A DNA stretch of 64,000 bases from Eledone cirrhosa (Eukaryota). The DNA is taken from positions 384,524,001-384,588,000 of the forward strand of contig OZ024740.1 in the NCBI GenBank assembly GCA_964016885.1. The letters are read 5' to 3'. The number at the start of each line of letters is the position of its first letter. The stretch's first letter is position 1. This document shows positions 1 through 64,000 of this stretch, piece after piece. Below the pieces are notes generated by a model, which worked only from the letters and a program-made list of their open reading frames with translations, ran no database searches and was not told the DNA's origin. Made by a program: the position numbers and the translations under genes.

Positions 1-950
1 TATTCTGATTTCAATTCCCGCTGAGTTCAATTGTGCCCTTCACCCTTTGGATGAATAAAGTATCAGTCTATTACAGGGGCCAAGCTTTCCTCTATATCCC
101 TGACAAATTTCCTCTCAATCACTCCTCCGTGTCTTTAAGAAATTGATTGTCATATTATCTGGAAATAGTTGGAAATTTCCAAGACATGCCATATATCACT
201 CAGGGGCCCTATCATTGTATCATGGGCTGTGAGCCACATAAAATAATATCATTTATCTGAGAGTTCTAAACCCCATTATCAGGGTAAAATACATATATCC
301 CGTGCACGCGTTCATTTCAGGTGTTTCTCCTCCATCTTTACTTCATGTCAATTGGCGGAAGCAATAGAACGCCAGAAAAAATGCCTTGTGATATTTATTC
401 GACGTCCATTCCAGTTAAGTTCAATACTACTGATGTCAACTGTGCCTTTCATTCCTTAATACTTTATTCGATAAATAAACTACCAGCATTGGGTGATAAA
501 CTGGTATAATCGTTAGAACCTCAGATAGAGCTTATTGCACTATTGACGCCAGATTTTTACCTTCTGGGTTTAAATGCTGTGTTAATCCTTCATCCCATTT
601 CACATTACTATGATACAATACAAGTCATGTCGTTTTCGGATGGTACATTAATTACTATATATGTAATACATTTGTAAGAACAGGCGATGTATTGATACGG
701 ACACAGAGATGATGTTATTATATTGAGACAGTCCTTTGGACAGTCATGTCGATCTGGGCTTAAGTTTAATATATAATATATATATATATCAACAGTCGAT
801 CAACAAGATCCCAAACCTCATTCTCTTAACGAGTGAAGTGGAGATAGTCAAATCATACAGAGGAAATAATGTTTCCATTGGTCTTTCCACTTTCCACTAT
901 CTGTCGGTCGTAAATTTAGGCAGAAGGAGCAACGTGAAATGTGCCTTGTT

Positions 951-1013
<63 letters not shown>

Positions 1014-1145
1014 ATACTTTGGGAGGGTCATGTTGCCAATAAGAAACACACGCACCAGTTGCTTTCACTTCAATTTATTATAATAAATTTATAATACATT
1101 TCTGGTGGGTTGGTTGGTTCCACAACCAGATAGTTGTTTATATAT

Positions 1146-1190
1146 AGTCATAGTTCTTTCGTCACACACTCTGTGACCTCTTCAGTGACT
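1146..1190 (-). ncRNA. Minimal type I hammerhead ribozyme, family A pLTR
   Basis: AGTCA-CTGAAGA-G-GTCACA(GAGTG)TGTGAC-GAAA-GAAC-TA-TGACT; stems I and II pair perfectly, stem III minimal. Confidence 0.85.
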
Positions 1191-1330
1191 GGGGATTCCT
1201 GTCTTTGTTCCTGTGCCTCCCCTTTGTTCTGTCCTACGCCATTTTGTTTCTGTGTGTGTGTTGTGTGCTCAGTCTGCGCATGCGTCACATCCGGGTGTCT
1301 GTGTGTGTTTATGTTCATTTATTTATTTGC

Positions 1331-2516
1331 AGGCGACATAGCTAACTTATTCATGGTATGGTGGGACAGTAGACTTAAACTTAAACTTAAAGAACAATTA
1401 GAAGACCCCTTAACCCTGATAATGTACTCCCGCTACGTAGATGATATAAACATCGTAGTTAAGACACCCTCACTAGAGAACAGACAGGAACTAGAGAAAA
1501 ACACAATGGAAAGCATCCAGCAAATAGAAAACTCCATCCACCAGAGCATTAGAGTTACTATAGACTACCCAAGTAAACACCCCAACCATCGATTACCTGT
1601 ACTAGACACAGAGCTCTGGTTAGATACCATTAACAACAAAAAATAAATCCTCCATTCCCATTATGCCAAACCCATGAATTCCAAACATCTGATCCACCGA
1701 AACTCGGTCATTTCGGACCATACCAAAATCAACATACTGATTGCGGATTTGGTACGGGTGATGAGAAATGTATCCCGCATGTGCAACCTCAAAGAACTAG
1801 AGAGACACATACAACACTTCATCCACCGTATGCAGTTCTCTGGCTACAATCAGAGAGATAAAATCAGAGTGTATAGAGGAGCCAGAACCAAATGGGAAAA
1901 AATGGTAAATAATGAAATAAATGGGACCTGCCCCTTGTATAGGAGCAAATTTTGGAATAGAATAGAAAGAACTAGGAACAAGGCTAATAGAATAAACTCA
2001 TGGTATGATAGCAATAAATACCAGAGTGTAATGTTCATCGATACAACCCCTAGAGGTGAATTAGCTTACAAATTTAGAAGGGCCCTAAATAAACATAAAC
2101 TCAATATTAAGATAGTAGAAAGACCAGGTACCTCCGTAAAAACACTTGTTAGCAAGACATACCCTTTCAAAGACCCTCATGTATAGATAAGAAATGTATA
2201 ACCTGTAAAATAAGCCCCCATATTAACTGTAAATGTAGTGTATAGCATGAGATGTATTGAAGGACAATGTAGAGACAAAAATATAGTGTACATAGGTGAG
2301 ACAGCTCGTAGTGTAGGGGAACGGATAAACGAACACTGGCGAGACCTTCAAGATAATAAAGAATCATCTGTACTCTACCAACATGCTAAAATAGAACACA
2401 AGAGTAAATTAGAGAACATAGAAATAAAAATAGAATCTACACGCAGAAAAGACGCAATGTTTAGACAAATTACAGAAGCAATTAAACATAAAAGAATTAC
2501 AACCAAAATTAAATAG
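1331..2516 (+). pseudogene. Disrupted PLE RT (C-terminal half) plus GIY-YIG endonuclease
   Basis: SRYVDDI, LPVLDTELW, YAKPMNS, VYSMRC..C...YIGETARSVGERINEH; stops at 1644 and 2184 plus frameshifts. Confidence 0.92.
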
Positions 2517-2756
2517 AAAATATGAGTGGAACAGCAACATCACAACTTACAATTAAGGACAAAATGAAAACACACACACACATAGAACAAACAACCAACC
2601 AGTAACATGTAAATAAACAAATAAATAAATGAACATAAACACACACTGACACCCGGATGTGGGGCATGCGCAGACTGAGCACAAAACACACACACATAAA
2701 TAAAATGGCGTAGGACAGAACAAAGGAGAGGCACAGAAACAAAGAAAGGAATCCCC

Positions 2757-2801
2757 AGTCACTGAAGATGTCACAGAGTGTGTGACGAAAGAACTATGAC
2801 T
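2757..2801 (+). ncRNA. Minimal hammerhead ribozyme, family A pLTR
   Basis: AGTCA-CTGAAGA-T-GTCACA..TGTGAC-GAAA-GAAC-TA-TGACT. Confidence 0.85.
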
Positions 2802-3011
2802 ATATATAAACAACTATCTGGTTGTGGAACCAACCAACCAACCAGAAATTTATAAATTTATAAATTTATTATAAATTTATTATAATAAATTGAAGTGAAA
2901 GCAACTGGTGCGTGTGTTTCTTATTGGCAACATGACCCTCCCAAAGTATAACAATATCGGTTTCAACACACGATTTCAGATAAAGAATCTTGCTAAACAA
3001 ATTCAGAAACG

Positions 3012-3097
<86 letters not shown>

Positions 3098-3099
<2 letters not shown>

Positions 3100-3294
3100 G
3101 TAAACGGAATAGAAAATGCTGACGAATTGTTCACAGTTGAAAAATGGTTTAATTAGGAATAAAAGAGTATTAGTGATTGTATGGGTTAGTATTCAGTTGT
3201 GGTTTTAAGTTTTTAAGTTTTTACCGGTTGCGCATTTCTAAATGCTTTTCAAAAATAATTTTGAGATAGAGTGGCCGTGTTGTTTGCTCTGATC
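3098..3294 (-). mobile_element. Family B PLE 3' end/pLTR fragment containing a variant hammerhead (about 3218-3256)
   Basis: Reverse complement of about 9325-9499; same piece at 25381-25618. Confidence 0.85.
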
Positions 3295-3452
3295 TTTCAG
3301 AAGATCCCGTTGAGGGTGAAAGCAGCGATTCTTTGCTTAAACTTTAATCTGTTATTTTAATAAATATTTGCTCTACGGTTCTTATATATTTGATATATAT
3401 TTATCCTTATCGAGCCCTCTTTGGATTTTAGTCTTAAAATTTATTATTATTA
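3295..3452 (+). mobile_element. Family C PLE 3' end/pLTR fragment beginning at its hammerhead-like motif
   Basis: Reverse complement of 9890-10049 and 15528-15599. Confidence 0.85.
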
Positions 3453-3501
3453 ATATATATATATATATATATATAAAAAGCATACAGTATATTTCCAAAT
3501 A

Positions 3502-3550
<49 letters not shown>

Positions 3551-4542
3551 CGTATATGCTTATATATATTCTACGGGTATGTATTTACAGCTGAATCTGT
3601 TTGCGTGCGTATTACCGTTGCACAAATAAGTAAATTTCCTGATTGCATATTACTGATTAAGCATTCACCGATTATCTACAATGTGGTTATACGAGTATTG
3701 GTATATGAAAAGGCCTATTATAATGAATTATAAGTAATATATTATCATATTTCATAATTAATGATGACAAAATGAGGCAGGTTTTGCCATAGGGGTTAAC
3801 ATGTACGTGTTATTAGCTATGTTCTGGAGATGTAAAAATGTTGATATTTTTACATATAATCTTTAATATTCTTAAATTTGATTATTATAAAATATTTTTT
3901 CTTTGAGTAAGTTAGAATAATAGGAATCATTATTAATGGATTTTTAACATATTTAAGTGAGCATCTAATCGGAAAAATGTGAAAGATAGATTAAACACAT
4001 ATCCCTTCAGATGGCTAGAAGAGTCACTCTTCTGCTTTTACACACTTTAACCTAAAGGAAGTTACGCCTACTGGGTAGCATCAATTAATTTCTAGTTTCA
4101 TATATCAGTGCATTCGGGCGATATAAACAGAGATATATTACACAGCTAGAAATATATTGCGTGTCCTCGAAAACATAAATCTTACCTATGTATTTCTACA
4201 TGCTGAATCCAATGTGTATCCCGCATTTAAACGATGGTATTATATGGTCTTCGCGCTAATCGTAATACAAAGCCAGCAAATTTGAGTAAGGGAAAGTCCA
4301 TGATGTATGTTGGACAACATACTACCGAATTCAGAAAGGCAACATGCAACGTAGTCCTCAGCGCAACTTGAACTTAGAGAGACTTAACCATTAGTGCTAA
4401 GAATTTATTCAACGCTATAAAAACACATCCAACCTACCACATCAATTCCCACCGTCCCCAAAGCGGAAAAACAATATCCGTTTATCAGCAAAATTTCAGT
4501 ATACATTATCTTATTTACAGAATAACGTGTTCGACATTATTA

Positions 4543-4647
<105 letters not shown>

Positions 4648-4780
4648 CAATATGTTAGTTTATTCGATGTTAAATCGTTTCCGATTATACAAAATCACTG
4701 TTATAAACGGAAATGAAATCTCTAAATAGAGACCTTGCGTATAATGAAATTCTAATAAATGAACATATAATTTCATAGAT

Positions 4781-4837
<57 letters not shown>

Positions 4838-6482
4838 CTTTGATAACTTGGGACAGGAAAAAACTCATGCATGAAGGCAGGAAGCGATTCCACTGCCTCC
4901 TTGTCAAGGGTTGAGATGGAAAAACCTGGTATCAAGCTATTTGTGGACCAGTCAGCACATATATAATATATATATAGGTGTATGCATAAATGTGTTTCTC
5001 TACATGTGTTTTTCGTGACCTTCTGACACATACTTGATTATTAAGTAAACAGTACCTTGGTGAAGTACAGGCTGCTGTGATTCAGGAACCGGAAATGGAA
5101 ACATAAACGTTTCATCGTCGTCATGGTAGATGCAGAGAAAACCTAAAGTTGAAGGTAAAGAACACATATTCAAGAAGTAGTAAATCCAGATAGATTCTTC
5201 ATGACTAGAGTGGTTACAGCTTTAACCTATTCGATATAGTGGCGCTATGTGGTTAGTCGATGGAACAGAAAGTGGGATACGGTACAGGATAAAAGAAACT
5301 TGTTAGCATCACAGTGACTATGTTTTAATATGTATGCAGGCACACATATTTCTGTAGGGTGTGATAGTTGATAATGTTCTGAATTCAAAACCTTCCGCTG
5401 TCCATTTTGCTTTTCAGTTTTCTGAAATAAGCACTATAAGACACATTCCACGAAGACAACATTCGATTGTGTTTGATTGGCAGTGAGAATGTAGCTGCTA
5501 CTTTGTGTAGGACAAGGATCAGCATAGACGAATTTTCCTTAGGTATTTGTGTTATTCATGTTTAAAACTTATCTATGTTCATCGCATTTTATGTATACAT
5601 AAGACTTCATATTATGCTATATTTAACACTCCATAATCCAATGTCTCCGTCATGATTTCGGTAACGCGTACGTTTGAGGGAAGGTCAGCAAATAATTTCT
5701 AGTACAATGCTGGTTAGTAAATGAAAGGCCTTAATTTAATTTGCATATTTAAAAAAGAGATACGAGAAATATGTTCAGGAATAGTTGTTACTTATTTCAA
5801 ATTCGATGTTGCAGAAGGACGAATGCTTCTTTCTAACATTGGCAAAGGAGATCAATCTGGGTGTAGGGAAAGTACTTTATTTATCGATACCGGAAGGATG
5901 AACGGCAAAGCTGACTTCGACGAGATTTGAAATTATAGCGTACAAAGTTGTACCTCAATATCTTAATGCAGTTTGACCAACGCTCTTCGGAAAATACCAA
6001 TCCACCACCATGAGTGTTAGTACTAATGAATACCTTCTAATTTATGTATAAGGCCAGCAATTTACGGGAAAGTTATGTCGATAAATTTGACTGCCGTATG
6101 TGGCTAATGCACTATTTTAACGATCCCGAATGGAAGAAAGCTAAATTTTGCATCGGCGTGATTAGAACACATAACGTAAAGAATGAGAACAAATACAGCA
6201 ATGGGATTTTAATTCTGCTCTACTAATTGTGCTAGTCTATCACAATCAAGCATAAATAATAATGATAATAATGAAATTAATGAAAATACTTTGGAGGCGC
6301 AATTAACACATTTTATACTCCTTTAAGCTCATGAAACGCAACACACCACACATTACTCAACGCAGACGGGCCTTTAGGAAATACAAAGGATTTAAATATA
6401 TGAACAAAACACTCCATAATTTAATTTGAAAATATGCATAACTAATCGACGGCCCCAAATTATTAAAACGGCTATGAGCATA

Positions 6483-6641
<159 letters not shown>

Positions 6642-6664
6642 GTATGTATATTTATATATGTATA

Positions 6665-6796
<132 letters not shown>

Positions 6797-6805
6797 AGCT
6801 ATCCA

Positions 6806-8153
6806 ATAGAAGCTATCCAATTCTGGCTGGATAATTACCACAATGAACTCCCACAACGCATCAAAAAAGAATTCGTGATAGAAGGACTCCAATTTATATT
6901 GGAGAACAATGACTTCGTTTTCAATAACAAATCCTACAGGCAGAAATCTGGGACCGCTATGGGAACGAAAACAGCCCCCACTTATGCCAACCTAGTCATG
7001 GGATACCTGAAAATCACCCTCTACACTAAAGTACTAAACAAATTTGGAAACACTCTCCACTTACACATAGAAAAGAACTGGAAGCGATATCTAGATGACT
7101 GCTTCATCCTTTGGCACGAAAACATCGAGAAACTTAAAGAATTCCACACCCTTATAAATGGGCACCACACGAATATTAACTTTACGATGGAATACAGCCA
7201 TCAACAACTCCCCTTCCTCGACATCCTCATTAAGATTCATAAGAAAAAAATAGAAATAGACATATACTACAAGCCCACAGACTCCAAGCAATATCTCCCT
7301 TTCAACTCTTGCCACGCTAGACACGTTAAAATTAATATTCCTTACAACTTAGCCAAGAGAATCTGTACTATAGTATCCAATAAAAACACCTGTTACTTAC
7401 GGCTACAAGAACTAAAGGACACAATCATAGGCAGGGACTACCCTGCATCACTAATTGACAATGGAATCCAACGTGCCCTACAACTCAGTACCCAGGACCT
7501 TAGACACCCTAAAGTAAATCAACCGAAACTAAAAGCTATTCCATACATCTCCACACACAACACCCTCAACAATGAGGCCTTTGACACCATCCTCCAGAAC
7601 ATCCCTGTGTTAAAAAAGGACCATAGAATGAACCAACCAAATCCTTCGAACACACGATATCATAAAGAGCAAAAGACAATCTAAATCAATGAAAAACATC
7701 CTAACACATGCCAAAGTACTGTCAACCACAACAACGAAAGCCACAGTAAAAAAATGCGATGGACCCAACTGTGGCATATGCATCAACCTAATAGAGGGTT
7801 CGGAATTCTATTTCAAAGAAGAACAACGTTTTATAGTAAAACACAATTTCACATGCGCATCAGAAAACCTAATATATGTATTAACTTACTCAGGTTGTCG
7901 AGAACAATACATAGGCCAGACTAAAAACAGCATCCGCCAACGCATGACTGTCCATAGATCCCAAATTAAAATACGGGAATACAGAAAAATACCGCTGAGT
8001 GAACACATTGATACCTGTGCCGCCCAAAATTATCCCAACTTTAGAATCTTTCCCCTTTACAAATTTAAAGATAATGCCACCCACACCCAGCGCATCAGCA
8101 AGGAATCTCACTTTATTAACAAATACGGACCCCGTCTAAACACTTCTCCCTAA
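6806..8153 (+). pseudogene. PLE RT plus CxxxxCxxC linker plus GIY-YIG, one frameshift near 7640-7690
   Basis: [51 protein letters not shown]...QYIGQT..SIRQRM..H. Confidence 0.95.
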
Positions 8154-8612
8154 GACGAACCCACAACATACACACGTCAACATACATACCTACATCAGCA
8201 TACATCCTACATACATTTCTATCCACATATAAACACAATGACATACATAAACACACGTTCTATGGTGCAACACAAATATACACAAATTAGCATACCTTTT
8301 GATATTTATAGATATAAACGTGCCGACACACAACATACATATACGCACACATGCATTGCACACTGATGGGCACATACATATTTGTCCACAAATATTCCCA
8401 TACGGCAGGGCCTAATGGATTGCCCTTGCAGTACGTACAATCTGGACACACACTCACACACCCCTTGGTGTTATGGCAATACTATACATCATTTCACCCC
8501 TTTTATCATTAATGTTTTTGATGTTCTTTTGAGAGAATCGTTTTTGCAAATTACTGAAAATATCGAATAATGTACACCATTTTTTACCAGTATCACAAAA
8601 ATACTGGTCCAT

Positions 8613-8674
<62 letters not shown>

Positions 8675-8895
8675 ACATACATACACACACATATACACAC
8701 ACACATACACACGCGTACACTAACATACAAACAGACATACACAGACACACACACACACTTCTCCGTATAAGACAAGAGCTGAAAAATATCTTTCAACATG
8801 TTAAAATATCCCCCACACACGTACACACACATTCCTTCTGATCGAATTTATTCGCTCTACCAGGAACCACTCTGCTACACACACACACACACACA

Positions 8896-8944
<49 letters not shown>

Positions 8945-9363
8945 TTGTCTCAATAGACACCTGAACTGTTGACCTTTCAACATGACTGCAATTCACACAC
9001 ACATCCCTACTGACCATTATCACAACAATGAATCTCTTTACTACACACACACACACACACACATATTTGTCTTAATAAACTAATTTTTCAATCAGGCGAA
9101 AAAGGACACTCTTCGACAAACCTACATTTGGCGCAAAATCAATTTTTAACTTTCACGTGACCTCTACCGACCAATCAAAATTGTTTTGACTACAAGAATT
9201 TTTGCAACACGAATTGGCGCGAAATTTATAGTACTCATTCACATGACATTCAACAACCAACCAAATTTTAATACCTCTGGAGCCACTTTTTTCACATAAA
9301 ACAGGAAGAATTTCCAAAACTGATCAGATTAGAGCAAACAACACGGGCGCTCTATCTCAAAAT

Positions 9364-9403
9364 GATTTTTGAAAGGCATTAGAAATGCGCAACCGGTAAA
9401 ATC
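9364..9403 (+). ncRNA. Variant-core minimal hammerhead candidate, family B
   Basis: GATTT-TTGAAAG-GCATT(AGA)AATGC-GCAA-CCGG-TA-AAATC; other copies have TTGAAAA; expected pLTR position. Confidence 0.6.
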
Positions 9404-9555
9404 TTAAAACTAAAACTGAATGCTAACCAATACTTATTCCTAATTAAACTATTATTCACAGGGAAAAATATGTCAGCATTTTCTTTCCCTTTTACTAATA
9501 GATATATATATATATATATATATAAAGGAACGATCAACTTTCGTCAAATCGGAAA

Positions 9556-9639
9556 AAACGCATCGCCTAGTCCAGGAATCGAACTCACAACCTAACGATT
9601 GCGAATCCTATTCTCTAACCACTCAGCCACACACCTTCG

Positions 9640-9640
<1 letters not shown>
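9556..9640 (-). mobile_element. tRNA-derived SINE head or tRNA pseudogene
   Basis: A-box TGGCTGAGTGG and B-box GAGTTCGATTCC at tRNA-like spacing; acceptor stem does not pair. Confidence 0.65.
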
Positions 9641-9690
<50 letters not shown>

Positions 9691-9693
9691 ATA

Positions 9694-9882
9694 TAATTGT
9701 TTCTACTTTAGGCACAAGGCCAGCAATTACCCAGTGCATTACTGGTACTTTATTTTATCGACCCCGTAAGGATGAAAGGCAAAGTCAACCTCGGCGGGAT
9801 TTGAACTCAGATCGTAAAGGGACGTAACTATGCTGGATAGCATGGTGTCTTACCCTCTACCGATACTGACAATCCACCGCCC
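9694..9882 (-). mobile_element. tRNA-derived SINE, full-length copy
   Basis: Same about 195-bp unit as 34618, 43072 and 52874; B-box GAGTTCAAATCC; core GCCTTTCATCCTTACGGGGTCGATAAAATAAAGTACCAG resembles the Meta-SINE domain from memory. Confidence 0.85.
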
Positions 9883-9889
9883 TATATAT

Positions 9890-10130
9890 AGTAATAATAC
9901 TAAATTTTAAGACTAAAATCCAAAGAGGGCTCGATAAGGATAAATAGATATCAAATATATAAGAACCGTAGAGGAAATATTTATTAAAATAACAGATTAA
10001 AGTTTAAGCAAAGAATCGGTGCTTTCACTCTTAACAGGATCTTCTGAAACTAAACTTTTTTTTAGATTAAGAAGATCCCGTTAAGGGTGAAAGCAGCGAT
10101 TCTTTGTTTAAACATTAATCTGTTATTTTA

Positions 10131-10131
<1 letters not shown>
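9890..10131. mobile_element. Head-to-head pair of family C pLTR ends
   Basis: 9890-10053 minus and 10070-10131 plus, both matching 3295-3452; hammerhead-like motif at 10001-10051 (-). Confidence 0.8.
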
Positions 10132-10164
<33 letters not shown>

Positions 10165-10257
10165 TATATATATATATATAAATAAATAATATATATATAT
10201 ATATAAATAAATAATATATATATATAAATAAATAATATATATATATATAAATAAATA

Positions 10258-10289
<32 letters not shown>

Positions 10290-10430
10290 TATATATATAT
10301 ATATATAAATAAATAATATATATATATATATATATAAATAAATAATATATATATATATATATAAATAAATAATATATATATATATATAAATAATTAATAT
10401 ATATATATATAAATAATATATATATATATA

Positions 10431-10471
<41 letters not shown>

Positions 10472-10754
10472 TAATATATATATATATATAAATAATTAAT
10501 ATATATATATATAAATAATATATATATATATAAATAATATATATATATATATATATATATAAATAATATATATATATATAAATAATATATATATATATAT
10601 AAATAATATATATATATATAAATAATATATATATATATATAAATAATATATATATATATATATATATAAATAATTTATATATATATATATAAATAATATA
10701 TATATATATAAATAATATATATATATATATATATATAAATAATATATATATATA

Positions 10755-10810
<56 letters not shown>
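10132..10810. repeat. (TA)n-derived minisatellite with periodic AAATAAATAAT/AAATAAT interruptions
   Basis: Direct reading. Confidence 0.9.
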
Positions 10811-10813
<3 letters not shown>

Positions 10814-11233
10814 TATGTATGTATCTATACGTACATACATATATGTATACAGACGTACAGTAGTATGTTTATATATATACATATATGCACATATATATAT
10901 ATATATGCACGTATCGGTTTACCGAACATTTATTATAATTCTCGGTTTGTTTGTTTGTAAACAAAAAAAAACAGCCCGAATTACGCCGTACGGTGTTTAG
11001 GCAAACACGTCACCTTTTTGTTCAACACTGACACAGGAACGATGTACTAGTTTCAAGCTTATTAGCTATCGCCAGCATCGTATACCTTCCTGCCAGATGG
11101 TTGAACGTCTGAAAGTATATACTTTCCTTATGCATATTAACGGCTGAGCAGCCTAATTTGCATATCGAGTGAGTTCAGTCGGCCGGGCACACCATACTAA
11201 GAGTGAGAAATGAAATTTCGTTTTCATTCTATT

Positions 11234-11236
<3 letters not shown>
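10811..11236 (-). mobile_element. ORF-less hammerhead element family H with short inverted arm (about 11194-11236)
   Basis: Reverse complement of about 12978-13330; right arm matches 12920-12953. Confidence 0.8.
11040..11080 (-). ncRNA. Minimal hammerhead, family H (A6G change)
   Basis: CGATG-CTGGCGA-TAGCT(AATA)AGCTT-GAAA-CTAG-TA-CATCG. Confidence 0.75.
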
Positions 11237-11284
<48 letters not shown>

Positions 11285-11290
11285 ACTTTA

Positions 11291-11466
11291 TCTACTTTAG
11301 GTACAAGGCCAGCAAATACTCAGTACATTACTGGTACTTTATTTTATCGACCCCGTAAGGATGAAAGGCAAAGTTAACCTCGGCGGGATTTGAACTCAGA
11401 TTTTAAAGGGACGTAACTATGATAGAAAACATTGCGTCCAACCCTCTACGGATACTGCCAATTCAA
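11291..11466 (-). mobile_element. tRNA-derived SINE copy
   Basis: Matches 9694-9882. Confidence 0.8.
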
Positions 11467-12250
11467 CGGTGATGTACTTGTTTGGCGATGTTTTTTATAT
11501 GAAATCGTGTGCCGAAACAATAGTGTTTTGTTATTATTTCTTTCAATATTATATATATATCACCTTGATCACCTTGACCGACCAGTCTGTAGAGCGCCAT
11601 TCGGCACCGCTGATCACAGCACGTCGTGCTGTTTTAGCAATAAGATAGTGCCATCCCACTGGGTGGCCGGGCAGGCCATTATATATATATATGTATGTAT
11701 GTATATATATATGTATGTGTGTGTGGGGAAGTGTTTAAATATATACATGCGTATGCGTGTGTGTAATTGTGTGAATAAATGAAACATTTATTTATTACCT
11801 CCTGTAATCTGAGCCAAATAACCACTGCCATCGATATAGAAAATTTCATATGGAACGTCATTCTCTATTATAGACGAGGTCAATTAATTTTTTGAATATC
11901 CCAAAGACCCACTCATTGCAAGTTTTGTCTGAGTTTTTATTGATCAATTCTTTGGTTACTGACAGTGGCTTGCCTTTCCTGACAGCTACGATAAAATCAG
12001 CTGGACCGTAGGAGATTAAATATAATATGCAAACACACAAATTCACACACACACGCACAGGCACACTCACACACACATGCACACACACACACACATATAT
12101 ACTATATTCATATATGTATATATTTATGTGTATGCGCGTGTGCATGTGTGTGGGAATATATATATATATATATATGCGTTCGGATCTAGCTGTCGAAACG
12201 GCCGGAGCTCAGCCGTCGAGATCCTAACTCTTTTCCTCTATATATATATA

Positions 12251-12817
12251 TTTCGTTTCTGAATTTGTTTAACAAAATTCCTTATTTGAAAACGTGTGTT
12301 GAAACCGATATTGTTATATTTTGGGAGGGTCATGTTGCCAATAAGAAACACACGCACTAGTGTTTTCACTTCAATTTATTATAAATTTCCGGTTGGTTGG
12401 TTGGTTCTATAACCGGATGGTTGTTCATATATTGTCAAAGTTCTTTCGTCACACATTCTGTGATTTCTTCAGTGACTGTGGGTTATTTTCTTTATTTTGT
12501 GCCTCTCCTTTGTTCTGTCCTACGCCATCTTGGTTTTGTGTGTGATGTGTGCTTAGTTTGTGCATGTGTTACATCCGGGTGTCTGTGTGTGTTTTTATTT
12601 GTTTATTTATTTGTTTATTTACATGTTACTAGTTAGTTGTTTGTTCTATGTGTGTGTGTTTTCATTTTGTCCTTAATTATAAGTTGTAATGTTGCTATTC
12701 CATTCATGTTTTCTATTTAATTTTGGTTGGAGTTCATTTATGTTTATTGCCTCTGTGATTTGTCTAAACATTGCGTCTTTTCTGTGTGGAGATTCTATTT
12801 TTATCTCTACGTTCTCT
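12251..12817 (-). mobile_element. Diverged family A 3' fragment (GIY-YIG C-terminus plus pLTR) with hammerhead at 12433-12477
   Basis: Reverse complement of about 2411-3013; ENVEIKIESPHRKDAMFRQITEA; AGTCA-CTGAAGA..GAAAGAAC-TT-TGAC. Confidence 0.88.
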
Positions 12818-13328
12818 ATATATGTGTGCATGTATGTATATATATATATATACATACCACTGTACGTCTGTATACATATATGTATGTACGTATACATACT
12901 TATATTTAAGTAACAGCCGTACTAAGAGTGAGAAATGAAATTTCGTTTCATTTTTTCCGTTTATCGTTTTCGGTTCACCCGGCCGATTAACCCACTCGAT
13001 ATGCAAATTGGGCTGCTCAGCCGTTAATATGCATAAGGAAAGTATATACTTTCAGACGTTCAACCATCTGGCAGGAAGGTATACGTTGCTGACGATAGCT
13101 AATAAGCTTGAAACTAGTACAGCGTTCCTTTGTCAGTGTTGAACAAATGAGCAACGATGGTTGCTAGACACTACTGCTTAATTCTGGATGTTTGTTTACA
13201 AACACACCGAGCATTATAATAAATGTTCGGTGAATCCATACGTACATATATATATGTGTGCATGTATGTATATATTTATACATACTACTGTACTTCTGTA
13301 TACATATATGTATGTACGTATACATACT

Positions 13329-13330
<2 letters not shown>
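12818..13330 (+). mobile_element. Family H element, about 432-bp unit with about 80-bp terminal direct repeat
   Basis: 12824-12903 repeats at 13256-13330; no ORF; one hammerhead. Confidence 0.8.
13083..13125 (+). ncRNA. Minimal type I hammerhead, family H
   Basis: ACGTTG-CTGACGA-TAGCT(AATA)AGCTT-GAAA-CTAG-TA-CAGCGT; palindromic stem III. Confidence 0.88.
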
Positions 13331-13360
<30 letters not shown>

Positions 13361-14155
13361 AAGAGAGAGAGGGGGAGATGTTTACCAGCAAAAATACCTA
13401 TATTCATGTATATACTGTATATATGTGTGTGTATGTATGTATATATATATATTCTTTTATATATATATTATATGTGTGTGTGTATGTGTCATAGGTATAT
13501 ATTTACATATATCTGAATGCTTATATAGTGTGTTTTAGAGTAGTTGAGAGAGGCAAGGTGAGAGAGAAAGAGAAAGATATTCAGAGATGGACGGATGTAT
13601 ATATCCGATACATGGAAATGGTGAGTTTAGAGTGAACGAAGGAAGGAGTGTTGAGTGACAAGAAGAAAAGACGAGGAAAAAAATAAACAATGTAAATGAT
13701 ATTCATGCATTCATCCATATTAAAATATTCATAGTTGTAAATAACAAGCATTATATCATATTATCAATGAAGTTGATGATATGAGTATTTTTGTCATGGC
13801 ATCATAGTTTCAAAAAAGTGAAAAATAAAAAAAATAAATAAACACATTAGACATAAATATAAATATATAGATATATATTTCGAAATTCAAAAACTCATAG
13901 CGCAGTTTTAAAGAGACAGCAATCTATCATACATGGTTTTAATAACCCGCACCAGAACTATATAACGTGATATTTAAAATTAGTTTGTATTTTTCCATCT
14001 CGAAGCAACATATATTATTAAGGATTGTTATTATTCATTTCTAAAAATGCATACTAATTGATATATCTGCTCTTTTCTTCATGAACTTATTTCTAAATAT
14101 TTTTAAATATGTGTATATATATATGTATATGTATATATGTATATGTATATGTATG

Positions 14156-14237
<82 letters not shown>

Positions 14238-14239
<2 letters not shown>

Positions 14240-14768
14240 AGTATGTACACGTACATACATATATGTATACAGACGTACAGTAGTATGTATATATATATAC
14301 ATACATGCACACATATATATATGTACGTATGGATTCATCGAACATTTATTATAATGCTCGGTGTGTTTGTAAACAAACATCCCGTATTAAGCAGTAGTGT
14401 CTAGCAACCATCGTTGCCCGTTTGTTCAACACTGACAAAGGATATGCAAATTGGGCTACTCAGCCGTTAATCTGCATAAGGTAAGTATATACGTTCAACA
14501 ATCTGGCAGGAAGGTATACGTTGGTGACGATAGCTAATAAGCGTGAAACTAGTACAGCGTTCCTTTGTCAGTGTTGAACAAGCGAGCAACGGTGGTTGCT
14601 AGACACTACGGCTTAATACGGGATGTTTGTTTACAAACACACCGAGCATTATAATAAATGTTCGGTGAATCCATACGTACATATATATATGTGTGCATGT
14701 ATGTATATATATATATACATACTACTGTACGTCTGTATACATATATGTATGTACGTGTACATACTTAT
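14238..14768. mobile_element. Family H head-to-head fold-back; plus arm has a mutated hammerhead (14518-14560)
   Basis: 14238-14442 is the reverse complement of 14561-14768. Confidence 0.85.
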
Positions 14769-14770
14769 AT

Positions 14771-14870
<100 letters not shown>

Positions 14871-14873
14871 GTA

Positions 14874-14904
<31 letters not shown>

Positions 14905-15166
14905 TGCCCGAGAAAATATCTGTGTAGATAATTTTTCAATTTCCAATTGAGTTCTTAGCACGTGGCATGAATTCCTTTCAGAATTTATTGTCATGCGCAT
15001 GTACTGTTTTTTTGCGGTAATTTACTTCCTCATTTTTTTAATCAGTTTGACCACTTCTTTAAAACTGCTGGACTGGCAACCTGACAGATACCTCAGGCAC
15101 AGAGGATGATGATTATCGCTAAATACTGATGTTGGTTAGATTATCAATATTAGTATTATTGGGGCA

Positions 15167-15293
15167 CCCACTGATGAATTATAGGAGCCCACTTGAATAT
15201 ATATCTATTGATGGTATACAAGCTCCTACATAAATTGGTATAATTTCACCCAAATTGTAGGAATCCTATAATGAAACGAGACGTCCGTCTGGG
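15167..15293 (+). ncRNA. Canonical-core type I hammerhead with long stem II insertion (family G)
   Basis: CCCA-CTGATGA-ATTATAGGA..(about 77 nt)..TCCTATAAT-GAAA-CG(AGACGTC)CG-TC-TGGG; predicted cut after C15289. Confidence 0.88.
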
Positions 15294-15468
15294 AAAAGAT
15301 ATATTAGATATGTCTCATATGAAATAATACAGCCAATTTTCCACGCAATACTTTTCGTTAGCACCCCGAACGCATAATTGGGAATATAATCACTTATTTC
15401 CTAATGTTTGTTGAGTGAGTTGGAATTTGGCCGGAGTATCGCTAAAAAGCTTTCTCTGATATTGTATT

Positions 15469-15534
<66 letters not shown>

Positions 15535-15550
15535 TAAAATAACAGATTAA

Positions 15551-15601
15551 AGTTTAAGCAAAGAATCGCTGCTTTCACCCTTGACGGGATCTTCTGAAAC
15601 T
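15551..15601 (-). ncRNA. Variant hammerhead candidate (U4A core), family C
   Basis: AGTTT-CAGAAGA-TCCC(GTCAA)GGGT-GAAA-GCA(GCGATTCTT)TGC-TT-AAACT. Confidence 0.6.
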
Positions 15602-16536
15602 AACAAAGTCAATCTGTAAACGCAGAACGGGATATTTCAAAAAACGTTGCAACCGGAGGAAGACAGGAAGACGATACTTTGGTTCGTGGAAACGTTCGCT
15701 GGCTAAGAACGGGAAAAAACGAATATAATACGTCATTAATAGGAGCGGTGAAAAACAATACGCGCAAAGACAGAACCACGTTTATAGTATAAAAGAGGTC
15801 GTAGACTAATGTTCTCTTAGCTGGTGCATAGAGACGTTCTCTGGCGATGAACGAAAAAAAACGAAGATAATACATCATATGTGGCGCGTGGAGAACAATA
15901 GCATGCAAAGACAAAACCACGTAAATGGTATAGCAGAAGTCGTAGACTAAATTCTAACTAGGAGACCGAATGAATCTCCGCTACGGAGTTAAGAACAAAG
16001 TAAATAAATACAAATCAGAAGTAATAGAAATAAATAAATACATACACGCAAACAGAAACGTACATACACAAGCATACGCAAAACTTACCATAGGTAAACA
16101 AAACCACGCACATATAAATATGTGTGTGTGTGTAAGCGTGTATACAAATAAATAAATCATTATATAAACGTATATAAATAAATAAATACGTATATAACAA
16201 GCGCACACACATACCTACATCTAAATACACGAATGTTCGGAGACGTAAGTCAACCAAAACATGAGGTACACATATACACACGCCCTACATACGTACGAAC
16301 CTGCATACTCACACAGACGCAAAACTCCCGTATACACATAGCTGAACCATTTGTACCAGAATATATTTAAAAAAAAATTATACGCCATAACAATCAAATA
16401 TACGTACGAGAAGGTATACGTACCTTCACAAAACATACGGATAATATATACTTACCTATGCAAATAAGTAAAGGTATAAACAAAACATATACTTAGCTCC
16501 CACATCGAGACGTAAAATATCCACGTATAGATCGTA

Positions 16537-17348
16537 CTATCCGTTAGGGTATAACGTGGGGCTGTAATACAGGAAAGTTTTGTGCAATTTATGTTTACAA
16601 GCCGAAATTGCCTCAGATTTTTGGTCTGTGGCGTAGAGTATTTCCAGGGCCTCAGCGGCGCAGAGGTCACATGGTCTTTTATTTCCGTTATACGATCTAG
16701 CCCTCGCTAGAATCTCCCAGTGTAACTTATATTGGGTGTGGTTGTCTTTTAGACTCCAGATATAAGCTGAAAGTGACGTAATATTCCTTCTTAGAGGGTA
16801 ACGAAACGAATGGGTATGCATGTAAAGACGCTGCTTGAATCTATTGGCGGTTAACCCTAAGTAGGCCCTACGGGACGTGGGTGTTACAACCTTACATTTG
16901 TAGACAATGTTACTAGAGAGGCATTTACCGGATAGGGGGCAATCAACCCGATTCCTACAATTACAGTTAGTACTAACTACAGGGTTTCACGTGTTCCTAC
17001 GGCTAGGTAGTTTAGCTAATTACGGCTAGGTAGTTTAGCTGTGATGTTATGTGCAAGGTTAGGAGTCGTAGAGTAAGAAATTTTAATAGTATTTCTATTA
17101 AAAATTTTACTATATTTATGTGTAGGGGGAAAATGCTTCCTAATAAGGGAAAGAAAGATCTTAGCTAATGGTGTGGCCACCTCCATATTATATGGTGGGT
17201 TATACCAACAAATGCGACGGGGTCTATTTCTTCTAGGTCTATTTTCGTACTCTGTATATGCTACCTTATCGACAAATCTACTTCGAGCAAGAGCTTCATT
17301 GTAATAAGTGGAATGGTCGTTGAAAATACGCTCGTTGGTGGAAAGACG
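16537..17348 (-). pseudogene. PLE RT thumb plus GIY-YIG (disrupted)
   Basis: HSFRYP..TSLSAYIWSLKD..YKLHWEIL..CDLCAAEALEIL..ACKH. Confidence 0.9.
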
Positions 17349-17390
17349 GGAGCCCTCTTTGGATTTTAGTCTTCAAATTTATTATTATTA

Positions 17391-17443
<53 letters not shown>

Positions 17444-17639
17444 TACGTGCTTGAATATTTGGTGGGGTGCATGTATATATGTATGTACGTATGCAGGTGT
17501 GAATATATATTTGTATGTATGTATGTAAGTATTCATGTTGTATGTTCTTCTCGTTATTATTTCATAAATTTTCACCAATACAGAGCCGATTTCTAACATA
17601 AACACAAGATTCCTTCATTGGAATTCAGACAACAGCAAC

Positions 17640-18420
17640 TAGGTATGTCTGTATGCCGTTGTCTTTATGGTGTTAGGCGTTGGGTTCCCTCTTTATATTC
17701 AAGGTAGACGCTGTCTATGTCACTGTTGATGTGGTATTTCCGTGTGTTGGCTAGGATTTGTCGGGTTTTAACATCGCGCGTCCAGCCAAAAGTTGTTGTC
17801 AAGGCAGGCACAGCATACGAATTTTTGGCCACTGTTTTACTGTACACAGAGAGTTCAGAAGGCCATTTCTTTTTTATTCGGGTGTTATATTCCCTTGTTA
17901 CACATTCCCTATTGCAAATACCATTATAGGATATATTTTCATCTATCCCTGTGTATCTGTTCTAGGTCTCATCTGATACAGCTGAAACAGTTAGGCCATT
18001 GATAGAAATGCTACTCGATTGAATTGCAGATTTTCCCCGTTTTACAATCATATAAGAACTTTTTTCCTAACCAAACCCCATTCCTATATCCTTTAAGAAG
18101 TTCGTGACCAAGTCAATATTTCTCTTTATACCATTTCTGTTCTAAGTATAGAGTTTGAGTTTATCTACAAAGAAGGTATGTGTTAAGTTTGTGTTCCTAT
18201 CCTCCCGTGAACCATTATGTATCCTTCTTATTTATTAAGCATAAAGGAGGAGGGGCTTAATGGCAATATAAATAGTAACAGAGGGAGTGCATGTGTCTTC
18301 TTGGAATATATCCCTAGCCCTGCGATATTCTAATACAGTCCTCTTCTGTTTTTAACTTTCGCATAGTAGCCCAAGATGAAGATAGGTTCGTTATTTACGG
18401 CTCTGATTATGGTGCATCGG
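17640..18420 (-). pseudogene. Degenerate R4/Dong-type LINE RT fragment
   Basis: NSYAVPALTTTFG, DVKTRQIL..YHINSDIDSVY parallel the motifs at 54620-55000; GIFQ-like and HTFFVDKLKLY remnants. Confidence 0.7.
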
Positions 18421-18613
18421 ATATACCAAGTCGGAGTGCCTCTATAATCCCAAAGTCGGTAACAGATATGTATTTATATATGTGTGTATATAATTAAAGT
18501 CTCACATTTTGCATATGACATTTCTTGCTAAGTGGATATATATATATATATAAGATATTGATTTGACAATGACAATAATAACAAAGGCAAGTTATTTTAC
18601 ATATTTCTTTCAC

Positions 18614-18732
18614 TGTTTTACGATCGTTTCAGAGGGTTGATCATATTGATATATTGACTGATTTATAGCACTGATTTATAGTACTATCAGACATAATATA
18701 TGCGTTCGATCATGCCGTCTTCTTCGAAAACA
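18614..18732 (-). ncRNA. Degenerate hammerhead with long stem II
   Basis: TGTTT-TCGAAGA-AGACGG..CCCTCT-GAAA-CGATCG-TA-AAACA; core altered at positions 3-4. Confidence 0.5.
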
Positions 18733-18911
18733 ATATATCAGACGCTGTATCTGAAGGATTGACTTAGCGAAACACGGGACCAATCTCTGGATCTCACTGA
18801 ACTACTTGCTAACGGATTACATTAAGTTCTAACTTCGGTTTAGAAGCTACCAAGAAAGGTAGAACACATTGTACATATCTATATATATATAGATATGTAT
18901 AATGAAAGAAA

Positions 18912-19071
18912 AATATCCAGAAACATTAGTGTTTGCAGTTCTGTTTACATGCCAACACAAGTGCAAGAATGGGGGGGCTCATTCTACAGACATGGCTTTA
19001 AAAATGAGGCGTGTTTACATAATTGCAAACGAATCGAATGTTATTATTAATATTCGAAAAACTCAGATTAC

Positions 19072-19075
<4 letters not shown>
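18912..19075 (+). mobile_element. Family I pLTR-like fragment starting inside its hammerhead
   Basis: Reverse complement of about 41917-42080. Confidence 0.7.
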
Positions 19076-19102
<27 letters not shown>

Positions 19103-19335
19103 CTGAGATGGCTCGTACAGCTAGTGTAATTTTACTATTCCCTTATGCCCCACCCCTTATAGGTTCCGCAACAGTCACCTAGATCATTATCGATGCCTGA
19201 CTTAAGGATCAACAGAGGTCTTCAATTGAAGATCTCTACTCGAATAGATAAGCTCTTTTAAAATTATTGTGCCTACTCTTATGTACATAAATGTTTCTAA
19301 TAGCGATATATTCCCCACCAAATATATATATATAT

Positions 19336-19835
19336 ATGAAGGAGGTAATCTACTGGGAGAGGCTAAAAGAACTAAACATCTAATCCTTGGAACGAGGACG
19401 GGAGAGATACGCAGTGATATACACGTGGAAAATCTGGAGGAACTAGCACGAAACTTTGACATTGGGAGCTGGACCAACCCCTAAAGAGGACGTCACTGTG
19501 TGGTGCCAAAGGTCCCATCTTCCACATCTACGATAAGGAGCAAATTTTGCAATAGCCAGGGGTTCAAGGGCCCTCAACTCTTCTACAATCGGCCGAGGGA
19601 TCTGCGAGATATGCATGGTGTGGACGTGGATGTTTTCAAGAAACATCTCCATACCTTGCTCTCCAGGATCTCGGATGAGCCCACAGCAAGGAACGCGGGA
19701 AACCTAAGAGAAGTAGCAACGAACTCCCTCTTGCACCAGTGGCCAACTAATACAGGCTGGAGATAAAATGTGTAGCAACAAGGGCGGTGCCCCAGCATGG
19801 CCTCACCCGGGTGGCTGGAACAGGCAAAAGAGTAA
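19336..19835 (+). mobile_element. 3' end of a CR1/L2-group LINE
   Basis: RLKELNI.SLERRRERYAVIYTWKI, KGPQLF..PRDLR..DVFKKHL..IS DEP C-terminal pattern. Confidence 0.7.
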
Positions 19836-19849
19836 AAGAGTAATATATA

Positions 19850-20431
19850 TATATAGTTAAAGAATGAAGAGTAACATGGTTGGCTGTACAATAAGGTCTT
19901 TAATTAAAGTACTGACAATTGTTCGTCGATTAGGTGAGTCTAGAGTTCGCCAATCGCTTGAGGTTGCGTCATTCGATCTCCAATACATTATTTACCTCTG
20001 ATCAACACATCAGAGTACGTAGATATGAAAGTGATTCACTCGAGGCAAGTCTTCTATAGAAAAATATAATGTATAATCAAAACAATAACATCAATAATAA
20101 AACATATATGGTAAATGTGTTGACCAGAGGTAAATAATGTATTGGTGATAGAATGACACAACCTCAAGCGATTAGCGAACTCTAAACTCACCTGATCAAC
20201 GAAACAATTGTCAGTAGTTTAAATAAAGCCCTTATTGTACAGCCAACCATGTTGCTCTTCATTCTTTAACTATTATTACTCCAAGTATAACCGGCATAGA
20301 AATTACCGCGAACTCGCTGCATAACTATGAAAACATCTTGTTGAGTCAAACAAGGCCGTACGTTAAAACTATGCACGACGCAGAGTACTCATAACCTCAA
20401 ACTGGATTACCTATAACGATAACTTGTTATC

Positions 20432-20434
<3 letters not shown>
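19850..20434. mobile_element. Head-to-head fold-back of pLTR-like family F
   Basis: 19853-20010 is the reverse complement of 20115-20273; both ends in TA runs. Confidence 0.85.
19909..20018 (-). ncRNA. Hammerhead with long stem II and A9U core change, family F
   Basis: GTACT-CTGATGT-GTTGATCAG..CTAATCGAC-GAA-CAATTG-TC-AGTAC; sister arm supplies CTGATCAAC-GAAA-CAATTG-TC. Confidence 0.7.
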
Positions 20435-20468
<34 letters not shown>

Positions 20469-20478
20469 AAAAAGTATG

Positions 20479-20575
20479 ACCCGGACGGCAGCGCTCAAGC
20501 CGTTTCGACGGCTATTTCTGGACTAATTTAGAATTTTTAGCCTGGTGAATTAATAGCCGAACTTGTCAACGGGGT
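20479..20575 (-). ncRNA. U3-A8 variant hammerhead, family D copy 1
   Basis: CCCG-TTGACAA-GTTCGGCTATT..AATAGCCGTC-GAAA-CGGC..GCCG-TC-CGGG. Confidence 0.78.
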
Positions 20576-21097
20576 ACTTCCTTATATGGGAAGATTGTAG
20601 TTGTGAAGAGGATTGGTTAAAATGTGTTGTAAACACAAATAAGTATATCATGGCATTTGGTGGGAGGTAGGGGTGGCTGAACTTGCCTGTAGAACAATAG
20701 GGGTGTGAGTGGAGCGGGCAAGCGTTGAAAGTGATATGTATACAGCAGGTTCTAAGGATAGTGTATGAATTGGATGAGGGAGATTATAGAATAGGTAAAT
20801 CGAATGAGAGTAGGAGACAATAAAAGATAATAGAAAAAAAATTAAAAAATATATAGTGAGAAATGAATAAGAAAAAAACAATGCTATCATACAATTACAG
20901 GTAAATAAGTTGAGAATAGAAAAAACTTGTAGAAATTGACTAGTACCAGAACTGATACAGAATTAAAGGGGTTTCACACGTATGCTATAAGAAGTTAGTA
21001 AAACGTATTCGACCAATTATATCTTAAAATTACGGGGGTGGGAGAACTTATGCTACAGAGGCCCGATGGGCTGCATCGGGTAGGCGAAAGAGGAAAA

Positions 21098-23387
21098 TCA
21101 GACGAGGAAGAAAATAGAGGGTGGAAGGAAGTGATAGGAAGAGACACGGGGAAGAACAAAACAAAGAGGAAAAAGAAAAGAGATACATCTACCTAAGTAA
21201 GCTGGGGTTTGCCCTAACTTATTTGCCAAGTGAGGGCGGGGATCAGCCCTTGTCCAACCACCCGGGTTGTAATGGGGTTTGAAGGCGAGGTAAGTCCTAC
21301 GCAATCTGTGTTTGCATGCGGTTACCAGTTCGTCTTTCTTGTTTAGGAGTTGGTCCTTCGAAAACAGCATTTGTAATGTTTCCTCCGAGCACAAGTTACA
21401 CGGGCGGCGTCCTCCCGTGTATGAGTTAGCTCTGGAAAGTAAGCTCCAAGTGAGATTGTAGGTTATATTATTATCTTGGAGGTCCCAGATGTGGTCCGAA
21501 AGTGTAGTGGAATGTCGCCGGACCGGGTTTCGGAAAGTATGTCGGTGTTGGTAGAGCCGGGCTTGAAGTCACACGCGGTTAATCCTATATAAGCTTTGTT
21601 AGGGATGTCCGTCCTCACGTTGCACTGGTAGATCACGTTACGTTCTCAGCATTTTGTGTTGAGGAGGCACGTAGATCAATCAGGGCAGTTACACCTCATG
21701 GTCGGCTCTCCACTGATGTCTAGGTTATTTCTTCCATAGTGGTTGAGTTTTTGTTGTTTGAGGAGACGAGGTTCTGTGCGAAGTTAGTTGTGGTGCTGTA
21801 GGAGAGTTTGATGGTGTTTTTGTTGATTATGTTGTGGTAGCGGTGTTGTAGTGGGAAGTGTTTTTCGAGGAGTCTAAAGTAGATTTTCCCGATAGGTGTT
21901 GCCACCTCGGGATTATGGGGAGGATTGAACCACGCTACAGTGCGTGAGCGGCGGTATCGCCTGTTAGTACCGCTAAGGGAAGCTGGATAAATGGATATTT
22001 CCTCCCGGAAGCTACTCCGCTTGAGGGCCTGGTTGTAATGAGGCGCGTGTTCGTCGAAAATCTGCTCATTAGCGGACAAACAAGATATGCGGAGGGAGAT
22101 GTTTTTAACCAGGTTATTGGTGATGTTTCTAGGATGGTTAGAGCGTCGGTGGATGTAGTGCAGGTTGTCGTTTGGTTTCCTGTATGGGTAGTACAGATCA
22201 TTTCCGAGGATAAGGGTAATGTCCAGGAAATTGACTCGGGTTAGGGACGTTTGTAGGGTGATTTTAAATCCCCAGTCCCGGAAGAAGTTGATTAGTTGTT
22301 TACGGACCCGGTATGTACTACTGGGGTTGTACCCTTTGAGGGTGATGAGCCCATCATCCCGGTACAATCCACCGCCGGATGCAGGAAACATGTCTGTGAG
22401 TTTAAATCGTAGGAATAATCCTATAAGATATGTGACCTAGGCCGAATCCGTCGCGCCCATACTGACGTCGAAGGGGGAATCGGGAGATCTCTTTATCCAC
22501 TTGGAGTTGTCGAAAAGTAGGACTGTCTTCCTGGCGTGGAGAATGATATTTCTTTCCTGGTCAGTGATGGGTGTGAGTGTTTCGGCAGAGTCCAAGACGG
22601 CCATAAGGAGCATAGTAACTCTCTATGTCAAACTGGATGAATTTTGTGTCTCGTTTGTCCCCCATATTCTTGAACCATGAAATTACTTGCTGGGTGCTGA
22701 CCCATAGGCTAAGTCTCACGTTTTGCTAAACTTTTGGTATAACTCGGTCTAGGATCTTTTTATTGATTCTCCCTATGTCCGACTTCGTTGGGTTTATAAA
22801 CCTAATGGATGGTTTGCGGTCGAAGTCGGATTTGTGGTCCTTCAGTTTGAAGTAGGGAGTCCGTGGGTCTAGGGGTCAGTGAGGTCGGCGAACCCGAGGC
22901 TGGAGGTAATTTGGTGTCCATCTCGATTTATGTCCTCGATAATTGAATGGTTAGCCTTTTTATAGGTGGAGTTTAGGCTGCTCCTGATCAGTGGGTGGTA
23001 TCTGTCGGGGTTGACGAAGTAGAGGTTTCCAGTTTTGACCGAGTGCACCATGATATCGTTGATGTTTTCATACTGTGTTATTTTTCTACGGAGTTGTTGT
23101 AGGAATCTGTTGTGTCTGCGTTTGAATTTAATGCTCTTGACCAGGTGGAAAAGGTCGTTCTCGAAGGGTGAGAGCATAGGGTTCGGAGGGGGAGATTTGT
23201 AGGTATTGAATCCGAATCTCTCCTTGGTGTGGAAGTCCTGATTGTCACGGTATCTACCGTAGAAAAAAGTTCTCTATCTTAGTCTTTTCGCAAAAAGGTC
23301 GATTTTTTGCGTCAGCATCCGAAGGTAAAGTTTTCTCGGTGGAACTGGGATGTTCTTGGTGGAGATATCGATGTTGTGTTTTCGCAT
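21098..23387 (-). pseudogene. Full-length but disrupted PLE polyprotein (RT plus GIY-YIG)
   Basis: MRKHNIDISTKNIP, KTGNLY, RFINPTKSDIG, FDVSMG, GLYRDDGL, NFLDIT, SNHP, WFNPP, YIGLT; several stops and frameshifts; 3' limit approximate. Confidence 0.93.
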
Positions 23388-23570
23388 CGTGCGGGTGAAG
23401 AAACTTGAGCTGGGTGGAAAAGTCGGGATATGGCGTGGTACAGTTGGAAAGTGTTCTACTAAAGAGATAGGAGCTAAATAACAAAGAATTGTGGTAAGGA
23501 ACCAGATGGACAATAACGCACTAGAGTACTCAATACTTAGGTCAGTAGAGTGGGAAATAGGAAAAAGTAT

Positions 23571-23669
23571 GTCCCCGACGGCAGAGCTCAAGCCGTTTCG
23601 ACGGCTATTTCTGGACTAAATTAGAATTTGTAGCCTGGTGAATAGATAGCCGAACTTGTCAACGGGGTA
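23571..23669 (-). ncRNA. U3-A8 variant hammerhead, family D copy 2
   Basis: Same architecture, about 185 nt upstream of the ORF ATG. Confidence 0.75.
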
Positions 23670-25170
23670 CTTCCTTATATGGGAAGATTGTAGTTGTCAA
23701 GAGGATTGGTTAAAATTTGTTGTAAACACAAATAAGTATATCATGGCATTTGGTGGGGGGGGGGGGTTGAACTTGCCTGTAGAACAATAGGGGTGTGAGT
23801 GGAGCGGACAAGCGTTGGAAGTGATATGCATACAGCAGATTCTAAGGATAGTGTATGAATTGGAGAAGGGAGGTTATAGAATAGGTAAATCGAATGAGAG
23901 TAGGAGACAATAAAAGTTAATAGAAAAAAAAATTAAAAAATATATAGTGAGAAATGAATAAAAAAAAATGACAATGCTATCAGGTTAATAGGTTGAGAAT
24001 AGAAAAAACTTGTAGAAATTGAGTAGTACGAGAACTGATACAAAATTAAAGGGGTTTAACACGTATGCTATAAGTAGTTAGTAAAACCTATTCGGCCAGT
24101 TCTATCTTAGAATTACGGGGGTGTGGGAACTGCTGGTACAGAGGCCCGATGGGCTGCATCGGGGTAGGCGAAAAGGGAAAAGCAGACGAGGAAGAAAATA
24201 GGGGGTGGAAGGAAGTGATAGAAAGAGACAGAGGGAAGAAGAAGACAAAGAAGAAAAGAAAAGAAATGAGATACACCTACCTAAGTAAGCTGGGGTTTCC
24301 CCTAACTTATTTGGTAAGTGTGTGTGTGTGTGGGGGGGGGGGGGTTATCAGCCCTTGTCTACCCGCCCGGGTCGTTATGTGGTATGAGGGCGAGGTAAGT
24401 CCTACGCAATTTTTGTTTGTATGCGGTTACCAGTTCGTCTTTCTTGTTTAGGAGTTGGTCCTTCAAAAAACGCATTTGAAAGTTTCCTCCGAGCATATGT
24501 TACACGGACGGCGTCCTCCCGTGTAAGAGTTAGCTCTGGACAGAAAGCTCCAAGTGAGATTATAGATTAAATTATTAACTTGGAGGTCCCAGATCTGGCC
24601 CGAAAGTGTAGTGGCATGTCGCCGGACCGGGTTTCGGAAAGTGTGTCGGTGTCGGTAGAGGCGGGTCTTGAAGTCACACGCGGTTAATCCTATATTAAGC
24701 TTCGTTGGAGGTGTCCATCCTCACGTTGCACTGGTAGATCACGGCACGTTCTCGGCATTTTTTGTTGAGGGGGCACGTAGATCTATCAGGGAAATTACAC
24801 CTCCTGGTCGGCTCTCCACTGATGAATAGGTTATTTCTGCCATAGGGGTTGAGTTTTTTGTTATTTGAGGAGACGAAATTTTGTGCGAAGTTAGGTGTGG
24901 TGCTGTATTATTTGTTTCTATTATCTTTTATTGTCTCCTACTCTATTTATAACTATTCTATAACCTCCCTCGTCCAATTCATACACTATCCTTAGAATCT
25001 GCTTAACAATATCACTTTCAACGCTTGACCGCTCCACTCACACCCCTATTGTTCTACAGGCAAGTTCAGCTAACCCTACCTCCCACCAAATGCCATGATA
25101 TACTTATTTGTGTTTACAACAAATTTTAACCAATCCTCTTGACAACTACATTCTTCCCATATAAAGAAGT

Positions 25171-25268
25171 ACCCCCTTGACAAATTCGGCTCTTTATTCA
25201 CCAAGCTAAAAATTCTAATTTAGTCCAGAAATAGCCGTCGAAACGGCTTGAGCTCTGTCGTCGGGGGT
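25171..25268 (+). ncRNA. U3-A8 variant hammerhead, family D copy 3
   Basis: ACCCCC-TTGACAA-..CGGCT..AGCCG..-GAAA-CGGC(TTGAGCTCT)GTCG-TC-GGGGGT. Confidence 0.78.
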
Positions 25269-25380
25269 CATACTTTTCATATTTCCCACTCTATTACCCT
25301 AAGTATTGAATACTCTGGTGCGTTATGGTCCATCTGGTTCCTTAACACAATTCATATGTTATATATATATATATATATAT

Positions 25381-25615
25381 AGTTAAAAGAATAGAGGTGT
25401 AACACACAAGTTATTATATATTGGTAAACGGAATAGAAAATGCTGACAAATTGTTCACAGTTGAAAAATGGTTTAATTAGGAATAAAAGAGTATTAGTGA
25501 TTGTATGGGTTAGTATTCAGTTGTGGTTTTAAGTTTTTAAGTTTTACCGGTTGCGCATTTCTAAATGCTTTTCAAAAATAATTTTGAGATAGAGTGTCCG
25601 TGTTGTTTGCTCTGA

Positions 25616-25618
<3 letters not shown>
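25381..25618 (-). mobile_element. Family B pLTR fragment (variant hammerhead about 25541-25579)
   Basis: Nearly identical to 3098-3294 with about 40 extra 3' bases. Confidence 0.85.
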
Positions 25619-25697
<79 letters not shown>

Positions 25698-25892
25698 GGG
25701 GTGACGTGCATTTGTGTGAGTGAGTGTGTTTGAAAGTTTCAAGAATACTCTATGTATGTGCATGTGTGGCTTGATATATACTTCATATATTTCACTGCAG
25801 GACTTCAAATTCATAAACTGTAATAATATCTATATTACATTTACCTTAAATGTAAAACAGTTTTCACATAAATATTCATTATATATTTTCTT

Positions 25893-25947
<55 letters not shown>

Positions 25948-25952
<5 letters not shown>

Positions 25953-26372
25953 AAATTTCGCTCTACATGGCTGAATACAATAAATGTAATCTGAGGTTTT
26001 CGAATATTAATAATTGTTTCTGCTTTAGGCACAGGGCCAGAAATTACCCAGTTCATTACTGGTACTTTATTTTATCGACCCCGTAAGGATGAAAGGCAAA
26101 GTTAACCTCGGCTGGATATATTAATAATAACATTCGATTCGTTTGCAATTATGCAAACAAGCCTCAATTTTATAGTCATGTCAGTAGAGAGAACACTCCA
26201 TTCTTGCTTTTATATTGGCATGCGAACAGAACTGCAGAGACTTATGTTTCTGGGTATCACCCTTCATCAGTACAGCTCACTGTTAACCTGCTAAACTGTC
26301 AGAGCTAGTGAAAATATATGCTATTTTCAAAAATATACAGTGACTGATCGGCCTGACTTGCATGTTAGCAGA
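25948..26372 (-). mobile_element. Family I pLTR-like element interrupted by a partial SINE (about 26011-26113)
   Basis: Matches 41915-42190 and the reverse complement of 42310-42433; TATTAATAAT on both sides of the SINE piece looks like a target-site duplication. Confidence 0.8.
26229..26278 (-). ncRNA. Minimal hammerhead, family I
   Basis: GAGCTGTA-CTGATGA-AGGGT(GAT)ACCCA-GAAA-CATAAGTC-TC-TGCAGTTC; 8-bp stem I. Confidence 0.8.
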
Positions 26373-26376
26373 TTAG

Positions 26377-26427
<51 letters not shown>

Positions 26428-26435
<8 letters not shown>

Positions 26436-26803
26436 GAATATAAAATGAAAGTGCTTTTTTTTAAAAAAAGGAATTTATTAGGTATTGACATATGTTTCTG
26501 TAACAGATGGAATACCTATGTATCACTGCTTGCGTAATCATATAATGTTAGCAAGTATTCGATAGCAAATGTATACTTGCTAACATTATATGATTACGCA
26601 AGCAGCGATACATAGGTATTCCGTCTGTTACAGAAACATATGTCAATACCTAATAAATTCCTTTTTTTTAAAAAAAGCACTTTCATTTTATATTCATCTT
26701 TTCTACATTTTCTCCGGAATATAATTAATACTCGTTGAGCAAACCTACACGTACGCTGTTCATCTCTAACGTAACGATATATTATCACTACATTATTCAT
26801 AAC

Positions 26804-26812
<9 letters not shown>
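26428..26812. repeat. Fold-back (about 130-bp arms, about 14-nt spacer) carrying a hammerhead 3' half
   Basis: 26428-26558 is the reverse complement of 26573-26702; GAAA-CATATG-TC in each arm; no 5' core seen. Confidence 0.8.
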
Positions 26813-26852
<40 letters not shown>

Positions 26853-26894
26853 AAAGAACACAAGAACGTTTACAACATCAAACAATTTTTATTG

Positions 26895-26939
26895 GCTTAC
26901 AATGTTTCTTCCTTACGTAACCGTAGACTTCTTCAGAGC
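26895..26939 (-). ncRNA. Minimal hammerhead, family E
   Basis: GCT-CTGAAGA-..TACG(GTTA)CGTA..-GAAA-CATTG-TA-AGC. Confidence 0.72.
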
Positions 26940-29571
26940 TATAAAAGGGGTTTGATTGGTGTTATGGACTCTACCAACCAAACATTCAAGAACAAAGAGT
27001 AAAGAGAGTAAAGTGCAAAAGCAGGGGACAATAAGTCTAATTTTGGTGCGGGAGGGTGAGGTGTGGGTCCTTGTTTACTAGCTGTGTCATATTCATTCCC
27101 GGGAGTCGAGTGGTTAGTGGAGCCATAGATGGGGTGGCGTCGATAGTAGGGTGCAGAGGGTGTGCAGAGGCTACACACACGCAAAGGGCATACAATATAT
27201 ATATAACGGAGGAGAAAGTACATGAGGTAATTAGAAATGGAATAAGAGTAATAATAATAATCTATAGTTAATAATGTATAATAAGGCATGGGGATGATTA
27301 CACTATAATAAGGTATAAAAGTAGGAATAAGGTAAAATATAAAGCAGGATAAAAATGAAAGTAAGAATAAAGATAAAAAAATATATATAAAAAATATATA
27401 GAGAATAAATAAAAAATATAAGCAAGTATTAGAAAGGGAAAAACACAATGTAAAAAAACAGATTTTGTCAAATAAAAATATTATAAATATGGGGGGAGAA
27501 AACGGGAGAGAGAAATATAAACAAATGTGATTAGTTGAGAGAATATAGGATGATAATAGTTATGTCAAGTTTATACATCTTAATAATAAATAATCTGTAT
27601 ATCAGAGTTACACATCCTTCAATTCACTTCCAAGTTCAACCCACATGGCATAGTCCATCGCTCATCTTTGCGGTCGTGTGCGTTTGTGTTTGACCCCACA
27701 GCAGATGCACAAGTTCGTAAATTTCAATGCAGATAGAAATCTATTTGTGCTTACCCGGACATTGACGGAGGATCCAATATTCCTAGTTCATTGCCGACCC
27801 AATATGTGTGTGGTGTTATTTTGGTCGTGTACTTCGTTATATCGTGTACTTCGCTATGTGTCGCCGAAAGGTTATCCGGAAGGAACTCTCGGAGAGAGAA
27901 TTTTTTCTGTAGAAGTCTTCTCTATATGTGGTGTTTGGCATGAATTCCTCCTATAATACTCTTCTTTGAGAGGAGCACGATATGTAGAGTAACACATATG
28001 TATTGTCGTAGTTGAAACTGAGAACCACCACCCCTCCTGCTGACCCAAATGTTTACTGAGGACCGGAACACCATTCTCCACAATATAAGAGAGGAATGCG
28101 CTTGCCGGAATATTGATGACCAAAACATAACATTCCAAGGTAATGGTAAAACACAGTGAATGGTAAACACGACCAGAACATCATAACATGCACATCGGAG
28201 CAACAGAGATATAATATCAATAAGCGAATCAATTGAATTTTTTGAGTTGAAATACATATAAATATGTGTCTGTGTGTATATGACACACGTACACATGAAG
28301 AAACTGCTGACCTAAATGTATCTGTCATGCCTGTCTGAATTCCCAGGAGAATTTTCGGTCAGTTACTATCTTGACCGCTTACCCTCACAATTACTACGTA
28401 GCGGTTCTTGCACGTGACTGCTAGACCCGGATGGAACGAAGATGAAGAATTTCCTTGCGTACCGTTTGGTACCACAGATGCGATCTCACTCTGCCACGTT
28501 AATGTTCAATCGACACCAAAGTTCTACGTTCTGTGCAATAGAATTGAATCCAACCACCGACAACATAGTTGGATGACCGATAATCACACCAAATCGGAGT
28601 ACTGTGATCCTTGTGATTTCGAGATATACAACCACTGACACTGTTACGAAGACCAGAAAACCATACTCCATAATATTGAACCAAGTGATTGATTTGTGCA
28701 ACCAAAATAACACCACACACATATTGGGTCGGCAATGAACTAGGAATATTGGATCCTCCGTCAATGTCCGGGTAAGCACAAATAGATTTCTATCCGCATT
28801 GAAATTTACGAACTTGTGCATCTGCTGTGGGGTCAAACACAAACGCACACGACTGCAAAGATGAGCGATGGACTATGCCATGTGGGTTGAACTTGGAAGT
28901 GAATTGAAGGATGTGTAACTCTGATATACATATTATTTATTATTAAGATGTATAAACTTGACATAACAATTATCATCTTATATTCTCTCAACTAATCACA
29001 TTTGTTTATATTTCTCTCTCCCGTTTTCTCCCCCCCTATTTATAATATTTTTATTTGACAAAATCTGTTTTTTTACATTGTGCTTTTCCCTTTCTAATAC
29101 TTGCTTATATTTTTTATATATTCTCTATATATTTTTTATATATATTTTTTAATCTTTATTCTTATTTTCATTTGTATCCTCCTTTATATTTTACCTTATT
29201 CTTACTTTTATACCTTATTATAGTGTAATCTTCCCCATGCCTTATTGTACATTATTAACTATAGATTATTATTATTACTCTTATTCCATTTCTAATTACC
29301 TCATGTACTTTCTCCTCCGTTATATATATATTGTATGCCCTTTGCGCGTGTGTAGCCTCTGCACACCCTCTGTACCCTACTATCGACGCCACCCCATCTA
29401 TGGCTCCACTAACCACTCGACTCCCGGGAATGAATATGACACAGCTAGTAAACAAGGACCCACACCAAAATTAGACTTATTGTCCCCTGCTTTTGCACTT
29501 TACTCTCTTTGCTCTTTGTTCTTGAATGTTTGGTTGGTAGAGTCCATAACACCAACCAAACCCCTTTTATA

Positions 29572-29616
29572 GCTTTGAAGAAGTCTACGGTTACGTAAGG
29601 AAGAAACATTGTAAGC
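29572..29616 (+). ncRNA. Minimal hammerhead, family E (C3U)
   Basis: Mirror of 26895-26939 with TTGAAGA. Confidence 0.62.
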
Positions 29617-29761
29617 CAATAAAAATTGCTTGATGTTGTAGACGCTCATGTGTTGTTTAACATATATATACGGCTCTGCTCCAAAGTATAGAGCTAATTA
29701 TTATGCTGCCAATACCTTAATGGGACACGGGTATGCAATACCTAACTCCTATTAACCTAAG

Positions 29762-29886
<125 letters not shown>

Positions 29887-30270
29887 GTATATATGCACAT
29901 ATAGATATATGTGTGATCCTGTGTGTGTGCGATGTATGTGTGATATACGATATATTTACGATACATTAACTCGTATACGTGTCTACATCTATATTTCCAG
30001 GTCTCGATTTTTAATCTCGATGTGGAATAGTTCTATAAACACACCCAGTTATAATAGTTGATGGCACAGTAACACACTATTACATACAGAGGAATAATTT
30101 AGGCATATCCAGAAACAAATGATACATAATATATTCTCTGAATTTCGTACTATAATACAGATATATACATATTTCACACTTGCCCACTTAAACATATAAA
30201 AAAAATAACACTTATACGAAGAGAATTTAAAATTGGATAAATAACGTAGGCCTTTATTTGGATAAATCTC

Positions 30271-30361
30271 ACCGCTGATGTTACAGTCAGTTAAACACTG
30301 AGACCTTCAGCAATTAGTCTGGAACTAGCTGTTGAAACGTCAAGAGCTCAGCCGTCGCGGT
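30271..30361 (+). ncRNA. Degenerate family-D-related hammerhead with C3-G8 core
   Basis: ACCG-CTGATGT..AGCTGTT-GAAA-CGTCAAGAGCTCAGCCG-TC-GCGGT. Confidence 0.5.
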
Positions 30362-30445
30362 CCCGTCTCTACTACGCCAAGTATCGAGTATTCTCATTAG
30401 TAATAGTCTAATCCAGTTTCAAACTGAATCCATCCTGATTTATAT

Positions 30446-30501
<56 letters not shown>

Positions 30502-31309
30502 GGGGTGGGAGGGGGGATAGAAATATGTACAATAATACGTTTATGTAAATATGCATATAATATGTTTGTGCACATTTTAAGTTGTTGACATATCGTAGCA
30601 TTCTTGTAAGATCGCTTTTACACGGATTCTGAGGTGGGTGGGATATGATCACAGCGAGATTACATGCAGGATTATTATACATAATATTTATATTATAAAT
30701 ATGTTTGTATATGCTTGCATGGATATATGTCTATATTTATAAATGTATATACATATATGAGCATACAACACGCACATGCACATGTATACTAAATGTATAT
30801 ATATATATATATATGTGTGCCTGTATGAATATATGTAAGTATGTATGCATGTCTTCAGCGACTGAAGCTGCAACTCCACCAAGTTACTTGGTTTCGAGGA
30901 TGATATTTGGACACCCCACGGGATAAAATACAAGACCCCGCAAAGGGCGGAGGAACTCAGCAGAGTCAACGGCCATCCAAATAGTACCTTTTTTTTTTAC
31001 CTGGAAGTAAAAGGCCCCCAGTTGTTATCACAACACCTTTCTAGGAGATGGAAACTCTGAAAAAAAAACCTGCGTCTTCGGAAGCATCCGATGTTGTTGA
31101 CCAGTTCTACTTTTCGGGTAGTGTTTTCAATGCTCAGAGAGTGGGATTGGTCAAGTACAAGGCCTTTCCCTACATAAAAAAACGGTCAAAGCACAGACAT
31201 TGCTTGTTCAGGATATGTTACAGGTTTGTGTGACTGACCGTAGCCTAAAAGTGCACCAAACTCTATATTCTGACAAGCGATTGCAGTACTTTTAGCAGAG
31301 TTTGCAGCC

Positions 31310-31625
31310 ATCATGTGTGTGTATACAGTTGATGAAGAACGGAGAAGGCAATGGAAATGCAAGAGCCCTACTTCATGCCCACTGGATAACGAATTCCTGC
31401 TTAAGAATATGGTATACCAAAGTAAGGTTACCACCCACAACTCGATATTATAACTGTGTCGGGGCAACATTGACCAACCTTAAGCACCGCTGGTATAACA
31501 ACTGCCACATCTTTAACAAAGAGGAGCAGCGTAAAATCACGGCCCTTTTTGAACTGATCTGGAAGCTCATGCTGGATAGAATACAGTGTTCAGTGAAATG
31601 GTCTATAGTTCACGAGTTGAATCCC
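31310..31625 (+). pseudogene. Degenerate PLE GIY-YIG fragment
   Basis: CKSPTSCPLDNEFLLKNMVYQ then VGAT.TNLKHRWYN..F..TALFELIWKL..VKWSIV. Confidence 0.8.
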
Positions 31626-32089
31626 GACCATTGTGAGTCCTCGAAATTCTTAAAGCCGGACTACAGTTGATTTTCGTATCCCTAGGGATTTAGAGGTAAC
31701 TTATCCAGCACTTTCTCTCCTATTTTTCAATCACAACAATGTCAGTTCTTCGGTGCTCAATAACTCTATATGTTTACACAGTCAGATCCCACATTCTCTT
31801 TGCTTTGTCATTCTCAATTACACTCTCCGGTTCATGGCGATACCAGACAGCCTACATTCCTTATCTCTTTGTCCATTTAACTTCTTCATTGAGTTGGTGC
31901 TCATAGATTTATCCTGGGCGGCTAAAAGAAAACCCTCCCTCTCTTTCTTCATATCTACCCTCCTCAACCAATCCCATGATATTCCAATTGGCAGGTGTCT
32001 CGTCTGTCCTTCGAATTTTGCCCCGGAGAGACAGTAAGGCTTTTCTTTCTCTACTCTTTTCTTATGTTTTCTTTAACGAATTTATTTGA

Positions 32090-32363
32090 CATGATAACGT
32101 ATTTGAGTAGTATCTTTGCTGTTTGCAACGTAAAAGTCTAAGCCTCTTCTCACTGCAGCGACGCATTCTTCTATTCCAATCAATACTCTTCCACGATTCT
32201 TTTTTGACTCATACAGACTCAAAGAGTTTACCCATTTACAGATTGCCGCCGTCTCTGCCAACATCACTCTAGTCTTTCTGTCAATGTCTAGTTTCTGCTT
32301 GGTCCAATTGAGGACCGTCGCTCTGTATCTCACTACTGCTACAGTCCAGCAATTTATAACTGT
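32090..32363 (-). pseudogene. R4/Dong-type LINE fragment (post-RT region)
   Basis: INCWTVAVVRY..LNWT..LDIDRKTR..RGRVLIGIEEC. Confidence 0.75.
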
Positions 32364-32949
32364 CAAAGCCGCCTAGAAACATCAGCGATCTGTCGTGAGA
32401 GAATAAGAAGGAGAAAGGGGAAAGCAGACAGATAGGAAATGCATTGATACCTTATCAGCTTCCATCCATCCGAACGGCTTTGTACGTCATTGGACGGGAA
32501 ATTAATTTTAGGGTAACCCTTACAGCAGAACATAAGTATATCTGCTAGCATGACGCGTGAGAGTGAGAACAAGAGAGCGAGACGGACTGAGATGGAGAGA
32601 GGGAGAGAGAGAAACATGTCTATTCGAAGCTATGTTCCATTCTAAAATGGTTTAGATATCTAGTTCCGAAAGTAGTAGCAGCAGCTACCGAGGATGCGGA
32701 AGTAGAAAGAGCAGCGATCTGTCGTAGGGCCAAATGAAGGGCAAGAAAGAGGAGAGGAGGAAGGGAACTGTATGTTAAGTTAAAATCCTTGGACTGATAT
32801 CCGTCTATTTCTAAACCGATTCATAGCTCGTGCGGATGTAAATAAATATATGTATCGAATTATCGATGTGAAGCGCTGTTTTACAGTTATTTCTGCGTTT
32901 GAGCATCTCAAACTTCTATATACCCATATTGCCTGAGGGCTTTACATTG

Positions 32950-32988
<39 letters not shown>

Positions 32989-34617
32989 AAACTCACACTG
33001 ATGTATATATATACGTTTGTGAGCGTGTATGTGTTTAAAATTACATACATGTTGAGAGTTTGCAGATATTTGTATTTATATACTCATGTGTTTAAAATCA
33101 TATTATATCTGTTTTTGAAGTCGTTCATAGCATGATACACACACACACACTTATATATACACTCGCACACAAGCACACACGTACGCGCACACACATATAT
33201 ATATACATACGCACGCACACAAGCACACACGCACACACACACACACATATATATATACACGCACGCACACAATCACACGTACACGCGCAGGCACACAAGC
33301 ACACACGCACACACAAACACGCACGCACACGCATATATGTATAAAAGAAAATCGTATATGTGTGTCTGTGTATGTATGTATCTATACATGTATGTGGAAG
33401 TATTTTGTTTGTACATCATGATCAGGTGTTACAAATCTCGTCTCACCAGAGAAATTTATTGTCTAATAAGATGTCTGTCAATTTTATATAAGCTAAGAAA
33501 ACGGTATGCACTTACTTCGTAATATTGAGTACCTTTTATAATGGATTGTTGCGTGTGTGTGTGCTTGTGTGTATGTGTAAGTGTATGTGTATACGTGTGG
33601 GTGTACGTGCGTTCTTACCTAGTACACATAAACAACAATATGTAAACATAAGTAACTAGAATTCAATCCAAACAGAAATATAACGCATATATGTTAAAAT
33701 GTTTCCATACACGAATAATACACACCCAAATATACGTACGCATACAAAACTGCACGCAGAGATAAATCAAAGCCCAAATGTACGCGATACACACATAAAT
33801 ACATTATTACGATACACACATAAATACATTATTACGATACACACATAAATACATTATTACCAGTAATGCACTGGGTAATTGCTGGCCTTGTGCCTAAAGT
33901 AGAAACAATTATTACTATCTCTCTCTCACACATACACACACACGCACAGATATGTCTGTTGTATTCACGTAAGTGTATATTTGTTTGTATACATACATAT
34001 ATATAAACATACGTATATGTATATATACACGCATACATACACGCATACATACATACACACATATACTATATGGATGGTATATGTACATGTATCATCATTC
34101 AGACGTACGCCCACAAACACTCACTGACACACGTGTATACTCTTGCTTCCAGACGCATTCACACATTCGCTCGCTGAAATACGTATTGACTCAATCAGCT
34201 AACCCAGACACACATATACATCTATACACATATGTTAACAAAATCAGAATTACACACACAGGCCTACACACAAATTGCAGGTGATTTGAGTATTATAAAT
34301 CATCGGCTTTGCAATATGAAATTTGAATCTTATTCGTTAATGATAGTTTTAAGAACTTCATCAGCATTACTTGTCTCTCTGAGACGTCCTTCATATGTTG
34401 GTCATAGTTAGTAAAATGAGTCGATCAATTTTATCTATTTGTTTGTTTTTGTGAATTGAAACTTTGCTGTGAAGACAATCAAGCCTTGGCCCTAGCTTGC
34501 GATAATTATATAGCCGATTGTTTTTTTAGTATACATGTATGCATGATGTATGTAAGTATATAGGTAGATAGGTATGTATGCAGGCATGTATGTTCTGGTT
34601 TTATTATTTTATATATT

Positions 34618-34812
34618 AAGGGCGGTGGATTGGCAGTATCGGTAGAGAGTCGGACGCCATGCTTTGCAGCAAAGAGTTACGGCCCTTTATGGTCTGAGTT
34701 CAAATTCCGCCGAGGTTAACTTTGCCTTCCATCCTTACGGGGTCAATAAAATAAAGTACCAGTAATACACTGGGTAATTGCTGGCATTGTGCCTAAAGTA
34801 GAAACAATTATT
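34618..34812 (+). mobile_element. tRNA-derived SINE, full-length copy
   Basis: Same family as 52874-53640. Confidence 0.88.
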
Positions 34813-34959
34813 TTATATATTTTTGCCAACAGAGAAGGTGAAAGAGAGAGCTGATTCCTAAAGACAATTAGGTATATATGCATGTCCAAGATGGATTCAG
34901 GATGTTTTGAAACTTCTTCAAGAAATACATTTATTAATTTGAAAGAATTACCGAATACT

Positions 34960-35290
34960 AACCGTTTTCAAAGTACACAGAACTCTTCATGAAGTGTTGA
35001 ACCGGCGCAAAATGTTTGGAAAATTTGTTTACATTGTGCTCAGTGAGGAGGAGAAAGTAACACATAGATGGGCATCAAAACTGTCCCTCACATTCATTAC
35101 AGTCTAGACATTGTTCCTTGTGGCTTTTGACCCCCCCCCCCCCCCAAGCTGAAGGTAAAGCTCAGGGACAGTGTTTATGAAGACATTGAGAAAATAAAGA
35201 CTGTGACTAGGATCCTGGACAACTTCACTTTGGAGAACTGCCATTGGAGCTTCATGAAGTGCAATGAAATCAGAGGATCCCAGCCAAACT
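34960..35290 (+). pseudogene. Degenerate mariner transposase remnant
   Basis: LHEVLNRRKMFGKFV..VLSEEEK; MGIKTVPH.HYSLDIVPCGF (YSPDLAP-like); KLKVKLR..YEDIE. Confidence 0.6.
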
Positions 35291-35459
35291 CAATTGCTGT
35301 ATATTTCGAGGATGTTGTATCCAGGTCACATTTTTCTCCAGATGGAATCTGCCTTTCTGGTATGGGGACGTAGTGACATTTATTGCTGCATGTGTATATG
35401 TATGTTTGTACACACACACACGCACACTCACACACATGCACACGCATACACACTCACAC

Positions 35460-35556
<97 letters not shown>

Positions 35557-35639
35557 TGACCCTGATAAATAGGCGAAATTCCAGAGAAACAAGACACAAT
35601 GTTTAGTTTAATAAAATGAATATATATATATTTATCCGG

Positions 35640-36258
35640 CGGTGGGGTGCTAACAAGATCCTGGCTTTTAGGGTAGCGTGGTTCAACATATCCTAAGTTT
35701 TACTCTGAGAATTGAGTTGGAAAGATTCAGGTTTCAGTGTTCTGGGACAAAGACGGAATACTCTGCATAAAATACTTGCCAAAATGTCACATCGGAAATG
35801 CAAAATACTACATGTTTCTGTTGGACGAACTGCGTGAAACTTTGAAGTCTAAACGTCGTGGAAAGCTGAGCCATGGTATCTTGTTTTTCAGGACAAGACA
35901 CCAGCACACACAGGACATGTAATTCGGCGGAAAATACGAGACTTTAGCTTCGAATTGGTAGATCACCCATCTTAATCTCCCGGCTAGGCACCCTCGAACT
36001 ACCACCTCTTTCCACAACTGAAGAAATAGTTCAAGGGAACGATATTTCTCTCTGATTCAGATGTAATCGCTGTTACAGAAGCCTGATTAGAGGCCCAACA
36101 TTCCGAGTTCATTTGACAGGGCTTAGAAGAAAATGAAGAACCGCTGCAATAAGTGTGTGAATCGGAGATAGGAATATGTTGAATAAAATCATAATTTACT
36201 GATTTTCCTGCATTTTCTTTGATACTCAAAGCCAGGAACTTTTCAGCACTCTGCGTAT
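35640..36258 (+). mobile_element. Internally deleted mariner element with imperfect TIRs
   Basis: VFWDKDGILCI.YLPK..NAKYY..LLDEL..KRRGKLSHGIL; SPDLAPS-like remnant; GTGCTAACAAGATCCTGGCTTT versus AAAGCCAGGAACTTTTCAGCAC. Confidence 0.8.
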
Positions 36259-37147
36259 ATATATATATATGCATGCGTTACCGTTTGTAAATAAATGAGA
36301 AATATCATACACAATTTAGGATGTAGATTTTATTAATAAATCTATTTCTGACAAAAAGCTTAAATATTATATAGATATGTTATATTGCAAATACTTGTAG
36401 TATCTACAAAGTGAAAAGTTCATTATTTTTCCACTAGATTAGATATGTTATTGTTGAAGTTGACAAAGCTTTTATTATTTCAACTATTGTTCCAGATAAG
36501 TATTCGTCAGATGTTTTCTCAACGAAAACCTCTTCAAAGCTCAGCTGAAATATTCATTGAAATGGCTAGATATTATTGTTTTTGAGTTTTTCTCTTTGGA
36601 GATCCAAACTACTTCAGCGTATATAACTTGGTCAGTAAATTGCTCTCACCCTATTTCTATTCCTTTTCACCTGCTTTCTCTCACTCTTAACTATATCAAC
36701 TTCATTATATATCTTTTATACGTCTGAGGATCTCTGAGTGGAGCTTGTACACTACGGAAATTACGGTACTTGGGCCTTGATCTGAGTCTGATTGCGATGA
36801 TTAAATGATTTTTTCAAATCCTTCCCCATTTGGTTTTCTCGGAAATAAGTCTGTTGTTTGGGGACTGTGGAGCTGGGCTGGTGATAGCTTTGTTAGATTT
36901 GAGCTCCTGTTCTCTTATCTGAACAAACAAGATGGCATAAAACAAACAAATGTTTGCAGAATAATCATTGAGGATGTCACCCAAATCAACATCAGCGGTC
37001 AAAAGATGTCATTACAATATTATCTAACTATGAAATTATGTATTAATCTCATCTATTAACCACATGCGATGGCCTCAACGCTTGGCTCAAAGTAAACGTG
37101 CTATAAATCCAAAGGGAATGACAACATACGTAGCTTGCCTCCTGGTG

Positions 37148-37233
<86 letters not shown>

Positions 37234-38697
37234 TCCCTTCCCTCTTTTCTCGCGCTCTCTGTGTCTTTCTGTTCATCGTTCTCCCTTTCTTCTCATTTTC
37301 ATGTGATTTCCATCTACGGTGGGTAATACGACGTTGCCGTAGAATATTTTGTAAGTCGGCTAAACTTGTTTCTCGACTTCGATAGATATATTGCATTAGT
37401 TGTTGAGTGCTTCAATATCCTTACGGGGGAGCTTTAAATTAATGTCCTTACCGGATATGTAATACGTAGTAGGCGTAAGGCTAGGTTTTGCAGTATTATC
37501 CAAATCTTCAAGGGACTAACAATGATGGCAGGCATTATATGGAGTCAACTCTCAGCATCTACCTCAGCTATTATATAAATGATGATGTTCAGGTCATATC
37601 AAGTGAAGCCATCCATTCCAATTACTGGCTGGGGATACAACTCACTCTGCTGCATTAGAATTATTCGGTAGAAACAAAGAGGCTGTCATCCATCAAAGAA
37701 TAGACATTTGGGTTTCTTAAATTTAGCTGTTGGGCCAGTATTTTTTCTCGTCATTTCGTTTAAAATTGTAGTTTGATTTGAGTAATATAAGGCATTTCGC
37801 CACAAGGGATGGTTGACCTTCCTTAACTCGTGGCCATACGTAGTGCATAATGTTGTTTTATAATTGACGTGTTTTTTATCGAAATGTTAAATGGATCATT
37901 CTGGTAAGTATCCTTATTATCTGGTTAAATTTGCGGTATTTTCTTTTCATTCTTTCTGAAGATGGGATTTTGATTCCCTCCTACCAACCAGAGTTTAGGA
38001 AATTCACAGACCGAACATACTGGAGAAAACTATACTTTTCTGATGAGGTTAATATCAAAACAAGTCCGTAGCACTTCCTTCCTCTCCTAAAAATGACAGA
38101 ATCTTTTTTTTATTTTGTGAAATCAATTCTTAAATACCTCAATGTATGTCCTGTTTTCATTTGGACCTGGTCACAAGGGCTAATTTATTTTTTATTTTTT
38201 TTTATTTTGGGCGTGGGAAGAACATTTTAGTTAATGAGAACTTGAATTATATATGTTGTATGTAAACAATTATCCAGAAAACAGCTGTAGTTGAAACAAT
38301 TGTTACTGTTGCTATTTATAATTGAAATATATTAAATGCATATGGTGATTGACAATTACAGACATTCCCTATTGTTACTGCTGATAGATTTTATTTATAT
38401 TAAGTTTGCTATTTCCAAGACGAAGGTTCAAAAGCAAAAGGATATGTAGCCTATTAGTGAATTTGTTGAAAGAGAAGGGGGATTGAGAAAAGTGGACAAG
38501 GTGATACTTATAGGCCAGAGGCCACCGCTTGCACAAAGCACCCACTCTCAGTTTTCAGAGTAATGCTGGCTCTATGGGTTTTTTTTATTTATTTATTCTA
38601 GGTAGTTACCTCCTATATTTTCTTTTTCATAAGCAGTTCTACACAGCCATACCGACGTTTTTGTAATGTGTTGTTGTAATATATCCCTTGTTTTTTT

Positions 38698-38912
38698 GTA
38701 GTATCGGTAAAGTGTCGGACAACATAATTCGCAGCATAGAGTTATGGCCGTTTACGTTCTGAGTTCAAATCCTTCCGAGGTTAGCTTTGCCTTTCATCTT
38801 TACGGGGTCGACAAAACAAAGTACCAGTCACGCACTAGGGTAGATTTAACCTACTTTCCCCCCGCAAAAAAAATTGCTGGCCTTGTGCCTAAATAAGAAA
38901 ACATTATTATTA
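38698..38912 (+). mobile_element. Diverged tRNA-derived SINE followed by (CAT)n
   Basis: B-box, core and GGCCTTGTGCCTAAA tail shared with the family. Confidence 0.75.
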
Positions 38913-38916
38913 TTAC

Positions 38917-38951
<35 letters not shown>

Positions 38952-41818
38952 ACATCATTATCATCAGCATCTTCATCTTCATCATCAACATCTTCGTCAT
39001 CAAGAACAGCAATATTATACTCGTGGTATTTATTTATAACCTATTGAGGATAACATTTGTCTTCAATTCAGTCGAGATCAAATCAAGTAGATACCAGTCA
39101 GACATGTATTGGATTCAAGTAAAATCTGTACAGCAGCGAGTATTATTCATTGTGATATTTAATTGCATCACTTTTCTAATTTTGTTGCATCTCCTTTCTA
39201 ATATCTCATATGTCATACGTGCCTTTCATCCTTTAGTGGTCTTTAAAACGAGTATTAACCAGCCAAACACTTGAGTCGATCTAATAGGTTACACTCCCCA
39301 TCACACACACACACACACTCTCTCTCACTCACTCACGGACACACACACATGTTTGTGCATTTATTAAAATCTGTAATGTAGTAAGCTAAATAATTGCGGT
39401 ACTTTTTTGACCTTTTCGGATTTGATTAAATCTACACTCTTTTCAAAGAGCCTATTTTAGAAAACATTATTTCAAAAAGAATGATGATGGAGATGTCCTA
39501 ATGGAATAATAAATCTGCTCATTCTTTATTTCTGTTTTTATTGTGTTTTTATCAAGATGTTGGTAAAACAAGTAGCAGATTTTTAGAGGAATCGATATAT
39601 CAATGCTACTATAAATTCTTATCTGTACAGGAATTCTACTGATTTAACTGAAACAGGGGGGAGGGGGTGTAATCATACACATTTATATACGCAAATATAT
39701 ATATACATGTCTTATGTATGGATTTCATCGTAAATATGATATGGTTATATGTTTACATATATAAATGTGTTTACATACACATTTGTTGCAGTTTCGGTTA
39801 AATCTTGCAGTCTTGTTGACATATACGTATTTTTAACATACTTCAGCAGCTTAGTGCACACATTTGTATATATTTCATTCTAGTGTTTTTGTGATTAGTT
39901 AAGAGAAATTTTAAAAGATTTAATATAACATACATTATTAAATTATGTCCGGTAAGGCCTGTTTGTTGTATGACGGCAACAAGCCAAAATATACACGGAT
40001 ATACACGAACAACCTATATAGATATAGTAGTAGAGAGCATTGGCGTATTGCTTTTTTGTATGTTTAACTTGAATGAATGTTTCAAATCAAAGGAACGATA
40101 ATTAAACTCACAAATATATAAAGCGAAGTGGAATTATTTAAAGCTAAATTGGCGTGTGAAAAAACAAACTGGTGACAGGTTAGGCAGCAGATGACTATCA
40201 TAGCTTAAGAATCAAATCAGAGAAGTTATGAATCGGATTTAGTTCAAAGCTGGAAATACAAATGAAGTTTTTTGTATATTTGTACTACAATTTGCTTTAG
40301 AAAAAGTTTATATTGAGTTAATCGCCAAGAAAGGAAATAAATTTGAAGAAATAGATAAGCTAGGACCTTTATTTACTAAGGTGATTCAATTGAATTCTTT
40401 CATTTTGCAGCAATTCTTTTGATGAAACGCATACGATATCTGCAATGGAATTTTGGAAATAATTTTCAGTTTTTCTGCATTACAATGAGCAGGTGCTGCA
40501 CTGCATTTCCCTACACAGGGTGATGATTGCTTTATTCTTTCATATATATTGACTGAATACAAAAATAAATTAACATTCTAGTTACGAACTTCACAAGTGC
40601 CGAAGGCTACTATTTAAATTCGCTTTATAATTTTATTATGTAGCAATGAAGCTAGTGCATTGGGATGCTAAACAGACTACGTGATGTACAATATCAATTA
40701 TTTGTCTCGTGATTCTCAGTTCAATTCTGATCAGCATTGAACCGATGTCTATGAACTTAGTTTTAGTAATATTTGGGATTCGAAGGCAGTGAAGTGGTTG
40801 AAACGTTAGAAAGCTACACCAAATGACCTTCCGGTATTTGTTTCGTCCCCTGGATTTCTAACGTCAAGTAATGTAGTAGTTGATATCTTCTTTTTTCCTA
40901 AACATGTTACAAAAAATACTATAATCAATTCGATTGAAACAAGTATGCCATTCTCACAAGACATGTACTTGTACCAAAGCTAGAAACTAATACTATTCAG
41001 GTAAACTACTATAATGCATTGCTTGATATGTATTGCCTTTTGTAGCCATATAATTCAATCAATTATCAGCTTAGCATCTTAGAAATAAATTCAATGCTGT
41101 GATCTTTGGTGCCTTGTGTCTACAAACCAATAAGACTTTCATAGATGGCTTTGAGCATAGTTCTTACACGGCGGGACTAACCTGGATCCAAACCACAGCA
41201 ATATCTCGCTAAATGTTTCGACACCTACGTTTTGCTGATAGAATAAACCTATAATCAAAAGTATTCTACAATGAATACCCCATGTGTTTAGGACTTTCAT
41301 GAATATATGTATTACTCCCCTAAAAAATGTTGGCTGTAATTTATCCAAGATGTATCTGCTATTTCTCGAATTTACAAACATAGAAACTATTTCTGTTTTG
41401 TTTGAAGAAAATTTGGTTTGTGGTAAGCGGTAAAATTTAAAGATAATAACAGCCTTCATGTTTGTTAGTACATTTTACTAGCTAAAAAAATGTAGTGATT
41501 GAATTAAATATCATCCTTTAACATTTAGCATCATTGAAGCTGTACTTGTATTTCACATGAGAATAAGACCTTATTTCAAAAGTGACATTTCACTCAATGT
41601 GATATATTAATATACTTTTGTTTTAGAATTGCGAAGTGCCTGTAGCCTCTAAACAGATTTTTTTTTTTGTAATGAAATGTATTTTGTAATGAAAGGTATA
41701 TCTGTTTTCGGGAATGTTAAGATTTTGTTTCGAGTTAATATTTCGTTATCTAACTTAATATTTGTGAACATTCATGGCATATTATTCTTCCGATAAGATA
41801 TGTGTATATATTACACTT

Positions 41819-41903
<85 letters not shown>

Positions 41904-41914
41904 GTATATATATA

Positions 41915-42435
41915 ATAAATGTAATCTGAGTTTTTTTCGAATATTAATAATAACATTCGATTCGTTTGCAATTATGCAAACTACCCTTAATGTTATAGCC
42001 ATGTCTGTAGAATGAACACTTCATTATTGCTGTTATGTTGGCATGCGAACAGAACTGCAGACACTTATGTTTCTGGGTATCACCCTTCATCAGTACACCT
42101 CACTGTTAACGTGCCAAACTGTCAGAGCTAGGGAAAATATGTGCTATTTTCAAAAATACACAGTGACTGATCGGTCTGATTTGCATATTAGCAAACTGGC
42201 TGATCAGTCAGATCTGCATATTAGCAGTTCCACTGATCAGCCAGATTTGCATATCAGCAGACTGGCCAGTCAGTTTCCCGTATACGAGCGATAGAATGAA
42301 GTGTTCACTCTACTGACATGGCTATAAAATTGAGGCTTGTTTGCATAATTGCGAACGAATCGAGTATTATTTTTAATATTCGAAAATCTCAGACTACATT
42401 TATTGTATTCAGCCATGTAGAGCGAAATTTTCTTT
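41915..42435. mobile_element. Family I head-to-head element
   Basis: 41915-42015 is an inverted match to about 42305-42405; hammerhead and three 33-bp repeats inside. Confidence 0.8.
42056..42097 (-). ncRNA. Minimal hammerhead, family I (intact core)
   Basis: TGTA-CTGATGA-AGGGT(GAT)ACCCA-GAAA-CA(TAAG)TG-TC-TGCA. Confidence 0.85.
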
Positions 42436-43071
42436 TATATATATATGTATATATATATATATATAACATTTTGAATAGGAAGCCTCGTTGTGAAAAGAAG
42501 GAGGCAACACTCCCCCCTCCACATTCGTACACTAAACAGAAAGAAAAGATTGTCTTTACGCGTTTCAGAGATGTGTGTCTCCTTATCATGGTTCATAAAA
42601 ATAAAGGACCTTGATAACCTTTCTAGTCATGTCAAACTGGGTATAATCCAATTTGCATGACCAACGTAATAAATTACATAATATATATTTTTGTAGAACT
42701 CGACATATGTCAAATGGTATAAAATAATTCATTGAGGACATAAGTGCAGTCTTTTTTTTAATTGGAAGCTTGGTTGTGGAAGGAAAGAAATATTTTCCAA
42801 AAGATTATTGTCTCCTCATCTGAAGATAATTTTCCATATGTACACAGAACAAAAACAATAGATTATCCAAAAAATATGTATTCCATCATATTCTATTGAT
42901 TAAATCCACGCAGTTTTCGATTAGTCACTTAATATATATTTTAATAGCGTCTAGACATTCATTGCAGAAGATATAATCATGGTTTGCATTTCTAAGGGAG
43001 ATGATTATAAAATTACAAAACAAACAAAAAGTGAATCAACAAAAGCTCATCTACATGAAAACATTATTAAA

Positions 43072-43256
43072 GATTGGCAGTATCGGTAGAGGGTCGGACG
43101 CCATGCTTTCGAGCATAGTTACGTCCCTTTACGATCTGAGTTCAAATCCCGCCGAGGTTGACTTTGCCTTTCATCCTTACGGAGTCGATAAAATAAAGTA
43201 CCAGTAATGAACTGGGTAATTGCTGGCCTTGTGCCTAAAGTAGAAACAATTATTAA
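43072..43256 (+). mobile_element. tRNA-derived SINE copy
   Basis: Family match. Confidence 0.88.
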
Positions 43257-43934
43257 TATTAACTGTTTTCCAGACATACAGAGTGTCACCCAAAAATGTA
43301 TACATTTTTGGGGGACACCCTGTATATACGTTTTGCACAGGATGATGATATCTAATTTAGGCGCAAGGCCAACAATTGTGATGAAAAGAAATTCGTATAT
43401 AAATCCAGTACTTTACTGCTATTCTATTTTATAAAACTCGATGTTTACAAAACTCGATGATATTCTGCAAAGCATTTTTCCGATGCACTAATTTCTCTAC
43501 GAAATGCATCGCCCATATTTTACACATGTTAATGCAAACGCGAAGACATTATGTGTTGTCGTCTGTAAATATATGAAAACATTATGTGTTCTGGCAATTG
43601 AATAGTGTTACGTGTAACGGATTTTCTAACTATGATTTTGGCAAAATATCAAATCTCGATGTAATATTGACGGATACATTTTCATTGATATTTTCAGTGA
43701 GTGGGTGTGTGTCTATGCGTGTGTGTCTACGCATATTTCTGTGTGTAAGGGTTATAATGTGCACGTGTAGCCGGTCTCCCATGAGACTGCTTTTCATGGG
43801 CTTCCTTGCGTACTTTAATAACAGGGTTATCAGGTTTCTTTTCTCATTATTTTTCCAGTAACTGGATTTTGAATTTGAAATCTGAAATCACAGCCAAGAC
43901 CTGTATTTTCATCATCGAATTGCACTTGATAGGT

Positions 43935-44752
43935 TTAATGCCGAGTACTGAATGGCAAGAATGAAAATCAGTGCTGCGAAGACTGAGACACTCACCCGAT
44001 CAAAGAAACCTGCGGAGTGCGCTCTACATGTGGATGGTCTTCCACTGAAACAGGTGGAGATATTGATGTATCATGGGGCCATGTTGGCGAGTAATCTAAG
44101 ACAGGGGCTGAATTAAGTGCAAGAATTGCGGGATCTAATGCAGTAATGCGCTAAATTCAGCATTTGGCAATCCGAAGAGATGTAGGTGTAAAAGTCCAAC
44201 TTGCTGTCTTCAATTCTATGTTAGCATTAACTCTTACCTATGTTCATAAATCTTGGGTAATCACCGAAAGAAAACCATCGCGAATACAAGAGGCGAAAGT
44301 AGGGTTCTTTCGAAGGGTCTTTGGAATTACTTTACTCAATAAAGGGCGAGGCTCGGAGAGAGGAGAGTCGCTCCAGATAGAGACACCACTTATCCGAATA
44401 GAGCGATCACAGTTCCTATACTATGGGCATGTGTGTAGAATGTCTCAGGAAAGAATCGTTAGACAGATTTGAGGGGCAACACTAACTGGCAGGAGTCCCA
44501 GGGGGAGACCCCAGCAAAATGATTGTATAACATCCATGAGCTCGGCTGGTCACAATTTGGTATTCAGCTGGATCACTTGGAAACGGTTGCTTCTGACATG
44601 AACTGCTGGGAGGAGTGATTGAGGACTTCTCACACGCGGGCTTCTCAGGATTAATTGGGCAAGAAGAAGAAGAAGGAGAAGAAGAAGAAGAAGAAGAAGA
44701 AGAAGAAGAAGAAGAAGAAGAAGAAGAAGAAGAAGAAGAAGAAGAAGAAGAA
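43935..44752 (+). mobile_element. 3' fragment of an RTE-clade LINE with (GAA)n tail
   Basis: MKISAAKTE, LTYVHKSWV..SRIQEAKVGFFRRVFGIT..IERSQFLYYGHVCRM, GRSPRGRP; (GAA)n at 44661-44752. Confidence 0.85.
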
Positions 44753-47223
44753 CTGGATCTCAGGATGGACCTCCGTATGTTTTGACTTTAGAGCGCGGGG
44801 AGACTAGAATTTATTGCAATTTCAAGCCAGTATCTGTATAGAAACATTTAGAAATATCTCTGTTCGCAAACACCCATACACGGGGACATACAGAGAGATA
44901 TATAAACAGCTAGACTAAATGATACTGACCACATAAAGAGAAAGAAAGACAGCGAGAGAGGGAGAGGGGGGGAGAGAAATGTAGGCTTTTTGAGTGTTTG
45001 GAAATATTTTACTATTTTTGTATATTTAGTCCACTCCTATTTTTTCCTATCTCCTTAACTTCAATGGATACATAAATCTTACTGTTCCCATATTCGTTCT
45101 TGCTCACTTAGTCCATATATATTCTAACAGAGACCATTTATCCCGCCCTCATGAATCTCCTCTTTTCATTTCCTTCTTGTCAGCAGTGCAGTTCCGTTCA
45201 TGACATAAATATCTGTGACGTTATCACTCTAAATGTCGTTGCAGTAATTTATACGAGGTTTGACTCCAGTAAAGCCATCACTACTTTGTATCCAACCAAC
45301 ACCACCAACGAATCTGGTAGCATCATCGTAGCATATCTACCAACTTTAGGATCCATGAATAGAACATCTGCGTTTATGTTTGACCTGCTAGGAATAGCAG
45401 CCAAATCTCTCTGAAAAACACAATCTTATATTTTAGAAAAGGACACATCGGATAAAGTGCTCATAGTTAAGAGAAGTTGATCCCAACTGAAGTACCTGTA
45501 ATCATAGATCTGTTCAATCAAGGCTGACTTAAGGCTAAACAGAAATAATAATCAATTTCACGACTACCAGTACAATCATCACTATCTACAAGTAAACGAT
45601 TACCAATACAAATATTGATGTCATACCTAAACTCGATCTCAACGACAGATTTTAAGATAAGAATATATCAATCCCAGTATTTGAATGATAATTATTGTTA
45701 TCAACATTTGAAGGAGGTACGACAAAGTTGACCATAGTGAGATTTGAACTGAGAACGTAAGACATTGAAACAAATACCGGAAGGTATTTTATCCAATGTC
45801 CTTACGATGCAGCCGGAGACCTGGACGCTGCTAAAGCCATCTACATGGCAGATGGTGATGTTAACCTGGCTGATGGATTAAAATGTATCTGGAAGATTAT
45901 AGCCCGATTAGAGATGAAAAGGTAAAGAGAAGGAATAAGTGCCGTGAGGTATCTTGACTGACAGTCAAACAATTCCCCCAATCCATCTCACTTGACAGCT
46001 ACTTATTTTAGCAATCCCGAAAGGACGAAAGTCAAAGTTGACCTCCACTGAATTGAAACTCTGAGTTGAGAGACCCAGGACATACAACACAAAATTCTAG
46101 TAAGTTTGCAAATCGACTGCCTGGATATAATGCTAAACTGGGGTAGTCTGTACAACAACAAACTAGATCAATATTGATTTCAAGCTAAAAAACAACAATA
46201 CTTAAAAGAATGAAAGACTTACTGGAGAATGGATGTTTTAGGCAAACTGTAGCTAGTTAAAGGTGTGATGGTTCCGATTAATATTGTTGTTTTGTATTTT
46301 GCTTTGTTTTTTACCGCAGATTAGAATAGACAGAGCTAACCCTTGACTAAACACCAACTTACGAATAATAGTTAGCTTGTAGTAACAAGCACCTACAAAA
46401 TCAACTCTATCAGCAACATCATGTTCAACACCATTAGCAACGGTATTATGGTCATTATGACGTCCAACATCATTATCAACAACATCAATACAAACCACAC
46501 AACCTCCATCATCACATATGACAGACACGTGCAGAAATTTAATTTAATATTTCTAAAGCTGCGGGAATATCCGTGTTATGTTTCCTGTTAATCGCCATTG
46601 ACCGAATCTAACCAGATTGACTTCAGGTGTTAAACGCGGATATGGCGGAGAGTAGGACTTGGGCTTCATTGGGTGTGATATCTAATCCCCAATTAGTATT
46701 GAATTTGTAATTTTCAGGTTGCTGATGGCGTGTTGTTATTTCTTTACTACAGGCATGGATGAATGGGTAAGGATTTTGCTTCGCAATCTTTTGGTTTTGG
46801 ATTCAATTTCACTGCGTCATCTTAGGCATGTGTCTTTACCAAAGTCTCCTAATGATGCAAACCTTGCTGATTAAATTGAGTAAATGCAAACAATGTGGAA
46901 GCAACTCATGATTGTCTTAATGTTGAGTTGATTCTTTCTATTATTATCATTATATATACATTATACTTTTGATTCTCAACTAGATATTTGAAAGAGAATT
47001 ATTTTGTTTATCTTGTTGATTTGTATAAGGTTCTGTACTGAATGCTCATTGAACTTCTTCCTTTATCCATTATATATGTATATAGTTAACCTTATTATTA
47101 TTATTATATATATAATAATAATAAATGTGAAGACTAAAATCCGAAAAGGTCTCGATAAAAATCATAGAGCAAATATTTATTAATAGAGAGATGCGAGAAA
47201 ACCACAAAACCTCCACCTCAATT

Positions 47224-47265
47224 CTACTTTTGAAAAGCTCAAGAACTGCGAAACCGGTAAAGGAG
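47224..47265 (+). ncRNA. U3-A8 minimal hammerhead candidate related to family B
   Basis: CTACTT-TTGAAAA-GC..GC-GAAA-CCGG-TA-AAGGAG. Confidence 0.65.
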
Positions 47266-47319
47266 CTAAATAAATATTCTTAAAAAGACTCCAGTTGCAT
47301 TTTCGATTTCATCTTCTTT

Positions 47320-47361
<42 letters not shown>

Positions 47362-47776
47362 TAATGAATGAAAAGTATAGAAATTATTATTATATATATA
47401 TAGGGAAAGAGTCAGGAACCGAACGGCTGAGCTCCAGCCGTTTCGACAATATATATATTGAAACCTCGAGTCCTCAATATATATATTCTTCAGGACTCAA
47501 ACATAAATATATATATATCAGATATTGAGTTAGAAACTCAAAATAGTCTCATACAATTAAATATCTCAAAGAAAGAAGTTTTTCTAAGCCCTGTATTATA
47601 ATTGAATATACAAGAGAGATAAATACAAATATAAACATACATGTGTTCGAATTGTAAGAGAGCAAGTTCACTAGGGTGAAAAAATACTAACTATAACAAT
47701 ATGGTTTGCCAGTCTCAATTTAAAGTAATAAATCAAGAAAAAGAAGAACAAACCTATATTGGGCAACTGCCTGAAA

Positions 47777-47853
47777 CACCCAGACAGCTTTGGTAGCTGT
47801 TTCGAAATTTATTCAGCGAGGGAAATTACCAAGTTTCTGCTCTTCAGTGCGTG
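47777..47853 (-). ncRNA. Type I hammerhead, family J
   Basis: CACGCA-CTGAAGA-GCAG..TTTC-GAAA-CAGCT(ACCAA)AGCTG-TC-TGGGTG. Confidence 0.85.
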
Positions 47854-48197
47854 TAAAAATTAGTAATCCCTCCGCTTCTAAGTATATCAGAAGACTGAAT
47901 AGTGTGCGAATATAAAATAACGCACATGGCATCAGAACCTAGCGTGTAAACATACCCTAAAAATAGCAGCCGGGTTTATATGACATTTAAATTAGCTCGG
48001 CAAGAAGGAGCCGACAATATCAGATATTGAGTTAGAAACTCAAAATAGTCTCAATCAATTAAATAAACCCGGCTGCCATTTTTAGCAACGTATGTTTATG
48101 AGACACGCTAGGTTCTGATGCCATGTAGGTTATTTCATATTCGCACACTATTCAGTACCCTGATATACTTAGAAGTGGGGAGGATTACTAATTTTTA

Positions 48198-48274
48198 CAC
48201 CCACTGAAGAGCAGGACCTTGGTAATTTCCTTCGCTAAATAAATTGCGAAACAGCTACCAAAGCTGCCTGGGTG
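48198..48274 (+). ncRNA. Type I hammerhead, family J (U16.1C)
   Basis: CACCCA-CTGAAGA-GCAG..TTGC-GAAA-CAGCT(ACCAA)AGCTG-CC-TGGGTG. Confidence 0.8.
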
Positions 48275-48446
48275 TTTCAGGCAGTTGCCCAATATAGGTT
48301 TTTTTCTTCTTTTTCTTGATGTATTACTTTAAATTGAGTCGGGCAACCGTATTGTTATAGTTAGTATTTTTTTCACCCTAGTGAACCTGGTCCCTTACAG
48401 TTCGAACACATATGTTTATATTTGTGTTTATCTCTCTTCTATATTC

Positions 48447-48815
<369 letters not shown>

Positions 48816-48975
48816 TATATATGGGCTTTCCTGATGATCTCTTCCGAATTAAGTACTTTTAGTCCTGCAGATGCCATTTCTACATTAAATAGTTTTGCTC
48901 TGCTATGTAATAAGCACCTTACTTACTGTGGGTATCCCCGATTGAATCTAATCTGGTATAAATATATATATATAT

Positions 48976-49126
48976 ATAACGAAGGAGTTGCGGTAAGGGA
49001 CCAGATGGATCATAACGCACCAGAGTACTCAATACTTAGGGTAGTAGAGTTGGTAATAGGAAAAAGTATGACCCCGAAGACTATAGCCGTCGAAACGGCT
49101 TGAGCTCTGCCGCCGGGGTCATACAT

Positions 49127-49131
<5 letters not shown>
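48976..49131. mobile_element. Second family D pLTR fold-back
   Basis: Minus arm 48976-49077 and plus arm 49084-49131. Confidence 0.8.
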
Positions 49132-49164
<33 letters not shown>

Positions 49165-50019
49165 GTATTTCCCATTCCTTAAGATAAATTGTAAACAAGC
49201 GATAATATTTAAGAAGTGTAAGTAGAGAACGCTCGTGTTGTCTTAACGAGAAAAGAATAAAAAGCAACGAATTTATTGCTTTCCCTTTCTATTCAATCTG
49301 AAACAATTGATTAGGAGGTAAGAGAGGGATAGTAATAGAAAAGCAACTTGTTTTTTCTTACTTTCCAGTTATAATGAGAAAAGGCATTTATGTTAAATTC
49401 TTTACTATGTTAGTCCTTTTTTTTTTTTCCTATTGAGCCGGGAGCATGGAATATAAAATAATTTAGTGGGAAGTAAAATAGATATAGGCAAAGAAAAGCA
49501 GAATTTTTCGCTTGCCTACCAGCTGAATCGAGGTAATGATTTTTGTTATTATCCCGTTTGGCTGAGTTCAAAGACTTACATTTTCAGATAGATTTAGACG
49601 AGAAAAGTGTATTTAGTCAATTTGCAATTTGCTTTACTGCTGATTCTAGTTTATCTGGTACAATTATTCATTACCATATAGTATATACAGAACGTTTGGC
49701 GATCCTAATGTCACATCAAATGTTCCCTTTTTACTGCTTTTAAAATCCGGATTCACTCCTGTGACCACTACCCAGAATATTTTGTTGACCAGTTCAAACT
49801 TAGAGTGAAAAGAAGTAGCCGGAAAAGTATATTTTTTTCTGATTAAAATTGTAAAATTTTTATCTATTTATCAATTCCAATTCTTAAAAATTTAATTTTA
49901 GATATTTAAAATTATTTCAATACTACGTAAATAAGTAAACTAACACCTAATTTGTTCATTCGAATAAAACGTCGATTCATTAAATAAATTATACCCCAGT
50001 AATATTTTTCACATTTTTA

Positions 50020-51110
50020 TTCACCCACATGATAGCAAAAGAGCGAATTAGGTCAGTTTCTTCTCTACTTTCGCGATTGTTTGCAACAAGAAGCTTTGAA
50101 GATAATAATAATATCATTATTGAAAGAAAGAAAGCAAAGCTTGAACTGAAAATCAAAACCAAAGAGGGCAGAAAGGGACGTTATCGGTATTTTGATTCCA
50201 AGCATTATGAACAGTATTAGTGAATGACGGAATGCCCTATTCTGAACAAATTGTTCTTTTTCTCATGTTTATTATTTTGTCAACATAAGAAGATATACAA
50301 CGCTACTTATTGCATAATAGATCAGACGATAAAAATCGTGATATATTGAAAAGGTTAATTCATTGTATTGAAAGTTTTGCCTGTCAAGAATTATCATTTC
50401 GAAGACACAATGTAACAGCAGGATCGAACAGTAAGGGTAATCTTCTGGCTATATTTGAAGCAGTAGCGGAATACGATTATTGTTTACGATCGCATTTGGA
50501 ATTCATGAAGATAAATGCTAACACATTTTCTTGACTTTCAAGTGATATTAAAAAGATGAAATTAAGGCAATGATCGAAGAAGCACAATGTGTTGTAATGT
50601 TTGATGAGTCTACGGATTTTCGAATGAAATCTCCATTGTCACGCGCTTTACCATTTGTTGATGAAAATGCAAAGCCTCATAAATTATTTTGGAGAAACGT
50701 CGATGTCATCAAAGATAGAAAAACTACATTACTGACAGTGGCTAAATATTTATCGCAAAAGCGTATGAGCGGGATGGCTGGGCATTTTAATGGAGTACAA
50801 GTAAGAATAAAGGAGATTCTTTGTTTGAACTTCATATTTGTACATTGTTAAACACATTCAATTGATTTGGAACTCTCTCAATCAACTTCAAATATTCATC
50901 AATGTCGAATTTTCTTCCAAACTTTAAAAGGAATTTGAACTAGTTTTCTCAAAGTCGACGGCTCGAATTGCACTACTGGATGGAATTGTTGGAAGGCGAT
51001 ATATATAGTTACTGGAGGCACGTTCGAATTATTCATCTCGACCCGTATCCATTTTATCTGACAGAATTAGTATTTCCCGAGCTTTTCTAAACTATATTAG
51101 AAAATCCAGA
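50020..51110 (+). pseudogene. Degenerate hAT-family transposase (DUF4371/ZMYM1-like)
   Basis: LIHCI..FACQELSFRRH..SKGNLLAI, VMFDESTD, MAGHFNGVQ.RIKE..FIFVHC. Confidence 0.85.
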
Positions 51111-51199
51111 GGATTAGGGTAATTCAGAATTGCCATACATTAAATATACATTTATTTTTCCTAATTATGTGCTTAGTTTACTCTACCTTGTTTTGCTCC

Positions 51200-52380
51200 C
51201 TTTAAGATAAAAAGAAGCTTCTTACTCCGCTCACATTTTTCAGCCAGCTTCAGCATCCAGTCGTTTGTTGTTTTGAGATACTTGACCAGTCCAATTGATG
51301 TGGCTTTCAAACCCCATCCGGATGTCATTACTGAATGTTTTTACAGTACGAAAAAGGCATTCGAGCTCATCATTGTCTTTGCCATATAGTTTTATAAACG
51401 AACTTTATCAATTTAACAATCGTAACATATTCTGTTAAGTTCGATTGTAAGTGGTATTTGAGCTATGCAAAAAAAACATAGAGGTCACTTTGAAAAATGT
51501 CACAGTTGATGCTAATAGTGTTTGAACTTAAAAACTCTACTGCAATGATTTAATTTGAGTTTCGTGTGACATATGACGTTTCAGAAGGTCTGAAATTACA
51601 GGAGGAATTTTGACGATGTCCAGTAATTTCAGAATTCACGAATGCGATATGCGGTCAAAAGTATTTCTGTTATCAACAATCCATGCTGAACTGAGATTTC
51701 TGCGCTTGTTATGACGGTTCTCAATGATCACACGTTTAATTTAAAGTTGATCTTTACATCCATATGAACCTTCGTAGAGAAACTATTGTTCACCTCCAGA
51801 GAATAGCTGTTGTAATATTGAAATTTGTGTATAAACAGTTATGTGCCAATAGATTTTGGATCTTTGGCTTCATTACTCTGTGGGAGTATGTAAGTAATAC
51901 CAGTTACTATTCAGTCATTTTTTTTTTTCAGGATGTTTCATAATTTCATTGAACACCTGGATTTACTTTATTCTGTGTACATGAGAGTGTTGAAATCCAG
52001 AAATTAGGCACTCTATATTTATAAGGATATTTACACTCATGACCCTTTGTAAGTGCCATCCTTAGGTCTGCTATTGAGATATCTGTCTATGCTTGTTCTG
52101 GCAAATGTGTATGATTCTTCTGTGTGTCTAATGCAATTTACATTTTAAGCGTATGTCATCCTCACATCAACTCTTTCTTCAAAGGTTTTCAACTTCTTCT
52201 ATGGAAGTTTGGTATTCAAAATTCTTTACTCTTTCCTTAATTCTTTGTAAAATCATTTGACATTGGTTGTGGAAAATAAAATTTGCTTTTAAACATAGTT
52301 TTTCTTCTCAAATCAAAGTACTCTTCCAGATTTTACTTGGATCGTCTAGTTTCTCGGAAACATCGGTAATGGAACAATTA
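51200..52380 (-). pseudogene. Old R4/Dong-type LINE RT fragment
   Basis: Manual translation: TGITYILPQSNEAKDPK, GSYGCKDQL, IIENRHNKRRNLSSAWI, TFDRISHS. Confidence 0.75.
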
Positions 52381-52404
52381 TATTGTGTTGTTTATTATAT
52401 ATAT

Positions 52405-52860
52405 ACTGGGATATACTAAAAAATGTTTAGGGTAATTTACTGCCTAACATCGTGCAGTTACTCCTCTAGTGGATTATGCCCCTTTCACCGGCGCCATTGT
52501 TGTTATTTTTTCCGCCTACCATGCAAAGGGGACGTAACATTGAGGGAATTATTCTCAACGGTATTAATAGTTATTGGTGACATTATATAATCAATTAATT
52601 CTCTGAGGAATCCGTGTGGGCGAAACATGTGTAAGAGTTATATAAAGAACTTGTTTTAACGGCTGGTAACTCCTTCATTCATTCATTTGCTTAATCCTTC
52701 TCTGCTTGTACAATATACTAAATATTAAATCTTCTCTAATATTTAACTCTGCTAACCCAAGCATTGAGCACAGTCTGATTCGGTTATTGGCATTTAGTAA
52801 TCTGTATCGTACTTCTCTGTATCTCACTGTATCCTTCTCTCCTACGATACTTATACCTTA
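52405..52860 (+). mobile_element. pLTR of the PLE family at 57365-59127 (family K)
   Basis: 52405-52484 is the reverse complement of 57365-57445; contains a hammerhead. Confidence 0.7.
52597..52639 (+). ncRNA. Minimal hammerhead, family K
   Basis: AATTCT-CTGAGGA-ATCC(GTGT)GGGC-GAAA-CATGTG-TA-AGAGTT. Confidence 0.8.
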
Positions 52861-52873
52861 TTATTATTATTAT

Positions 52874-53640
52874 AAGGGCGGTGGATTGGCAGTATCGGTA
52901 TAGGGTCGGACGCCATGCTTTCCAGCATAGTTACATCCCTTAACGATCTGAGTTCAAATCCCGCCGAGGTTGACTTTGCCTTTCATCCTTACGGGGTCGA
53001 TAAAATAAAGTACCAGTAATGCACTGGGTATTTGCTGGCCTTGTGCCTAAAGTAGAAACAATTATTATTATAAGGGCGGTGGATTGGCAGTATCGGTAAA
53101 GGTCGGACGCCATGCCTTGAAACATAGAGTTACCTCCCTTTATGATCTGAGTTCAAATCCCGCCGAGGTTAACTTTGCCTTTCATCCTTACGGGGTCGAT
53201 AAAATAAAGTACCAGTAATGCACTGGAATAATTGCTGGCCTTGTGCCAAAAGTAGAAACAATTATAATTATAAGGGCGGTGAATTGGCAGTATCGGTAGA
53301 GTGTCTAGCACCATGCTTTGACGCATAGAGTTACAGCCCTTGCCATTCTGAGTTCAAATCCCGCCGAGGTTAACTTTGCCTTTCATCCTTACGGAGTCGA
53401 TAAAATAAGGTACCAGTAATGTACTGCGTAATTGCTGGCCTTGTGCCAATGGTAGAAACAATTATTATTATTATTATTATTATGCTTTGACGCATAGAGT
53501 TACGGCGCTTGAAATTTTGAGTTCAAATCCCGCCGAGGTTAATTTTGCCTTTCATCCTCACGGGGTCGATAAAATAAAGTACTAATAATACACTGGGATA
53601 ATTTCTGGCCCTGTGCCAAAAGTAGAAACAATTATTATTA
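52874..53640 (+). mobile_element. Head-to-tail array of four SINE copies (fourth 5'-truncated) joined by (ATT)n
   Basis: Units start near 52874, 53071, 53272 and 53483. Confidence 0.92.
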
Positions 53641-53647
53641 ATATTAT

Positions 53648-59127
<5,480 letters not shown>

Positions 59128-59135
59128 ATATATAA

Positions 59136-60579
<1,444 letters not shown>

Positions 60580-60594
60580 ATATATATATATATA

Positions 60595-60744
<150 letters not shown>

Positions 60745-60750
60745 CATTTA

Positions 60751-60911
<161 letters not shown>

Positions 60912-61576
60912 GTGTGTATGTGTGTGTAAGTTTGTGTGTCTATTCCATGTGCCTTGGCAGGTGAGTGGATGAAACGTTAGAAAATCGTGCAACATAACTT
61001 ATAGATTTTTGTTGAATTCCGTTATGCTCTGAGTTAAATGTCCCACACCCTCAAAACTCCACTTTTCTTTGCCTCTTTCCGAAATCGATAAATTATCTAT
61101 TGGTGTTAACACAATGGGGAAACCTCTATTGGGTCACTTGATCTACGAGAAACTGCAGCCAGAGCTACATCAAATCACACACGCACATTAAAAATAAGAC
61201 ATTCTTTAATGTAGTTGAAGACAGTGTCTGAATTAAATAATAATCTCATTGATGGTTACAACACATATTGCTCAGATTGCATATATATATACGTGCATGT
61301 GTCTGCTTGTGTGTTGGTGTTGTGTGTGCAAGCGTATGTCTTCTGTGTATGAGTTTGTGTGTAAATGTGTGTAATAGCAGCAACATATGTCTGTTGAAAC
61401 CTGTGTTTATGTATTCACATTAACGTGTGTGTTTGTATGGTCTCACCGTCTGTATCTATAATTCTATTTTTATCCTGTAACCATATATATATATTTATGC
61501 ATATATGTGTGTATTTAAATACACACATACGTATAAATACACACATACGTACACACATACCCACATGCACACATAC

Positions 61577-61703
61577 AAACATACATACATACATACATAC
61601 ATACATACCTACCTACCTACCTACCTACATACATACATACATACATACATACATACATACATACATACATACATACATACATACATACATACATACATAC
61701 ATA
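61577..61703. repeat. (CATA)n microsatellite
   Basis: Direct reading. Confidence 0.95.
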
Positions 61704-62110
61704 CTTGTACAGGGTGAGAATAGAGAAAGGGTAAGGGTTTTTCTCAGCACCAAAATACTGGTTCAGATGATTCCAGACTAATCTAGTAAATATTTGTTTA
61801 TGCAACTGACAATTGTGATAAGTTCTATGTCTATTCTATTGAAATTTCACTATTACACACAAGAATAACACTGCAAGTTTTCAGTCAGTAGAGCCTAGAA
61901 CACATGAATATAGAGGGTTAAATATCAAATTAAGATACTGGAAATAATTTGAATATGGTGTATAGATTAACATCTTTTCAAAAGATTACCATAGATGGCT
62001 TCGTCATTGAAAACGAATATCCTATAGCAATCTAGGTAAGTTATATGTATTTATATATATATACATAAACACATATAATGTTCCAGTTTTCACTATATAT
62101 ATATATATAT

Positions 62111-62277
<167 letters not shown>

Positions 62278-62279
62278 TA

Positions 62280-62353
<74 letters not shown>

Positions 62354-62373
62354 CATAATATATACATACACAT

Positions 62374-62421
<48 letters not shown>

Positions 62422-62776
62422 CTGTGTATGTGTGTGTTCGTACGTATGTGTGTATGTGTGACTGTGTGTATTCTATATATGGAGAGTTGTGAGATGTAAT
62501 TAAGAATGTTTTGGGAAAGTCGGTACAATGGGTATAGGAAATATAATGATAGAACTAGAATAGCGTAATATAAATATGACAATGCAAAGCAGTACGTTTA
62601 TTTCTTATATTTCGAGGTTAGAAATTTTTTATCAAATTAAGAAAAGAAAATTGATGAGTCGCGTCCTTACGAAAGATTTATTTTGTGTGTCTGACCGATG
62701 GTGGAAGTTGGTCAAGAGAAACGTGACCTTTCAGAGTAGCCAACCGGACCCATGACACTTAAAACTCTCTTTACAG

Positions 62777-62829
62777 TCTTGTCTGATGATACCATGAATT
62801 AGTGCGCAGGTGAAACTCCAGAGTAAAGA
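62777..62829 (+). ncRNA. Isolated hammerhead with damaged stem I
   Basis: TCTTGT-CTGATGA-TACC..GGT-GAAA-CTC(CA)GAG-TA-AAGA. Confidence 0.6.
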
Positions 62830-62858
62830 AACTCAACTCTCAGCCACAAGATATATAT

Positions 62859-62910
<52 letters not shown>

Positions 62911-63030
62911 TTAAAAGAATAGAGGTGTAACACACAAGTTATTATATATTGGTAAACGGAATAGAAAATGCTGACAAATTGTTCACAGTGAACAATTTGT
63001 CACCATTTTCTATTCCGTTTACCAATATAT
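62911..63030. mobile_element. Family B pLTR-tip hairpin, 1-nt spacer at 62987
   Basis: 62944-62986 is the reverse complement of 62988-63030. Confidence 0.85.
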
Positions 63031-63047
63031 ATATATATATATATATA

Positions 63048-63727
63048 TAAGAAAGTATTGAAGTTTGCTTGGAGCATTCTGGAATAATAAGGTAAATTTC
63101 TTTAAGTCGTTTGGAAGCCTCGACAATGCAGATGGGTAAATCTCCGGGTAACAAGATCCGGTGGTGGAGAGAGAGATATAAGTGGGTGTACGTTGAGATG
63201 CGTGGCGTGTATAAGACTGTAACGTGTAGAGGAATGAAGGAAAGATCGTAAAGGATAAAAATAAAAATAACAACACGAGAAAGAGTCACCTTGGGAGAGA
63301 TTTAATTCACATCCATCAACTGGGGGTTTTCCGGGGGAGGGGGAAGGTTGTCTGTCGGAAAGGTGCGAAACGTGTCCTCCGCTGTTCGTTGATTTGAATA
63401 TCATATTCAAAACAACGAACAGCGGAGGACACGTTTCGCACGTTTCCGACAGACAACCCCTACCCCCCTAAAAAAACCCATTTGATGGATGTGAATCCGA
63501 AATATATAGGGACAATTAAATCTATCCCAAGGTAACTCTTTCACGTGTTGTTATTTTTATCCTTTACGATATTTCCTTCATTCCTCTACACGTTACAGTC
63601 TTATACACGCCACGCATCTCAACGTACACCCACTTACATCTCTCTCTCCACCACCGGATCTTGTTACCCGGAGATTTACTATCTACATTGTCGAGGCTTC
63701 CAAACGACTTCTAAAGAAATTTACCAT
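63048..63727. repeat. Fold-back element with about 310-bp arms, axis near 63402, in (TA)n
   Basis: TTGAATAT-C-ATATTCAA centre; arms about 63092-63401 and 63403-63725. Confidence 0.88.
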
Positions 63728-64000
63728 ATATATATATATAAATGTATATATATATATATATATGTGCGTGTGTGTGTGTTTCTGTGTGTTAAAAACGTTA
63801 TTTTTCTCTGATTTTATTTTCTCCAAGATAAACTTTGTTTTCTATGTGTTGCTTGTAACTGTCTGAAGAGGTCATAGCTGTTGAATTGTTTATAAATTTA
63901 CTCGGGAATTTACAGACCCTCATATTGACCTAGTTGAGTGCTCTACCCTGTATACCGAAGTGTTGCTGTTGAACTAACACATAATCTAATCTAATATATA

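What the first reader, a model, noticed from the sequence alone, without database searches (positions are those of the whole stretch)
12818..13330. About 432-nt ORF-less, terminally redundant hammerhead unit (retrozyme-like, family H)
Seen: the unit tail (12824-12903) recurs 432 bp later, and the 3' tip sequence runs straight into the unit start. A second copy (10811-11190) begins at the same CCCGGCCGA point. Stem I covaries between copies (CGTTG/CAGCG versus CGATG/CATCG). Known: retrozymes are non-coding HHR retroelements with circular or multimeric RNA intermediates, proposed to use PLE enzymes in animals. Inference: a non-autonomous mini-element copied from a circular or tandem RNA.
Basis: partly seen in the sequence, partly recalled or inferred. 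Interest (0 to 1): 0.72.

Follow-up and report, generated by a model that had tools for sequence, protein, structure and literature searches.

The report
Hammerhead retrozyme with Penelope-type insertion ends
This is one of at least ten thousand copies of a 425-base non-coding repeat that carries a hammerhead (self-cutting RNA) motif and sits in TA microsatellites with the same paired ends as this genome's Penelope-like retrotransposons, so it is a new member of a known class (animal retrozymes) that likely borrows their enzyme and is probably copied from an RNA circle.

Summary
Real, and a known kind. 12818-13333 is 1.2 turns of a 422-432-nt ORF-less unit with a type I hammerhead (13083-13125). 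The tail-to-start junction has 11,020 exact matches in G000 and the ribozyme core 9,768. A sister family shows compensatory changes in both stems. There is no fixed start: CCCGGCCGA is only a truncation point. The 3' ends are fixed at two sites 59 nt apart, beside (TA)n. 152 of 291 sampled insertions are back-to-back inverted arms, and 108 of 117 classifiable pairs use one end of each type. The genome's coding Penelope-like elements follow the same rule (15 of 15, 33 of 34). Copies read through the cut site (40 of 43). Variants shared by both arms are A-to-G biased (17 vs 6), which suggests an edited RNA template. Not shown: cleavage, a circle, expression, or which element supplies the enzyme. 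The finding's copy abuts an inverted Penelope fragment, but such junctions were not enriched. The scan noted this pattern before on other DNA, apparently for this same family (e1-8665316).

The parts
12817..13333 (+). Retrozyme arm, about 1.2 units, 5'-truncated inside the unit's TA-like segment and ending at fixed end A
   Evidence: 97% identical to its best relatives over 12940-13250
12895..13322 (+). One full period (428 nt), non-coding, 36% GC; predicted highly self-paired as a circle
   Evidence: -136 kcal/mol, z -7.8, 0 of 40 shuffles as stable; longest stop-free stretch 67 aa
12906..12964 (+). 59-nt 'tail' between end A (unit position ~11) and end B (~70); present on only one arm of most inverted insertions
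13083..13125 (+). Type I hammerhead motif: stem I 13083-88/13120-25, CUGACGA 13089-95, stem II with U.U at its base, GAAA 13110-13, 2-bp stem III in palindromic ACUAGU, predicted cut after A13119
   Evidence: cleavage not tested
13334..13371 (+). (TA)n target remnant followed by (GA)n
12256..12818 (-). 5'-truncated 3' part of Penelope-like family A (end of GIY-YIG frame, 3' UTR, ~58-60-nt tail ending at (TA)n). It is butted back-to-back on the retrozyme's 5' end with a 2-nt TA overlap: either a hybrid insertion or two insertions in one microsatellite
   Evidence: not enriched over chance
12432..12478 (-). Minimal hammerhead motif of the family A fragment, unrelated in sequence to the retrozyme's
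10811..11190 (-). Second insertion, long arm (older subfamily, 83% to the reference unit), ending at end A; core mutated to CUGGCGA
11192..11241 (+). Second insertion, short opposite arm ending at end B (with tail)
14232..14773 (.). Third insertion: inverted pair (14232-14442 minus, 14441-14773 plus), both arms ending at A (a rare AA case); core damaged

Best explanation
This is a copy of a high-copy, non-coding, hammerhead-bearing tandem element (a non-LTR retrozyme) that is likely pasted into (TA)n microsatellites by the reverse transcriptase and GIY-YIG endonuclease of a Penelope-like element, probably from a circular RNA. Shown: the unit, the motif, tens of thousands of dispersed copies, seamless arrays, two fixed 3' ends 59 nt apart, variable 5' ends, inverted arms with one end of each type, and the same rule in coding Penelope-like families. 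Inferred, step by step: (1) tandem copies are transcribed on the hammerhead strand; (2) the ribozyme cuts after A13119, probably as a dimer because stem III has only 2 bp, releasing monomers; (3) a host ligase closes them; (4) the borrowed enzyme nicks (TA)n and primes cDNA at site A from one side of the break and at site B from the other; (5) each cDNA runs round the template for a variable length, and the two are joined at their truncated ends. A Neptune-type family with an intact frame (family A) is a candidate partner, not an identified one.
For: Counts: junction 11,020 and core 9,768 exact matches. Motif: 6 of 13 pairs change on both sides between this family and a 61%-identical sister family, 93% of cells are paired, and slid controls give 21-48%. 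Ends: 388 of 442 outer 3' ends are at A or B, and 141 of 155 A/B ends lie beside (TA)n against 12 of 30 other ends. The unit's own long TA-like stretch is seldom used as an end. Inverted pairs: AB 108, AA 5, BB 4, one or both ends elsewhere 35, of 152. In loci picked only for end A, the far end was B in 31 of 39. Coding families: A 15 of 15 AB; C 33 AB, 1 BB, 5 with an unclassified end. Inverted arms and a one-sided tail are described as PLE hallmarks in PMC8557442. Template longer than one unit: 193 of 485 arms exceed 430 nt, and 40 of 43 arms that reach the cut site pass it. One template per insertion: median identity is 98.7% between tandem units, 97.4% between opposite arms and 92.8% between loci. 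RNA template: variants shared within an insertion are A>G 21 vs T>C 6 (p 0.003), while unshared ones are 73 vs 64.
Against: No RNA data (see Tried and rejected), so cleavage, circles and expression are untested. Only 1 of 9 predicted Xenopus retrozyme dimers cleaved in vitro. This motif has U.U at the base of stem II, as in the weakly cutting axolotl HHR_Amex2. The isolated 61-nt motif folds no better than shuffles (z -0.8). RNAalifold on 54 copies did not recover the hammerhead and gave a covariation term of -0.33. Of 14 predicted pairs with a variable site, 6 are broken in some subfamily. No sequence similarity to any Penelope-like terminal repeat was found in 1.58 Mb of masked loci. The tail length matches family A (58-60), but the sister retrozyme's tail is 67-72 nt and other families have about 47-157. 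The A>G signal is small: 17 vs 6 when fully shared (p 0.02) and 13 vs 4 distinct sites (p 0.03). Each such variant also occurs in 1-4 other loci, so it may be inherited from an earlier edited copy. In 20 of 32 inverted pairs the partner arm was not among the closest 5% of sequences. The loci were picked by pattern or best match, mostly on C1, not at random.
Confidence: 0.8

Rival explanations
1. Same element and same Penelope-type enzyme, but the template is a long uncut linear multimer transcribed from tandem source loci, and the hammerhead cuts rarely or not at all.
For: cDNA passes the cut site in 40 of 43 arms, which an uncut multimer also allows. The core is weak (U.U at the base of stem II, 2-bp stem III). 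Arrays of about 10 units exist as possible sources. Shared variants could come from a homogeneous source array.
Against: Hammerhead stems are kept through compensatory change between sister families, which argues for selected cutting. Copying linear templates with 5' truncation should shorten arrays each round (inference). All 17 fully shared A>G variants are in both arms, which is simplest if one edited unit was read repeatedly.
Confidence: 0.3
2. The copies are 5'-truncated ends (pseudo-LTR plus 3' UTR) of an autonomous Penelope-like element, and the redundancy is its usual partial tandem.
For: Target, inversion and tail are those of PLEs. In Xenopus, 24 of 57 retrozyme families match known TEs, nearly all PLEs, at their termini, so descent from one is plausible.
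Against: The unit closes on itself: the junction (11,020) is as common as the core (9,768), and arrays are seamless. No recurring coding extension was seen 5' of 118 single-direction copies. A search for related hammerheads listed only further 466-469-nt tandem families among the first 100 of 4,248 matches.
Confidence: 0.05
3. A DNA-level satellite or fold-back (MITE-like) repeat spread by recombination or rolling-circle DNA replication, with an incidental hammerhead.
For: Tandem arrays and long inverted arms occur. Local duplications of whole insertions were seen (L115, L148).
Against: Fixed 3' ends with variable 5' ends, the AB rule shared with RT-coding elements, and a strand-specific A>G excess are not expected from DNA-level spread.
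Confidence: 0.05
4. About this copy only: the inverted family A fragment and the retrozyme arm entered in one event, as a hybrid two-arm insertion, which would name family A as the helper.
For: Direct back-to-back joint with a 2-nt overlap, where relatives of A continue. The A arm ends at B and the retrozyme arm at A, as the rule predicts. Ages are similar (95-96% and 97% to the best relatives).
Against: The retrozyme's 5' end lies in its own TA-like segment, so two insertions in one microsatellite explain it equally well. Among 74 direct 5' junctions, 3 had an inverted library arm and 2 a same-direction one, against 2.6% and 2.1% at 1,410 random points. Other such joints involve family C and a C-like family (L061, L053).
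Confidence: 0.3

Closest known systems
Metazoan non-LTR retrozymes (coral 220-245, mussel 350-390, axolotl 330/350 nt; Cervera and de la Pena 2020, PMC7229834; Li, Clavereau and Pollet, bioRxiv 10.64898/2026.07.22.740005)
   Same: Non-coding tandem unit in the 150-450 bp range, GC below 45%, one type I hammerhead per unit, thousands of copies, predicted self-paired circle. The U.U at the base of stem II and the 2-bp stem III resemble axolotl HHR_Amex2.
   Different: Sequence not compared with the published families. Circles, cleavage and expression were shown there and are not tested here. The parts I read do not describe (TA)n targeting, inverted two-arm insertions or two fixed ends; they propose PLE mobilisation from co-occurrence and, in Xenopus, pLTR homology. 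No pLTR homology was found here.
EN+ Penelope-like elements, Neptune type (Craig et al. 2021, PMC8557442; Cervera and de la Pena 2014, PMC4209133)
   Same: (TA)n targets, 5' truncation, an adjacent inverted copy, a tail at one end only, and a type I hammerhead with short palindromic stem III. [quoted passage not shown]
   Different: The finding encodes nothing and repeats seamlessly. Its tail (59 nt) is longer than the 30-40 bp quoted. Its hammerhead differs from family A's. The clade of family A was read from the linker motif, not from a tree.
Plant LTR retrozymes (Cervera et al. 2016, PMC4918200; listing only, features from the review PMC7761336)
   Same: Non-autonomous, hammerhead-processed, circular intermediates.
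   Different: They have type III hammerheads in LTRs with PBS, PPT and 4-bp TSDs. Here the motif is type I, there are no LTRs, and the ends abut (TA)n.

Membership tests
Non-LTR retrozyme | Type I hammerhead in each unit | tested here: met
   Core, three stems and NUH triplet present; 9,768 exact core matches; compensatory changes against a sister family. Rfam gave no hit at gathering thresholds.
Non-LTR retrozyme | Short tandem units (150-450 bp), dimers to multimers, GC below 45-50% | tested here: met
   Period 422-432, about 10 units in L071, GC 36-38%
Non-LTR retrozyme | No protein-coding capacity and no LTR architecture | tested here: met
   Longest stop-free stretch 67 aa; the redundancy is a partial extra turn. 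PBS/PPT were not scanned for.
Non-LTR retrozyme | Highly self-paired predicted circular RNA | tested here: met
   z -7.8 and -7.2 for two natural monomers. The reverse strand also scores (-7.2, -4.5) and part of the signal is the TA-like segment, so this is weak support.
Non-LTR retrozyme | Self-cleavage of the transcript | not testable with these tools
   needs in vitro transcription
Non-LTR retrozyme | Expression as linear and circular monomer RNA | tested here: inconclusive
   No RNA holder was listed. Indirect signs only: read-through of the cut site and A>G bias.
Autonomous EN+ Penelope-like element | ORF with RT and GIY-YIG endonuclease | tested here: not met
   None in the unit and no recurring coding extension
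Autonomous EN+ Penelope-like element | Insertion signature: microsatellite target, 5' truncation, inverted adjacent copy, one-sided tail | tested here: met
Autonomous EN+ Penelope-like element | Unit homologous to the pseudo-LTR of a coding element | tested here: inconclusive
   None found in 1.58 Mb of fetched loci or in the listed matches; that is about 0.05% of the genome
Plant LTR retrozyme | Type III hammerheads in LTRs, PBS, PPT, 4-bp TSD | tested here: not met
   Type I topology, no LTRs, ends in (TA)n

The most novel reading that the evidence does not exclude
Both arms and all units of an insertion are written from one A-to-I-edited RNA circle by a Neptune-type Penelope enzyme priming at two fixed sites, and this very copy is a hybrid in which the enzyme copied its own RNA into one arm and the retrozyme into the other, naming family A as the helper.
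Probability: 0.2. Interest if true: 0.7.

Novelty: new member of a known kind. Interest (0 to 1): 0.42.

Why it matters
The papers read propose, but do not show, that Penelope-like elements mobilise animal retrozymes; a 2020 review says the repeats carry no motif that reveals the helper. Here the insertion ends obey the same two-site, inverted-arm rule as coding Penelope-like elements in the same genome. That turns the proposal into a testable prediction, and it gives a 425-nt substrate for studying Penelope priming, which is still undefined. The class itself is known, and this scan has recorded the same signature many times, so the added value of this copy is modest.

Tried and rejected
Rfam scan: no match at gathering thresholds. 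Expression: no RNA holder listed. Laying four contig sets showed the unit, with loose (TA)n ends at 12964 in organism A, and only low-depth pieces in organisms B and C; nothing is concluded about expression or range from this. Pile-up of 5' ends at the cut site: not seen in 485 arms (27 at unit 211-230, similar to other bins). A small cluster 4-11 nt past the cut was post hoc and was dropped. Hybrid insertions as evidence of the helper: not enriched. Search for a parent pseudo-LTR: none in masked loci, and one search listed only sister tandem families. Tail length as a helper fingerprint: rejected as weak. RNAalifold consensus: uninformative on near-identical copies. The end-B pattern was one T too long for the commonest young form, so its 2,417 matches, like the 3,884 for end A, are lower bounds only. 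The repeat finder was swamped by microsatellites. Literature: seven searches found no paper describing these ends for retrozymes. The supplement of PMC7229834, which shows further invertebrate retrozymes, could not be read, and bioRxiv supplements are closed, so the family or its host group may be listed there.

Full report
Observation. The repeat is there. The tail at 12824 recurs at 13256, and junction to junction the period is 428 because of a (TA)n length difference. A type I hammerhead lies at 13083-13125: stem I, CUGACGA, a stem II with U.U at its base, GAAA, a 2-bp stem III in a palindromic hexamer, and A13119 at the cleavage position. The unit has no stop-free stretch above 67 aa. Rfam finds nothing at gathering thresholds. 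The window holds two more insertions, 10811-11241 and 14232-14773, both inverted pairs with damaged cores.

Scale. In G000 (3.0 Gb, animal; the host was not determined by any search) the 28-nt junction occurs 11,020 times and the 32-nt core 9,768 times as exact matches, with 0 for the reversed controls. In 400 kb taken blind from 20 places there were 6 loci, 2 of them weak, and 0.83% of bases; this extrapolates roughly to 30,000-45,000 loci. L071 holds about 7.5 units in one direction and 2.3 in the other, and they share array-specific letters. Several subfamilies exist.

Anatomy of insertions. I parsed 295 non-identical insertions and tallied 291 (the 3 in the window and 1 in a Penelope-picked locus were left out). 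The loci came from exact core or junction hits on C1, exact end-A hits on C1, best DNA matches and the blind sample. Groups under 100 nt or touching a locus edge, exact duplicates and loci overlapping the window were dropped. 152 are inverted pairs, 133 single-direction, 6 other. Of 442 outer 3' ends, 189 are at unit position ~11 (A), 199 at ~70 (B) and 54 elsewhere. Pairs: AB 108, AA 5, BB 4, 35 with at least one end elsewhere. Where loci were picked for end A alone, the far end was B in 31 of 39. In the first 126 insertions, 141 of 155 A/B ends adjoined (TA)n against 12 of 30 others (the test window included the last 6 nt of the match). 5' ends are spread round the unit.

Link to Penelope-like elements. 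Craig et al. (PMC8557442, passages read) list partial tandems, an adjacent inverted copy, a tail at one end and (TA)n bias as PLE traits. Coding families in the same loci obey the same rule: family A 15 of 15 pairs AB; family C 33 AB, 1 BB, 5 unclassified. Family A is young (95-97%) and has an open frame of at least 911 aa with a Neptune-type linker (clade read from the motif only). Its tail (58-60 nt) equals the retrozyme's (59), but tails vary by family and the sister retrozyme has 67-72, so this is weak. No homology between the unit and any Penelope-like end was found in 1.58 Mb. The finding's own 5' end is butted on an inverted family A fragment (12256-12818), with ends B and A as the rule predicts. 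But 3 inverted and 2 same-direction library arms at 74 direct junctions do not exceed the random rate of 2.6% and 2.1%, so a hybrid event is possible and unproven.

Ribozyme. Within the family one stem I pair takes three paired forms (77, 26 and 16 of 125) and a distant pair switches G-C/A-U (36 vs 34), while 6 of 14 variable predicted pairs break in some subfamily. Against the sister family, 6 of 13 pairs change on both sides and 93% of cells pair, versus 21-48% when slid (7 sequences but essentially two lineages). Activity is untested. The axolotl motif with the same U.U cuts weakly as a monomer and better as a dimer (PMC7229834, passages and parts 2-4 of 6 read). Dimer action of short-stem-III motifs is described in PMC4209133 (part 1 of 4 read). 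In the 2026 preprint only 1 of 9 dimers cleaved (parts 1-3 of 5 read).

Template. 193 of 485 arms exceed one unit. Among 79 arms with the exact junction, 40 of the 43 that reach the cut site pass it, so a cut linear monomer is not the main template. Units and arms within an insertion are more alike than between loci (98.7, 97.4 and 92.8%), though only 12 of 32 partner arms rank in the top 5%. Following a lead from notes e1-8803689 and e1-8803865 on sister families, I tested strand bias at 273 near-fixed sites, leaving out L148. Variants shared within an insertion are A>G 21 vs T>C 6 (p 0.003); unshared ones are 73 vs 64. Fully shared ones are 17 vs 6 (p 0.02), at 13 vs 4 sites, and all 17 are in both arms; each also occurs in 1-4 other loci. 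This supports an RNA step on the hammerhead strand, likely with A-to-I editing (my inference). It does not separate a circle from an inherited edit. No RNA run was listed.

Comparison and novelty. The element meets every sequence criterion of a non-LTR retrozyme and fails the coding criterion of a PLE while working like one at insertion. Seven searches found no paper with these ends for retrozymes. The review PMC7761336 (passages) treats the helper as open. PMC10886601 (passages) was not relevant. Supplements could not be read. Within this scan, 25 findings match the same words, and e1-8665316 describes a 422-nt unit with ends 59 apart in this genome, very likely this family. I had measured the end rule before seeing those notes, and they are not counted as support.

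Verdict. New member of a known kind. Confidence is 0.8 for a Penelope-mobilised retrozyme, about 0.6 within that for a circular template, and the helper family is unidentified. Interest 0.42.

Noticed in passing
L028:1-750, L072:2380-2940, L216, L024, L048; G000:C1:5738324-5752446: Sister retrozyme families of 466-469 nt (61% identical over 250 columns in L028) with a G-C pair at the base of stem II and homologous end sites 67-72 nt apart. One array has about 31 units plus an inverted arm; 4,248 matches to the pattern. Probably the families of e1-8803865 and e1-8819791.
   Followed up: partly
window 1006-3014 and 59208-60607; L101:3-2735: Young Penelope-like family A: RT, C-x4-C-xx-C linker, C-terminal GIY-YIG, minimal hammerhead in the 3' UTR, 58-60-nt one-sided tail; open frame of at least 911 aa in L101.
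   Followed up: partly
window 6790-8600, 20440-25370, 26841-29670, 47597-48453, 19853-20430, 63020-63729: Several more Penelope-like or inverted two-arm families with family-specific tails (about 85, 83, 157 and 47 nt).
   Followed up: partly
window 20440-20520 (-), 12180-12225, 48700-49160: Family C ends carry a GAAA-first motif with flanking helices and no CUGANGA found upstream by my pattern. It may relate to the scrambled-order hammerheads in other notes of this scan; not folded or tested.
   Followed up: no
L218:2656-2929: A copy of the older subfamily with the whole hammerhead hairpin deleted.
   Followed up: no
window 52852-53657: About four tandem copies of a ~200-nt repeat that also occurs dispersed (9647-9911, 11236-11468, 34601-34825, 43072-43261).
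   Followed up: no
window 53764-56698 (-): Fragments of a LINE-type reverse transcriptase element (Pfam RVT_1, E 9e-23).
   Followed up: no
window 9977-10138, 26423-26708, 62943-63031: Short fold-back elements beside (TA)n, MITE-like or very short two-arm insertions.
   Followed up: no
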